Positions 1 through 44,410 of a DNA stretch of 44,410 nt are shown here, one piece after another. The position numbers were made by a program, and so were the translations under genes. The notes under the pieces were generated by a model. That model made no database searches. It was not told the origin of the DNA and saw only the letters and a list, made by a program, of their open reading frames with translations. How positions within the stretch are numbered: position 1 is the stretch's first letter; each line of letters opens with the position of its first letter. The stretch comes from Candidatus Thiodiazotropha taylori (GTDB lineage: Bacteria > Pseudomonadota > Gammaproteobacteria > Chromatiales > Chromatiaceae), in NCBI GenBank assembly GCA_019100305.1, contig JAHRHW010000001.1, positions 1-44,410 on the forward strand. The letters run 5' to 3'.

Positions 1-894
1 AGCCTGCTGGTCACCCTGCACAAGGAGGCCTGGGGTGGCGAAAAATTCTTTCAACTGTTGCAAAAGCTTCTGCAGAATCCGGCCAAGAATCTTGAGCTGC
101 TGGAGTTGATGTATGTCTGTCTCTGTTTCGGTTTTGAAGGTCGCTATCGCCCTCTTCCGGATGGCTATGCACAACTGCAGACCCTGAAAGACAATCTCTA
201 CCGCACCCTGCGCAACCACCGGGATGAGTATGAACGGGATCTCTCAGGACACTGGCAGGGAGAACCACTGAAACAGAATGCTCTGGTTCAATATGTGCCA
301 CTTTGGGTGGTGATGGCGATATCCGGTGTGGTCCTGATGTTGATGTTCTCCGGGTTCAGCCTCAGCCTGAATGTAAAATCCGATCCGGTACACGCCGAAC
401 TGCACAACATTGCCCGAAATGTACAAACGGTGGTTGAACGTGCCCCGCCGCCGCCTCCCAAACCGGAACTTTCACTCAGGGTTCTGCTCGCCAATGAGAT
501 CACTCAAGGATTGGTCAGCGTTGCGGAAAATCACCTGGAGGGTACGGTCAGAATTGCCGGGGACGGTCTGTTCGCTTCAGGCAAAGTGGCGGTCAACAGT
601 CAATTCCTGCCACTACTGAATCGTATCGCAGCGGCAATGGATAGACTCGAGGGGCAGATTGTGGTGGTCGGTCATACTGACAACATTCCCATACGCAGTC
701 TTCGCTACCCCTCCAACTGGCACCTCTCGAGGGCACGTGCTGAATCCGTGGCCAAACTGTTGGCGCTGGATTTAAGCCAACCTGCAAGAATTCAGAGTGA
801 AGGGCGCGGCTCGGCAGAGCCCCTGGCATCCAATGACACAAAAGAGGGACGTGCACGTAACAGACGTGTGGAGATCACTCTTGTAAAACAATAG
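1..894 (+). CDS. tssL: T6SS membrane-complex protein TssL/DotU fused to C-terminal OmpA/MotB peptidoglycan-binding domain (5'-truncated by window edge)
   Basis: Frame 1 is open from base 1: SLLVTLHKEAWGGEKFFQLL is the DotU signature, followed by LCFGFEGRYR and one TM helix (VPLWVVMAISGVVLMLMFSGF). OmpA-like motifs VVGHTDN, NWHLSRARAESV and RARNRRVEI follow. Lies directly upstream of tssM. Confidence 0.95.
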   Translation, partial: SLLVTLHKEAWGGEKFFQLLQKLLQNPAKNLELLELMYVCLCFGFEGRYRPLPDGYAQLQTLKDNLYRTLRNHRDEYERDLSGHWQGEPLKQNALVQYVPLWVVMAISGVVLMLMFSGFSLSLNVKSDPVHAELHNIARNVQTVVERAPPPPPKPELSLRVLLANEITQGLVSVAENHLEGTVRIAGDGLFASGKVAVNSQFLPLLNRIAAAMDRLEGQIVVVGHTDNIPIRSLRYPSNWHLSRARAESVAKLLALDLSQPARIQSEGRGSAEPLASNDTKEGRARNRRVEITLVKQ

Positions 895-908
895 GTATTG
901 CGTACACC

Positions 909-3900
909 ATGCAGGCAATATTGAGAATCATAAAGAACCGCTGGTTTGTCGCCATCCTGGGACTGATCGCCATCTCGTTGATCATCTGGTTGATCGGTCC
1001 CCTGTTTGCCTTTGCCGGCAGTGAACCCCTTGCCTCACCCATGGCCAGACTGATTGCCATCGGCGTGATCATTCTGCTCTGGGCAGCCAATCAGGCCAGA
1101 CGGCTGTTTGCAGCACGCAAGAAAAACCAGCAGATGCTGGAATCCGTGGTCGGTCAGAAAGAGCAGACCTCCGTATCAACCCAGGAGTCGGCAGAAGAGG
1201 TGCAGATTCTTGGGCAACGGCTGGACGATGCCATCCGCATACTCAAAGAGTCGAAACTGGGGGGTAAACAGGATAGCCAATATCTCTACCAGCTCCCCTG
1301 GTATATGTTCATCGGTCCTCCAGGAAGCGGTAAAACCACCGCCCTGCTCAACTCAGGGCTGCACTTTCCACTGGCGGACAAGCTGGGTAACGATGCGGTA
1401 CAGGGTATCGGTGGAACCCGCAATTGTGACTGGTGGTTCACCGATGATGCGGTGCTGTTGGATACCGCAGGCCGCTATACCACCCAGGACAGTTACGAAG
1501 AGGTGGACCGGGCCGCCTGGATGGGCTTTCTCGATCTGCTGAAAAAACATCGCAAACGTCGACCGATCAATGGCGCTCTGGTGGCGATCAGCGTGGAGGA
1601 CATTCTACAGCTGACCGACATTGAGAGAATCAATCATGCTAAGGCGATACGCCTGCGGGTCAAAGAGCTGATCGATCACTTCGGTATCCGCTTCCCGATC
1701 TACGTTCTGTTCACCAAGTGCGACCTGCTGGCAGGCTTCAATGAATTTTTCGAAAACCTGAGTCGGGATGAGCGTAACCAGGTCTGGGGAATGACCTTTC
1801 CGCTCAACGAAAAAGGCAGTCAGGATGATGTAATCAACCACTTCAAGGGTGAGTTCAAAGCCCTGGAACAGCGTATCGATGCCCGCCTGATGGACCGTCT
1901 TGAACAGGAACGGGATGTCAAGCGCCGGGTTTTGATCTACTCCTTTCCGCAACAGTTCAGCGCACTGCGTGAAGCAGCGGAGACCTTCCTCCAGGAAGCG
2001 TTCAGCGAGAACCGTTTCCAGGAAACCCCAATGGTCAGGGGTATCTACTTCACCAGCGGCACACAGGAAGGCACGCCGATCGATCGTCTGCTTGGATCGA
2101 TGGCCCAGGAGTTTGGCCTTAATCGTCAGATCGCCCCAGCCTTTTCCGGTACCGGTCGCAGTTTTTTCATCAACCGACTGTTCAAGGACTTGATATTTGC
2201 CGAATCCCATCTGGCCGGTATCAATACCCGGGTTGAGAAACAGCGGGCCTGGTTACAACGGATTGCCTATGTGGGTGCCATCTCCCTGGCTCTGCTGGCC
2301 GGCATCGCCTGGTTTACCAGCTACAGCCGCAATCAAAGCTATATCGATCAGGTTGCCATTCAGGCCAATGCCGCAGACGAGAAAGTCAACGCAGTTGCCG
2401 CTGACGATCTGACATTGACCAATGTGGTACCCGCCCTGGAACTGGTGCGTCGGATTCCCGGCGGCTATGAGGATCAGGAGAAAGAGATCCCCTGGCTGAT
2501 GGGGCTCGGCCTCTACCAGGGTGATAAGCTGGGCAGTGAGGCGATCAATGCCTACCACAACAGCCTAAAGAACCTGTTCCTGCCACGCATTATTCTCAGC
2601 CTTGAAAATCAATTGAGTCGGCAGGGTAACAACCCTGACTATCTGTATGAGGCGCTCAAGGTCTATCTGATGTTCGATGATAAGGAGCATTACGATGCCG
2701 AGACTGTGAAGACCTGGATGCTGTTGCAATGGCAGCTCAGCCTGCCTGGTGGGGAAAATGCCCAGGCCCGTCAGGCCCTGGCGGGCCATCTGGACGCCCT
2801 GCTTAGCCAGATGCCGATGCCGCCAACCATCCCGTTGGATGAGGCGCTGATCAGCCGGGTACGCAATGACCTGCTGAGAGTACCGCTGGCAGACCGGGTC
2901 TACGACCGGATGAAACGCACTACCGCCGGTGGTTCGATCGCCGCCTTGCGACTGACCCAGGAGATTGGCCCCGATGCGGAACTGGTCTTCAGTCGACGCT
3001 CCGGTGAACCACTGGATAAGGAGATCCCCAGCCTGTTTACCTATGAGGGATATCATAAACTGTTCCTCAAGGATCACCTGTCGATCGCCAATAAGTTGCT
3101 CGAGGAGAAGTGGATCCTCGGCCCTGATCTGGAAAAGATCATCGGCAAGACCGACCTGGCCAGGCTCAGCAGCCGGGTCAAGGATCTCTATTACGCCGAG
3201 TACATCCGTATTTGGGAACAGCAACTGGCTGACATACGGGTGAAACCGTTCAACAATATGCGTCAGGCTGTAGAGGTGTTGAATGTTCTTTCCGGGCCTA
3301 CCTCGCCACTACGCCGCTATCTGAAGCTGGTGCAGGAGCAGACCACCCTCTCCCGCCTGCCGGGAGGTGCACAGAAGGCAGCTGAGCTGGCGGCTGAGCA
3401 TGGATCGGGCATTACCCGGCAGTTGGCTTCAATCCTTCAGGTATCACCCGATGAGAGCCAGCAAGAACCTGAAAAGCAGCTGCTGAGTACACCAGTGGAT
3501 CAACACTTTGCTGATCTGAACCGAATGATCAATGCTCAGGAGGGTGAGCAGGCTCCGCTGGAGAGAACCCTGGAGATGCTCAACGAACTGTATGCCCACA
3601 TGAACTCCATTGCCTCTGCCGGCAATCAGTCGAGTCAGGCATTCAACGCTGCACGGGATCCTGCATCCGGCGGTGTGATCAGCCGCCTGAAACTGGAGGC
3701 GCAGCGTCAACCCGGCCCACTGGCCGATATGATCAATACCCTGGCGGACGGCAGTTCCAATCTGACCGTCTCGGGAGTAAGAAGTCATCTCAACTCAGTC
3801 TGGAACACCCAGCTTCTGCCTTTCTGTCAGCGCAGTCTGTCGGGACGCTATCCACTGGAGCGCAACAGCGTACGCGAAGTGACGATCAGTGATTTTGGAC

Positions 3901-4487
3901 GATTCTTTGGTCCAGGCGGAATGATGGAGAACTTTTTCAATACCTACCTGATCGACTTCGTCGATACCTCACGCAGAGTTTGGCGTTGGAATGCGGCTGG
4001 CAATAAAACCCTGGGCATACCCACCAGCACCCTGCGACAGTTCCAACGGGCAGCGGTGATCCGGGACGCCTTCTTCAGCGGCAGCAGCCCAGAGCCGAAG
4101 ATCAACTTCGAAATCAAACCGCTGAGCATGGACACCACGATCACTCAGATCACCCTGTTGCTCAATCAGCAGCGGGTCAGATACAACCATGGGCCGACCC
4201 GTTGGAACCGACTCACCTGGCCGGATGATTCCGGCATCAGCGACGCCAAGATCCTGCTTGCACCACCGGCAGGCAATAAACCCTCCGGTCTGACTGAGGA
4301 TGGACCCTGGGGCTGGTTCCGCATGATCGATCAGGCTGCAAGTGAAGCCACCAACACCCCTGAAACCATCAACGTGACCTTTGATGTGGGTGGTCGACAA
4401 TCCCGTTTTGCACTACGCGCAAGTGGTGCACTCAATCCATTCCAGTTAAAAGAATTGGCAGACTTCCGGTGTCCGAACAGACTTTGA
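909..4487 (+). CDS. tssM: T6SS membrane-complex protein TssM/IcmF
   Basis: 1192 aa with N-terminal TM helices, YQLPWY..IGPPGSGKTT Walker A, GTRNCDWWFTDDAVLLDTAGRY, RGIYFTSGTQEG, a third TM helix and C-terminal GPWGWFR. Confidence 0.97.
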   Translation: MQAILRIIKNRWFVAILGLIAISLIIWLIGPLFAFAGSEPLASPMARLIAIGVIILLWAANQARRLFAARKKNQQMLESVVGQKEQTSVSTQESAEEVQILGQRLDDAIRILKESKLGGKQDSQYLYQLPWYMFIGPPGSGKTTALLNSGLHFPLADKLGNDAVQGIGGTRNCDWWFTDDAVLLDTAGRYTTQDSYEEVDRAAWMGFLDLLKKHRKRRPINGALVAISVEDILQLTDIERINHAKAIRLRVKELIDHFGIRFPIYVLFTKCDLLAGFNEFFENLSRDERNQVWGMTFPLNEKGSQDDVINHFKGEFKALEQRIDARLMDRLEQERDVKRRVLIYSFPQQFSALREAAETFLQEAFSENRFQETPMVRGIYFTSGTQEGTPIDRLLGSMAQEFGLNRQIAPAFSGTGRSFFINRLFKDLIFAESHLAGINTRVEKQRAWLQRIAYVGAISLALLAGIAWFTSYSRNQSYIDQVAIQANAADEKVNAVAADDLTLTNVVPALELVRRIPGGYEDQEKEIPWLMGLGLYQGDKLGSEAINAYHNSLKNLFLPRIILSLENQLSRQGNNPDYLYEALKVYLMFDDKEHYDAETVKTWMLLQWQLSLPGGENAQARQALAGHLDALLSQMPMPPTIPLDEALISRVRNDLLRVPLADRVYDRMKRTTAGGSIAALRLTQEIGPDAELVFSRRSGEPLDKEIPSLFTYEGYHKLFLKDHLSIANKLLEEKWILGPDLEKIIGKTDLARLSSRVKDLYYAEYIRIWEQQLADIRVKPFNNMRQAVEVLNVLSGPTSPLRRYLKLVQEQTTLSRLPGGAQKAAELAAEHGSGITRQLASILQVSPDESQQEPEKQLLSTPVDQHFADLNRMINAQEGEQAPLERTLEMLNELYAHMNSIASAGNQSSQAFNAARDPASGGVISRLKLEAQRQPGPLADMINTLADGSSNLTVSGVRSHLNSVWNTQLLPFCQRSLSGRYPLERNSVREVTISDFGRFFGPGGMMENFFNTYLIDFVDTSRRVWRWNAAGNKTLGIPTSTLRQFQRAAVIRDAFFSGSSPEPKINFEIKPLSMDTTITQITLLLNQQRVRYNHGPTRWNRLTWPDDSGISDAKILLAPPAGNKPSGLTEDGPWGWFRMIDQAASEATNTPETINVTFDVGGRQSRFALRASGALNPFQLKELADFRCPNRL

Positions 4488-5263
4488 ACTCATTGCAAAA
4501 CGAGGACTTTCCAGGCCTCTATGGTAAAATTCCATCACTGGGGGATTTTGTCACCCGCCGGCTTCCACGCGGCTTCATCGCCCCTTGGGAGACCTGGATG
4601 CAGGAGGCGATCGCCAACAGCCGGGAGCAGCTGGGGGACTTCTGGCTGGATAACTATTTGACCAGTCCGATGTGGCGTTTCGCGCTCTCTCCAGGCATCT
4701 GTGGCGAACAGGGGTGGGCAGGAATCCTGATGCCCAGCGTCGATCGGGTTGGTCGCTACTACCCGTTTACCCTCGCAGCAAAGCTCGATCCGAAGTTTAA
4801 TCTTTTTCTGTTCATGGAGGAGTCGGAGAGTTGGTTTGCCCGTTTGGAAGAGCTTGCCCTATCCTGCCTGGAGGATGATTTCCAGATGGATGCGTTGGAG
4901 CAACAGCTGCGACAGCTCAGCACACCAACGGCGGAGCGTGAAGAGCTGTCTCACCCGGATGCACCCGTTACACCGCTGAACAATGCCTGGCACGCTCAGT
5001 TGCAGGAACAGTCCGCATTGCGTGGTCTCTATCCCCTGTTCATGCCCCACCTGATGAAAAAACTGTTGTTTGCCTACAGCATTTGGTGGACACAGGGTTC
5101 AGAGCGGATCTCCCCCTCCCTGTTGATCTGTCAGGGACTGCCACAGATAAGAGGAGCCAGTGCCTTGATCGATGGCGCTTGGACAGAGCATGGCTGGGAA
5201 GAGATAGAAACCGGTGCCTACAGCATGGGATTCGCCACTTCAGAAACACCAGAATCCTTATGA
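4469..5263 (+). CDS. tagF: T6SS-associated regulator TagF/ImpM
   Basis: Motifs GLYGKIPSLGDFV and MPSVDRVGRYYPF. GTG start overlaps the tssM 3' end, and the gene sits between tssM and pppA. Confidence 0.93.
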   Translation: MSEQTLNSLQNEDFPGLYGKIPSLGDFVTRRLPRGFIAPWETWMQEAIANSREQLGDFWLDNYLTSPMWRFALSPGICGEQGWAGILMPSVDRVGRYYPFTLAAKLDPKFNLFLFMEESESWFARLEELALSCLEDDFQMDALEQQLRQLSTPTAEREELSHPDAPVTPLNNAWHAQLQEQSALRGLYPLFMPHLMKKLLFAYSIWWTQGSERISPSLLICQGLPQIRGASALIDGAWTEHGWEEIETGAYSMGFATSETPESL

Positions 5264-6015
5264 CCCAGAATCGATTCTATTGGGTCTCTGCCCACTTGAC
5301 TGACAAGGGTAAAGTGCGCAGCATCAATGAAGATGCCTGCCTCGATCGGGCTGACCTGGGAATCTGGGTGGTTGCCGATGGCATGGGTGGGCATGCTGCC
5401 GGGGATCTGGCCTCAGGCATGATTGTGAGTGAATTGAAATCGCTCGACCCAGGTAACTCAATTGGTGAGCTTGCCGGAAACGTTGAACAAAAACTGCATC
5501 AGGTCAATCAACACCTGCTGTTGGAATCCCATCAACGTGGCGGTGAGATCATCGGCTCAACGGTGGTTACCCTGCTTGCCTATGATGGATATTGCATCTA
5601 TCAATGGGCTGGAGACAGCCGTATCTATCTCTATCGTCGCGGAAATCTGAAACAACTCAGCCGCGATCACAGCCAGATTGAGGAGATGATCGAACAGGGT
5701 CTGGTCACCTCCGATCAAGCCGAGCAATCATCCATCGCCAACTACATCACCCGGGCAGTTGGTGCTGCAGAGGTTCTGGAGTTGGATGCGGAGATGGTGG
5801 AGCCCTGTGACGGTGACCTGTTTTTACTCTGCAGTGATGGCCTGAACAAAGAGGTCAAGGATGCTGAAATCGCTGAAATTCTAGGGCGTTACAGCTTTCA
5901 GGATGCAATACAACAACTCATTAGCCTGGCCATGGACAGAGGCGCCAGAGATAATGTCACACTGGTGATGGTGCAAGCGAAAGCCACACAAAACCTGCAG
6001 CCCGAAGAAATCTAA
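5260..6015 (+). CDS. pppA: PP2C-family Ser/Thr phosphatase PppA
   Basis: Motifs RSINEDA, VADGMGGHAAG, WAGDSRIY, LLCSDGL and ARDNVT. True start is probably ATG 5260 (ATGA overlap with the tagF stop), not 5083. Confidence 0.92.
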   Translation: MTQNRFYWVSAHLTDKGKVRSINEDACLDRADLGIWVVADGMGGHAAGDLASGMIVSELKSLDPGNSIGELAGNVEQKLHQVNQHLLLESHQRGGEIIGSTVVTLLAYDGYCIYQWAGDSRIYLYRRGNLKQLSRDHSQIEEMIEQGLVTSDQAEQSSIANYITRAVGAAEVLELDAEMVEPCDGDLFLLCSDGLNKEVKDAEIAEILGRYSFQDAIQQLISLAMDRGARDNVTLVMVQAKATQNLQPEEI

Positions 6016-6080
6016 TCTGATATATTGATCGACATGCCAATCCAGCTAATTGCTACATGCAGCCAAAAGGAATCTAAGAA

Positions 6081-7442
6081 GTGAAAGAGGTAACCAGCTT
6101 TCGGGATTTCTGCAAATTCCTATTCATTGTCATTTCTGTGCTGGCTCTGAGCGCCTGTCAGTTGACCGGGCCTAAAAAAGAGGCTCAACCGGTAGCCATG
6201 GAGCCGGAACCAATAGAAGAGACTATTCCTCCACCAACCGATTCACTGACGCCCAATCAGCGGGTACGAAAAGCGCTACAGCATCTGCAGCAGGGTGACT
6301 ATGAGAATGCCCGCAACCAGTTGAACTGGGCCTTGATGGATGATCCCGATCATAAGCGTGCCAACCACCTGCTGGAGCAGATGGATGCTGACCCGATTGA
6401 GTATCTTGGACTTAAAAACTTCTATTACGATGTGCAGCCGGGTGATTCGCTATCCCTGATTGCCAAGAATTTTCTCGATGACCCTTATAAATTCGTGATT
6501 CTTGCCAGATACAACGACCTGGACAATCCCAGCAAGCTGGCTCCGGGTCAACGTATTCGTGTGCCGGGGATTATGCGGGAAAAGCCGAAAATCAAGGCAA
6601 AACCCAAAACCAAGCGGAAGCCTGATGTGGTATTGACTGAGGAACCCGTAAAGAGTGAAGCCAAAACCGACACCTCTACCGACCCGGCTGCCACATCTTC
6701 TCAGGCAGATGAGCCAGTGCCGTCAACAGCGACTGAACCGGTTACAGAAGTCGACCCACCTTCAGAGACAGCGCTGGCAGTGGAGCCAGAACCTGAACTC
6801 GAACAGTTGGAAGAGACAGCGAACACACTTCCTGAGAGCCCCCCAAACAGTGATGACACACTGAGCTCTGCCCGGCAGTTGCATGCTGAAAAAGACCTGC
6901 CAGCAGCCATCTATCTGCTGGAGAGTGAAAACAGCAGTAACCCAGAAGCTTCAGAGGTACGTACCCAGCTGGCAAGTTACTACACCGAGTATGCAAACCA
7001 ATTGATCAGAGAGGATGACTTGGAAAGTGCCCGGCAGACCTTGGAAAAGCTGATCATCCTTGATGCCTCCGACAACAACGCTATCAATCAACTCATCTAT
7101 GTGGAAGACAAACTTGAAGCCCGCAAGCTGCTGCAAAAAGGAGAGAATGAAGAGCGTGGTGGACAGTATCAAACTGCCTATCGCACTTATGGCCAGGTAT
7201 TGACCTATGATCCTGACAATCAATCCGCACAAGAGTCTCAAATCAGAGTGAGAAATCAACTGACTGACAGTTACCATCGTCAGGCCATGCAGCTGTTTCG
7301 CCGACAGGAACTGGATGAAGCCATCGGATTCTGGAATAAGATCCTTGAACTTGATCCAAATCATTCGCTCGCCCCGGGTTACAAAGCACGCGCCCTGGAG
7401 ATGAAGCAACAGCTTCAAAAGATAGACTCGAAGCCCAATTGA
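6081..7442 (+). CDS. Lipoprotein with TPR, LysM, Pro/Glu/Thr-rich linker and C-terminal TPR repeats
   Basis: Lipobox LALSA-C. LysM segment YDVQPGDSLSLIA...NDLDNPSKLAPGQRIRVP. TPR-like ends VLTYDPDNQSA and ILELDPNHSLA. Confidence 0.85.
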   Translation: MKEVTSFRDFCKFLFIVISVLALSACQLTGPKKEAQPVAMEPEPIEETIPPPTDSLTPNQRVRKALQHLQQGDYENARNQLNWALMDDPDHKRANHLLEQMDADPIEYLGLKNFYYDVQPGDSLSLIAKNFLDDPYKFVILARYNDLDNPSKLAPGQRIRVPGIMREKPKIKAKPKTKRKPDVVLTEEPVKSEAKTDTSTDPAATSSQADEPVPSTATEPVTEVDPPSETALAVEPEPELEQLEETANTLPESPPNSDDTLSSARQLHAEKDLPAAIYLLESENSSNPEASEVRTQLASYYTEYANQLIREDDLESARQTLEKLIILDASDNNAINQLIYVEDKLEARKLLQKGENEERGGQYQTAYRTYGQVLTYDPDNQSAQESQIRVRNQLTDSYHRQAMQLFRRQELDEAIGFWNKILELDPNHSLAPGYKARALEMKQQLQKIDSKPN

Positions 7443-8111
7443 CAGGCTGTATAGAAGTGGCTGGCTGGAGGCATTAATTCAGTCAGTAACTGAAAATGTC
7501 ATATCAGCTACAGCTATTGCATCAGCAGAAGTACTGATATCCAGGCTGAGTTAACTATGCTTCATTAGCCGCTGTAGCAGACAAAAATGGTGCTCACTTT
7601 GCTGTATGCAGTCATTTTCCAAATCATCATTTTAAATATCGCCCGCTGTTAACCCCTACAACCTGCACCGATTCTTTTCAGCAGTAACAAGTGCTCATGA
7701 ATTACCTGACACTTTGTCACACTATTTCTAACTTAATCCTATGCTTATCACGCTCTAAACCGGGATGAGTTGATTCAATACTGCACGCATGAATTTAATT
7801 CCTATTTTGGTTGGTTATGTTTAAAACAAACCAGTTTTAATCACATTTTTTCAAGGCGATGAGCTATGCTTATGTTCTATTGACTTTACTCAGTTGACTT
7901 CTTCAATAGAGCATGAATAATACGCTGCAAGTATTGTGATCTATTGGATAAATTTCTCAATTTCACAATATTTTTTGGAATTGTTTGCGGGGTAATCTCG
8001 AACGGAATCATGCTGAAAGCAGAGTTTTTGCTTATCGTTATGCAATCTTTGATGGAACCATCAGTTCGCAGCAATCGATTTGATATTGATATCTAGCAAA
8101 ATGGACTTAAT

Positions 8112-8846
8112 GTGCTTGAAGCACTTTCGACAACAAATATAATAATTGCCGCAATCATCATCTGTTCTGCCTATCTGGTTAGAGGTATTTCAGGTTTTGG
8201 CTCAGGTCTGATTGCTATACCTTTACTTGCATTGATGCTGCCTTTGTCAATCGCAGTACCTTTGATTGTGTTACTCGATTACATTGCATCTGCAAGCCAC
8301 GGTGTAAAGCATCGTGAAGCGATTTGCTGGCGGGATATTTTGCCACTGCTCCCCTTTTCGATCATCGGGGTTTTGATGGCTCTCTATCTGTTCAACTCAG
8401 TCGATGCTCAGGTACTTCGTTATGGCTTGGGAATCTTTCTGCTATTGTTTGCTGTCTATTCACTTTTCAGCATAACACCCAACGCTGCACCCTCTCTGCT
8501 ATGGGCGGCCCCAGGTGGAACTCTGGGAGGTTTCATTGGCACACTTTTCGGTACCGGCGGTCCGTTTTATGTCCTCTATCTGAAACTCAGAGGACTCAAC
8601 AAAACAGAATTTCGGGCGACATTTGCGACCATTTTTCTGATCGATGGCATTGGACGCTTGATTGGTTACATGGCAACCGGATTCTTTGACCTTGCGTTAC
8701 TCAAAGTCGTTGCGGTTGCGATTCCTCTGATGGCCATCGGTATGTACATTGGTGGTCAAATACACAGCAATCTCTCTCAGGAGACGTTTCAAAGGGGAAT
8801 CAGCATACTGCTGATTATCAGTGGAATTTCCCTGTTGTTAAAGTAG
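8112..8846 (+). CDS. TauE/SafE (TSUP) family membrane transporter
   Basis: 244 aa, almost entirely hydrophobic, with the duplicated motifs GISGFGSGLIAIPLL and GTLFGTGGPF typical of the family. Confidence 0.85.
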   Translation: MLEALSTTNIIIAAIIICSAYLVRGISGFGSGLIAIPLLALMLPLSIAVPLIVLLDYIASASHGVKHREAICWRDILPLLPFSIIGVLMALYLFNSVDAQVLRYGLGIFLLLFAVYSLFSITPNAAPSLLWAAPGGTLGGFIGTLFGTGGPFYVLYLKLRGLNKTEFRATFATIFLIDGIGRLIGYMATGFFDLALLKVVAVAIPLMAIGMYIGGQIHSNLSQETFQRGISILLIISGISLLLK

Positions 8847-8854
8847 CCTGACAA

Positions 8855-9622
8855 TTACTCAAACTGGTTAACCAAAGAGCCTATTCCGTCAATTCTTATC
8901 TCGACCGTGGCCCCCTGAGACATAGGTCCCGCACCCAACGATGTACCACAGGCAATCACATCTCCTGGATTGAGCGTCATATCCCTCGAGAGACGGCTGA
9001 CAATCTCTCTTGGGGAGAAAAACATGTCATCAACCGGATAGTTCTGATGCTCTACACCATCGACCAGTGTTCGGACAGTCAGTGAGTCAACATCGAGTCC
9101 CGTAGCAACTACCGGCCCTACAGCCCCGAAGGTGTCAAAGCTTTTTGCTCGGGTCCATTGAACAAATGACGGATCCTCTTTCATCAGACCTCTAGCGGTA
9201 ACGTCATTGACGCAGGTGTATCCAAAAATGTACTTATCAGCCTCATCTTCGTTGATATTGCTGCAACGCGCCCCGATCACTATGCCTAGCTCGCCTTCAA
9301 ATGCCACAGGTCCATGATAGGTTTCCGGTTGTCTAATTGTCTGTCCGCTCGCCAGAAATGAACCATTGGCCTTCATGAAATAGAGCGGATGGTTTGGCTG
9401 AGACCAGCCCTCTTTTGCTGCCCTTGAGCGGAAATTGTTCCACAACCCAATCATTTTCGACGGCTGAGTGGGAATTAACAGATTAATATCCGCAACCGGT
9501 AAAAATTCACCCGTCGCTTTTGACTCCTGAAACATATCCCCTTGATAAACAGCAATATGATCATTCCTTAAGGTGCCAAATCCATGCTTTCCCAAATACT
9601 CAAACCTGACCCATAGCTCCAT
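8855..9622 (-). CDS. Fumarylacetoacetate hydrolase family protein
   Basis: Motifs FEGELGIVIG, GYTCVNDVTAR, RAKSFDTFG and TLNPGDVIACGT. Confidence 0.92.
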   Translation of the reverse strand: MELWVRFEYLGKHGFGTLRNDHIAVYQGDMFQESKATGEFLPVADINLLIPTQPSKMIGLWNNFRSRAAKEGWSQPNHPLYFMKANGSFLASGQTIRQPETYHGPVAFEGELGIVIGARCSNINEDEADKYIFGYTCVNDVTARGLMKEDPSFVQWTRAKSFDTFGAVGPVVATGLDVDSLTVRTLVDGVEHQNYPVDDMFFSPREIVSRLSRDMTLNPGDVIACGTSLGAGPMSQGATVEIRIDGIGSLVNQFE

Positions 9623-9976
9623 AATCCATCTCCCTAATCAAAAAGAACAGCCCAGTATCGCCACCTTCAACAGTTACAGCTTTAAATTTCAGGCATAACA
9701 AGCTGATTTAATAGAAATAGACCTTTGTATGAAAACTCTGATCCTGACCTATCAAATGTGCCTATCCACGATCACTGATGTTGTAATTGAGTGATCGAAA
9801 TTCAAAAAAAGAATTCCGTTCCCAGATTATCAATCTTACACGGAATTTTATTCACATGTTGCTGTTTTTCAAAGCCCTTTAGCTTCAGAAGCACAGAAAT
9901 GAGTCGCTAACTCAGGCAGATGGATATGTCACTGGTTACGTTGTTACAGGAGTGTAAGTTGATTCGTAACTGAAGT

Positions 9977-10225
9977 TTGTTTGACCTTTGGCTATCAAAT
10001 ATGATGGAACAACTCTACAAAATAGCACTTACTAGTTTTGCCATAGGCACTCTGTTTCTGCCTTTGTTGCTATTTGTTAATTACCTCGAAGCCCGTTATC
10101 CGGCTACCACTCAACTCACCAGTCTGGCGTGGTACGAGATGTTCATCATTCTCATGTTGTTGGTAATTCCCTTCGGCACCTTAAAGCTCCTTCGCGTACC
10201 CTGGAACGATAAAGAACCTCAGTGA
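9977..10225 (+). CDS. Possible small two-TM membrane protein (start may be ATG 10001)
   Basis: Short ORF with two hydrophobic stretches filling an otherwise empty gap. No recognisable motif. Confidence 0.35.
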   Translation: MFDLWLSNMMEQLYKIALTSFAIGTLFLPLLLFVNYLEARYPATTQLTSLAWYEMFIILMLLVIPFGTLKLLRVPWNDKEPQ

Positions 10226-10258
10226 GCAGAAATTCTGCTCTATCCATTGCTGCTTGAT

Positions 10259-11185
10259 CTATTGGGCCTGGCGGTTTTCAAACGTATCGATCCTCAGTTG
10301 AGTCCGTTTATCATTGGGATCAAACTTTAATGCACTCTTCCAAAGTTCGATCGCATTGACCGGTTCGGAACGGACACTTCTCAATCCTAACAAATAGAGC
10401 TCCTTAGCAAACTCTTTTCGAGCAGCCAACAGCTTCTTCAGAAATTTATCATCATTGTTGAGTGACTCTTCTGCTGCAGCCAAGTGGTCCAGCGAACTGT
10501 CATAATCCGATTCTCCAAAGGAAGCACGAGCCTGAACAATCCGAACATTCACAAGCATCTCTTTGAGCTCCGTGTCACTTGGATACTTTGTAATATGTTT
10601 CTCGAGTTCTGCAATATAACCCTCAACATCATTAGCTCGGTTTTCCGCCTGTAAAATGGCCTGACGTGAATAGATATATCCCTCATCTTCTGTCTGTCGA
10701 TTCTTTTTACGAAGACTGCTCTTACGATAACGCTGGGAGAGCGCCACTTTCTGCTTCATTTTCTTATGCAGTTGCTTCCTATTGATATCACGCAATCTGT
10801 CAAAGGCAGCTCTGTAATTTGGATCGAGGGTCAGTATTTTAAAATACAACACCTCCGCACTTTGCAATTTACCTCGCGCATACTTCTTCTCGGCTATCGA
10901 CATCAATTTATCTGTTTTCTCTGCGATCAGTTTTTCCAGCCTCTTGACCTCTCTGCCCGGTTTGGTAGTGTCTACTGATACTGTACGTGCAATACGATAT
11001 TCCATCAGTGCACTGTACAGATCCCCCTTCTGCTCATGCTTGGCTGCCGATAGCATCAAACGCTTTGGATCCGAGTAACTTCCTGGATTACTACTCTTTA
11101 CCACTTGTCTGTTTGCACACCCCAGACTGGATAAAATAAACAGAGTGACAAGTAACAGCGAAAAAGTGTGCAGAAAACTGATCAC
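10259..11185 (-). CDS. TPR-repeat lipoprotein
   Basis: Lipobox LSSLG-C and TPR-like segments KILTLDPNYRAA and WKSALKFDPND. Start is 4 nt downstream of the deacetylase stop. Confidence 0.8.
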   Translation of the reverse strand: MISFLHTFSLLLVTLFILSSLGCANRQVVKSSNPGSYSDPKRLMLSAAKHEQKGDLYSALMEYRIARTVSVDTTKPGREVKRLEKLIAEKTDKLMSIAEKKYARGKLQSAEVLYFKILTLDPNYRAAFDRLRDINRKQLHKKMKQKVALSQRYRKSSLRKKNRQTEDEGYIYSRQAILQAENRANDVEGYIAELEKHITKYPSDTELKEMLVNVRIVQARASFGESDYDSSLDHLAAAEESLNNDDKFLKKLLAARKEFAKELYLLGLRSVRSEPVNAIELWKSALKFDPNDKRTQLRIDTFENRQAQ

Positions 11186-11189
11186 AACA

Positions 11190-12263
11190 TCACCGGGTCT
11201 GGAAGGTTTTCAGCTTTGCAACAAAATCGTCCATGCCCCGGTCTCCAAAGATCATGCTTCTGTTCAGTAGATAAGGATAGTTAAATGCTGCATTGGCAGT
11301 GGGCTGAACTGTCAGACCGAGCAATAGACCATTTGCCTTTAACTCTTCAATCACCTGAGGGTTAGTATCGCCAAATGGATAGGCATAGTATTTTGGTGCT
11401 TTTCCCAATGTACTTTCCAATTTACGGCTGGGTATGCGAACTTCGTCCGTGATTCTCTTGCGATACTCAGATTTACTTTCCCCAATGCCATTGAGCGCGA
11501 GATTCGAATGAGTCTTGGAGTGTGGTTGTAAACTGATCAAACCACTGGCATTCATGGCTTTCAGTTCTTTTGTTTTCAATCCGCCGTTATTCATATAATC
11601 ACTGTAGACAAACACCGTTGCAGGAAAATTGAACTTTTTCAGCAGTGGATAGGCGATTGTATAGATGGATCGATGACCATCATCTATGGTTAACACCACT
11701 GATCGCTTTGGCAAGCCACGCTCACCTTTCAAAAAACCATACAGATCCTCAAGGCGAATCACTCTGTAGTCATGCTGCTTGAGATAGGCGAGCTGCTGTT
11801 CGAACTGTTCCGCACTGACTTCCAGTCGACCGCCCTTGTTACCAAAACGGTGATAGCACAATATGGGAACTGTCTGATAACCTTCAAATTCGAAGCCTAT
11901 CGGATTGTCATTCTGCAGTGGAATAATGATCTCATTTCCAGATGCAATGGATCGAGGCTCGTTGGCATCTTCGATCAGCCAGCCGAGACTCTCATCACCA
12001 AGATAGCGACGTGCAAGCTCACTGGCATCCTCATTCCCCACCCTGAGTACGACAAATTCGCTATCCCGCGCCAGAATTTCAGTTGTGACAGGACGTGACG
12101 AACAACCCGCACCCAACAAAAAGAAGAGTGAGAGAAATAAACTGGCAATCAGTAACTTCGATGGTTGATCAGCGCTCATTGACGTCGCTGTTTGCAGTCT
12201 GCCAGATTGATTCACAGACCATGCGCCTTTAACTGTGGCCGTAGGCCGAAGAGAGAGTCTCAT
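11190..12263 (-). CDS. Polysaccharide deacetylase (CE4/NodB fold) lipoprotein with N-terminal degenerate LysM-like domain
   Basis: Motifs VPILCYHRF, VLTIDDG, HSKTH and YAYPFG. Lipobox LLGAG-C. LysM-like segment ASELARRYLGD...WLIEDAN...GNEIIIP. Alternative start ATG 12179. Confidence 0.88.
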   Translation of the reverse strand: MRLSLRPTATVKGAWSVNQSGRLQTATSMSADQPSKLLIASLFLSLFFLLGAGCSSRPVTTEILARDSEFVVLRVGNEDASELARRYLGDESLGWLIEDANEPRSIASGNEIIIPLQNDNPIGFEFEGYQTVPILCYHRFGNKGGRLEVSAEQFEQQLAYLKQHDYRVIRLEDLYGFLKGERGLPKRSVVLTIDDGHRSIYTIAYPLLKKFNFPATVFVYSDYMNNGGLKTKELKAMNASGLISLQPHSKTHSNLALNGIGESKSEYRKRITDEVRIPSRKLESTLGKAPKYYAYPFGDTNPQVIEELKANGLLLGLTVQPTANAAFNYPYLLNRSMIFGDRGMDDFVAKLKTFQTR

Positions 12264-12269
12264 AACAGC

Positions 12270-12540
12270 CTAGGGCCTGTTAACACTAATCCAATCGGCC
12301 CTGCTGGGGCTATTTTTTCGTCCAGCAAGGCAGAATGAGCGACGTGTAGTTGTTCTACATGAGCGAATGATAACGCCGCTGGGCGGAAAAATAGCCCCAG
12401 CCCTCCGGGTTGCGCCTGAAAAAGCGCCACTCGGCGTTGCTCGTCGTTCATTTGGAATCACCAAACCTCTCTCCTCGCGCCTTGATTGGCGCTTTTTCAG
12501 GCACAACAGGGCCAATTGGATTAGTGTTAACAGGCCCTAG
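12270..12540. mobile_element. MITE family A, full-length copy flanked by CTAG
   Basis: Perfect 26-bp terminal inverted repeat including CTAG (CTAGGGCCTGTTAACACTAATCCAAT ... ATTGGATTAGTGTTAACAGGCCCTAG), extending further with mismatches. Two long internal hairpins, no transposase. The right CTAG contains the kinase stop codon. Confidence 0.9.
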
Positions 12541-14342
12541 TTTCTTTTTATGATTCTTGTCGCATCATCCATATCATCGTCTAGCTCCTGACTATCATCC
12601 ACGCCGATTACATCATTCAAAGGCTGCTTTGCTGGCGCAATCCGTGTCTCGTCATCATCTTCGGGCTCTGGCTCAATTTGTGGTTGGGTCTGAGTTGGCG
12701 TTTGTGTATCGAGGTCGGATTGGGTCTCATCCTCTGTCACTACCTCTGCCTGCTGCTTGTTCTGCAACTCCTCTGCCATCCTATTGTAATCTTTAAACAT
12801 CAAGCCCAGTTCGTCATTCCGTTCCTGGCGTATCCGATATGCATAGTTACCCTGACTGATATGCCGCATCGCCTTTCTGAGGATTTTCATCGGCAGCGTG
12901 ATACCAGTCGCCAACAGATAGGCCACCACAACCACAGTCAGAACAACAGCCAGCAAAAGACCGAGCATGGTATAAAAAGTCAGATCTGCCGCAGCTATCA
13001 GTGGGGTTTGAGAGAGACCTAACTGTACACCACCGATTGTTTTATTCTGAAAGATCAGCGGTGCTTGAAAATCAAAGACTTCCTCTCCCTGCCACTCGGC
13101 TTCGGTGATAACGATTCCCCCCTCCTCTCTCAACACCTCGCCAGAGAGGGATTGTTCCAGAGTTTCACCCACCTCATCCAGTGAAGTACTTGCCCGTAAT
13201 ACCCGCCTGTGATCAAAGATCTTCAGGTAACTGATCTGTTGACGATCGTTGATCTCCTGTACAAAAGTCTCAATAGCCACCCAGTCCTGTATCAATACAG
13301 CTTCTGCGCTTTCAATGGCGATAAAATCAGCCAAAGAACCACCTGAGTCCAAGGTCAGTTCCGTCATTGTCTCTACTTGCTTTTGATAGACCAGATAGGA
13401 ACCTAAAATCATAGCCAGCGAGACGACCATTGCCATCACTGCCGTCCATTTGATACGCAACGGCAGGATCTTTGATTCATTGATATGCTGCTGTTTTTCA
13501 TCGATCTCATGGATTACACGGCGCAGCGCATCGGCAAGTTCCTTACCTGTTTGAAAACGATTGGCAGGATTCTTGTTGAGCAACTTCTCGACAATCGCTT
13601 TCAGACTTTGAGGTATGTCCGTCTTCTTGATATCGATCGGTGCCGGCTCTTCCTGTACGATCTTCATCAACAGGGAGGTCAGGGTCTCCGACACAAACGG
13701 TTTAACACCCGTAAGTAATTGATAGAGAATCACACCGAGTGAAAAAAGGTCGGATCGACCATCCACTTGCTGCCCTTCAACCTGTTCCGGTGACATATAT
13801 TGAGGCGTACCGAGGACAGAACCTATCCTGGTTTTATGCTCTTTGTTCGGAGCATCGATCCTGGCGATTCCGAAATCCGTTATACGCAGTGAGTGACCAT
13901 AACCGGGGGAGATGATGTTACCGGGTTTGACATCCCGATGAACAATTCCCCGGGCATGGGAATAGTCGAGCGCTTCGGCCAATTGGATGCCGTAGATAAC
14001 CACATCCCGGGTTGCAATGTCCTGCTCACTATCCATGATCTCCTCAAGGGTTTGTCCCTCAAGAAACTCCATGGCGATATAGGGTCCCTGTTCCACTTCG
14101 CCGACATCGAAAATGGTAACAATATTGGGGTGGGTCAGCTTGCCTGCAGCTTTGGCCTCCTGCAGAAAGCGATATCGATATTCCGGATCAACAGCACACT
14201 CACCACGCAGCAGCTTGATGGCCAGGGGCCGATTGATTTCAGGATCAAAAGCTTTGTAGACAATCGACATTGCGCCTTCGCCTACCTCTTCCACCAACTG
14301 GAATCTTCCGATCGATTCCGGCATAGGATATTGGTTATCCAA
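12537..14342 (-). CDS. Hanks-type Ser/Thr receptor kinase: kinase - TM - extracytoplasmic domain - TM - HAMP - acidic tail
   Basis: Kinase motifs GEGAMSIVY, AIKLL, HRDVKPGN, DFGIAR, GTPQYMSPEQ and DLFSLG. Two TM helices, then HAMP TLPMKILRKAMRHISQGNY...NDELGLMFKDYNRMAEEL. TTG start preceded by AGGAGAGG. Confidence 0.93.
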   Translation of the reverse strand: MDNQYPMPESIGRFQLVEEVGEGAMSIVYKAFDPEINRPLAIKLLRGECAVDPEYRYRFLQEAKAAGKLTHPNIVTIFDVGEVEQGPYIAMEFLEGQTLEEIMDSEQDIATRDVVIYGIQLAEALDYSHARGIVHRDVKPGNIISPGYGHSLRITDFGIARIDAPNKEHKTRIGSVLGTPQYMSPEQVEGQQVDGRSDLFSLGVILYQLLTGVKPFVSETLTSLLMKIVQEEPAPIDIKKTDIPQSLKAIVEKLLNKNPANRFQTGKELADALRRVIHEIDEKQQHINESKILPLRIKWTAVMAMVVSLAMILGSYLVYQKQVETMTELTLDSGGSLADFIAIESAEAVLIQDWVAIETFVQEINDRQQISYLKIFDHRRVLRASTSLDEVGETLEQSLSGEVLREEGGIVITEAEWQGEEVFDFQAPLIFQNKTIGGVQLGLSQTPLIAAADLTFYTMLGLLLAVVLTVVVVAYLLATGITLPMKILRKAMRHISQGNYAYRIRQERNDELGLMFKDYNRMAEELQNKQQAEVVTEDETQSDLDTQTPTQTQPQIEPEPEDDDETRIAPAKQPLNDVIGVDDSQELDDDMDDATRIIKRN

Positions 14343-14621
14343 ATCACCTCTCCTACAACTGCGCTATCAAACACAGGAAGGCCTTCTTCCAAGCCCTATG
14401 AGGCAGACTTCACTCACGGCTAAGTGGACCCGTAAAACACCGGGTCTAAACCTCAGCAGCTATGCCAAAGGACCCAATATTTTACTTCACATCCTGCAGC
14501 CACCTGGTGGTGGCGGTTTTTGCCTTAGTTCACTATACAATATCGTCCATTTTCCTGAAAGAGTGTAGCAAATCAACAAAAACTCATTGACGTAACTCAT
14601 TTATTTGATTAGCTTTCTTAT

Positions 14622-14721
14622 CTAAGGGTAGTTAACACTAATCGAGTTTCTTCTGTAATGCCTTGTTGGACGCCAAAACAGCTCCAGCAGGACTTATTGG
14701 AATAATGTTAACAGGCCCAAG
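14622..14721. mobile_element. Degenerate, internally deleted, inverted copy of MITE family A
   Basis: 14659-14721 matches the reverse complement of 12270-12332 at 52/63 positions without gaps (manual count). 14622-14643 matches the terminal repeat at 18/22. Confidence 0.8.
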
Positions 14722-14805
14722 TGCGACGCATTGTGAAAAGGCCTTGTCGTATGGATAAACAGCCTGAAAATTCTGCTTCTCAGGCAAATAATAAGCGGGC
14801 ATCTC

Positions 14806-15594
14806 ATGACAGACTCTTTCGACATCCCAAGACTGATAGAACTCCGAAAGCTTACCCGCTCAGTATCTGAACGGATTGAGACACAACTCAAGTCCTATTT
14901 GTCTACCCTGGCACCACTTTTTTCACCTCAACCGATCCTCGGCGAATACATCCGCGGGGGCTCCAAATCCTCAGTCAAAGGGGCAGAGAAGAACTTTCAA
15001 GAGCTGAAAAAGCACTACCTCACCATTGCCAGGCAAAAGCCCTACTCACTGGACAGTGATATCTCACCACCGTTGGATATTTTTGCAGCCACGCCCGCAT
15101 TGACACCGGTCACATACCCCTACACAGCTGAAAATGAGGGTAAATCCGCAGAGCTCACGGTCACCTCCCCTCTGCAGTGGATACTCTCCTATCCGGGTAT
15201 GGCGCCAAATCAGATAGCCGATCTGTTGAAAGGCAACCGAAGTCAAATTCAGGATGAGTTGGCACATACCTTACTGCAGTGCCTGACCCTGAACCTTGTC
15301 CTGGAGAAACAGACCGGCCTGAGGAACCTGCTCAAGGATCTGCGTTTTAAACTGGAGACGATTCAAATGGACAGCCTGGGTGATCTGCCTGTGTTACTGA
15401 TCTCTTGTCCGATTTCCACTGAATTGCCCTCAGATGACGTAATCATTCAGAATACGGAAATCTCTGGGATTCCATCTTTTGAAGAGATTATCAAAATCAA
15501 TGACATCAGGAGCATGTCTGACCCGCTACGGGAAACACTGCTCGGGATAACCCAGGAAGTGACACCTGAGATCTATCAGGAACTCGTCTCTTAG
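14806..15594 (+). CDS. Soluble hypothetical protein, divergent from the kinase operon
   Basis: 262-aa ORF with normal composition, no signal peptide or TM, and no motif I can name with confidence. Confidence 0.8.
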   Translation: MTDSFDIPRLIELRKLTRSVSERIETQLKSYLSTLAPLFSPQPILGEYIRGGSKSSVKGAEKNFQELKKHYLTIARQKPYSLDSDISPPLDIFAATPALTPVTYPYTAENEGKSAELTVTSPLQWILSYPGMAPNQIADLLKGNRSQIQDELAHTLLQCLTLNLVLEKQTGLRNLLKDLRFKLETIQMDSLGDLPVLLISCPISTELPSDDVIIQNTEISGIPSFEEIIKINDIRSMSDPLRETLLGITQEVTPEIYQELVS

Positions 15595-15846
15595 GGCTTG
15601 CAAACAATTCGATTCAGCATGGGGAACAGATAGCTCCACTGATCAACAAAGCATCGATCAACTTCTGTCACATAATCGCCATTGAGACGATTTAGGCACG
15701 ATTGGATGATCACCCCCTGACCTGACCCTTACGCCAATTCAGGCTTTTTAATAATTACTATAAATAAAACAGGGTTTATCTTGCTGGGTGTTCTTCCTAA
15801 AATCTGCGCTATTCTTAGAATTCAACTCAAATAACAGGATTTAGAC

Positions 15847-16347
15847 ATGGCAACGATCACTCTAGAAGGCAACCCAATCAACACCAATGGCGATCTGCCG
15901 GCAGTCGGCTCTGATGCACCGGACTTCTCTTTGACGGCTGGTGATCTGTCAGATGTCTCTTTACAGAATTATGTTGGCAAAAAAAAGCTACTGAATATCG
16001 TTCCCAGTCTTGATACCGGTGTCTGTGCGACCTCAACCATCACCTTCAACAAAGCCATGGCCGACAAGCCCAATTCAGTAGCCTTGGTCGTCTCCGCTGA
16101 CCTTCCTTTCGCTCAAGGTCGATTCTGCAGTGCTGAGGGTGTGGAGAATGTCGTCTCACTCTCCATGATGCATAACCGTAACTTCGCCAAAGATTATGGC
16201 GTATTGATCAGCGATGGTCCGCTCGCTGGCATCTGCGCCCGTGCTGTGGTTGTGGTGGATGAGAACAACAAAGTGATCTACACCCAGTTGGTACCTGAAA
16301 TTGTTCAGGAACCCGACTATGAGGCGGCCTTGGCTCATCTCGACTGA
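15847..16347 (+). CDS. tpx: Thiol peroxidase (atypical 2-Cys peroxiredoxin)
   Basis: Motifs NIVPSLDTGVCA, SADLPFAQGRFC and EPDYEAAL. Confidence 0.95.
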   Translation: MATITLEGNPINTNGDLPAVGSDAPDFSLTAGDLSDVSLQNYVGKKKLLNIVPSLDTGVCATSTITFNKAMADKPNSVALVVSADLPFAQGRFCSAEGVENVVSLSMMHNRNFAKDYGVLISDGPLAGICARAVVVVDENNKVIYTQLVPEIVQEPDYEAALAHLD

Positions 16348-16386
16348 TAGGCCACTGATCGAGTCAGCACACGGATCGTTGTGTGT

Positions 16387-16418
16387 AAAAAAAAACGGGC
16401 TTGTAGCCCGTTTTTTTT
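16387..16418. terminator. Bidirectional intrinsic terminator between convergent genes
   Basis: A9-CGGGC-TTGTA-GCCCG-T8. Confidence 0.9.
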
Positions 16419-16429
16419 GCTTTCAGAAA

Positions 16430-17647
16430 TTATCTGTAATTGTAGTAGCCTTGATAGGGGCCAGGACCGTAGGGTCCGTAACCCGGGTTAGGATTGCGCC
16501 ACATACGTGGCGGTGGAGGCATCATCGCTTCGTGCAGCTCTCTCTCAGCCTGCATTCTGTTCTGCATGGCTTCCATTTCCGCCTGTGCCGCATCCCTCAA
16601 CTCATCGAACTCTTTAAGGATTTTTGTAACAGACTCTGTGTGCATTTCATGCACACTCTGCTGTTGATCATCTTGAGCAGAAGCAGTTTCCTGGCCACTC
16701 TGTTGCGCAGCTGCCCCTGTCTCAGCCGATGACTGATCCGCTTCACCTGATGCCTCTGCTGCTGCCGGTTGGCTTAACACTTTGACCTCGGGTGACATGC
16801 TCGACCCTGAGACCAGATTACCCGAACTTTCGCCAGAAACATCTGCAGCAGAAGGCGCCTCACTCTGACCACTCTCAGCTTCAGCCACACTCGCTTGCTG
16901 ATTGTCTGTGCCGGCTTCACCGGTAGCCGCTGCTGGTGCGGATGAGGTGGCAGATTGATCTGTCGTGGACGAAGCGGCAGCCTGATCTGATGTAGATGAG
17001 GCGTCTGAATCCGAGGCTGTGACCTCAACCTGAGTGGAATCCGAAGCTTCGCCTGTTGATTGGTCAACCGGGCTTTTCGCCAGTGAACGGATATACATGA
17101 ATCCCAGAATAATAATAACCAGCCAGAAAATGACTTTTACCCAAAAGCCACCTGAGCTCTTTGTTGTTGTCGACATGGATGTCTCCTCCGAAGTTGACTC
17201 TTTCTCTTCTATTTGTTTCTGTACCACCACATTTGATGATGGTGTCTTATTGCTCTCAGCGGCTGTGGTTGAAGTGGAGGCTTGAGCACCCGCCGCAGCC
17301 ACGGCGGTCGGTGTCGCAGCTTTAGCTTCAGTAGCGGCTTCCGGCTTGTCAGTTTGCGGGGTTGCTGCAGTTTCCGTGCTTGTCGCTTTAGCTTCAGTGC
17401 CGACTTCCGGCTTTTCAGTCGGTGCGGCTGTTGCGATTTTCGCACTTGCAGCTTTACTACTCTCTGTCTTTTTGGCTGAGACCTTCTTCTTGGCAGCGGC
17501 TTTTTTCTTTGCTGTCGCTTTCTTCTTGGCTACCTTTTTCTTGGCAACTTTCTTTTTCGCAGCTTTCTTTTTAACTGTTGTTGCTGTCTTTTGAGGTTGT
17601 TTTTCTACGCTTTCATCAGCGTTGTTAGTCTCATCAGCCATCTTCAC
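16430..17647 (-). CDS. Bitopic membrane protein with Lys/Ala-rich histone H1-like N-terminus, low-complexity linker and Pro/Gly/Tyr-rich tail
   Basis: KKKAAKKKVAKKKVAKKKATAKKKAAAKKK, one TM (FWVKVIFWLVIIILGFMYI), a Ser/Ala/Glu-rich stretch, a helical segment and the tail PPPPRMWRNPNPGYGPYGPGPYQGYYNYR. Confidence 0.75.
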   Translation of the reverse strand: MKMADETNNADESVEKQPQKTATTVKKKAAKKKVAKKKVAKKKATAKKKAAAKKKVSAKKTESSKAASAKIATAAPTEKPEVGTEAKATSTETAATPQTDKPEAATEAKAATPTAVAAAGAQASTSTTAAESNKTPSSNVVVQKQIEEKESTSEETSMSTTTKSSGGFWVKVIFWLVIIILGFMYIRSLAKSPVDQSTGEASDSTQVEVTASDSDASSTSDQAAASSTTDQSATSSAPAAATGEAGTDNQQASVAEAESGQSEAPSAADVSGESSGNLVSGSSMSPEVKVLSQPAAAEASGEADQSSAETGAAAQQSGQETASAQDDQQQSVHEMHTESVTKILKEFDELRDAAQAEMEAMQNRMQAERELHEAMMPPPPRMWRNPNPGYGPYGPGPYQGYYNYR

Positions 17648-17901
17648 TCCCCTATATCGACGTACCTAATTACTGCAGCATTGTACCTGTAAACTGATTG
17701 AATCGATAATTTTAACCCGAAGACCAAACAGTTTGCTTTCAGCTTCCGTCAGCCTGGCTGCAGAGAAGCAGCAAATCAACGCTGGGACATGCCAGCAGCC
17801 GCTTGCGTCAAGCCTGACTCTATAATAATCAAAATGTTAGGAGCATCAAGCATGCCCTGAAAGTCACTTTTTTACCACCGGTTTGGTACCACTAAAAACC
17901 T

Positions 17902-18588
17902 CTATTCAGTGCGCACTGTTAACCAGTCTGCAATCCAGGCCTGACTCAGATCGTCCGGATCGACAGCGAGCAACCATTTTCCCTTGCGATCGACAATAAA
18001 CAGCCTGGCCCCAGCCTCGACCCGTTTAACCACAGGATGTTCTGTTCCCGGGCCTGCACGTAAATTGACCACATCAGCCTCTACCACCCTCTGCTCACTG
18101 AACCAATCTGACTGTAGTACTGTTTTGAGTTGATTTATCAGTACTTTTTCCGGTTTCAGAAGCTTGGATTTTATGATCTCACGAGCATCTCCATGTCCCC
18201 TTTCAGCGGCCGTACGATACCATTTGAACGCCTCTTGGTGGTTCTTTTTGATGCCTTCTCCATTGGTGTAGGCCAATGCCAGGGCAAACATGGCTTCGTT
18301 GTGTCCCTGGGCGGCAGAACGCTTCCACCAGTAGACCGCCTTATCGATATCAACCCTGAGACCATTACCATTGGCATAGAGCCAGCCCAGATGATAAGCA
18401 GCCTCCACATGACCCTGCATAGCCAATGGCCGCCAGAGACAGAATGCTTCCGCGAAATCACCATCATTCAATGATGACATGCCAAGCTCGAAAGCTCCGC
18501 CGTGCAGATTACGACTATTGATTAAAATCAAAAGGAGTAATGATCTATAACATATTGTTATTAAAATATTATTACTTCTGATCGTCAT
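17902..18588 (-). CDS. Exported Sel1-like repeat protein with C-terminal bacterial SH3 domain
   Basis: Sel1 repeats (AAYHLGWLYANGNG, AMFALALAYTNGEG) and SH3b motif VNLRAGPGTEHPVV...AWI. Confidence 0.85.
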   Translation of the reverse strand: MTIRSNNILITICYRSLLLLILINSRNLHGGAFELGMSSLNDGDFAEAFCLWRPLAMQGHVEAAYHLGWLYANGNGLRVDIDKAVYWWKRSAAQGHNEAMFALALAYTNGEGIKKNHQEAFKWYRTAAERGHGDAREIIKSKLLKPEKVLINQLKTVLQSDWFSEQRVVEADVVNLRAGPGTEHPVVKRVEAGARLFIVDRKGKWLLAVDPDDLSQAWIADWLTVRTE

Positions 18589-18612
18589 CTTATGTCAGTC
18601 TCTGGATCCGGC

Positions 18613-19356
18613 TTAGGCAGTCTCCCTAAGCAGTACCGTCAGTAACTTTCTCGCCTGTTCCATCCCCACAATCAGGTTCTTTTCGATATCTTTCATACTG
18701 ATTGATGCCTGCTGCTTTCCAGCCCCCCAGTTTGCCACGACGGCACAAGAGGCATAACAGAGTTCAAATTCCCTGGCCAAGGCGGCTTCCGGCATTCCTG
18801 TCATGCCTACGATATCACAACCATCCCGCTCCATCCGAGTGACCTCTGCGGCGGTCTCCAGACGCGGTCCCTGGGTTGCCCCATAGGTTGCTCCGTCAAC
18901 ACAATCCACACCGCTGATATTGGCAGCATCGATCAGGCGTTGGCGCAGTTGTTGACAGTAGGGATAGGTAAAGTCGATATGGGTAACGTGCTGCAGATCC
19001 TTTTCATAAATCGTGTGATCGCGGCCAAAAGTGTAATCAATAATTTGATCAGGAATGACAATCCTACCTGGGGCCATTTCCGATGTAATGCCCCCCACGG
19101 CAGCCACACCAATCACACTGTCCACACCGATATGGTGCAGAGCCCACAGGTTTGCCCGGTAGTTGACCCGATGTGGCGGGATGGTATGGGTCGCCCCATG
19201 CCTGGGAAGAAATACCACTTCACTTCCGGCAATTCTGCCGTGAGTCAGTGCTGCAGATGGCGCACCAAAAGGTGTATGGCAGACCTCCCGGTGAGTGATT
19301 TCAAGATCCGGAATTTTGTTCAGCCCGGTACCGCCGATGATCGCCAGTTTAGTCAT
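18613..19356 (-). CDS. MTAP-family nucleoside phosphorylase (methylthioinosine/methylthioadenosine phosphorylase)
   Basis: Motifs LAIIGGTG, FLPRHG..HTIPPH.VNYRAN, QGPRLETAAE and GMTGMPEAALARE. Confidence 0.9.
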   Translation of the reverse strand: MTKLAIIGGTGLNKIPDLEITHREVCHTPFGAPSAALTHGRIAGSEVVFLPRHGATHTIPPHRVNYRANLWALHHIGVDSVIGVAAVGGITSEMAPGRIVIPDQIIDYTFGRDHTIYEKDLQHVTHIDFTYPYCQQLRQRLIDAANISGVDCVDGATYGATQGPRLETAAEVTRMERDGCDIVGMTGMPEAALAREFELCYASCAVVANWGAGKQQASISMKDIEKNLIVGMEQARKLLTVLLRETA

Positions 19357-19439
19357 TCTTAGTTTGGTCTTTTATCGTTCGATGCTTCATTCCCGATTGA
19401 GGCCGGCATCGACACCGGCCCCAACCGAGTAAAACCTAC

Positions 19440-20045
19440 TCAGAGGCTTTCACTGTGGTCCGTCAGATAGTTTGCCACACCTTCCGGTGTATCTTTCATA
19501 CCCGCATCACCATCCTTCCAGCCGGCCGGGCAGACTTCACCATGCTCCTCATTGAACTGAAGCGCATCGACCATACGTATCATTTCATCAATATTTCTGC
19601 CGAGAGGCAGATCATTGACAACCTGATGGCGGACAATGCCGGATTTATCGATCAGGAAGGAGCCGCGAAGTGCCACATTGCCGTCAGTTGTCTCCACATC
19701 ATAGGCTTTACAGATGGCATGGTTCAGATCAGCGACCAGTGGATAACCTACCGGGCCGATGCCGCCCTCATTGACCGGTGTATTACGCCAGGCATTGTGG
19801 GTGTAGTGAGAGTCGATGGAACAGCCCACCACTTCGACTTGCCGTTGTTTAAACTCCTCCAGGCGGTGATCGAAAGCGATCAGCTCCGAGGGGCAGACAA
19901 ATGTGAAATCGAGAGGATAGAAAAACAATACTGCATATCTGTTTTTGATCGTTTTACTGAAATTAAAGTCATCGACGATCGTGCCATCACCAAGCACCGC
20001 TGCTGCAGTAAAATCCGGTGCCTCCCGTCCAACAAGTACGCCCAC
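19440..20045 (-). CDS. ahpC: Typical 2-Cys peroxiredoxin (AhpC/TSA)
   Basis: Motifs FFYPLDFTFVCPSE and HGEVCPAGW. GTG start preceded by AGGAGG. Confidence 0.92.
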   Translation of the reverse strand: MGVLVGREAPDFTAAAVLGDGTIVDDFNFSKTIKNRYAVLFFYPLDFTFVCPSELIAFDHRLEEFKQRQVEVVGCSIDSHYTHNAWRNTPVNEGGIGPVGYPLVADLNHAICKAYDVETTDGNVALRGSFLIDKSGIVRHQVVNDLPLGRNIDEMIRMVDALQFNEEHGEVCPAGWKDGDAGMKDTPEGVANYLTDHSESL

Positions 20046-20306
20046 AATGAACCTCCTGAGTTTTGCTTGAGTTGAATCAAAGTTCGAATCTGAAAAATTC
20101 TGAGCGCTATCTTAGAGACTCTTGAACCATGATGCTACGATTTGTCTCAATTTCCTCATTGAAAGCTCGAGATTCAGCTGCCGCTCGGACTGGTTGGGGA
20201 GAGAAATAGGTATGTGATTGAAAATTGATTAAAATCAGATAGCTAAAGTGGTGTACCAGGTCTATTGATTTGAGCGGTTTGGCAGGGAGTGGCGTTTCTT
20301 CCAGGC

Positions 20307-20338
20307 AAAAAAATAGGGGGTCAAACTACTACCCCCCG
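20307..20338 (-). terminator. Intrinsic terminator after the hemerythrin-like gene
   Basis: Minus strand reads GGGGGGT-loop-ACCCCCT followed by ATTTTTTT. Confidence 0.7.
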
Positions 20339-20364
20339 ATACTTCTCCTCCAATGATCCTGATT

Positions 20365-20805
20365 TTATACGGCCTGGGCAAATACCCCAGACTTTTCTAA
20401 AGTTGGTATCAGGATCGTCTCTTCGCGCTGAATCCGATCTTCAATCATGTCAAAGATCTCAAATGTTTCAGCAATAAACTCATCTGAAAAGTTGAAGTCG
20501 CAGTTCTTCAACCATTTATTATGGTATCGCTCAAACTGTTTTCTAATGGGTTTTTGCCCATTCAGAAATCCCCAGGCCATGGATTTCAATTTCGGATCTT
20601 GATGCGTCAGCAGGTCAGGATAGACACCCCGATCCTGGTCTGACATATGACCTTTCATCATCTCTGCCAGATCGCAAATCATCTTATGAGTTGTCATTGC
20701 GTTTGGCCTTATACTCAACTGTTCCCTCGTCATCATAGCTCTTAGATCACTGATAATCTGCTGCATATCAGTGTGGCTACCTTTCATACTTTCCAATGTG
20801 CTCAC
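20365..20805 (-). CDS. Hemerythrin/HHE-like four-helix domain protein
   Basis: 146-aa helical protein with H...HMSDQD..VYP...RIQREE.ILIP spacing resembling HHE repeats. Strong RBS (AAGGAGG). Confidence 0.65.
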   Translation of the reverse strand: MSTLESMKGSHTDMQQIISDLRAMMTREQLSIRPNAMTTHKMICDLAEMMKGHMSDQDRGVYPDLLTHQDPKLKSMAWGFLNGQKPIRKQFERYHNKWLKNCDFNFSDEFIAETFEIFDMIEDRIQREETILIPTLEKSGVFAQAV

Positions 20806-21031
20806 ACTATACCCTCCTTTAACGGTGCAAACTCCGACAGTCAGTCGGAGAGAAGCGAACTCTATTGAATTTGTCAGGACTCCCCGGTCTGATGCCAGGT
20901 TCTGCCATGATGGTACAAGCTTGTACTATTTGTGGAAAAATAGCAATAGGTGCTTAATATCTCTACTATTTTTCTAGGAAATCGAGGCAGGGTTTACCCT
21001 TGTATGGCATTATTCAATATTAGGGAAATTA

Positions 21032-21583
21032 CTAACTCCCAGGAAGCGCATAGATGGCTGCTGCGTTTCTGTGGTAGCCCTTGTAGTCCATTCCATAACC
21101 GAACACATAGCGGTCTTCGACCTCCAGCCCGACAAAATCCGCTTTGAACCCAACACCCCGATCGTGCTTCTTCTCCACCAGAACCGCACTCAACACCTGC
21201 TTTGCACCTGCGTCCTGACAAGCTTCGACAATGGCCGCAAGAGTGATGCCATGATCCAGGATGTCATCCACGATGAGGATTGTCTCGCCTGTCAGTGAGG
21301 CACTGGGGTGCCCTTTCCACTCCAGCTCTGAACCCGATGTCTCGCCCCGGTAGCGGGTTGCATGAATATAGTCATGACGAAGTGGAAAACTCAGCCTGGT
21401 CAAAAGTTGCCCAGTCGGTATCAAAGCACCATTCAGTACACACAATACCAGTGGATCCTGATCCGCGAGGCACTCACTGATCTCCAGTGCCATTCGATCC
21501 AGCGCTTGTGCGATCTGCTGACTGTTATAGATTAAGTCGGCTGTAGCCAAAACTTCAGCCGCCTGTTGTGCATTAATCGTCAT
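21032..21583 (-). CDS. hpt: Hypoxanthine-guanine phosphoribosyltransferase
   Basis: PRPP motif ILIVDDILDHGITL and RYVFGYGMDYKG. Start overlaps the nagZ 3' end. Confidence 0.92.
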   Translation of the reverse strand: MTINAQQAAEVLATADLIYNSQQIAQALDRMALEISECLADQDPLVLCVLNGALIPTGQLLTRLSFPLRHDYIHATRYRGETSGSELEWKGHPSASLTGETILIVDDILDHGITLAAIVEACQDAGAKQVLSAVLVEKKHDRGVGFKADFVGLEVEDRYVFGYGMDYKGYHRNAAAIYALPGS

Positions 21584-22631
21584 CTTCAAGCCCCAGATTG
21601 AGCGGTGTTTCCTGTGGAATTACTGACAGCTGATTGACAGCCTGTTTCCAACGTGAATCCATATGAATCTGCTGTAGAGAGCGCTGTTTTCGGCCATGCA
21701 TCCTTACCAAGCGGACATGTGCGGCTGGATCGTTGTAGGTTTTCAGGGATTCCAGAACCTGTATCGCGGCGGCACGGTTGTTACAGACCAGGATCATGTC
21801 ACATCCCGCCTCAAGTGCAAGCGCGGCCCGTTGAGCATAATTACCGGCTTCGCTGGCTGCTGCCATATCCAGATCATCACTGAAAATCACTCCCTGAAAT
21901 CCAAGCTGTTGCCTGAGCACCTGCTTTAACCAAAAGCCTGAAAAACCGGCCAGATCCTTGTCGATATGCTGATAGATGACGTGGGCGGGCATAATGGCTT
22001 CCATACCGGCATCGATCATACTTTCAAACGGACGCAGATCCTCCATCTTCAGATCCTCGAAGCGCCGCTGATCAATCGGCAGGGCCAGATGTGAATCAGC
22101 TGCCACACCACCGTGACCCGGGAAGTGCTTGCCAACCACCGCCATACCGGCTTCGTGACAACCCTGCATCCATGCGTGGGCCAGACGGGTAACCTCATCC
22201 GGATTCTCGGAAAAGGCGCGATCACCGATCACTTCACTGATCCCCAGCCCCAGATCGAGAACCGGCGCAAAACTGAAATCAACGCCGCAGGCACGCAGCT
22301 CCGAGGCCATCAACCAGCCGCCAAGCTCTGTCAGCCTGAGTCCCTGTTCCGGGTGTCTACGGTACTCCTGCCCATACCAGGCGGCCGGAGGTAGCTCTGA
22401 AAACCCCTGCCTGAAACGTTGAACCCGCCCCCCTTCATGATCCACCGCAATCAGCAGTTGGGGAGTTCTGATGCCATGAATATCTGCGCAGAGGTTACTG
22501 AGCTGCTGCATGGATTCGTAGTTCCGTGAGAACAGAATAACCCCGCCCACCGCCGGATGTTCCAATAGCTCACGCTCTTCAGGGGTCATCTCCGGGCCTT
22601 CCAGATCGATCATTACCGGCCCGAGACTCAT
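21573..22631 (-). CDS. nagZ: Beta-N-acetylglucosaminidase NagZ (GH3)
   Basis: Motifs AVDHEGGRVQRF, KHFPGHGGVAADSH and FSDDL.M. Start MSLGPVMID at 22631 has a GGGAG RBS. Confidence 0.95.
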   Translation of the reverse strand: MSLGPVMIDLEGPEMTPEERELLEHPAVGGVILFSRNYESMQQLSNLCADIHGIRTPQLLIAVDHEGGRVQRFRQGFSELPPAAWYGQEYRRHPEQGLRLTELGGWLMASELRACGVDFSFAPVLDLGLGISEVIGDRAFSENPDEVTRLAHAWMQGCHEAGMAVVGKHFPGHGGVAADSHLALPIDQRRFEDLKMEDLRPFESMIDAGMEAIMPAHVIYQHIDKDLAGFSGFWLKQVLRQQLGFQGVIFSDDLDMAAASEAGNYAQRAALALEAGCDMILVCNNRAAAIQVLESLKTYNDPAAHVRLVRMHGRKQRSLQQIHMDSRWKQAVNQLSVIPQETPLNLGLEDDD

Positions 22632-22871
22632 ACCCATTCTCCCTGTTTCAGATTGGTTTTTGTGGCACTCAGAATAGCCTTCCGAATGGCCTGTTTGGAA
22701 TTCCGAATGCTGTTTCCTGGTGCTTTTATTATCATTGAGTTTAAATACTATCTGCTTGGGCCTATCAATCAATAAGCTTGCTTATGCGGTTACCTGATCC
22801 CGGGGATTCAGGTTTAATATTTACCTCAGTATGCCGCAAACATAGATGAAGTGAAAATCAGGGTTTGAATC

Positions 22872-23267
22872 ATGCGAAATCTCTTTTTGGTCTGTCTCTT
22901 AGTGCTCATTCCCAGCCAGGTTTTATGGGCTGAGGATGAAGAAAAAGCTCCCCCCACAATCAGCTACTATCAGATCAAACCCTCTCTGGTCGCCAATCTG
23001 GCAAAGGGCGGCAAATACATCCGCTGCGATATTCAGCTGATGACCAAAGAGGAAGCTTTTCTCGAGACACTGACGCTGCATGGTCCGGCGATCCGCCACG
23101 CACTGCTGATGCTACTTTCCGAACAGGATGGGAAGACCCTGAAATCTCCCGACGGAAAAGAGGCGCTACGCAAGGCCGCACTCACTGAAGTTAAAAAAAT
23201 TCTTGAAGAAGCAACGGGTAAGGATGCCGTTGAAGCACTACTCTTCACAACTTTCTTTGTGCAATAA
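22872..23267 (+). CDS. FliL-family protein (stand-alone)
   Basis: N-terminal hydrophobic helix, YY.IKPSLVANL, GKEALRKAAL and C-terminal LLFTTFFVQ typical of FliL. Confidence 0.8.
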   Translation: MRNLFLVCLLVLIPSQVLWAEDEEKAPPTISYYQIKPSLVANLAKGGKYIRCDIQLMTKEEAFLETLTLHGPAIRHALLMLLSEQDGKTLKSPDGKEALRKAALTEVKKILEEATGKDAVEALLFTTFFVQ

Positions 23268-23320
23268 ATCGGATGGTCGCTGAACCTGCTACCTGAAAAG
23301 ACGCCTATACGGGTATTGGA

Positions 23321-24118
23321 TCACCCATGAGAGCGGTGGTCCAAGCGGTCCCTCAATCGGTCGCCGAGGATATTGAGTGACAGCACCACAAGCATAATCG
23401 CCACCCCAGGTGCCAGTACCATGTGGGGTGCCATCAACATATAGCTCGCCCCATCCCTGATCAGACTGCCCCATGAAGCATCGGGTGGCTGTATGCCCAA
23501 CCCAAGAAAGGATAACCCGGCTTCGGCGATCACCATACCCGCCATGCCGAATGTCGCTTCCACGATCAACGGCGCGGACAACAGAGGCAGTAGATGACGT
23601 AACAGGATCAGATGGCGTGGGGTTCCCAATGCGATCGCTGCGGTAACGTGGTCCCGCTGTTTCAGCGACAGTACCTGCCCTCGGGTCAAGCGGGCAAATC
23701 CTACCCAGCCCACGGCAGAGAGTGCGATAATCAGATTGTCCACTCCAGGCCCCATGACACCGGCCAGAGCAATTGCCAGGAGTATGCCCGGAAAGGCTAA
23801 AAACACATCCATAATCCTGACCAGGATAAGATCCAGCCAGCCTCCCTGATAACCAGCAAACAATCCAACCGCTGTGCCAATCAACAGGGAGAGCGTCACC
23901 ACCCCAACTGATACCAGCAGGGATACCTGGGCACCTACCCAGATCCGTTGCAGAATCGGACGCCCCAGATCGTCATAGCCCATCAAACCCTGTTCGCCCG
24001 GTGACTGAAGAATTCGCTGCAGATCGATCTGGTTGGCTGACTCCACAACCCAATCTCCGCTGATTGCCGCGACAGCCCATAGCGCCAGGATGCCAAGTGG
24101 AAACCAAAGCCTGATCAT
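23321..24118 (-). CDS. Peptide ABC transporter permease (DppC/OppC-like)
   Basis: Motifs GYDDLGR, RIMDVFLAFPGILLAI, an EAA-like loop and EAGLSFLGLG.QPP.ASWG. ATGA overlap with the upstream permease. Confidence 0.92.
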   Translation of the reverse strand: MIRLWFPLGILALWAVAAISGDWVVESANQIDLQRILQSPGEQGLMGYDDLGRPILQRIWVGAQVSLLVSVGVVTLSLLIGTAVGLFAGYQGGWLDLILVRIMDVFLAFPGILLAIALAGVMGPGVDNLIIALSAVGWVGFARLTRGQVLSLKQRDHVTAAIALGTPRHLILLRHLLPLLSAPLIVEATFGMAGMVIAEAGLSFLGLGIQPPDASWGSLIRDGASYMLMAPHMVLAPGVAIMLVVLSLNILGDRLRDRLDHRSHG

Positions 24119-25044
24119 TTGGAATTGTCCAGCCGGATACGTGGATCGATCAAGCCATACAGCAGATCGGTCAGGGTATTGACCAGCACATACATCAGGC
24201 TGATGAACAGCACGCAACCCTGTACAACGGGATAGTCGCGTTTTTGAATCGACTCGATCATCAGGGAACCGATACCGGGCCAATCGAACACTACCTCGGT
24301 AACCACCGCCCCACCCAACAGGGCACCCAGCTGCAATCCAAGCAGGGTAGCCACAGGAAGCCAGGCATTGCGCATGGCATGCCGCCAGATCACCTGAAAC
24401 TCAGCAACCCCTTTCGCTCTAGCCGTACGGACAAAATCCTCACCCAGAACCTCCAGCAAACTGCTGCGAACCATGCATGCCAGAATGGCGGCAAAACCGC
24501 TACCCAGAGTCACTGCCGGCAGAATCAGGCTGGTGAGCCCGTCCCGCCCACTGACCGGCGTCAAGCCCAGCCACAAAGAGAAACAGAGAATCAACATGGG
24601 ACCCAACCAGAAGTTGGGGATAGAGACTCCCAGCATGGAAAAACCCATGGCTCCCCAATCCCAGGCTTTTCCTCTTTCCACTGCCGCCAGAATCCCCAGC
24701 GGAACAGCGATGATCAGCGCCACAAAAAGTGCCGCAAATGCCAGCTCCAGGGTGGCTGGAATTCGCTCTGCCAGTAACTCACCCACCGCTCTCTTACTGT
24801 GTAGAGATTGACCCAGGTCGAATTGGGCCAAGCCACTGAAGTAGTTCAGCAACTGGGTATCGATCGGCTGATCCAGGCCGAGACTGGCTCGCAACGCCTG
24901 TCGGTCTGCGGGTCTTGCCGACTCCCCCAGCATCACATCCACAGGATCTCCGGGCACCAGGTGAATCAGCAGAAAGACCAGACAGGCAACACCGAACATC
25001 GAGACAAACGCAGTCACCAGTCTGGACAACAGAAAGCGCCCCAT
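24115..25044 (-). CDS. Peptide ABC transporter permease (DppB/OppB-like)
   Basis: Motifs LVPGDP, SIPNFWLG, DFVRTARAKG, EVVFDWPGIG, RDYPVVQG and DPRIR. Confidence 0.93.
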   Translation of the reverse strand: MGRFLLSRLVTAFVSMFGVACLVFLLIHLVPGDPVDVMLGESARPADRQALRASLGLDQPIDTQLLNYFSGLAQFDLGQSLHSKRAVGELLAERIPATLELAFAALFVALIIAVPLGILAAVERGKAWDWGAMGFSMLGVSIPNFWLGPMLILCFSLWLGLTPVSGRDGLTSLILPAVTLGSGFAAILACMVRSSLLEVLGEDFVRTARAKGVAEFQVIWRHAMRNAWLPVATLLGLQLGALLGGAVVTEVVFDWPGIGSLMIESIQKRDYPVVQGCVLFISLMYVLVNTLTDLLYGLIDPRIRLDNSK

Positions 25045-25538
25045 CAGTCACGGATCTCCACCAGCATGCCTGGCTCAACCCAATCAAACAGCTCGATCAG
25101 ATCCCGGTTGCGCATTCTGATGCAGCCATGGGATCTCGGCACCCCCATGGGTTCACTATCCGGAGTGCCGTGGATATAGATGTATCTTCGCAGCGTATCC
25201 ACCCGGCCACCACGATTGAAACCGGATTCTAGGCCGGACAACCAGATAATGCGGGTCAATACCCAGTCACGTTCCGGTTGTTGTTCAGCCAACATTTCAC
25301 TGTAGCGTTCGCCGCTTGGACGCCTGCCGACAAACACGGTATCAAGTGGACAGTCTGCGCCTATTTTGATCCGTACTCTGTGTTTGCCTCGTGGGGTACA
25401 ACCACTCTCCTGGGATTCACCAGGGCCGTTCAAACCGGTGGATACAGGATATGAAGCCACCATTTCACCGGACTCCAGGCAGCTTAACTCCTGGCTGGCA
25501 AGATCAATTTGCAGTTGTCGATTGCACATGGCTTCCAT
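25044..25538 (-). CDS. Signal-less YkuD (L,D-transpeptidase fold) enzyme, ElsL-like L,D-carboxypeptidase candidate
   Basis: Catalytic motif YIYIHGT...SHGCIRM with no signal peptide or accessory domain. TPRG and PERDW.L.RI.WL.GLE.GFN motifs resemble Acinetobacter ElsL/LdtK as I recall it. Confidence 0.85.
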   Translation of the reverse strand: MEAMCNRQLQIDLASQELSCLESGEMVASYPVSTGLNGPGESQESGCTPRGKHRVRIKIGADCPLDTVFVGRRPSGERYSEMLAEQQPERDWVLTRIIWLSGLESGFNRGGRVDTLRRYIYIHGTPDSEPMGVPRSHGCIRMRNRDLIELFDWVEPGMLVEIRD

Positions 25539-27042
25539 CCGGGACAGATTTAAGTTTCACTTGGGCCAAACCATCATAGTTACCGTCTGACATCAGTTTA
25601 TAGCCCTTGATACGGCTCCCCTGCACAGACAGCTGATCTTCATACCAGAGTGGAATATAGGGCAGATCCCGGTGCAGTTCAGCCGCCACCTGATGATAGA
25701 GCTCCGCCTGAGCGGAGAGACTACTCGTCTGCTCAGCGCGGTTGAGTAGTTGATCCACTGTTTTACTTGCATAACGACCACGATTTGCCCCACTCGGAGG
25801 CAAGGAGTCACTGGCAAAGATATCCCGATAGATGTCCGGCGTCCTGATACCAACCCAACTCAGACTGTAGAGCTGAAAGTTACCCTGTTTGATATCACCG
25901 AAGAAAGTCCCCCAATCGTAACTGCGCAGATCGATTTCGATTCCCACCGCTTTCAACTGGCTCTGGATCACTGTGGCAAGACGTATACGAAACGGGTCGC
26001 TGGAGGTTTTATAGGTCAGTCGCAATGGATTTCTATCGCTGTAACCCAGTTCGCCAAGCAGCGCTCTCGCTTTGTCAGGATTGTATTCATAAGGGGCCAG
26101 CTGATCAGATGCCCAATGTTCCGGTGGAAACAGGGACCCCGCCTGACGTGCCGCTCCCTGCATTACCCAATGGATGATCGCCTGTCGGTCGATGGCGTGG
26201 GCAATCGCCTGTCGAATCTGCCGTTTCCCTGTCAGTGGATCCTGAAGATTGAAACCGATATAGGTGTAGTTACTGCCTGGATGTTGTTCCACGCTCACTG
26301 TCGGTTGACGGCGTAGATAACCGATCAGTTCAGGTGAGATGTCATTTTGCAGCAGGTCGATCTCACTTCGCAGCAACTTCAATACCCTTACCGTTGGATT
26401 ATTCACGGTGAGAAGTTGAAAGATCTGCCCATCAGAGCGTCTGCGCAGATGAAGCTCTCCGGCTTGAGGCCAGTCAAGCAGGTCGAAAGCACCGCTGCCA
26501 ACGGGTTCCCGGGCAAAATCATGATCCTGCTCGATCAGTTCTGCAGGAAGGATATCCAGGGTCAGGTAGGCGGGAAAAAGTGGATCCGCACGTTTCAGGT
26601 GGAAATCGAGATGTCGCGTATCAACCTCTTCCATCGATGCAATCAATTCCAGACTCGCCTGTTTGGGCGATGCCAGGGCAGGATTGAGCACTTGTCGATA
26701 GGTTGCCACCACATCCCGGCTGGTTAATTCTCGATCGTGACTGAAATTCCCAGCATGCTGATTCAGGGTAAAGCGGTAGTGGGTTGGAGTAATCACTTGC
26801 CAGCTTGCGATACCAGGCCTCGGTCTGCTGTCAGGATCAAACTCCACAAGACGCTGATAGAGCAGTCGGTTGACCCGTTCCGATGTTGCATCGGTGGCAA
26901 AGCGGGGATCGAGATTCAGCGGCCCATTGGCCAGTCCCATGCGGATCGTCTCTCGCTCCTGATCCTGGCATCCAGTGATCAGCAGACAGCTTAGCAACAG
27001 TAGCGCAAGGAGCGCTCCTCTCGGCATCCGATCACCATTCAC
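25504..27042 (-). CDS. Peptide ABC transporter substrate-binding lipoprotein (SBP family 5)
   Basis: Lipobox LITG-C and motifs LDPRFATD, PVGSGAF, YIGFNL, RQAIAHAIDR and DLPYIPLW. Confidence 0.92.
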   Translation of the reverse strand: MNGDRMPRGALLALLLLSCLLITGCQDQERETIRMGLANGPLNLDPRFATDATSERVNRLLYQRLVEFDPDSRPRPGIASWQVITPTHYRFTLNQHAGNFSHDRELTSRDVVATYRQVLNPALASPKQASLELIASMEEVDTRHLDFHLKRADPLFPAYLTLDILPAELIEQDHDFAREPVGSGAFDLLDWPQAGELHLRRRSDGQIFQLLTVNNPTVRVLKLLRSEIDLLQNDISPELIGYLRRQPTVSVEQHPGSNYTYIGFNLQDPLTGKRQIRQAIAHAIDRQAIIHWVMQGAARQAGSLFPPEHWASDQLAPYEYNPDKARALLGELGYSDRNPLRLTYKTSSDPFRIRLATVIQSQLKAVGIEIDLRSYDWGTFFGDIKQGNFQLYSLSWVGIRTPDIYRDIFASDSLPPSGANRGRYASKTVDQLLNRAEQTSSLSAQAELYHQVAAELHRDLPYIPLWYEDQLSVQGSRIKGYKLMSDGNYDGLAQVKLKSVPDGSHVQSTTAN

Positions 27043-27499
27043 AAAATGGATGTTTCACCAGGTTGGCATTGTAGTAGCGGGTATCACCGGATACCTCCTC
27101 ACCAGCCCACTCCGGCATGACGAATGCCTCATCTTCCCGGCCCAACTCGACCTCGGCCATCACCAAGCCCTGATTGGCCCCATGAAACAGGTCCAGATCC
27201 CAGATATGTTCACCGCAGCGGACCTTGTAACGGACCTTATCGATCGCCGCCCCGCTGACCAGATGATCAAGCAGTTCCTGTGCTTCATCGAGGGGGATCG
27301 GATATTCATACTCCTGGCGACTGATGCCGACCGTACGTCCCTTGATGTTGATATTGGCCTCATCCCCGTCCACCCTGACACGTACACTGGCCTGTTCCGT
27401 GGTTGCCAGATAGCCCTGTTTAATCACCGCTTCGCTGATTACGAAATCTCTCCACTTGTCATTTACAACCAGAAACTTACGCTCTATTTCTAAAGCCAT
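27032..27499 (-). CDS. CYTH domain protein (triphosphate tunnel metalloenzyme)
   Basis: Motifs EIERKFLV, RVR, EYEY.IP, K.RY and AEVEL. Confidence 0.92.
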   Translation of the reverse strand: MALEIERKFLVVNDKWRDFVISEAVIKQGYLATTEQASVRVRVDGDEANINIKGRTVGISRQEYEYPIPLDEAQELLDHLVSGAAIDKVRYKVRCGEHIWDLDLFHGANQGLVMAEVELGREDEAFVMPEWAGEEVSGDTRYYNANLVKHPFCEW

Positions 27500-28834
27500 T
27501 TATTTAACCTTTTCAAAGAGTGCGATGGACTCCACGTGAGCAGTATGTGGAAACATATCCATGACCCCGGCACTGATCAGCCGGTAGCCATGTTCTGCAA
27601 CTAAGATACCTGCATCCCTGGCCAGTGTGCCGGGGTAGCATGAGACATAGACGATGCGTTCAACACCCAGTTTTGGCAGATGATGCAGCACCTCCTGAGC
27701 ACCGCTCCTGGGTGGGTCCAGCAGGGCTTTGTTGAATGACTCCTGCAGCCAAGGCTCGGCATCCAACTCATCATAGAGGTTTGCAGTATAGAAACTGGTG
27801 TTTTGAAGATTGTTTCGGCTGGCATTCTCCCTGGCTCTCGCTACCAGTCCTGCATCTCCTTCGACACCGGTAACCTGGGCGGCATGACGCGCCATAGGCA
27901 GAGTGAAATTTCCCAACCCACAAAACAGATCCAATACCTGGTCATCCTCCCGCAGGCCCAACAACTTCACTGCACGCTGGATCATTTGCCGGTTGATATC
28001 ACTGTTCACCTGGGTGAAATCGCTGGGCAGGAAATCCAGGGTCAGATCGAATGCCGGGAGTTGATAGCTGAGCGTCACTTCACTCTCCAGTGGACGAATG
28101 GTTTCCGGTCCACCTTCCTGGAGATAGATGGTGATTTTATGCGCAGGCGCAAAGGCCTTAAGTTTCGCCAAATCCTCATCACTGGCCGGCTCCAGCAGTC
28201 GAAAGATCAACACACAGACCTCATCCCCCATGGCCATTTCGATCTGAGGGATCTGATCTCTGATCGATAACTGGTCGATCAGCCGACTCATCTCAGGCAG
28301 CAACTCACCCACCCGGGGATGCAGGATATGGCAGCAATCGATATCTGTGATGAATGAGGATCCCCGCTCCCTGAAACCGATCAGTGTACCCCCCTTTTTG
28401 GGTACATAGCGGACACCCAGGCGGGCCTTACGGCGATAGCCCCAGTCCGTCTCACCGACCAGTGGAGGCAGTATCTGTTGTGGCTGCACTTTACCGATGT
28501 GTTGCAGGCTATCCAGCATCGATTGCTGTTTGGCCTGCACCTGCGCCTTGCTGTCCTGATGTTGCAGACTGCAACCGCCACATACACCGAACTGATTGCA
28601 CTTCGGTTCAACCCGTTCCGTGGAGGATTCAAGGACCTCTACCACCCTGCCTTCATCATACTTGCGCCAGCGTCCGGTATAGAGAAAACGGACTGTCTCT
28701 CCTGGTAAGGATCCATGCACAAAGGTGGCTTTGCCATCGATGTGAGTTACCCCTTTCGCATCATGGGTCAGGGACTCGATTTGAGCTTCGACCGGCTCTG
28801 TCGGCAACTGCTTACGCCTGCGTTTTCTTGCCAT
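27500..28834 (-). CDS. rlmD: 23S rRNA m5U1939 methyltransferase
   Basis: TRAM domain, C..FGVCGGCSLQH Fe-S motif, LDLFCGLGNF, LDPPRSGA, YVSC.P.TLARD and DMFPHTAHVE. Confidence 0.95.
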   Translation of the reverse strand: MARKRRRKQLPTEPVEAQIESLTHDAKGVTHIDGKATFVHGSLPGETVRFLYTGRWRKYDEGRVVEVLESSTERVEPKCNQFGVCGGCSLQHQDSKAQVQAKQQSMLDSLQHIGKVQPQQILPPLVGETDWGYRRKARLGVRYVPKKGGTLIGFRERGSSFITDIDCCHILHPRVGELLPEMSRLIDQLSIRDQIPQIEMAMGDEVCVLIFRLLEPASDEDLAKLKAFAPAHKITIYLQEGGPETIRPLESEVTLSYQLPAFDLTLDFLPSDFTQVNSDINRQMIQRAVKLLGLREDDQVLDLFCGLGNFTLPMARHAAQVTGVEGDAGLVARARENASRNNLQNTSFYTANLYDELDAEPWLQESFNKALLDPPRSGAQEVLHHLPKLGVERIVYVSCYPGTLARDAGILVAEHGYRLISAGVMDMFPHTAHVESIALFEKVK

Positions 28835-28837
28835 TAC

Positions 28838-29731
28838 TCAGTACGCAGGGAAAACGTCAGTAGACAGATATCGATCACCACGATCACAAATAATCGCTAC
28901 GATCACAGCATTTTCAACAGTTTGCGAAAGCTTCAACGCAGCTGCCACTGCACCGCCGGATGAGATACCGGCAAAGATACCCTCCTTTGCTGCTAAATCA
29001 CGGGTCGTCTGCTCAGCGTCCTGTTGGGAAATATCGATAATCCGGTCAACCCGGCTGGCATCATATATCTTTGGCAGATACTCCTCCGGCCAGCGACGGA
29101 TACCCGGAATACTGGCACCTTCCATAGGTTGGACGCCGACAATCTCGATCTTAGGATTTTTCGACTTGAGGAAACGTGAAGTTCCCATAATGGTTCCTGT
29201 GGTGCCCATGGCACTGACAAAATGGGTCACTTTGCCATCCGTATCCCGCCAAATCTCCGGTCCGGTACCCTCGATATGTGCCTGAGGATTATCCTGATTG
29301 GAAAACTGATCCAGGATCACCCCTTTGCCGGCGGATTCGAGCTCCCGCGCTTTATCAATTGCGGCTTCCATACTGCCCTCTTTCGGGGTCAGGATCAGCT
29401 CGGCACCATAGGCCTTCATCACGGCCCGGCGCTCAAGACTCATATGTTCCGGCATCACCAGGATCATATGATATCCCTTGATCGCTGCTGCCATGGCCAG
29501 AGCAATCCCCGTATTGCCACTGGTGGCCTCGATCAGAGTGTCTCCGGGCTGAATGCTACCCCTTGCCTCGGCAAGGCGGATCATACTCAGGGCTGGCCTG
29601 TCTTTAACCGAACCGGCAGGATTATTCCCTTCCAGTTTCACTAATACGGTATTGCCGTTATCTTCAGCAAGGCGCTGCAGCCGAACCAACGGGGTATTGC
29701 CAATAAAGTCTTCGATGGTTTTATAGTGCAT
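28838..29731 (-). CDS. cysM: Cysteine synthase B
   Basis: Motifs KLEGNNPAGSVKDR, EATSGNTG, IPGIRRWP and ICDRGDRYLS. Adjacent to rlmD. Confidence 0.95.
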   Translation of the reverse strand: MHYKTIEDFIGNTPLVRLQRLAEDNGNTVLVKLEGNNPAGSVKDRPALSMIRLAEARGSIQPGDTLIEATSGNTGIALAMAAAIKGYHMILVMPEHMSLERRAVMKAYGAELILTPKEGSMEAAIDKARELESAGKGVILDQFSNQDNPQAHIEGTGPEIWRDTDGKVTHFVSAMGTTGTIMGTSRFLKSKNPKIEIVGVQPMEGASIPGIRRWPEEYLPKIYDASRVDRIIDISQQDAEQTTRDLAAKEGIFAGISSGGAVAAALKLSQTVENAVIVAIICDRGDRYLSTDVFPAY

Positions 29732-30132
29732 AGGCAGGATTCTACCGCGATTTAGGGCATTTGATCAGTACTATTTTACACAACACCAGGCTTAGCACGC
29801 TGGCTGCCGGCTCTGTTTCACAGCTTTGCACATAACCAGGAGCAACCCCTGGATTTCCGCATAGGATGATCCTTAGCCAACAGCCATTACCCGGTAAAAA
29901 CAGTTCCTGCAACTCCCTCAGAGAGTGAAAGAGAGTCTAGGCAGATCGACAAATGCACTTTCCGGTCGCTAGGATAATCATGTGGAAATCTATCTCAGCC
30001 GAGCCGAACTTCGGATGTTGTTCTATAGTTGAGAGAAATTCTCACAAATTGACTATGCTGCCGGGGCCGGTTACAACTACCCAACGCTTGAACATGTCGT
30101 GCAAATAACAATAAATCTGAAAGGAGAGGTCA

Positions 30133-30561
30133 ATGACTAGCGTGAATCAACTGTTACAGAACAAGGGATTCGATATCCTTAGTGTCGATGCCAATGAGAC
30201 TGTCTATCAGGCACTTGAGACCATGGCTGAACACGCTATCGGTTCACTGTTGGTGATGGATGGGGATAATGTGGCGGGGCTCTTTTCAGAGCGGGATTAT
30301 GCTCGGGGGATTATCTCAAAAGGTCAGCTATCCAAAGAGACCAAGGTCAAGGAGATCATGACCAGTCAGGTTGTGGTGGTTACTCCGGAACAGAGCATCG
30401 AGGAGTGTATGGCAATCATGACTGAAAAACGGGTTCGCCACCTTCCGGTCATGAAAGATGGCAAGGTGATCGGCATCATCTCGATCGGCGACCTGGTAAA
30501 AGCGATCATCGAGGAACAACAGTTCATGATTGAACAGTTGGTAAGCTATATCAATGGCTGA
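30133..30561 (+). CDS. Tandem CBS domain protein
   Basis: Motifs IGSLLV, FSERDYAR, RVRHLPV and ISIGDLVK. RBS AAGGAG. Confidence 0.92.
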   Translation: MTSVNQLLQNKGFDILSVDANETVYQALETMAEHAIGSLLVMDGDNVAGLFSERDYARGIISKGQLSKETKVKEIMTSQVVVVTPEQSIEECMAIMTEKRVRHLPVMKDGKVIGIISIGDLVKAIIEEQQFMIEQLVSYING

Positions 30562-30655
30562 AAACCAGCCTTAACTAGCAGGAAACCGGATCACGAGATG
30601 TGACACTTGAAGAGCCGTGCATGGACAATTTGGGTATTGCCACTCCAATACCTGA

Positions 30656-31462
30656 TTGACAACCATAATCAGCCCCATGCCCAGTAACACACCACCCTTT
30701 ATCGATCTGGCCTGGTTCAAAATGGCGCAGCCACAGGCCACCCGCATCAGTTGCTCAGTTCAGCACAACTGCGAAGTCTTTGAATACGACTCTCTTCGTT
30801 GGATCTGCACAGCTGACGGTGCCGTACAGTCGATGCTCTATACCGAAGACCACAGTTATCCTGTGCTGCACTATATCAAAGCACTGTTATGTTCGCTGGT
30901 GATTGTAGAGAAACCGGGAAAAATGTTGAATCTGGGCTTGGGTTCTGGTGCCATTGAGCGCTATGTGGAGTCCCACCATCCAGAGATCGCGGTAACTTCG
31001 ATCGAACCGGAAGTCGAAATGATCGCCCTATCCAAGGAGTGCTTCTATCTTGACAGCAGCTATCCTGTCAGAAATCAGTCAGCTGAATCTTTTCTACATG
31101 GCAATCAACAACAGTTTGATCTGATTATTTGTGATATTCATTGCCCTCCCGGCCAGCCAAATCCGATCGAAACAATGGCCTTTTTGCAAAACTTAACCAA
31201 TGCGCTATTGCCTCAAGGTGTGGTAGCCATTAATTTTCTGGCTGACAGTGAATCGCACATCATCGACATGCTTGTACGGTTACGACAGGTTTTCGAACAG
31301 GTCACTCTAATCGACGTTCTAAGACAGCAAAATATTGTTTTCTATTGCTCAAATAACCCGTTTCCCGAACCAGCCGAGCTCAATCAGAAAGCGGCCTTGC
31401 CTGTGTATGGAAATATCCAGGCAGAAACCATTATTTCACAACTGATCTGGTTACCGGAGTGA
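30656..31462 (+). CDS. Spermidine-synthase-like SAM-dependent transferase
   Basis: Motifs VQS.L, LNLGLGSG, SIE, FDLIICD and L.PQGVVAIN. Start position uncertain. Confidence 0.75.
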   Translation: MTTIISPMPSNTPPFIDLAWFKMAQPQATRISCSVQHNCEVFEYDSLRWICTADGAVQSMLYTEDHSYPVLHYIKALLCSLVIVEKPGKMLNLGLGSGAIERYVESHHPEIAVTSIEPEVEMIALSKECFYLDSSYPVRNQSAESFLHGNQQQFDLIICDIHCPPGQPNPIETMAFLQNLTNALLPQGVVAINFLADSESHIIDMLVRLRQVFEQVTLIDVLRQQNIVFYCSNNPFPEPAELNQKAALPVYGNIQAETIISQLIWLPE

Positions 31463-31507
31463 TCTCAGCTTTTGCGCTAGAATTGAGTTTTTCCGCCAGG
31501 AACAGAC

Positions 31508-32497
31508 ATGAAGTTAATTGAAGTTATCGCTAAATCGAGCAGTGAAAACACCATCACTGCTATCGCTGAAAAATTCAAAGCAAGGGACTTCCGTACCGGC
31601 CGGGAGGGTGAAGATGGTCGCCAGGCGATACGTATTCTGTTAACTGACGAAAATGTTCAGCCGGCACTGGATGCATTGCAGACTGTACTTGGCGCACAAT
31701 CCACGGCAAGGATTATCGTTTTTCCGATTGACGCCACACTGCCTCAACCATCGAGGGAAAAGGAAAAAGATCAGGACAAAGCCATTTCATCGAGAGAATC
31801 GATGTATGCCAATGTGGACAAGAATACCCATTTGGACAGTAATTTCATCATTCTTGTCATACTCTCCACGTTGGTAGCCGCCATCGGTTTGGTGAAAGAC
31901 AATGTTGCGGTGGTGATTGGTGCCATGGTGATCGCTCCCCTGCTGGGTCCGAATCTGGCGTTTGGCCTGGGAACGGCACTCGGGGATATGCATTTGATGA
32001 AGAAATCCCTCAAGACACTGCTTGCAGGAATACTCATTGCCATATTTCTTGCTTATATCATCGGCCTACTCTGGCCGTTCGAGCTGACCAGCCCAGAGCT
32101 GCTGGCGCGCACTGAAGTGGGTCTCGACTCGCTGGCTCTGGCACTCGCCTCAGGTGCCGCAGCGGCGCTCTCCCTGACCAGTGGCCTGCCCAGCGTCCTG
32201 GTGGGGGTGATGGTCGCCGTGGCATTGCTTCCACCGGCTGCAGCAGTAGGTTTAACCCTGGGGCATGGCAGAGTCGACCTGGCAATGGGCGCTGGTTTGT
32301 TACTCGTTGCCAATATCGTCTGTGTTAACCTGTCCGCCAAACTGCTGTTTCTATTCAAAGGCATTCAACCTCGTAGCTGGGCAGAAAAAGCCAAGGCAAA
32401 ACGCGCGATGTCCATCTATTTGGCAGTGTGGGCAATCACCCTTGCATTGGTGGTTCTGGCAATTGTTGTCCGTCCACACATTGAGGGGCCAGTATGA
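31508..32497 (+). CDS. TIGR00341/DUF389-like membrane protein
   Basis: Motifs AVVIGAMVIAPLLGP and LVGVMVAVALLPPA, with multiple TM helices. Confidence 0.85.
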   Translation: MKLIEVIAKSSSENTITAIAEKFKARDFRTGREGEDGRQAIRILLTDENVQPALDALQTVLGAQSTARIIVFPIDATLPQPSREKEKDQDKAISSRESMYANVDKNTHLDSNFIILVILSTLVAAIGLVKDNVAVVIGAMVIAPLLGPNLAFGLGTALGDMHLMKKSLKTLLAGILIAIFLAYIIGLLWPFELTSPELLARTEVGLDSLALALASGAAAALSLTSGLPSVLVGVMVAVALLPPAAAVGLTLGHGRVDLAMGAGLLLVANIVCVNLSAKLLFLFKGIQPRSWAEKAKAKRAMSIYLAVWAITLALVVLAIVVRPHIEGPV

Positions 32498-32558
32498 CAG
32501 TTAACCTGGACACCCTGCTATAACACTCGGCAGATCAGTGGCAGGTTGGGATATCAGG

Positions 32559-33287
32559 CTATCTCCTCATCAGTGTTTTCATTTCTCTGACTGCCTGATC
32601 AAGGCCGGTAAAGAGTGCCCGACAGACGATGGAGTGTCCGATATTCAACTCTCTGATACCTTCAATTTCCACAATTGATGCCACATTGTGGTAATCAAGT
32701 CCATGCCCGGCATTAACCTGGAGACCAAGGCCTTTGCCATAGGCTACAGCATCGACGATTCGCTTCAGTTCAGCTTGTCGCGCTGTTTCGCTGGTAGCAT
32801 CAGCATAGTGACCGGTATGGATCTCCACCACCGGGGCACCTGATGCTTTGGCTGCATCCAGTTGTTTCAAATCCGCATCGATGAAGAGTGATACCCGAAT
32901 TCCTGCCTCATTCAATTCAGTGCAGTAATCGGTCATATATTCGAGTTTGGAAGCCACATCCAGACCACCCTCGGTAGTCAACTCTTCACGCTTCTCAGGT
33001 ACCAGGCAACAATCATGGGGTTGAAATCGGGTGGCAATGGCCGCCATTTCCGGGGTTGCTGCCATCTCCAGATTCATCCGTGTCTGTAAGAGATCGGAGA
33101 GTATCTCCACATCCCGATCCTGAATATGACGCCTGTCTTCCCGCAGATGTAGTGTTATTGCATCGGCTCCCGCCTGCTCTGCTGAAAGTGCTGCCTGTAC
33201 CGGCTCCGGATAGCGGGTACCCCGAGCCTGGCGCAAGGTCGCCACATGGTCGATATTGACCCCAAGTAACATTACATTCTTTGTCAT
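32559..33287 (-). CDS. pdxJ: Pyridoxine 5'-phosphate synthase
   Basis: Motifs [34 protein letters not shown] and ELNIGH. Confidence 0.97.
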
Positions 33288-33436
33288 ACCCTTACCTTTC
33301 GACTCATAGGTAGCAGAACCCCTTACAGATGATTAATCCGGTAACAAACCTTTATGCTGTAAATATATCTTTTTTACACCTGTTTGCCCAACTTCTCCGA
33401 CATCTTTATCGAGAGTTTTATACTAGACAGACAAAC

Positions 33437-34147
33437 TCATCCGGCTGTTGGTCCGGCAAACAGCTCACGGCTTTTCAAAGGCTTGTCTCCCAGGTAATGG
33501 GAGAGCACAAAACGCATCAACTGTTTTGCCTCTTTAGCAGACTGTTTTGACAATGATTCACCGTTTTGCAAACCGATCAGGGTGCTGCCATGAATCTTCA
33601 GCCCGGAACTGTCAGATGACGATTCTATGGGCCCCTCTTCAACAAGATAGTTATAGAGCAACTCCTCTCTGATGGGCTCCCCACTATCCGCTGTGTGATC
33701 GAGTAATAATCCGTAACCAAGCTCTGATAGTAGTTGCAGTTCAAATTGTCTCAGTATCTCACCAACAGGTTCGTCTGATGCCAGTTGTGCAAGGATATGG
33801 CAATAGTGAACGAAGAGTGATGGAAACGGATCCCCCCTTTCAATTAACCTGACAATCAGTTCATTCAGGTAAAAACCACAATAGATACGCTCGCCAATCA
33901 GTTTCAATGGTTGGCCATTCTGCTCTGCTTCGATCAGGCTTTTGATCTCTCCACGCCCACTGAGCGAGACTCTGAGTGGCAGAAAGGGTTGCAATAGAAT
34001 TGCCTTGTTGGAACGTCCTGATTTTGCACCTTTGGCAATCGCTGGAAGACGTCCTTCATTTGGCGTGAATAATTCCACCAACAGACTGGAATTCTGATAA
34101 TCACGTCTGTGCAAAACATAGGCAGGTATAAAGTTGATACGGGACAT
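33437..34147 (-). CDS. recO: DNA repair protein RecO
   Basis: Motifs AYVLHRR, LQPF.PL, GFYLNEL, FEL.LL.ELGYG and KPLKSRELF. Confidence 0.95.
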   Translation of the reverse strand: MSRINFIPAYVLHRRDYQNSSLLVELFTPNEGRLPAIAKGAKSGRSNKAILLQPFLPLRVSLSGRGEIKSLIEAEQNGQPLKLIGERIYCGFYLNELIVRLIERGDPFPSLFVHYCHILAQLASDEPVGEILRQFELQLLSELGYGLLLDHTADSGEPIREELLYNYLVEEGPIESSSDSSGLKIHGSTLIGLQNGESLSKQSAKEAKQLMRFVLSHYLGDKPLKSRELFAGPTAG

Positions 34148-34172
34148 CGGTGATGTCTCATTTTAAATGGTT

Positions 34173-34189
34173 GTGTTAACAGGCCCTAG
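34173..34189. repeat. Solo terminal repeat of MITE family A between era and recO
   Basis: GTGTTAACAGGCCCTAG is identical (17/17) to 12524-12540. Confidence 0.75.
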
Positions 34190-34200
34190 CTTGAATGGTT

Positions 34201-35100
34201 TCACTGCTCACCATATCCAAGTCTGACTAAAGCCGCTTCGTCACTCGACCAGCTCTTTTTTACTTTAACCCAAAGCTCAAGATGAACCTTACAATCGAAA
34301 AACGCTTGCATTGCTTTTCTAGCTTGTACAGCAACCTCTTTCAACGCCTGTCCATCTTTACCGATGATGATGCCCTTTTGACCGGGCTTTTCTACCCAGA
34401 TCACTGCATTGATCCGATACAGATTCTGCTGTTCCTCGAAACGTTCGATCTCCACGGAAACGGCATAGGGTAACTCCTTGGCATAGCGCCTGGTGATCTG
34501 TTCCCTGATCATTTCCGCAGCAAAGAACTTTTCCGGGCGATCGGTCAGTTGGTCATCAGGATAGACATTCTCAGCTTCGGGAAGCGCATTTAATACTAGC
34601 CCTTCCAGAGCATCCAGGTTGTTACCTTTTTTCGCAGACAGAGGAACGATTTCCAGAAACTCATAACTCGTTGAGAGGTTGGCAAGATAGGGCAACAAAG
34701 CCTCTTTCTGTTTAACCAGATCCACTTTATTGACAACCGCTATTGCGGATATTTTACTCTCCTTGATCAGACCGAGTACCTTTTCATCCTCCTCAGTCCA
34801 ACGTAGTGCCTCGACCACAAAGATAAGCAGATCAACACCTGTCAGCACTGATTGGGCGGTACGATTGAGGTAGCGATTCATCGCATTATCACTGCGCTGG
34901 TGGATGCCTGGGGTATCGACATAGATTATCTGCCCCCCTTCCAGACTGTTGACCCCTAAAACACTATGTCTTGTGGTTTGTGCCTTATGTGAAGTGATTG
35001 CCAGCCTGACACCGAGGATCTGGTTCAACAGGGTGGATTTACCAACATTTGGCCTTCCGACAATCGCAGCATAACCGCAGTGATTTTTCAGCTTACTCAT
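34201..35100 (-). CDS. era: GTPase Era
   Basis: Motifs GRPNVGKSTL, QTTR, DTPG and NKVD, plus a KH domain with IIGKDG and LELWVKV. Confidence 0.97.
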   Translation of the reverse strand: MSKLKNHCGYAAIVGRPNVGKSTLLNQILGVRLAITSHKAQTTRHSVLGVNSLEGGQIIYVDTPGIHQRSDNAMNRYLNRTAQSVLTGVDLLIFVVEALRWTEEDEKVLGLIKESKISAIAVVNKVDLVKQKEALLPYLANLSTSYEFLEIVPLSAKKGNNLDALEGLVLNALPEAENVYPDDQLTDRPEKFFAAEMIREQITRRYAKELPYAVSVEIERFEEQQNLYRINAVIWVEKPGQKGIIIGKDGQALKEVAVQARKAMQAFFDCKVHLELWVKVKKSWSSDEAALVRLGYGEQ

Positions 35101-35770
35101 GATTCAGATCCGACAACATTTTGGATGCGGCATCCTGCTCCGCCTTTCTTCGACTGTGCCCCTCACCTTGACTCTTTTTCTGCAGGTCTTCAACAACGCA
35201 CTCAACCTTGAAATGCTGGGCATGGGGATCTCCACTGACATCCAAAATAGTGTAGCTTGGGAGGGAAACCTTTTTTGCCTGTAGATGCTCTTGCAGTTGG
35301 GTTTTTGGGTCTTTCTGCTGGTTTTCGGGACTCAGGGCAATCAATCGGGGTGAGAATGTTTTCAGAATGACTGAGCGGGTCGCTTCATATCCACCATCAA
35401 GATAGACCGCTGCCAAAACCGCCTCAAAACTGTCTGCTAAAATGGAATCCCTGCTTTGACCGCCACTGCGCAGTTCACCCTGCCCGAGTTTCAGATAATC
35501 ACCAAGATTGAATTCCCTTGCAACCTGGGCGAGTGTATCCCGTTTAACCAATGCGGAGCGAAGCCGACTTAGCTGTCCTTCACTGGCATTGGAAAAATGG
35601 CTGAAGAGCGCATCTGCAATCACAAATCCGAGAATGGAATCACCCAGATACTCAAGACGTTCGTTATTTTTTCCACCGGCACTGCGGTGAGTCAAAGCCT
35701 GTTCAATCAGCTCTTGCTGATTGAAGGTATAGCCCAAATCACGGCAAAACCTGTTGATATCGGGCTTCAA
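35093..35770 (-). CDS. rnc: Ribonuclease III
   Basis: Motifs ALTHRS, NERLEYLGDS and dsRBD KDPKTQLQE...AEQDAA. Confidence 0.97.
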   Translation of the reverse strand: MKPDINRFCRDLGYTFNQQELIEQALTHRSAGGKNNERLEYLGDSILGFVIADALFSHFSNASEGQLSRLRSALVKRDTLAQVAREFNLGDYLKLGQGELRSGGQSRDSILADSFEAVLAAVYLDGGYEATRSVILKTFSPRLIALSPENQQKDPKTQLQEHLQAKKVSLPSYTILDVSGDPHAQHFKVECVVEDLQKKSQGEGHSRRKAEQDAASKMLSDLNHE

Positions 35771-36141
35771 TTCGAAGTTAGCTCAACCGTTTCGTCAAAG
35801 GTCATGACAAGCTCGGCATTGTATGCGATATGACGACGAACCTCGTAGGAAACATTGATTATCCTCGATCCAGTGCCTCTCTTAACGGTGATATGCTCCT
35901 TGGTTACGTGACGTATACTGTTGATATCGAGGCGTTTTAAAACCATATTGCGCAGCTCTACCTTAGACTTCCGCTCAGCAAACGGCTCATTCTTGACCGA
36001 TTCCAGTGCTGACTTAACAGCAAAGTGGTCGAGGTATACCGGCGTAATCTTGATGCCCACCATTACTAGAAACCCTGCAATGATTAAAATAACCAGCCAA
36101 CTGATGAATGTAAGGCCACGCTGTTTTTTAATGGATTGCAT
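35767..36141 (-). CDS. DUF4845-like protein with pilin-type N-terminus
   Basis: KQRGLTFISWLV...KITPVYLD, in the usual position between lepB and rnc. Confidence 0.8.
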   Translation of the reverse strand: MQSIKKQRGLTFISWLVILIIAGFLVMVGIKITPVYLDHFAVKSALESVKNEPFAERKSKVELRNMVLKRLDINSIRHVTKEHITVKRGTGSRIINVSYEVRRHIAYNAELVMTFDETVELTSN

Positions 36142-36407
36142 ATCTACTTCCTCAAATAAACCATACTGATCAATTAAGTTCTTTTAGCTTAGTACCAGAT
36201 TTTAGTGTCCATCTGCTACAACGATTAAGTTGGCGGAGGCCTTCACTGGTGATTTGTAATATGTATAACTCAGTTTTTATCACCAAGACGGCGTTCCTAA
36301 ATCAGGATATCAGCCATTTCAGCGACCTAATACGATCCTAGCCTTAATAAGAAATTAAGCCATTTCGACTAAAAACCAAAGCAACAGATCGACTGTAACT
36401 TTCTGAG

Positions 36408-36423
36408 CTAGGGCCTGCTTACA
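36408..36423. repeat. Degenerate solo end of MITE family A downstream of lepB
   Basis: CTAGGGCCTGCTTACA matches CTAGGGCCTGTTAACA at 14/16. Confidence 0.45.
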
Positions 36424-36456
36424 ACAACATTGCTCAAACAACAGAGACCTGGTTAC

Positions 36457-37305
36457 TTAATCGATGCCTTTACCTATTCTCTCCCAGGCAATCGGTGGAA
36501 AACCGCTGATATTGGAATCCCAGTTCATCCAGATACCAAACGCTTTGCCAACAAGATTCTCATCCGGCACAAAGCCCCAGCAGCGGCTGTCATTGCTATT
36601 GTCACGGTTATCACCCATGACAAAATACTGTCCTTCAGGAACGGTTATCGGCCCTTGTCTCAGTACCTGACACCCCATTGGCAGATCGGGCGCCAATGGA
36701 TTGATCAGAATATTGTGTTCAATCCCAGCGAGATCCTCGACCGCCATGACCGCACCGGTCATACGGGAGCCACTCCCGACGCCTGTGTACTGACCCAACA
36801 GCATCTGTTTCATCGGTTCGCCATTGACGAAAAGGGTTTTGTTTCGATAGTAGAGCTTATCGCCAGGTACAGCCACTACCCGTTTAATATAGTCAATCCA
36901 CGGTTGTTTCGGATAGCGGAAGACTACCGGATCCCCCCGTTGAGGATCCCCCAGATCGATGACTTTCTTATTCAACACGGGCAGTCGAATACCGTAGCTG
37001 AATTTATTCACCAGAATGAAGTCACCAACCAGTAGGGTCGGCATCATGGAGCCGGAAGGAATACGAAAAGGCTCTACCAGGAAAGAGCGTAAAATGAGCA
37101 CCGCAAAAATCACCGGAAAGAAGGATTTGGAGTACTCAACCAGTAATGGTTCTTTTCTAACCAGCTGGCTTGAATCATCCGCCTCTTCACCCACATCCGG
37201 AGCCATTGCACTTCGTTTGTTGGCAAAGAATATACTATCCAATAGCCAGATGCCGCCGGTCAATGCACTGGCGACAACAAGAAAAGTTGGAAAATCGAAA
37301 TTCAT
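36457..37305 (-). CDS. lepB: Signal peptidase I
   Basis: Motifs EPFRIPSGSMMPTL, YIKRVV..PGD and GDNRDNSNDSR. Confidence 0.97.
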   Translation of the reverse strand: MNFDFPTFLVVASALTGGIWLLDSIFFANKRSAMAPDVGEEADDSSQLVRKEPLLVEYSKSFFPVIFAVLILRSFLVEPFRIPSGSMMPTLLVGDFILVNKFSYGIRLPVLNKKVIDLGDPQRGDPVVFRYPKQPWIDYIKRVVAVPGDKLYYRNKTLFVNGEPMKQMLLGQYTGVGSGSRMTGAVMAVEDLAGIEHNILINPLAPDLPMGCQVLRQGPITVPEGQYFVMGDNRDNSNDSRCWGFVPDENLVGKAFGIWMNWDSNISGFPPIAWERIGKGID

Positions 37306-37334
37306 GGTTTACCTGCGTCCTCACCCGTATAGTA

Positions 37335-37495
37335 ATCTGATTGTAACTATTCAAGAGGCCCGGACTTTTTCGCGCCCATCTGAATGGTTACTCCCCAGCT
37401 TTTGGGGTTTCCAAAAGGGAGGAGTCTCACTCTCCCCACTGGCCAGCCCTGAAAATCAAACATTTTAGGGCTGATCTGAATAGTTACATCTAATT
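37335..37495. mobile_element. MITE family B: 145-bp element (37343-37487) with 11-bp TIR and 8-bp target duplication
   Basis: GTAACTATTCA (37343-37353) and TGAATAGTTAC (37477-37487) form a perfect inverted repeat, flanked by ATCTGATT and ATCTAATT (7/8 direct repeat). Internal hairpins are present. Confidence 0.75.
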
Positions 37496-39295
37496 ATCCT
37501 TGCCGACCTGAAGCACAGCAAGAAAGGCGTCTTGCGGTATCTCCACCTTACCAACCTGCTTCATGCGTTTTTTACCAGCTTTCTGCTTTTCCAGCAGTTT
37601 ACGTTTTCGTGTTATATCACCACCATAACATTTGGCAGTCACATTTTTTCTCAGTGCCTTGACCGTTGTACGGGCAATAATCTTGGTACCGATCGCGGCC
37701 TGGATGGCCACCTCGAACATCTGCCTTGGGATGATCTCTTTCATCTTCGAGGTCAGATCCCGCCCTCTGAACTGAGCCTGATCCTTATGCACGATCAGCG
37801 ACAGGGCATCCACTCGATCACCATTGATCAGAATATCGAGCTTGACCAGCGGTGCGGCCTGAAAATGGGTGAACTCATACTCAAACGAGGCATAACCTCT
37901 ACTGACCGACTTCAGACGGTCAAAAAAGTCCAGTACCACTTCATTCATCGGCAACTCATAGCTTAACTGCACCTGTCCGGCCAGATACTGCAGGTTTTTC
38001 TGTACCCCGCGCTTCTCAATACATAGGGTAATGACGTTACCCAGATAGTCTTGTGGCACCAGAATGGTTGCAACAATGATCGGTTCACGAACCTCTTCCA
38101 GTTTACCCGGATCCGGTAGTGCTGCTGGATTTTCGATATGGATGAGTTCACCGTCACTTTTCAGCACTTCGTAAACCACAGATGGTGCGGTTGTGATCAG
38201 ATCCAGGTCGTACTCCCGTTCGAGTCGCTCCTGAACAATCTCCATATGCAACATGCCAAGGAATCCGCAGCGGAATCCAAATCCCAAGGCCTGTGAGGTT
38301 TCCGGCTCATAGTGCAGTGCCGCATCATTGAGACGCAGTTTCTGCAGAGCATCCCGCAGACCCTCATAATCATCGGAGCTGACTGGATAGAGTCCGGAGA
38401 AAACCCGTGGATGCATCTCCTCGAATCCCGGCAGAGGCTGATCGGCCTGGCGGTTTTCCAAGGTGATGGTGTCGCCAACAGGTGCGCCGTCAACCTCTTT
38501 GATTCCAGCGATCAGGTAGCCAACTTCTCCCGCTTTCAATGAGGCTTGACTGAGCTGTTTGGGGGTGAACACACCAACCTGCTCAACCTGGAAAACCCGC
38601 CCGGTGGACATGATCCGCATCTTGTCTTTCGGCTTGATCTCGCCATTCATCACCCTGATCAGTGAGATGACCCCGACATAGGAGTCGAACCAGGAATCGA
38701 TGATCAGCGCCTGCAGCGGCGCTTCATAGTCACCGTCCGGAGGGGGGATCGTAACGACCAGTTGTTCCAACAAAGACTCGATGCCCAAGCCGGTTTTGGC
38801 ACTTACGTGGACCGCCTGATCGGCCTCGATGCCGATAATCTCTTCAATCTCATTGATTACCCGTTCCGGTTCCGCTGACGGCAGATCGATTTTGTTGAGT
38901 ACCGGCAATACTTCCAGCCCTTGCTCAATCGCGGTATAGCAATTCGCCACACTCTGGGCTTCAACGCCCTGCGCCGCATCCACCACCAGTAACGCCCCTT
39001 CACAAGCCGCCAGGGAGCGGGAAACCTCGTAGGAGAAATCCACATGACCGGGCGTATCGATGAAATTGAGCTGATAGGTGATACCGTCTTTGGCCTGATA
39101 CTCCAGGGTAACGCTTTGGGCTTTGATGGTAATGCCACGCTCCCGCTCCAGATCCATGGAATCACACACCTGGTCAGCCATCTCCCGGTCGCTCAGACCA
39201 CCACAGGTCTGAATGAACCGATCGGCTATGGTGGATTTACCATGATCGATATGGGCAATAATGGAAAAGTTGCGGATGTGTTGAAGATCAGCCAT
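37490..39295 (-). CDS. lepA: Elongation factor 4 LepA
   Basis: Motifs [24 protein letters not shown] and [18 protein letters not shown]. Start taken as ATG 39295. Confidence 0.98.
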
Positions 39296-39315
39296 AAAGC
39301 CTTGAATTGTCACTG

Positions 39316-39349
39316 AAAAAACAAGAAACGCCCCGTTTCGGGGCGTTTC
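39316..39349 (-). terminator. Terminator-like hairpin between the rpoE operon and lepA
   Basis: Perfect 11-bp stem GAAACGCCCCG-aaa-CGGGGCGTTTC on the minus strand, followed by TTGTTTTTT. Confidence 0.75.
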
Positions 39350-39389
39350 AACGTAAACGTGTTGCCACAAAAAGAGAGATGATACCAAA

Positions 39390-39632
39390 TCATACGTCGC
39401 GCAAATAGCTCAGAAGTCTGGATTGATCGAGATAATGCTCACTCAGTGAGACTCCATCCGGCCCCTCCAGACAGGGAATTCGCAGCCCATACTCCGCTTT
39501 GAACTCTGAGTCGCGATCGATATCGACCTTCACCAGGAGAATCTTCTCCAATCCATCCATGGCTGAGAGTTGCTCCCACATCTCATCGCAAAGGTGGCAT
39601 CCCTGCCGGTGGTAAAATCTCAACTCAATCAT
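39390..39632 (-). CDS. Glutaredoxin-like (DUF836-type) protein
   Basis: [15 protein letters not shown] (CxxC) and VDID.D...YGLRIP. Overlaps the degQ stop. Confidence 0.8.
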
Positions 39633-41064
39633 TTTCCGGCACATGCAGGGCAAGAAAAATCGGCCCTGTATTGCGGTGCACAAGCAAGGCAACCGTCTTC
39701 TCCCCGGGCAGTTCTTTGACCAAACGGTTGAAGTGCTCCACACCCTCCACATCCATGTTATTGATCATCGTAATAATGTCGCCCTGTTGGATTCCAGCTT
39801 CACGTGCTGCCTTTCCGGTTACCGACTCGACCATGACACCCCGTCGAGATGACAGACGCAACTCCTTCTGAACTTGCTCACTGACACTGGATACCATCAA
39901 TCCCAGGCGATTTTCAGACACCTTGGGTGGCGTATTTTCAGCCATTTCCAACTGGTCATCGGAAGGTAATTCGCCGATATTCACGTCCACCATCTTGGTT
40001 CTACCCTTCCTCAGAATCTTCAGTGAAGCGGGCTTATCCACATTGCTGCGACCAACCAAGGGAGGTAAATCTGATGAGGTGTGTATGGGGGTGCCGTTGA
40101 ATGACAGAATTACATCACCCACCTGAAGTCCCGCTTTTTCCGATGGACTCTGGGGAAGAACCCGGGCAATCAATGCACCCCGGGGATGATCCATGCCAAA
40201 ACTGTCGGCAAGATCCTTGGTGACATCCTGAATCAACACACCCAACCAACCACGGGTAACACGGCCACGGGTCTTTAATTGATCAGCAACGTTCATCGCC
40301 ATCTCAATCGGGATGGCGAAAGAGAGGCCCATGAAACCACCGGAACGGCTGTAGATCTGTGAGTTGATACCAACCACTTTACCTTCCATGTTGAACAGTG
40401 GACCACCGGAGTTGCCAGGGTTGATGGCGACGTCAGTTTGAATGAAGGGCACATAGTTTTCACTTGGCAGGTTTCTACCCTTTGCGCTGACGATACCGGC
40501 AGTCACTGAATGATCAAAACCGAACGGTGAACCGATTGCCAACACCCACTCACCGACTCTTAAACCGTCAGAGTCACCGATTTCAACCATTGGCAGATCA
40601 TCAGCATTAATTTTGATCAGGGCAATATCGCTACGCTCGTCTTTGCCGATCACTTTCGCGACAAACTCACGTCGGTCGTTCATCCGCACCAGGATTTCAT
40701 CAGCCTCTTCCACAACATGGTTGTTGGTCAGAATATAGCCATCCTCTGAAATGATGAATCCGGATCCGAGAGAGCGCTTTTCCACATCGTTTTCCGGCAT
40801 CGGATAGCCATGATTGCCAAAGAACTTTTTCATCAACTCACCCAAAGGACTGCCTTCAGGTAAGCCTTCCAATTCAGGCATATTGAAGGGGGACATCTGA
40901 TTCCTGGATGAAGAGGTTCTGGTACTGATATTGACTACAGAGGGGGCGTTTTGCTCTGCAAGATCTGCAAAGTTGGGCAGATCACGTGCCATCAGAGGGA
41001 ACGATGTCAGCAGCGCCACTGCCATTGCAACCAACATGATAAATTGAAATTTCTTGTCTCTCAT
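39625..41064 (-). CDS. DegP/DegQ/MucD-family periplasmic serine protease with two PDZ domains
   Basis: Motifs SLGSGFII, LTNNHVV and QTDVAINPGNSGGPL, plus PDZ domains. Follows rseC as mucD does. Confidence 0.95.
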   Translation of the reverse strand: MRDKKFQFIMLVAMAVALLTSFPLMARDLPNFADLAEQNAPSVVNISTRTSSSRNQMSPFNMPELEGLPEGSPLGELMKKFFGNHGYPMPENDVEKRSLGSGFIISEDGYILTNNHVVEEADEILVRMNDRREFVAKVIGKDERSDIALIKINADDLPMVEIGDSDGLRVGEWVLAIGSPFGFDHSVTAGIVSAKGRNLPSENYVPFIQTDVAINPGNSGGPLFNMEGKVVGINSQIYSRSGGFMGLSFAIPIEMAMNVADQLKTRGRVTRGWLGVLIQDVTKDLADSFGMDHPRGALIARVLPQSPSEKAGLQVGDVILSFNGTPIHTSSDLPPLVGRSNVDKPASLKILRKGRTKMVDVNIGELPSDDQLEMAENTPPKVSENRLGLMVSSVSEQVQKELRLSSRRGVMVESVTGKAAREAGIQQGDIITMINNMDVEGVEHFNRLVKELPGEKTVALLVHRNTGPIFLALHVPEND

Positions 41065-41124
41065 TGAAACAACTCCTGGAGGAAAGAGGGATCTATCGAC
41101 AACAGGTAAGAAGTGAATAGAGTC

Positions 41125-41595
41125 TCAGACAAATGGTACAGAGACCCTATCTGCATGGCGCAGCATCACAGCCTGATAACCTGGGTCATGTCGATTTTTG
41201 TATGCAAGTAGTCTCAACAGAAAAAACCCGCCAATCAGCCCCAATAGACCACCGATAACTTGCGGGAGTTCCCCTGACTGAATGTTCAACAAACCAAACA
41301 GATATTGAGCAGCGATGGCAGCTAGAATCATGCTGATCAGAGGCAGCAGATAAGCAAGCATGGAGAGTTTCACGAGAGCCTGTTCCTGCAGACCGATAAT
41401 CACCTGTTCGCCCGGTTTCGCCAATACGGTATTCACGACTCTGAGGTGGTTATAGCGACGTTTGAACAAGCCGGCCAGAACTGTGGTACTGCAGCTTCCC
41501 TGGCTCTCACAGGATCCACAGGCGGCACGCCTTTGCGTCTCGACAAATGCGTATTCACCGTCAATACGCACGACCATTGCGGTCTCTTCAATCAT
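41125..41595 (-). CDS. rseC: RseC/MucC family protein
   Basis: MIEE.A.V start, ACGSC....C cysteine motif and two TM helices. Confidence 0.9.
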   Translation of the reverse strand: MIEETAMVVRIDGEYAFVETQRRAACGSCESQGSCSTTVLAGLFKRRYNHLRVVNTVLAKPGEQVIIGLQEQALVKLSMLAYLLPLISMILAAIAAQYLFGLLNIQSGELPQVIGGLLGLIGGFFLLRLLAYKNRHDPGYQAVMLRHADRVSVPFV

Positions 41596-42580
41596 TCGAG
41601 CCCTTCAGCTCCATCCCTTGAACCACACCCAGTATGGTAACAGCAGGCACTTCGCCAACAGCGGTCACCTGGTAGCCGGCAATCTGACCGCCCCAGGCGT
41701 TGATCGCACCCAATCGGGATACACCGCTGAAGGCTTCATTACGGGTTTCCGCTTCGATAAATACAGAGAGAGAACCCAATCCGTCACTGAATACATACTG
41801 TTCGATTGGCGCACTCAGCATCGGATCGTGCAGCTGATGCTGCATACTCAATCGGAATCCGGCAGGAAGTTTGAGAAAATTCCAGCGACTGTCTGCCTCA
41901 TTTGAGAGACTGGTGCCCTCATTATTTTTCAGCCGGTAGGTGAATAAAGACTCTCTCTGATGCAGTTCACTGATCTCTGCAACACCGATCTCCAGATCGG
42001 TGAACATGGTCTGCTCCACCGCTTCTCCATGCTCGTTCATCAAATCCGATTTGAGCGGCAGGCCGCTCCCCACATCCAGATAGAAACGATAGCCGTAGCG
42101 AAGCCGGTCATTGGGCATGATCACCACCACCTGAGCCTGGCGATTGGCAATTCGGTCTTTTCCGCTCATGCGAAAACTGTAGTGATCCTCAAGTTGGGCC
42201 AGGTCCTGAGGCAGAATATTGAGGAATTTCTTGCTTGGGGAGCGCTTATCCACTGACACTTCATTACTGCCAGGCATAACACAGGTTACCGACTCTTCAT
42301 CACGAATCACTTCACGGGGCGCACCATTCAGGGACATCAGGCTCTCTCTGACCTTGTCACCCTTCACCGCATGGGCAATTTTCATGATTTCCAGTTGATT
42401 GTCGTGCAGATAGACGAAGGTTCCCTGATAGTTCAGCTTTTGCACGGCCTCCATCATTCGCTCAAGCCAATCCCTGGGAGTGAGCGGTTCAGCGGCGAAA
42501 ACTGTCTGGCTGCAAAGCAGCAGCAGGAGAAAACTGATCCAATATTGTCTCGAATCAGCTCTGGAAGAAGATAAATTCAT
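41588..42580 (-). CDS. rseB: Periplasmic sigma-E regulator RseB/MucB
   Basis: Motifs LNYQGTFVY, LNGAPRE, FSDGL.S.SVFIE and VTAVGEVP. Confidence 0.93.
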   Translation of the reverse strand: MNLSSSRADSRQYWISFLLLLLCSQTVFAAEPLTPRDWLERMMEAVQKLNYQGTFVYLHDNQLEIMKIAHAVKGDKVRESLMSLNGAPREVIRDEESVTCVMPGSNEVSVDKRSPSKKFLNILPQDLAQLEDHYSFRMSGKDRIANRQAQVVVIMPNDRLRYGYRFYLDVGSGLPLKSDLMNEHGEAVEQTMFTDLEIGVAEISELHQRESLFTYRLKNNEGTSLSNEADSRWNFLKLPAGFRLSMQHQLHDPMLSAPIEQYVFSDGLGSLSVFIEAETRNEAFSGVSRLGAINAWGGQIAGYQVTAVGEVPAVTILGVVQGMELKGSND

Positions 42581-42595
42581 CCGATCAGCTCAATC

Positions 42596-43168
42596 TTATT
42601 TTTGTTTGTTTTCATCGTAACTGACGAACGTCGCAAAGGGCATGATCCCTTTAATGTTGCTCGACGGTGACCTTTCCTGATGATTGACCAGATAGGCATT
42701 GAGCCGCGATTCCACTTCGGGTTTTTTCAGCAGCTCCCAGCGAGTGCCGTCTTCCGCGACGTAGAGGGTCTCTGTTGCAGGCCCCTGAGTAGCAGCGATC
42801 GCTGGCGGTGCTTCAGATCCCTCCGGATTGATCAACTGAGGGGCCATCACCACGGCGACTGCGGCTAATGAGGCAGCGACTGCCAATCCTGTGTAGGAGC
42901 GCTTTTTCAATCCTGGACGACGTTTGATTGCTGTTGGAGCCAGCACGACCGGCTCGTCCGCCAGTTGCTTGCTGATCGCCTGTGCCAGATCCGGGTTGTA
43001 CAGCGAGCCTGTTTCGCCACGCATGGCGTCACCGATCAAATGGTACCTGGACCAGGTGCCCCGGTTCACCGCATTATTTGACAACTTATTAATTTCCATA
43101 GAGATTTCTTCTTCTGAAATCTCATCATCAACCAGTGCGGATAATCTTTCGTACTCTTGCTCAGTCAT
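42596..43168 (-). CDS. rseA: Anti-sigma-E factor RseA/MucA
   Basis: Motifs ERLSALVDDE, WSRYHLIGDAMR, TM AVAASLAAV and LNAYLVNH. Confidence 0.93.
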   Translation of the reverse strand: MTEQEYERLSALVDDEISEEEISMEINKLSNNAVNRGTWSRYHLIGDAMRGETGSLYNPDLAQAISKQLADEPVVLAPTAIKRRPGLKKRSYTGLAVAASLAAVAVVMAPQLINPEGSEAPPAIAATQGPATETLYVAEDGTRWELLKKPEVESRLNAYLVNHQERSPSSNIKGIMPFATFVSYDENKQK

Positions 43169-43185
43169 TTGTGCTATGCCTGAAA

Positions 43186-43764
43186 TTAAGGTTTCAATAA
43201 TGGGCTCAGTCTTTTATCAATCGCCTCACGTGCCCTGAATATACGGGAGCGAACGGTACCTACAGGACAGGACATGGCATTGGCGATCTCTTCGTAACTC
43301 ATGCCTTCCAGCTCTCTCAGTACAATGGCGGTTCTCAGATCTTCAGGCAGATCATCGATCGCCTGCTGAACCGTCATGGTAATCTCTTCGGTCAACACAT
43401 GGTTTTCCGGTGTACCTGTCTCCTTTAGACGCACACCGACATCCATTTGTTCAGCCACTTCCGCCTCCACATCATCTGAAGGGGGGCGCCGTCCCTGAGC
43501 TACGAGGTAGTTCTTCGCCGTATTGATGGCTATTCGATAGAGCCACGTATAAAAAGCACTGTCACCCCGAAACTTGGGTATCGCCCGATAGGCCTTGATA
43601 AAGGCTTCCTGGGTCACATCCAGTACCTCATGAGGGTCTCGGATATAGCGGGAGATCAGATTGGTGATCTTCTGCTGATACTTCAGCACCAGCAGGTCAA
43701 ACGCCTTTTTGTCACCCTGTTGAACTCGAGCTACGAGTTCCTGATCAATTAACCGCTCGCCCAT
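43186..43764 (-). CDS. rpoE: ECF sigma factor RpoE/AlgU
   Basis: Motifs DQELVARVQQGDKKAFDLLV.KYQ, SAFYTWLYRIAINTAKN and CPVGTVRSRIFRARE. ATG 43764 has a GAGGAGG RBS. Confidence 0.97.
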   Translation of the reverse strand: MGERLIDQELVARVQQGDKKAFDLLVLKYQQKITNLISRYIRDPHEVLDVTQEAFIKAYRAIPKFRGDSAFYTWLYRIAINTAKNYLVAQGRRPPSDDVEAEVAEQMDVGVRLKETGTPENHVLTEEITMTVQQAIDDLPEDLRTAIVLRELEGMSYEEIANAMSCPVGTVRSRIFRAREAIDKRLSPLLKP

Positions 43765-43810
43765 CCGGGCTTTTACCTCCTCGTGACGAGCACTTCCTGT
43801 GCACAGTCCC

Positions 43811-43837
43811 ATTGACAGTCATGGATTGGATAAGTTC
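43811..43837 (-). promoter_or_regulatory. Sigma-E-dependent autoregulatory promoter of rpoE
   Basis: Minus strand GAACTT-N16-TCAA (GAACTTatccaatccatgactgTCAAt), about 50 nt upstream of the start codon. Confidence 0.8.
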
Positions 43838-43966
43838 TCGCAATCCCAGCTTTAATTGACCGATATCAGTCTGCCGACGCGATTAGTTCAACCAAACGCG
43901 GTTTTAAGCTAGGATGCATTGCAACTGGAAACGCATTATCACCATATCGACCCTACCCCGCAAATT

Positions 43967-44410
43967 ATGACCACAGATCACCAACATGACGTACTGATTA
44001 TCGGCAGTGGCGCCGCCGGATTGAGCCTCGCCCTGCACCTGGATCAGAAGCTGAAAATCGCAGTCATCTCAAAAAAAGAGCTGAAAGAGACCAACACTTA
44101 TTATGCTCAGGGGGGTATCTCTGTGGTTCTCGATGAGGAGGACAGCATCGCCTCCCATGTCAAGGACACTTTGGGTGCCGGCGCCGGCCTGTGTGATGAG
44201 GAGACTGTCCAGCTGGTGGTGGAAAATGGCCCATCCAACATCGACTGGCTGCTCAAGGGTGGGGTGAATTTCACCCGGGACGACAGCGCTGCATCGAGCG
44301 GTGGCTACCACCTGACTCAGGAAGGAGGACACTCCCACCGGCGGGTGATTCATGCAGCGGACGCTACCGGCAGAGAGGTGGAAACCACCCTGCAGGGACA
44401 AGTCAAGGCC
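43967..44410 (+). CDS. nadB: L-aspartate oxidase (3'-truncated by window edge; absent from the ORF track)
   Basis: Manual translation gives [23 protein letters not shown]...TYYAQGGI...HVKDTL.AGAGLC...[17 protein letters not shown]. Divergent from rpoE as usual. Confidence 0.95.

Follow-up and report, generated by a model that had tools for sequence, protein, structure and literature searches.

Gene content of the locus

The window, by which we mean the whole stretch of 44,410 nucleotides analysed here from Candidatus Thiodiazotropha taylori, begins inside a cluster for type VI secretion (T6SS). The C-terminal part of tssL (DotU and OmpA; 1..894, forward strand) and tssM (909..4487, forward), the latter in single copy in the genome, were assigned through Pfam, tssM by its IcmF domains, and the TssL N-terminus, with a conserved D-x-T-x-I motif, sits at the end of contig C501. 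They are followed by tagF (4469..5263, forward), encoding a post-translational T6SS repressor (TagF_N, PF09867, E 1.9e-49; TIGR03373 above cut-off), and by pppA (5260..6015, forward), a PP2C Ser/Thr phosphatase gene whose ATG overlaps the tagF stop. As an earlier note on this DNA had stated, the next gene encodes a LysM-TPR lipoprotein instead of a kinase, and a convergent operon lies about 3 kb away. The lipoprotein (453 aa; 6081..7442, forward) has its lipobox at Cys26 and is laid out as TPR, LysM (116-162, E 2.8e-8), long linker and TPRs, the C-terminal TPR domain spanning 258-451. Its gene is separated by 2.8 kb from the operon, whose end is at 10259. The tauE and FAA-hydrolase genes that lie between them (8112..9622) are passengers found, among the cassette loci compared, in those of Thiodiazotropha alone. 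The tssA-pppA interval of the Thiodiazotropha genome studied holds no kinase gene, nor is any unassigned gene left there as a candidate for the TagQ lipoprotein or the TagST ABC. The claim that no TagR can be recognised likewise held, the single FGE-sulfatase protein of the genome being EgtB (TIGR03440 above cut-off). Another PP2C-FHA pair of the genome is found on contig C397.

The convergent operon is encoded on the reverse strand and starts with a gene for a Ser/Thr receptor kinase of 601 aa (12537..14342), in which a Pkinase domain (15-265) is followed by a TM (~295-313), a single Cache sensor (sCache_3_2, 338-448), a second TM (459-477), a HAMP domain (477-527) and an acidic tail. The Pkinase match (E 7e-50), the intact K43, HRD and DFG and the two TMs identify a membrane-anchored kinase of the Hanks type, encoded 6.5 kb from pppA and together with pppA, fha and tagF in the T6SS locus. 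Its two TMs, Cache loop and cytoplasmic HAMP depart from the PpkA-type topology, in which a single TM precedes a periplasmic C-terminus; that the 60 best sequence matches of its kinase domain in the PDB include no PpkA chain has no bearing on its membership. The periplasmic Cache domain between the TMs (PF17203, E 3.5e-7, above cut-off) had been missed before. Its model (pLDDT 77) has a PDC/PAS-like fold by structure comparison, close to those of CitA, DctB and WalK (Z 14.3, 14.4 and 12.6; rmsd 2.9, 2.7 and 2.4 over 121, 143 and 130 residues, respectively), and G43 and G146 are the sole invariant positions across 72 aligned sensors. A whole-kinase AlphaFold model from single sequence was discarded (pLDDT 38.7). 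The acidic tail bears two D-D-x-T-R-I motifs; a D-x-T-x-I tail motif occurs in just 21 of 56 kinases and hence is not essential.

The second gene of the operon encodes a lipoprotein with a LysM-like domain and a CE4 deacetylase domain of the IcaB/PgaB type (PF01522, E 6.7e-22). It spans 11190..12179 (reverse) when counted from its likely start; the open frame reaches 12263, and in this 357-aa frame the lipobox is Cys54. Numbered from the likely start, H110, D166, D167, H220 and H224, which provide the catalytic Asp and His and the Asp-His-His metal set of a NodB domain, are invariant (53/53). The arrangement, the Asp-Asp-His-His set and the N-terminal catalytic His are those of IcaB, PgaB, BpsB and the Bacillus BA0330-type enzymes, from which the protein differs by its N-terminal LysM-like domain. 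That domain has no PF01476 match in the window's own protein; homologues P0222, P0245, P0248 and P0251 do match at the same place, and the LysM-TPR profile cross-matches the N-terminal domain of CE4 proteins. The CE4 domain is nearest to the PNAG deacetylases IcaB and PgaB, not to PgdA, which we count against the reading favoured below; the protein scores under the curated cut-offs of both PgaB (122 vs 321.9) and IcaB (85.3 vs 248.35), and the window has no polysaccharide synthase gene. The operon closes with a TPR lipoprotein of 308 aa (10259..11185, reverse; lipobox Cys23), a paralogue of the LysM-TPR protein that lacks the LysM domain.

Two further features had escaped attention. Between the kinase stop and the CE4 start lies a 271-bp MITE (12270..12540) that ends in terminal inverted repeats and is flanked by CTAG; copies of it (at least 230 nt) occur on seven contigs. 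On the other side of the kinase gene, a 262-aa protein (14806..15594, forward) is T6SS-associated in relatives. Its family is not recognised: Pfam and NCBIfam gave no match, ESM Atlas gave no usable one, and PDB profile matches were rejected as short and unconvincing. Contigs of RNA libraries (four runs) extend over intergenic DNA just as they do over genes and therefore do not demonstrate transcription.

Conservation of the cassette and its two outputs

Conservation was assessed in the 80 best-scoring of at least 582 confirmed stretches, 75 of these 80 being assessable for gene order, with the reservation that related loci are not independent. The receptor gene lies upstream of LysM-CE4 in 72 of the 75 and the TPR gene downstream in all 75. 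By contrast, seven of seven plain CE4 genes, which lack the LysM-like domain, had neither cassette nor T6SS genes among their BLAST-annotated neighbours, and the arrangement is hence more than chance. Natural fusions add to this, with TPR(-LysM) parts borne by 30 LysM-CE4 proteins, 29 of which have no signal peptide at the junction; a kinase-CE4 "fusion" at L067 was not counted, as the CE4 signal peptide and lipobox are retained. Neighbourhood analysis thus supports the suggested co-occurrence of kinase, deacetylase and TPR lipoproteins, the four genes forming one conserved module. Spread over several phyla, the cassette occurs frequently in MAGs and isolates of Rokubacteria, Desulfobacterota and Burkholderiales, and isolates carrying it include Paraglaciecola arctica, Hahella sp., Mitsuaria sp., Rhizobacter sp. 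and Ningiella sp. In the culturable Paraglaciecola arctica and Hahella sp. CCB-MM4 a kinase-type cassette adjoins the T6SS.

The output domain of the receptor is either a kinase or, in 21 of these best 80 loci, an adenylate/guanylate cyclase. A profile built from kinase-type Cache domains only reaches 33-70 bits with the receptors of cyclase-type cassettes, but no more than 26 with Cache proteins from outside cassettes, so the sensor accompanies the lipoproteins irrespective of its output. T6SS, FHA or PP2C genes are near none of the 21 cyclase-type loci. Within 10 kb of the 53 kinase-type loci, core T6SS genes are found at 15, FHA/TagH at 27, PP2C at 23 and any of them at 37; for the 31 loci of at least 19 kb the figures are 13, 18, 20 and 27, in agreement with the expected co-occurrence of the kinase homologues with T6SS phosphorylation genes. 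At the genome level, with six Thiodiazotropha and two Paraglaciecola loci of the 80 set aside, a T6SS is present in 28 of 45 kinase-type and 2 of 21 cyclase-type genomes, against a baseline of 43 of 251 Pseudomonadota. The other 17 kinase-type genomes show neither TssC nor TssM, many of them being incomplete MAGs, and kinase-type loci without T6SS have other FHA proteins (cyclase-FHA, FHA-SpoIIE or a lone FHA). The idea of the module as a T6SS input thus gains partial support: its kinase-type copies show strong linkage to the genes for T6SS threonine phosphorylation, but the module is not specific to the T6SS.

Individual loci illustrate this linkage and its variation. Three cassette genes lie within the T6SS operon of G056, with fha on one side and tssJ on the other, and in G120 the cassette genes adjoin a tagF-pppA fusion and LysM-TPR. 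Among 121 genomes of the family, TssM is present in 37 and the receptor in five, all five with TssM. Nine others have a co-directional kinase gene 4.5-5.5 kb downstream of tssM, in the post-pppA slot occupied here by the LysM-TPR gene, and the cassette, receptor included, was found in none of these nine. In G088 (94% complete) the LysM-TPR gene follows pppA, and LysM-CE4 and receptor were not found; three Thiodiazotropha loci (L045, L048, L050) have no T6SS gene within their flanks.

Competing readings of the cassette

Searches of the literature, with subscription journals mostly outside their reach, returned no description of the cassette, and the available text of a 2026 review of T6SS accessory factors does not mention LysM, deacetylase, HAMP or TPR. 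We regard the cassette as likely to be an undescribed cell-wall-sensing switch for the T6SS. Gene content, domain order, intact catalytic residues, conservation, fusions, the kinase and cyclase outputs and the linkage to T6SS, FHA and PP2C genes are direct observations, and on balance we favour a mechanism in which wall-bound lipoproteins contact the Cache domain and so activate the phosphorylation of Fha or TssL, which PppA would undo. The lipoproteins, for which an outer-membrane location is predicted, would grip peptidoglycan as their presumed ligand; upon a change in wall or envelope a tethered TPR domain would likely touch the Cache domain, and the activated kinase would phosphorylate Fha or TssL, the signal presumably running from outside in. 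The deacetylase would most likely mark or reset the wall locally, de-N-acetylated glycan binding LysM differently; this is the least supported step.

The proposed contact was modelled with ESMFold2. A dimer of Cache domains paired with the TPR domain at the C-terminal end of the LysM protein scored 0.55, against 0.06 for the best control, with contacts agreeing in at least 94% between runs and partner pLDDT of at least 89. Of 157 solved complexes, 116 reached the benchmark mark, as did 2 of 215 mismatches (rough counts for the alignments used here), but 18 of the 157 and both mismatches did so with a score no higher than 0.60, so that the earlier suggestion of a sensor-lipoprotein complex gains weak support. 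As candidate substrate threonines, sequence conservation suggests the N-terminal motif of TssL and T369 of Fha, kept in all 23 of the 26 TagH matches that span the site. Against the favoured mechanism stand the 17 kinase-type genomes without a T6SS signal, the exceptional loci of G088 and Thiodiazotropha named above, and the receptor itself, in which no enzyme lies C-terminal of HAMP to show how it would control an N-terminal kinase.

An unlikely alternative is that the lipoproteins form a wall-anchored scaffold which both stabilises the kinase and the T6SS membrane complex and holds them in place, with the wall readied by local de-N-acetylation and with constitutive activation. Such a role has precedents in TssW, which positions PpkA and TssM, and RtkS, which stabilises PpkA, no signal being named in the available text for either (PMC12607579, PMC6082577), and the lipoproteins do accompany unrelated kinases at the T6SS loci of G059 and G564, where no close Cache receptor was found. 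The same lipoproteins, however, accompany Cache-HAMP-cyclase receptors in the 21 loci without a nearby T6SS gene, which argues for signalling more than for apparatus building.

Slightly less credible still is that the working PpkA is another membrane kinase, encoded on contig C240, and that the cassette kinase, a mere neighbour of the T6SS, signals envelope stress to another FHA protein, such as that of the additional PP2C-FHA pair. The C240 kinase (490 aa, a single TM at 355-373) has PpkA-like topology, and its matches in 15 of 121 family genomes all coincide with TssM, so the cassette kinase is not the sole candidate. It lies some 16 kb beyond vgrG in G087 and G009, the complete genome of the genus among those, and is tied to the vgrG end here by autotransporter pieces on C390 and C247. 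It is also 43-50% identical to the post-pppA kinase of G058. Of 12 genomes with a full-length relative of the C240 kinase, however, 6 have a post-pppA kinase as well, and it therefore looks like a second kinase; it is accompanied by a caspase-like gene, and G056 carries it on a separate contig, apart from the T6SS operon that contains the cassette. The earlier note would have yielded to a canonical ppkA combined with a cassette kinase generally unlinked to T6SS loci: another T6SS-linked kinase of PpkA topology does exist, but the cassette is not generally unlinked.

It is quite improbable that the deacetylase frees acetate or glucosamine-bearing fragments which bind the Cache pocket directly, with no protein contact. 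The CitA/DctB/WalK fold and the CE4 motifs, complete in 73 of the best 80 loci, fit such a scheme, as does the sensing of wall cleavage products by the sCache domain of WalK, according to the available text of PMC7299342. A shared fold, however, is no evidence of function, none of the charged residues in the pocket is invariant among the 72 sensors, and the TPR proteins would be left unaccounted for.

LysM and CE4 domains act upon GlcNAc polymers, and host glycans (chitin, gill mucus) might switch on the T6SS at colonisation, or wall de-N-acetylation might serve as armour against incoming muramidases. In three hosts Hcp does rank within the 100 most highly expressed genes of Ca. T. endolucinida (available text of PMC13137333); yet nothing points to surface exposure, armour needs no fixed receptor gene, and the record titles for cassette carriers, common in Rokubacteria, Desulfobacterota and Burkholderiales, name no such host, so that both are very unlikely and the host signal once suggested is unsupported.

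Relation to known systems and implications

The favoured wall-bound input resembles the TagQRST-PpkA-PppA-Fha1-TagF pathway of the P. aeruginosa H1-T6SS in its membrane kinase, PP2C, TagH-type Fha and TagF, its H1-like cluster with tagJ and its predicted outer-membrane lipoprotein input. In contrast, PpkA has one TM and a periplasmic C-terminus where the cassette kinase has two TMs, Cache and a cytoplasmic HAMP, and the input here consists of LysM, CE4 and TPR lipoproteins with no TagR-like protein. In Serratia (RtkS-PpkA) and Acidovorax (TssW-PpkA-Fha), as proposed here, a species-specific envelope protein acts on the periplasmic domain of the kinase, which RtkS and TssW bind according to the available texts (PMC6082577, PMC12607579). 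Each is a single accessory gene, against three here, and neither is described as a glycan-binding enzyme; the Acidovorax PpkA is single-pass, as the latter text has it, unlike the cassette kinase. WalK, CitA and DctB share the TM-sCache-TM-HAMP fold of the receptor, whose output is an N-terminal Ser/Thr kinase or class III cyclase instead of a histidine kinase.

In YfiBNR, RcsF-IgaA and LpoB-PBP1B, an outer-membrane lipoprotein, often wall-bound or long-tethered, controls an inner-membrane signalling protein; the cassette differs in its domains, in having a deacetylase in the input and in its swappable output. A broader proposal, which we advance tentatively, is that of a widespread trans-envelope sensor in which a wall-bound LysM/deacetylase/TPR lipoprotein complex reads peptidoglycan, marks it chemically and signals through a Cache-HAMP receptor with plug-in outputs, either a cyclic nucleotide (Rokubacteria, Desulfobacterota) or phosphothreonine for FHA proteins, T6SS firing included. 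If this holds true, it would be the first T6SS trigger to read the sugar state of the wall through an enzyme.

Outside Pseudomonas, little has been described of what activates T6SS kinases: in the available texts no signal has been identified for RtkS (PMC6082577), and Azoarcus is without TagQRST (PMC6423157). The cassette offers a concrete candidate input, made up of a metal enzyme, two putatively glycan-binding domains and a Cache domain. Its cyclase version would extend it to envelope signalling in general, and the kinase version suggests how lucinid symbionts, in which Hcp is expressed in the host, may control their only T6SS.

A receptor-lipoprotein cassette with two outputs

The gene arrangement described in the earlier note was confirmed. 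In the window, which is the whole of contig C105 in an assembly of 4.23 Mb and 525 contigs, tagF (4469-5263, +) and pppA (5260-6015, +) precede a gene for a TPR-LysM-TPR lipoprotein (LysM-TPR; 6081-7442, +), and a convergent operon encodes a receptor kinase (12537-14342, -), a LysM-CE4 deacetylase lipoprotein (11190-12179, -) and a TPR lipoprotein (10259-11185, -). The kinase is ordered kinase-TM-sCache-TM-HAMP-acidic tail, and an alignment-based model of its sensor part (72 rows, pLDDT 77) matches the fold of the periplasmic domains of CitA, DctB and WalK. All three remaining proteins carry a lipobox with Ser, Ala or Gln at position +2, and Asp occupies this position in none of the 51 CE4 homologues with an aligned Cys. 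In E. coli the +2 residue sorts lipoproteins to their membrane destination and, since it is never Asp here, the rule predicts an outer-membrane location. A 271-bp MITE (12270-12540), carrying terminal inverted repeats as well as internal hairpins, separates the kinase and CE4 genes and may disconnect them within the operon; a degenerate remnant lies upstream of the kinase (14622-14722), and near full-length copies occur on seven contigs.

GTDB species genomes were scanned with a LysM-CE4 alignment; of 582 confirmed stretches, the 80 best-scoring were analyzed. Among these, a TM-sCache-TM-HAMP receptor lies immediately upstream of LysM-CE4 in 72 of the 75 loci with enough flank (the exceptions being L096, L119 and L103, whose kinase shares the topology and has a diverged loop), and a TPR gene lies immediately downstream in all 75. 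Kinase-type loci usually have two TPR genes, whose products are paralogues, and cyclase-type loci a single TPR-LysM-TPR gene. Of 30 TPR-extended CE4 representatives checked, 29 lack a signal peptide at the junction and are therefore true fusions, and seven plain CE4 genes used as controls had no such neighbours. The four genes thus behave as one module, as had been proposed. The cassette is rare, with one further full-length match among 400 Pseudomonadota genomes, and the nearest named homologues of the kinase and CE4 protein, as of a 262-aa protein discussed below, all come from Ca. Thiodiazotropha, symbionts of lucinid clams.

The receptor takes a kinase form in 53 of these best 80 loci and ends in a class III cyclase in 21, which by record title belong for the most part to Rokubacteria and Desulfobacterota; two have other kinases (L096, L103) and four no receptor in the covered DNA. 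A profile built exclusively from kinase-type Cache domains gives scores of 33-70 bits for cyclase-type Cache domains and no more than 26 for other Cache proteins; hence it is the sensor, rather than the T6SS, that the lipoproteins accompany. In three Desulfobacterota cyclase-type loci (L104, L106, L122) the CE4 protein lacks the catalytic and metal His motifs, possibly a pseudo-enzyme retaining a binding role alone.

Linkage to T6SS and FHA genes

The co-occurrence with T6SS genes anticipated in the earlier note holds for the kinase type, but not for the cyclase type. Among kinase-type loci of at least 19 kb, 27 of 31 are flanked by core T6SS (13), FHA/TagH (18) or PP2C (20) genes; for all 53 the figures are 37, 15, 27 and 23. 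Each class scores 0/21 in cyclase-type loci under the same BLAST and profile annotation, which derives from proteins of the window's genome and may let distant genes escape. Genome-wide, in a set of related and often incomplete genomes, TssC or TssM was detected in 28 of the 45 genomes of the kinase type and in 2 of the 21 of the cyclase type, the Pseudomonadota baseline being TssC in 43 of 251. Genome G056 has fha, kinase, CE4, TPR, tssJ, tssK, tssL and tssM on a single strand, and the five genomes (three genera) with a Cache receptor in the 121-genome family sample all encode TssM.

Counting against the proposed role in T6SS control, neither TssC nor TssM was found in 17 of the 45 kinase-type genomes, many being incomplete. 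T6SS-negative kinase loci carry a cyclase-FHA (L061, L066, L073, L074), an FHA-SpoIIE (L072), a lone FHA (L091) or TagH with PppA (L059, L062, L063, L067, L068). In L062, L063, L067 and L068, TagH, a gene for its C-terminal part only and PppA adjoin the cassette, and neither TssC nor TssM was found in these genomes; such loci may be relics, or else a T6SS switch in genomes devoid of the system itself. What stays constant is the pairing of the kinase with an FHA protein.

The T6SS cluster and its other kinases

TssK, TssA and TssM are each single copy in the window's genome, and the cluster is split across C231 (vgrG, a divergent TssC-like gene, tssA, tssB start), C501 (tssB, tssC, hcp, tagJ, tssE, F, G, clpV, fha, tssJ, tssK, tssL start) and the window. 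The order is identical and unbroken in G087, a complete genome of the genus, and the tssA-to-pppA interval contains no kinase gene. The TssC-like gene (L007:1694-3082), upstream of tssA, encodes a VipA+VipB fusion scoring under the TssC cut-off, possibly a TagB/TsmB-like sheath stabiliser.

A co-directional kinase lies 4.5-5.5 kb downstream of tssM in nine of the 33 TssM-positive family-sample genomes searched (G010, G015, G040, G043, G058, G063, G092, G096, G107), none of which has the Cache receptor; in the window, LysM-TPR occupies that distance. In several relatives the post-pppA slot holds giant kinases of 1300-1800 aa (L145:676-6015, L028:3721-8766), the one in G059 combining a single TM with a periplasmic part that is very long and looks helical. 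Also counting against the proposed role, the lipoproteins are retained beside unrelated kinases in G059 and G564, and in G088 LysM-TPR follows pppA, with neither CE4 nor receptor found.

The window's genome has five Pkinase genes. T6SS phosphorylation could also be carried out by a second kinase, a single-pass Ser/Thr kinase (one TM) on contig C240, encoded with a small hydrolase-like protein and a Sel1-caspase gene (L003:12667-17863). Its family matches 15 family-sample genomes, all T6SS-positive (TssM in 15/15), and in G087 the kinase lies about 16 kb beyond vgrG. A post-pppA kinase is also present in 6 of the 12 genomes that carry the C240 kinase full-length, which argues that the latter is an additional kinase.

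The 262-aa protein (window:14806-15594), with no family match, is a candidate new T6SS accessory protein: TssM is present in 9/9 carriers of the family sample, and its gene abuts T6SS genes in 5 of 6 other-genus genomes (tssJ, tssA, clpV region, TssC-like gene, LysM-TPR). A 405-aa protein (window:16430-17647) is conserved in Thiodiazotropha and has no Pfam match; its N-terminus is histone-like and rich in Lys and Ala, its C-terminus is of low complexity, and it has one TM. In some same-genus loci, Peptidase C39-TPR and DUF6627 genes follow LysM-TPR (G087, L019:15792-17225); these were not found in the window's genome.

A putative envelope input

The putative substrates of the cassette kinase are Fha, at T369, a residue that precedes the conserved NPLK motif and is present in all 23 matches covering the site, and the TssL N-terminus, where D-x-T-x-I-x-P-x-P-G occurs in 7/7 copies printed. 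Described targets of PpkA are Fha in Serratia (Thr438; PMC6082577) and Acidovorax (T640; PMC12607579) and TssL in Agrobacterium (Thr14; PMC3953482). On the input side, the C-terminal TPRs of LysM-TPR, the last of which ranks among its best-conserved parts, are predicted to contact the kinase Cache domain; a low-complexity linker of about 95 residues ahead of these TPRs would be long enough to span the distance to the inner membrane. This pair, selected ahead of folding, scored 0.55 in ESMFold2 (best control 0.06), with contact agreement of at least 94% and partner pLDDT of at least 89, which tentatively suggests such a contact; of 157 solved complexes 116 reach the ESMFold2 mark, as do 2 of 215 mismatches, with 18 of the 157 and both mismatches at or below 0.60. 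Peptidoglycan is the favoured putative signal, given that the two LysM-type domains and the GlcNAc deacetylase lie on the periplasmic side and that wall cleavage is monitored by the sCache domain of WalK (PMC7299342).

The downstream pathway, T6SS threonine phosphorylation, is already known. No description of a LysM/CE4/TPR input was found in the literature searched: it is absent from the available portion of a 2026 table of T6SS accessory factors (PMC13584744), and the accessible text of lucinid-symbiont papers mentions the T6SS, not the cassette genes (PMC12278820, PMC13137333). We conclude that the cassette is a real, conserved input variant of this pathway, undescribed in that literature, and that it belongs to a wider envelope-signalling cassette.

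Follow-up and report, generated by a model that had tools for sequence, protein, structure and literature searches.

A conserved family of bacterial proteins combines a Hanks-type Ser/Thr kinase domain with a membrane-spanning Cache-HAMP receptor module. We consider this family to be real, and it is apparently undescribed. The member that we studied is from Candidatus Thiodiazotropha taylori (assembly GCA_019100305.1, contig JAHRHW010000001.1). It is encoded at 12537..14342, on the minus strand of a stretch of 44,410 nucleotides which was analyzed as a whole and which we will call the window; this open reading frame has a TTG start and 601 codons for amino acids. In Ca. Thiodiazotropha, the kinase is encoded beside fha, tagF, pppA, and a type VI secretion system (T6SS) cluster, which is the gene context of PpkA/TagE. 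On balance, we favor the view that it fills the role of PpkA for the adjacent T6SS, by predicted phosphorylation of threonine motifs in its own tail and in TssL that would recruit Fha. Our best reading is that it is a two-pass functional stand-in for PpkA; we do not file it as PpkA itself because it fails the single-pass trait. (Articles are cited by PMC number, and except for the main text of PMC2877116, our statements refer to the parts of those articles that were available.)

Domain architecture

From the N- to the C-terminus, the protein has a Hanks kinase domain, a transmembrane helix (TM1), a single Cache domain, a second transmembrane helix (TM2), a HAMP domain, and an acidic tail. The original prediction had this order, with an extracytoplasmic domain in the middle, and it is confirmed by Pfam, hydropathy, AlphaFold2, and the fold of the sensor. 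The kinase domain (aa 15–265, 13548..14300; all features of this gene are on the minus strand) matches Pfam's Pkinase with E = 7e-50. The glycine loop, K43, E62, HRDVKPGN, DFG, and GTPQYMSPE are all intact, and K43, E62, D137, N142, D156-G158, T179, and E186 are invariant in a 34-row alignment. The activation-loop threonine, Thr171, is present in 59 of 72 distant rows. Judging from these catalytic motifs, the protein is an RD-type Hanks Ser/Thr kinase.

A predicted helix (aa 266–291, 13470..13547) runs from the kinase domain to TM1 (aa ~300–320, 13383..13445) via a 3-residue break. TM1 is a hydropathy peak, and in the AlphaFold2 model one continuous predicted helix (295–350) includes TM1 and the first helix of the Cache domain. 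The extracytoplasmic region (13005..13382) matches sCache_3_2 at aa 338–448 (30.8 bits versus a cut-off of 28.4 in Pfam) and lies between the two transmembrane helices; TM2 (aa ~455–480, 12903..12980) is another hydropathy peak. Directly after TM2 comes HAMP (PF00672; aa 477–527, 12762..12914), and this assignment survived the profile search (40.7 bits versus a cut-off of 25). Its residues G498, R508, D510, E511, and G513 are kept in 89–97% of distant rows. The tail, residues 531–601, has 22 acidic (D/E) and just 5 basic (K/R) residues among 71. The AlphaFold2 model of the full protein, from a 99-row alignment, has a mean pLDDT of 88.4 and a pTM of 0.71. In the model, the HAMP helix reaches residue 545, and pLDDT is under 50 for most of residues 547–601.

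Folded alone, the sensor region has a pLDDT of 92 and matches PDC/Cache sensors, as had been suspected: CitA (Z = 15.4, rmsd 2.9, 121 aligned residues), WalK (Z = 14.6), DctB (Z = 13.3), and a LapD ortholog's output domain (Z = 11.9). (A sequence search with the sensor region against the PDB gave no match below E = 0.07, and among the Foldseek matches listed for the full model there were only kinases.) Because the best fold matches include the citrate/dicarboxylate sensors CitA, DcuS, and DctB, we considered that the Cache domain might bind a metabolite such as a carboxylate, with HAMP as a passive dimerization clamp and the lipoproteins and tail described below as accessories. Family members that lack a tail would fit this. 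However, none of the fold matches listed exceeds 22% sequence identity, and the family-specific linkage to LysM lipoproteins and the enrichment of a motif in the tail would be left unexplained. We think it quite unlikely that the protein is such a small-molecule receptor.

The closest solved structures to the kinase domain are of PknB from M. tuberculosis (E = 2e-60; ~40% identity by Foldseek). Unlike the PknB/Stk1 kinases, this protein has no PASTA repeats, and its match to NF033483 covers the kinase domain only (303.6 bits versus a cut-off of 450). Also unlike those kinases, it has no long disordered juxtamembrane linker between the kinase domain and TM1 in the AlphaFold2 model. The input module, a Cache domain between two transmembrane helices followed by HAMP, is that of histidine kinases and cyclases such as CitA, DcuS, WalK, and YfiN. 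But in those receptors the enzyme follows HAMP, while here the enzyme precedes TM1 and there is no HisKA, HATPase, or GGDEF after HAMP. (Pfam finds no HisKA or HATPase after HAMP in this protein or in its relatives.) A HAMP without a catalytic output is also found in LapD and in stand-alone proteins with the same input module: the Atlas has clusters of sCache_3_2/HAMP proteins of about 250 amino acids, and SMP_2 is a Cache module severed from its output (PMC4822843). In contrast to LapD, the module in our protein is joined to a kinase whose catalytic motifs are intact, and there is no GGDEF-EAL domain.

Covariation between the kinase and HAMP domains (99 rows, effective number 70) was judged to be mostly noise because near-invariant columns are among the top pairs. 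A few pairs between kinase helix 245–254 and HAMP, at z of 2.8–3.6, are a lead only.

The family is widespread and is not truncated

None of 67 close relatives, which were found with residues 280–601, has an output domain after HAMP. Similarly, none of 53 distant relatives has a Pfam domain there, and 47 of these have a HAMP match with E ≤ 1e-4. (The 53 were picked from the best 150 representatives of a profile search; 50 span kinase to HAMP and three have split matches.) The expectation that homologs would lack a C-terminal output domain was thus borne out. The family is found in alpha-, beta-, and gammaproteobacteria. Two of the 53 distant members, P0149 and P0157, have a PP2C or Hpt domain fused N-terminal to the kinase.

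For comparisons of gene context, we kept 80 genome loci: 5 from Ca. Thiodiazotropha, 27 from distant relatives with the full architecture, and 48 controls that share the kinase domain only. An alignment included 24 of the 27 distant loci, and left out L054, whose kinase was overlooked by the ORF calling, L048, whose kinase was called too long, and L088, which appears to duplicate P0091. A quick tree of kinase domains, which contains no reference PpkA, placed 29 family rows on one side of a branch and 19 controls on the other (SH-aLRT = 94). This is consistent with a single fusion event, and it upholds the original idea that a sensor of the two-component type was grafted onto a Hanks kinase.

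A MITE-like inverted-repeat element of ~270 bp, flanked by CTAG, lies at 12270..12540 and begins exactly at the stop codon of the kinase, which raised the possibility that a fusion to a histidine kinase or a cyclase had been cut short. But in a relative (G003), the element is absent from this site, the kinase has the same stop codon, and the next ATG follows after 6 nt, so the stop codon is native. Furthermore, at all 19 of the Ca. Thiodiazotropha loci that we read, the kinase ends in a similar tail. A search among longer proteins for a relative with an output domain gave one match in 3,233 candidates, to a generic HAMP/cyclase protein with 21% coverage, which we take as weak evidence. Truncation is refuted by the orthologs without the element, and we give it practically no chance. 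As for the element itself, a copy lies between the stop codon of the kinase and the start of the deacetylase gene at 3 of the 19 loci. The genome has 115 BLAST pieces of this family and 86 matches to its end motif, mostly flanked by TAG, and the family also occurs at 14659–14721 in the window.

A search among shorter proteins for paralogs without a kinase domain gave 13 matches. These are 56–97% identical and are mostly named as kinases or as partial, and we read them as fragments.

We found no description of this architecture in the literature that we searched, which mostly excluded subscription journals. The available part of PMC4822843, by Upadhyay et al., counts 2 Ser/Thr kinases among 2,499 sCache_3_2 proteins and does not describe them; its supplements may list them. 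The main text of PMC2877116 mentions neither HAMP nor Cache.

Threonine motifs in the tail

The original prediction described what follows HAMP as only a disordered acidic tail. The tail is disordered in the model, but it is not featureless: it has two conserved threonine motifs, as identified by alignment. DDAT595RII (12549..12569) is the predicted site of phosphorylation and FHA docking, and DDDET566RI (12639..12659) is a less conserved copy. D592, T595, and I597 of the first of these are nearly invariant among close relatives, whose tails cannot otherwise be aligned, apart from this terminal D-[DE]-x-T-[RM]-I.

The pattern [DE]xTx[ILVMF] is present in the tails of 24 of 27 close rows (mean of 4.9 if shuffled) and of 39 of 72 distant rows (8.2 if shuffled, with a maximum of 19 in 2,000 shuffles), although the pattern was written after the tails had been viewed and eight patterns were tried. 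With serine in place of threonine, the distant rows are at background (10 of 72, versus 8.7 if shuffled). A hydrophobic residue at T+3, the classical determinant of FHA binding, is present in 25 of 27 close rows but is weak in the distant rows (15 of 72, versus 8.0 with a maximum of 16). The other 33 distant tails lack the motif; 13 tails are under 25 amino acids, and some of these may be cut by the ends of contigs. A genome-wide scan for the motif was uninformative, with hits in 46 of 5,278 frames that are mostly due to chance.

TssL from the same genome has a similar sequence at its N-terminus, GDRTVIRPRP, and some distant kinases have tails that nearly copy it (DADRTVIRPR, DGERTLIRPR, and DFDRTLIRPP). 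Of 15 loci that have a T6SS cluster or a T6SS-type Fha, 11 have the motif, versus 2 of 9 other loci, but the grouping was assigned afterwards and related loci are not independent. The Fha of the same genome keeps the GR, SxxH, and NG segments, which we take to be its pThr-binding motifs. There is a precedent in Agrobacterium, where phosphorylation of Thr14 of TssL depends on PpkA and Fha binds the phosphorylated site, DLP-pT14-VVEI (PMC3953482). The TssL of Ca. Thiodiazotropha has the same kind of site, an acidic residue-x-Thr-hydrophobic, near its N-terminus; unlike in Agrobacterium, the kinase's own C-terminal tail also bears a copy. The tail motif is predicted to be a docking site for an FHA domain once it is phosphorylated. 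If so, the claim that there is no output downstream of HAMP stands for enzymatic domains but probably does not stand for outputs of other kinds. (A similar acidic motif, DPDRTVVIKP, occurs in an FHA protein of genome G000, contig C397:4905-5681.)

The adjacent type VI secretion system

The plus strand of the window begins with the 3' part of tssL (1..894), whose N-terminal part, like fha, is on another contig of this genome (C501). It is followed by tssM (909..4487) and tagF (4469..5263) and by a gene for a PppA-like PP2C phosphatase (5083..6015, though the true start is probably later than the listed TTG). Directly after pppA is a gene for a lipoprotein with LysM and TPR segments (LysM-TPR; 6081..7442). 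These genes are 5–14 kb from the kinase. In closed or nearly closed genomes of relatives, the order is clpV-fha-tssJ-tssK-tssL-tssM-tagF-pppA-LysM-TPR, then variable cargo, and then the kinase operon on the opposite strand. The T6SS link, like the tail motif, the partner lipoproteins, and the FHA and PP2C genes, was no part of the original prediction.

Across 25 genomes of Ca. Thiodiazotropha, the kinase is found in 21 and TssM in 22; 21 have both and 3 have neither. In 16 of the 21 genomes, one contig has both the kinase and tssM, 8–38 kb apart and on opposite strands. The sole genome with TssM and without the kinase is G006, where the flanking tpx gene is at the end of a contig, so the absence may be an assembly gap. 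The three genomes without either may stem from just one or two events. In two of these (G014 and G021), by comparison to G004, the kinase operon and its divergent neighbor are gone, LysM-TPR and the T6SS are gone, and the genes in between are kept.

In the Ca. Thiodiazotropha genomes that we mapped, there is no open reading frame for a kinase between fha and LysM-TPR, and in most of them, no kinase is nearer to the Fha, TagF, and PppA of the cluster. A second, single-pass kinase is encoded ~30 kb beyond fha (L165:11604-13145 in G004; also on contig C240 of G000). It has an N-terminal DDEATRL, and its gene is beside genes for a hydrolase, a Sel1/caspase-domain protein, and autotransporter-like proteins. 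We rejected it as the T6SS-specific kinase because it is present in G014 and G021, which lack the T6SS (with one internal stop codon in G021). In another genome (G008), an 1,107-amino-acid protein with a kinase domain is encoded between the T6SS and the kinase operon (L034:7951-11274).

Outside the genus, the link to the T6SS is looser. In Hahella, the kinase gene comes after tssM-tagF-pppA-hcp-LysM-TPR, but multi-gene T6SS clusters are within the flanks that were retrieved at just 3 of 27 distant loci. Among these 27 genomes, which are mostly MAGs of unstated completeness, 10 have a T6SS sheath gene and 9 have a match to TssM. No sheath gene was found in the other 17, and we therefore think that the module also serves other outputs.

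Conserved neighbors of the kinase

Downstream of the kinase, on the same strand, is a gene for a predicted lipoprotein with a LysM-like segment and a CE4 polysaccharide deacetylase domain (11190..12263). The deacetylase has PgaB/IcaB-like motifs (LCYH, TIDDG, HSKTH, and YPFG), and motifs of the catalytic type are kept in 12 of 12 aligned deacetylases. A LysM-like N-terminal segment was found in 4 of these 12; it was not detected in the protein from the window, which does align to it. The third gene of the operon encodes a TPR protein (10259..11185, minus strand), which by eye is a lipoprotein, although the lipobox pattern did not match. The most family-specific neighbor is LysM-TPR: a LysM gene is beside the kinase at 19 of 27 distant family loci versus 1 of 48 control loci, and a CE4 deacetylase gene is at 14 of 27 versus 0 of 48, but the use of family members to build these profiles favors the contrast. 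Genes for FHA (22 of 27 versus 25 of 48) and PP2C (16 of 27 versus 23 of 48) are frequent beside any kinase. A predicted complex of the Cache domain with LysM-TPR scored 0.23, below the mark of 0.32, and we give this no weight either way.

Divergent from the kinase is a gene for a 262-amino-acid protein (14806..15594, plus strand) which has no match in Pfam, NCBIfam, or the Atlas. It was not found in the four Ca. Thiodiazotropha genomes without the kinase and is a candidate T6SS accessory. Another protein in the window (16430–17647, 405 amino acids) is of low complexity, with repeats rich in Lys and Ala, a hydrophobic segment in the center, and an end that is rich in Pro, Gly, and Tyr; it has no Pfam match.

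The FHA partners differ by locus and include T6SS-type Fha, double-FHA, cyclase-FHA, and FHA-SpoIIE proteins. At seven alphaproteobacterial loci (L055, L063, L071, L074, L085, L094, and L185), the cassette is EAL, LysM-TPR, kinase, T6SS-type Fha, and PP2C; in most of these genomes, we found no T6SS. Three betaproteobacterial copies (L049, L051, and L052) are transcribed divergently from a gene for a guanylate/adenylate cyclase-FHA protein; their tails are short and mostly without the motif.

This variety of FHA partners, the EAL-domain gene that often precedes the alphaproteobacterial cassettes, and the lack of a sheath gene in so many distant carriers would suit a general kinase module that monitors the envelope, whose substrates are not parts of the T6SS even in Ca. 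Thiodiazotropha and which merely shares a genomic island with it. We consider this unlikely, since G014 and G021 lack both blocks yet keep the genes between them, LysM-TPR immediately follows pppA, the motif in the tail matches that of TssL, and in most of the genomes mapped, no other kinase is nearer to the Fha, TagF, and PppA of the cluster.

We also considered that the protein might work in the other direction, as LapD does: LapD signals inside-out through its HAMP domain (PMC4359373). Phosphorylation of the tail or binding of FHA would switch HAMP, and the Cache domain would capture or release the deacetylase or the LysM-TPR lipoprotein, thereby remodeling the wall. This would account for a HAMP without an enzyme behind it, a LapD ortholog is among the fold matches, and a deacetylase with conserved catalytic motifs neighbors the kinase at about half of the distant loci. 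However, the other half (13 of 27) have no deacetylase, outside-in sensors score higher than LapD in the fold comparison, and a shared fold does not show function. Also, the tail motif is 40–70 disordered residues from HAMP, which would make it a poor lever. Inside-out signaling seems improbable to us.

Proposed mechanism

Our preferred reading remains that the kinase stands in for PpkA. In the known PpkA/TagE-PppA-Fha-TagF pathway, a membrane-bound Hanks kinase is likewise encoded beside fha, tagF, and pppA, and envelope proteins are candidate activators (PMC13584744, PMC6082577, PMC12607579). In the literature available to us, the inputs of this threonine phosphorylation pathway are TagQRST in P. 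aeruginosa, RtkS in Serratia, and TssW in Acidovorax. As the original prediction had noted, the PpkA proteins described so far have one transmembrane helix, with a periplasmic C-terminus (PMC12607579). In contrast, this kinase has two transmembrane helices, Cache and HAMP domains, and a cytoplasmic tail, and lipoproteins (LysM-TPR and CE4) are its candidate inputs. There is a precedent for coupling an outer-membrane lipoprotein to a receptor with this kind of Cache-HAMP module, namely YfiBNR (PMC3375315, PMC4887326).

We propose that the LysM-bearing lipoproteins report the state of peptidoglycan or of the envelope to the Cache domain, much as TagQRST, RtkS, and TssW act for single-pass PpkAs. 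The signal would descend through TM1, which is joined to the kinase domain by helix, and through TM2 to HAMP. HAMP domains are dimers, so the kinase would be a dimer as well, and HAMP, next to the two kinase domains, would be a clamp that can be switched. The kinase would autophosphorylate Thr171 and then phosphorylate the D-x-T-hydrophobic sites in its own tail (T595 and T566) and in TssL. Fha would dock on the phosphorylated sites of the tail and TssL and overcome TagF, and PppA would set the switch back. Where a lineage has no T6SS, the same input module would lead to other FHA proteins.

A more ambitious version of this proposal, which we hold only tentatively and consider rather doubtful, is that the family forms a new class of receptor. 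HAMP would regulate a Hanks kinase that precedes TM1, and the only output downstream of HAMP would be a tethered sequence that mimics the phosphosite of TssL. LysM lipoproteins that bind the wall would signal through Cache, HAMP would control whether the tail reaches the active site, and the tail, once phosphorylated, would capture Fha and pass it on to TssL.

Implications

Inputs to the phosphorylation switches of the T6SS have been described in few species, and for Serratia the signal is given as still unknown in the available part of PMC6082577. This receptor kinase would add a new type of input, whose parts can be tested. Lucinid (clam) symbionts are reported to express their T6SS (PMC11171427). 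(For 4 of the 17 RNA runs listed, against the contigs only, coverage was flat and included intergenic DNA; we therefore did not take it as expression.) The kinase is also a natural test of the role of HAMP where no enzyme comes after it, and the module is present in named strains, such as Hahella sp. CCB-MM4 and Sphingobium sp. TomTYG65, which may allow genetics. If the more ambitious version of our proposal is true, then the module would be a portable switch from peptidoglycan to FHA proteins, which fires the T6SS in lucinid symbionts and has been rewired to cyclases and phosphatases elsewhere.

Follow-up and report, generated by a model that had tools for sequence, protein, structure and literature searches.

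A conserved binding protein-permease module encoded with an ElsL-like enzyme near nagZ in Candidatus Thiodiazotropha taylori is a predicted importer of sugar-linked muropeptides

Gammaproteobacteria are assumed to recycle their cell wall via AmpG. Several other systems bear on the locus described here. In Agrobacterium tumefaciens, YejBEF-YepA is an ABC route with a family-5 solute-binding protein that is proposed to carry sugar-linked muropeptides instead of AmpG; it occurs mostly where AmpG is absent and sometimes beside it, and it has parts in common with a general peptide transporter (PMC9790009). YepA is a YejA-type orphan described from Alphaproteobacteria only, and it shares both permeases and the ATPase (PMC9790009). 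MppA-OppBCDF of Escherichia coli also uses a family-5 binding protein for wall fragments, shares transporter parts, and coexists with AmpG, but it carries free peptides only, held through Asp417, Arg402, Arg411, and Lys20 (PMC3173086, PMC10622912), with Asp417 anchoring the amine of the bound peptide (PMC3173086). ElsL of Acinetobacter baumannii consists of one YkuD domain, is about 160 aa long, and has no signal peptide; its class is defined by a single YkuD domain, a length of 105 to 200 aa, and no signal, transmembrane, or peptidoglycan-binding domain, and Data Set S3 of that report contains an orthologue from Sedimenticola thiotaurini (PMC8649774). The accessible text of the same report gives no link between ElsL and an ABC transporter (PMC8649774). 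In the Borrelia Opp system, one ATPase pair (OppDF) works for two permease pairs (OppB1C1 and OppB2C2) (PMC5736914), and MsmX and MsmK are shared ATPases for sugar importers (PMC7658222).

The window is a 44,410-nucleotide stretch of Candidatus Thiodiazotropha taylori contig JAHRHW010000001.1, in which the following genes were considered.

27032..29731, minus strand: cysM-rlmD-CYTH, abutting genes upstream of the SBP gene; the proposed function does not need them
25504..27027, minus strand: family-5 solute-binding lipoprotein (SBP), 507 aa, ATG start (an alternative GTG at 27042 gives 512 aa); PF00496, 208.8 bits
25044..25529, minus strand: ElsL-like YkuD protein, 161 aa (an alternative ATG at 25538 gives 164 aa); PF03734
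24115..25044, minus strand: permease B (permB), Opp/Dpp type, 309 aa; PF00528 and PF19300
23321..24118, minus strand: permease C (permC), 265 aa; PF00528; ATGA overlap with permB
22872..23267, plus strand: FliL-family gene, outside the proposed system; PF03748, 83.5 bits
21573..22631, minus strand: nagZ, beta-N-acetylhexosaminidase (start at 22631 or 22637); passes PRK05337 at 470 bits (cut-off, 207)

The SBP, YkuD, permB, and permC genes overlap serially on the minus strand by 26 (or 35), 1, and 4 nt, confirming the overlaps noted in the preliminary description of this locus. That description had called the cluster an ABC importer operon; the binding protein and two permeases are present, but the cluster contains no ABC ATPase gene, which had been missed. 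It had also placed nagZ on the same strand after one intervening gene. Both points hold, but the intervening fliL gene lies on the opposite strand (53 nt from permC, 234 nt from the start of nagZ). The permC transcript therefore probably does not include nagZ, and cotranscription with the cluster was rejected for this genome. The FliL gene recurs in 22 of 80 related loci and has no match in 65 class-wide loci. Upstream, the gaps in the cysM-rlmD-CYTH-SBP run are 3, 0, and 4 nt. Since these genes abut SBP, the operon probably begins at cysM, and cysM, rlmD, and CYTH probably share a transcript with the SBP cluster. A scan for promoters and terminators found fewer sites than in shuffled sequences. 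The cluster is covered by contigs of four metatranscriptome runs (two studies) at about 95% identity; such contigs reveal nothing of strand or level and do not show that the genes share one transcript.

The YkuD protein is a predicted cytoplasmic L,D-carboxypeptidase of the ElsL kind. It scores 209.6 bits against the ElsL model NF040925, whose cut-off of 270 is reached in none of 240 gammaproteobacterial genomes, and the next L,D-transpeptidase model gives 23 bits. The features that define the ElsL class were all found: PF03734 is the only domain, the length is 161 aa, and the best 19-residue hydropathy is 0.6. The N terminus lacks a hydrophobic stretch (best 11-residue hydropathy, 0.94), whereas that of SBP carries an export signal (3.15). 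The catalytic motif is kept as His123 and Cys139 in the 164-aa numbering, and the ElsL equivalent is Cys138. Among the sampled genomes, LdcA is present in only 2 of 182 ElsL-positive genomes versus 27 of 58 ElsL-negative ones, a nearly exclusive distribution that lends indirect support to the predicted cytoplasmic cleavage of tetra- but not pentapeptide muropeptides. The view of this protein as ElsL-like and signal-less is thus upheld. Candidatus T. taylori itself keeps AmpG (522.7 bits), AmpD, and Mpl; searches of its draft genome found neither LdcA nor AnmK. The suggestion that the transporter replaces or supplements AmpG can here apply only in its second half: with AmpG present, replacement was rejected.

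SBP belongs to an unnamed conserved clade and is a predicted muropeptide-binding protein. It reaches no NCBIfam equivalog cut-off (DppA, 129 bits versus 1005; OppA, 91 versus 947; GsiB, 105 versus 594; NikA, 88 versus 600) and forms its own branch in the tree (SH-aLRT, 99), apart from MppA/OppA and E. coli YejA. Cys20 is invariant in 50 of 50 sequences, 43 of which have a lipobox-like context. The AF2 model (pLDDT, 93.9) has a fold like the DppA and OppA structures, and all Foldseek matches are 19 to 25% identical. The amine-anchoring Asp of MppA, OppA, and DppA is absent: the column of MppA Asp417 holds Ile, Val, or Leu in all 50 sequences. At the columns of Arg402, Arg411, and Lys20, SBP has Ile, Ser, and mostly Phe or Tyr; none of these contacts to D-Glu and mDAP is kept, which leaves SBP without a positive match to any murein-binding site known so far. 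A search of the ESM Atlas returned generic family-5 clusters only. No fusion of SBP to a wall enzyme was found among 10 longer representatives scanned, one of which had a CAAX-protease domain, and no longer fused proteins were found at E<=1e-80, which is weak evidence.

The same data bear on whether the module imports nickel or a metallophore. permB passes the Opp2B nickel-permease model (360.7 bits; cut-off, 350), NikZ proteins are among the best structure and profile matches of SBP, and the chelator-binding Arg344 of NikZ aligns with conserved Arg347 of SBP. NikZ binds nickel through His26 and an HH-prong (bioRxiv 10.1101/2022.10.03.510666), however, and SBP lacks His at the corresponding columns and shows an HH within residues 470 to 495 in only 1 of 50 rows. 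The NikA models fall far under their cut-off, and no hydrogenase or urease family occurs among 45 recurrent neighbor clusters scanned. Nickel uptake is therefore very improbable. SBP as an orthologue of MppA, DppA, YejA, or NikZ was rejected on model scores, pocket residues, and tree branch.

Conservation of the neighborhood was evaluated in the class draw of 240 gammaproteobacterial genomes, with 65 SBP loci examined for neighbors. The SBP-ElsL arrangement is far beyond chance: ElsL lies in 51 of these 65 loci, within 300 nt in 49. permC adjoins nagZ in 48 of 65 carriers, and of 85 loci of other genomes, 38 have nagZ no more than 150 nt from permC; the linkage proposed earlier is thus conserved. 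CYTH (36 loci), rlmD (25), hpt/mtnP (23), and cysM (19) also recur in the 65 loci. Because ElsL and nagZ are linked without the transporter in 12 of 19 SBP-negative loci and SBP sits beside unrelated genes, the linkage is partly inherited gene order.

Such inheritance would also fit an importer whose cargo has nothing to do with the wall (a generic peptide, or another small molecule such as a glutathione-like or sulfur compound) residing in an old elsL/nagZ block, which likewise retains cysM, rlmD, CYTH, hpt, and mtnP. The module permeases are nearest E. coli GsiC and GsiD (43%, the identity of permC to GsiD) and the ATPase is nearest GsiA (49%), in line with such cargo; identity to YejB/YejE is 28%. 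In addition, loci of 13 relatives from another phylum contain no ElsL or nagZ match. Three points argue against unrelated cargo and make it unlikely. SBP is remote from GsiB and DppA in score and lacks the DppA/OppA amine anchor; NagZ-type genes follow permC in distant groups; and AmpG is specifically depleted among carriers, as detailed below.

Distant relatives, at 34 to 44% identity, fall into 24 metagenome groups. A NagZ-type GH3 gene lies directly after permC in three of these groups and nearby in a fourth, and in a fifth a GHL10 hydrolase gene separates SBP from permB and an SLT gene is also present. DigH, a wall hydrolase of E. coli, belongs to GHL10. No wall-enzyme neighbor was found in 19 of the 24 groups, in which many loci are short, and ElsL lies beside none of 80 distant relatives. 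The company of glycan-cleaving GH3, GHL10, and SLT genes, never ElsL, would suit a sugar ligand. A wall-recycling importer with other cargo, either the sugar part only (GlcNAc-anhMurNAc or denuded glycan pieces) or free murein tri- or tetrapeptide, would fit the same ElsL and nagZ linkage. A free peptide requires the amine-anchoring Asp, which none of the 50 SBP sequences has, and sugar-only cargo leaves the retention of Mpl, AmpD, and ElsL in AmpG-less carriers unexplained. We consider such alternative cargo improbable.

The SBP clade is single copy in 66 of the 240 genomes, always at E<=1e-127, with no matches between 1e-60 and 1e-127. The permB clade occurs in 66 genomes, 65 of them SBP carriers, even where the genes are unlinked, and ElsL is present in 66 of 66 SBP carriers. 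AmpG is absent from 32 of 66 SBP carriers but from 18 of 174 noncarriers, which agrees with the anti-correlation that the preliminary description implied. With one genome per family, the absence is 23 of 51 versus 17 of 142 (Fisher p 3e-6). Such Fisher values overstate the link, since presence and absence of AmpG are grouped on the SBP tree (14 changes versus a shuffled mean of 22.2). AmpG absence is unlinked to the controls ElsL (p 1.0) and ATPase (p 0.32). Mpl persists in all 32 AmpG-less carriers and AmpD in 31 of them, and a single one of the 32 gives an AmpG match, a weak one. AmpG is absent from 50 of the 240 genomes, 38 of which keep Mpl; SBP is found in 32 of these 38 and the permeases in 1 more, so the module would account for 33 of 38. 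G072, G148, and G205 are Mpl positive without AmpG and without the module. The other 34 of 66 carriers, this genome among them, retain AmpG, and no relaxed selection on SBP was seen in AmpG-positive genomes (p 0.31).

No peptide-type ATPase lies inside the cluster in any of 65 class-wide loci or 20 relocated-permease loci. The only oligo_HPY-bearing ATPase of this genome sits on contig C463, fused, in a fabI-linked peptide operon. A peptide-type ATPase is present in 66 of 66 SBP carriers versus 127 of 174 noncarriers. Five carriers were checked, four of them single-contig genomes: each encodes a pair of family-5 SBPs and a pair of permB genes, with a single fused ATPase that lies in the other operon; the binding protein of that ATPase-bearing operon varies in type among genomes. 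On these gene counts, the only peptide-type ATPase of the genome, encoded in another operon, probably also powers the module. The lack of an ATPase of its own is also what would be expected if SBP and the permeases formed a wall-fragment sensor or facilitator instead of an active importer. Several observations weigh against such a role, which we regard as highly unlikely: permB has an intact ATPase-coupling (EAA) loop that closely resembles the one in the permease of the other operon, every carrier encodes a peptide-type ATPase, a free-standing ATPase pair exists in two distant carriers, and Borrelia Opp offers a precedent for sharing.

The gene order, family assignments, conservation, and co-occurrence are direct observations. 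A motor-less set found with predicted wall-recycling genes in about a quarter of the sampled Gammaproteobacteria, half of them without AmpG, likely serves to import fragments of the cell's own wall and would be a system not yet described. We therefore favor, as the probable reading, that SBP-permB-permC imports sugar-linked muropeptides as an ABC system, probably with a shared ATPase, and that it supplements AmpG in this genome and replaces it elsewhere, in about half of carriers. The dedicated muropeptide importer predicted earlier gains from the linkage, the AmpG depletion, the kept Mpl and AmpD, the ElsL-like enzyme, and the absent peptide and nickel anchors. Lytic transglycosylases would free GlcNAc-anhMurNAc-peptides into the periplasm, where SBP would hold them by conserved Arg, Lys, and Trp residues and not via a free N-terminal amine. 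permB and permC would import them, powered by the fused ATPase on C463. As predicted from their families, NagZ would take off GlcNAc, the ElsL-like enzyme would convert tetra- to tripeptide, AmpD would release the peptide, and Mpl would religate it. More tentatively, an ancient cross-phylum ATPase-less ABC family might form a third major route for sugar-linked muropeptides beside AmpG and YejBEF-YepA. It might have been the ancestral gammaproteobacterial recycling importer, borrowing its ATPase from whichever peptide operon occupies the fabI locus and letting many lineages lose AmpG.

Because the module names candidate genes and a protein, experiments can now address the missing uptake step directly. 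If the proposal is true, SBP represents a binding-protein family with a new hold on muropeptides that uses no MppA contacts, ATPase sharing is widespread among peptide-type importers, and the generic "peptide/nickel" annotation of at least 4,179 database proteins of this kind would be corrected. Record titles place SBP relatives in Methylophilaceae, Ca. Methylopumilus, Thioalkalicoccus, Halochromatium, and Thiomargarita. With relatives in lineages of free-living names, a symbiosis-specific system was rejected, and the earlier idea that limiting immunogenic fragments in a host explains the system finds no support. Lucinid symbionts would have a second, possibly high-affinity recapture route, and no host-related role is seen in these data. 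We found no description of this system in the literature, closed-access papers not covered.

Compared with YejBEF-YepA, this module has its own permeases, would share the ATPase only, and has elsL and nagZ as companion genes; the separation of SBP from YejA was seen with E. coli YejA, not with YepA itself. SBP is about 20% identical to MppA and keeps none of its four anchors. The YkuD protein resembles ElsL in domain content, size, lack of a signal peptide, position of the catalytic Cys, and a genome in which LdcA was not found (PMC8649774); it differs in scoring below the model cut-off and in having a predicted activity. As in Borrelia Opp and the MsmX/MsmK importers, permease pairs outnumber ATPases, although the operon that would supply the ATPase here has a binding protein of different types in different genomes. 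The module has the same proposed cargo as AmpG and the same downstream NagZ, AmpD, Mpl, and L,D-carboxypeptidase, but AmpG is a single MFS protein and is encoded separately in this genome.

The window cluster comprises the following genes:

25504-27027, minus strand, family-5 solute-binding protein (SBP)
25044-25529, minus strand, YkuD protein
24115-25044, minus strand, permease B (permB)
23321-24118, minus strand, permease C (permC)
minus strand, cysM, rlmD, and a CYTH gene, abutting the SBP/YkuD/permB/permC set
plus strand, FliL-family gene, between permC and nagZ
minus strand, nagZ and then hpt, beyond the FliL-family gene

The genes from SBP to permC overlap by 26, 1, and 4 nt, which bears out the preliminary description of an overlapping set with same-strand nagZ beyond one gene. 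Its order and overlaps stand; it left out the opposite orientation of the intervening gene and the absence of an ABC ATPase gene from the window cluster. An opposite-strand fliL between permC and nagZ also occurs outside this genus (loci L232, L233, and L235; L064, L092, and L096). The SBP is 96% identical to its counterpart in a Ca. Thiodiazotropha MAG. RNA contigs from close relatives cover the cluster but, giving no strand or level, contribute little. Between hpt and a peroxiredoxin gene lies a hemerythrin-domain gene (20365-20805, minus strand), on which many short, very-high-depth RNA contigs from two runs stack; such contigs cannot rank expression. The highly-expressed-gene table of Ca. 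T. endolucinida, as excerpted (PMC13137333), includes a hemerythrin-domain gene. Positions 58-7442 (plus strand) encode structural components of Type VI secretion (DotU/OmpA, IcmF, TagF, and PP2C) together with a TPR-LysM protein; GC is lower in the stretch that follows (6001-12000; 0.45 to 0.47 versus about 0.52).

The YkuD protein had been described as ElsL-like and signal-less, and this held: ElsL is its top NCBIfam model (209.6 bits; the next, an L,D-transpeptidase model, scores 23), and a hydrophobic leader is absent. The ElsL model cut-off of 270 is uninformative outside the model's own group, since none of 240 gammaproteobacterial genomes passes it. These genomes (the class draw) come from one draw, are at least 90% complete, and span about 198 families; G243 was unscored, and G063 was counted solely as one SBP-negative genome. 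The His/Cys motif is present, and the protein satisfies the length and domain criteria in the excerpted text of Dai et al. (PMC8649774), whose Data Set S3 contains a Sedimenticola orthologue. In the class draw, ElsL-like and LdcA genes are almost mutually exclusive (both in 2 genomes, ElsL only in 180, LdcA only in 27, and neither in 31). Together, model rank, motif, missing leader, the Dai criteria, and this near-exclusion make it likely that the YkuD protein is a cytoplasmic recycling L,D-carboxypeptidase. In two related carriers (genomes with the SBP clade), an MltF-type lytic transglycosylase gene (SBP_bac_3 plus SLT) adjoins the ElsL-like gene (L137:9686-11074 and L141:7929-9293).

Gene order was compared across 80 loci of named genomes, including many close relatives; ElsL was found in 62, permB in 49, and nagZ in 42. 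Among 65 class-wide carrier SBP loci, the numbers were 51 for ElsL, 41 for permB/permC, and 34 for nagZ; other kept neighbors were CYTH (36), rlmD (25), hpt (23), and mtnP (23). Permease loci were also fetched for G101 and for 19 of the 24 carriers in which the permeases are relocated, and nagZ was present in 15 of these 20. Overall, permC adjoins nagZ in 48 of 65 carriers, in agreement with the proposed nagZ linkage. The gap between permC and nagZ is at most 150 nt in 38 of these 85 loci, and therefore nagZ probably lies within the operon in most lineages. Of 19 SBP-negative genomes chosen from the top ElsL scores, 12 have ElsL close to nagZ and lack the three transporter genes. The gene block is an old one, and function cannot be proved from linkage alone. 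Import of an unrelated solute by a transporter carried in this inherited block is unlikely in our view.

The SBP forms a sharp, single-copy clade in 66 of the 240 genomes, and the matching permB clade occurs in 66 genomes, 65 of them common to both sets. A 43% match in G098 was rejected from the permB set as a different permease. ElsL is found in 66/66 carriers versus 116/174 noncarriers. AmpG (threshold, E ≤ 1e-60) is missing from 32/66 carriers versus 18/174 others, so the anticorrelation that had been proposed as a test was observed. With one genome per family, the values were 23/51 versus 17/142 (p 3e-6), while the controls showed no association with AmpG (ElsL, p 1.0; ATPase, p 0.32). On the SBP tree, AmpG state changes 14 times (shuffled mean, 22.2; 0 of 300 shuffles as low); because it is clustered, Fisher-type p-values overstate the association. 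The AmpG-loss pattern among carriers is more than one event. A relaxed search (E ≤ 1e-5) of the 50 AmpG-less genomes matched three, of which one is a carrier with a weak match and two are noncarriers with fragments; four carriers scored AmpG positive reach just 1e-68 to 1e-81.

The AmpG-less carriers keep Mpl (32/32) and AmpD (31/32); the 18 genomes without AmpG and SBP have Mpl in 6 and AmpD in 9. The SBP occurs in 32 of the 38 AmpG-less genomes that are Mpl positive; of the other six, 1 has the permeases plus nagZ, 2 have AmpG fragments, and 3 have none of these. G072, G148, and G205 (the last single-contig) keep Mpl, AmpD, and ElsL with neither AmpG nor the module seen, possibly reflecting yet another uptake route. 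The available text of PMC9790009 and PMC10622912 gives anhMurNAc-peptides, in the cytoplasm, as the AmpD substrate; retention of AmpD in AmpG-less carriers thus points to a sugar-linked cargo. We are moderately confident that anhydro-disaccharide peptides are the cargo of the module, which would supplement AmpG here and take its place in about half of carriers. The imported peptides would be passed to NagZ, the ElsL-like enzyme, AmpD, and Mpl. Of the earlier suggestion that it replaces or supplements AmpG, the supplementing role fits the source genome and replacement does not, as AmpG is present above the cut-off. AmpD and Mpl are present as well. This draft genome (4.2 Mb, 525 contigs, rated 100% complete) gave no match to LdcA, and none to AnmK despite the presence of NagZ, AmpD, Mpl, and AmpG; the anhydro-sugar may be recycled without the usual kinase, or the AnmK gene may be unassembled. 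Within the genus, G007 (98% complete) has no SBP match, and in G009 (L037) the SBP is in two pieces.

The AF2 model of the SBP is a confident one (pLDDT 93.9) and has PDB matches of 19 to 25% identity, with H. pylori DppA and NikZ at the top. MppA holds murein tripeptide by Asp417, Arg402, Arg411, and Lys20 (PMC3173086, in part); in 50 family members these columns contain Ile/Val/Leu, Ile, Ser, and mostly Phe/Tyr. The Asp to which OppA and DppA bind the free amine is therefore absent, a loss that speaks against both ordinary peptides and free murein peptide as ligands. It fits, without proving, a ligand with an acylated N terminus, as in MurNAc-peptides. Import of a wall fragment other than anhydro-disaccharide peptides is rated quite unlikely. 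Arg42, Asp46, Lys340, Trp372, Trp391, Asn415, Arg416, and Trp461, placed in the pocket by alignment, are largely kept in 131 distant representatives and suggest a single specific ligand class. Cys20 is invariant, so the SBP is probably a lipoprotein. Nickel import is very improbable, although permB scores just above the cut-off of the Opp2B nickel model: the nickel-site features of NikZ, His26 and the HH-prong (10.1101/2022.10.03.510666, as excerpted), are absent from the SBP family, and no nickel enzyme is among the recurrent neighbors. The carboxylate-binding Arg344 of NikZ aligns with the kept Arg347.

A peptide-type ATPase is absent from the 65 class-wide loci and the 20 permease loci, four matches at 24 to 32% in the former being taken as other ABC ATPases. 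Elsewhere, an ATPase lies near the module in L110 (53% match, about 7.5 kb upstream) and L317 (opposite-strand gene after nagZ). That the module is a motorless sensor is highly doubtful; 66/66 carriers versus 127/174 others have a peptide-type ATPase somewhere in the genome. The source genome has two family-5 SBPs. Its one ATPase bearing the oligopeptide-transporter C-terminal domain is a fused protein of 542 aa, encoded by the last gene of an operon that contains an SBP and permeases of its own:

L177:1423-7683 (G000:C463), fabI-linked peptide operon with the sole peptide-type ATPase of the genome

Two family-5 SBPs and two permB genes accompany one fused ATPase in each of five carriers examined (four single-contig). 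The fused ATPase directly follows another permC in 20/20 loci fetched and is beside fabI in 15; the SBP of the fabI-linked operon varies by genome (YejA-like, 740-aa, or 622-aa type). The permB coupling loop is very similar to the one in the permease of the other operon. From the gene counts, the simplest reading is that the module shares the other operon's ATPase. In Borrelia Opp, two permease pairs use one ATPase pair (PMC5736914), and ATPase sharing is established for sugar importers (PMC7658222), according to excerpts of both papers.

A branch with SH-aLRT 99 separates the SBP family from E. coli MppA, OppA, DppA, YejA, and GsiB; the family reaches proteins labeled Manganitrophaceae, Deltaproteobacteria, and Calditrichota. 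In the phylum of a Nitrospirota-titled record, 13/81 genomes have the SBP, and ElsL and nagZ matches are missing from all 13 of these loci. AmpG is absent with nine distant members, present with four gamma-like members, and present in 43/68 other genomes, a comparison that draws on few lineages. Four other-phylum genomes (L272 to L275) have a gamma-type SBP-permease set, about 50% identical and nested among gamma sequences, with AmpG present and elsL and nagZ absent nearby; acquisition by transfer is possible. In two genomes with the distant module form (G271 and G278), DppD/DppF-like ATPase pairs stand alone, away from any permease or SBP match (L290 and L292), and are candidate dedicated ATPases. 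Metagenomes yielded 80 loci in 24 groups at 70% identity, and ElsL was found in none of the 80. A GH3 gene with the NagZ motif directly follows permC in five loci of three groups and is near in a fourth group. One group has, in 16 loci, a GHL10 hydrolase gene, of what we take to be the family of the wall hydrolase DigH, inserted between SBP and permB; an SLT gene lies downstream in 6 of them. In 19 of the 24 groups, many on short contigs, no such neighbor was seen.

Because some carriers belong to lineages with free-living names, the host-immunity role suggested earlier is not supported. A search of the open-access literature found no description of the module, nor did the accessible part of a 2024 review of muropeptide transporters (PMC11509177). 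The SBP is not MppA, and the module is not YepA, which is described, in the available text of PMC9790009, as limited to Alphaproteobacteria and using the Yej permeases. In its mode of action, the module would work as YejBEF-YepA does.
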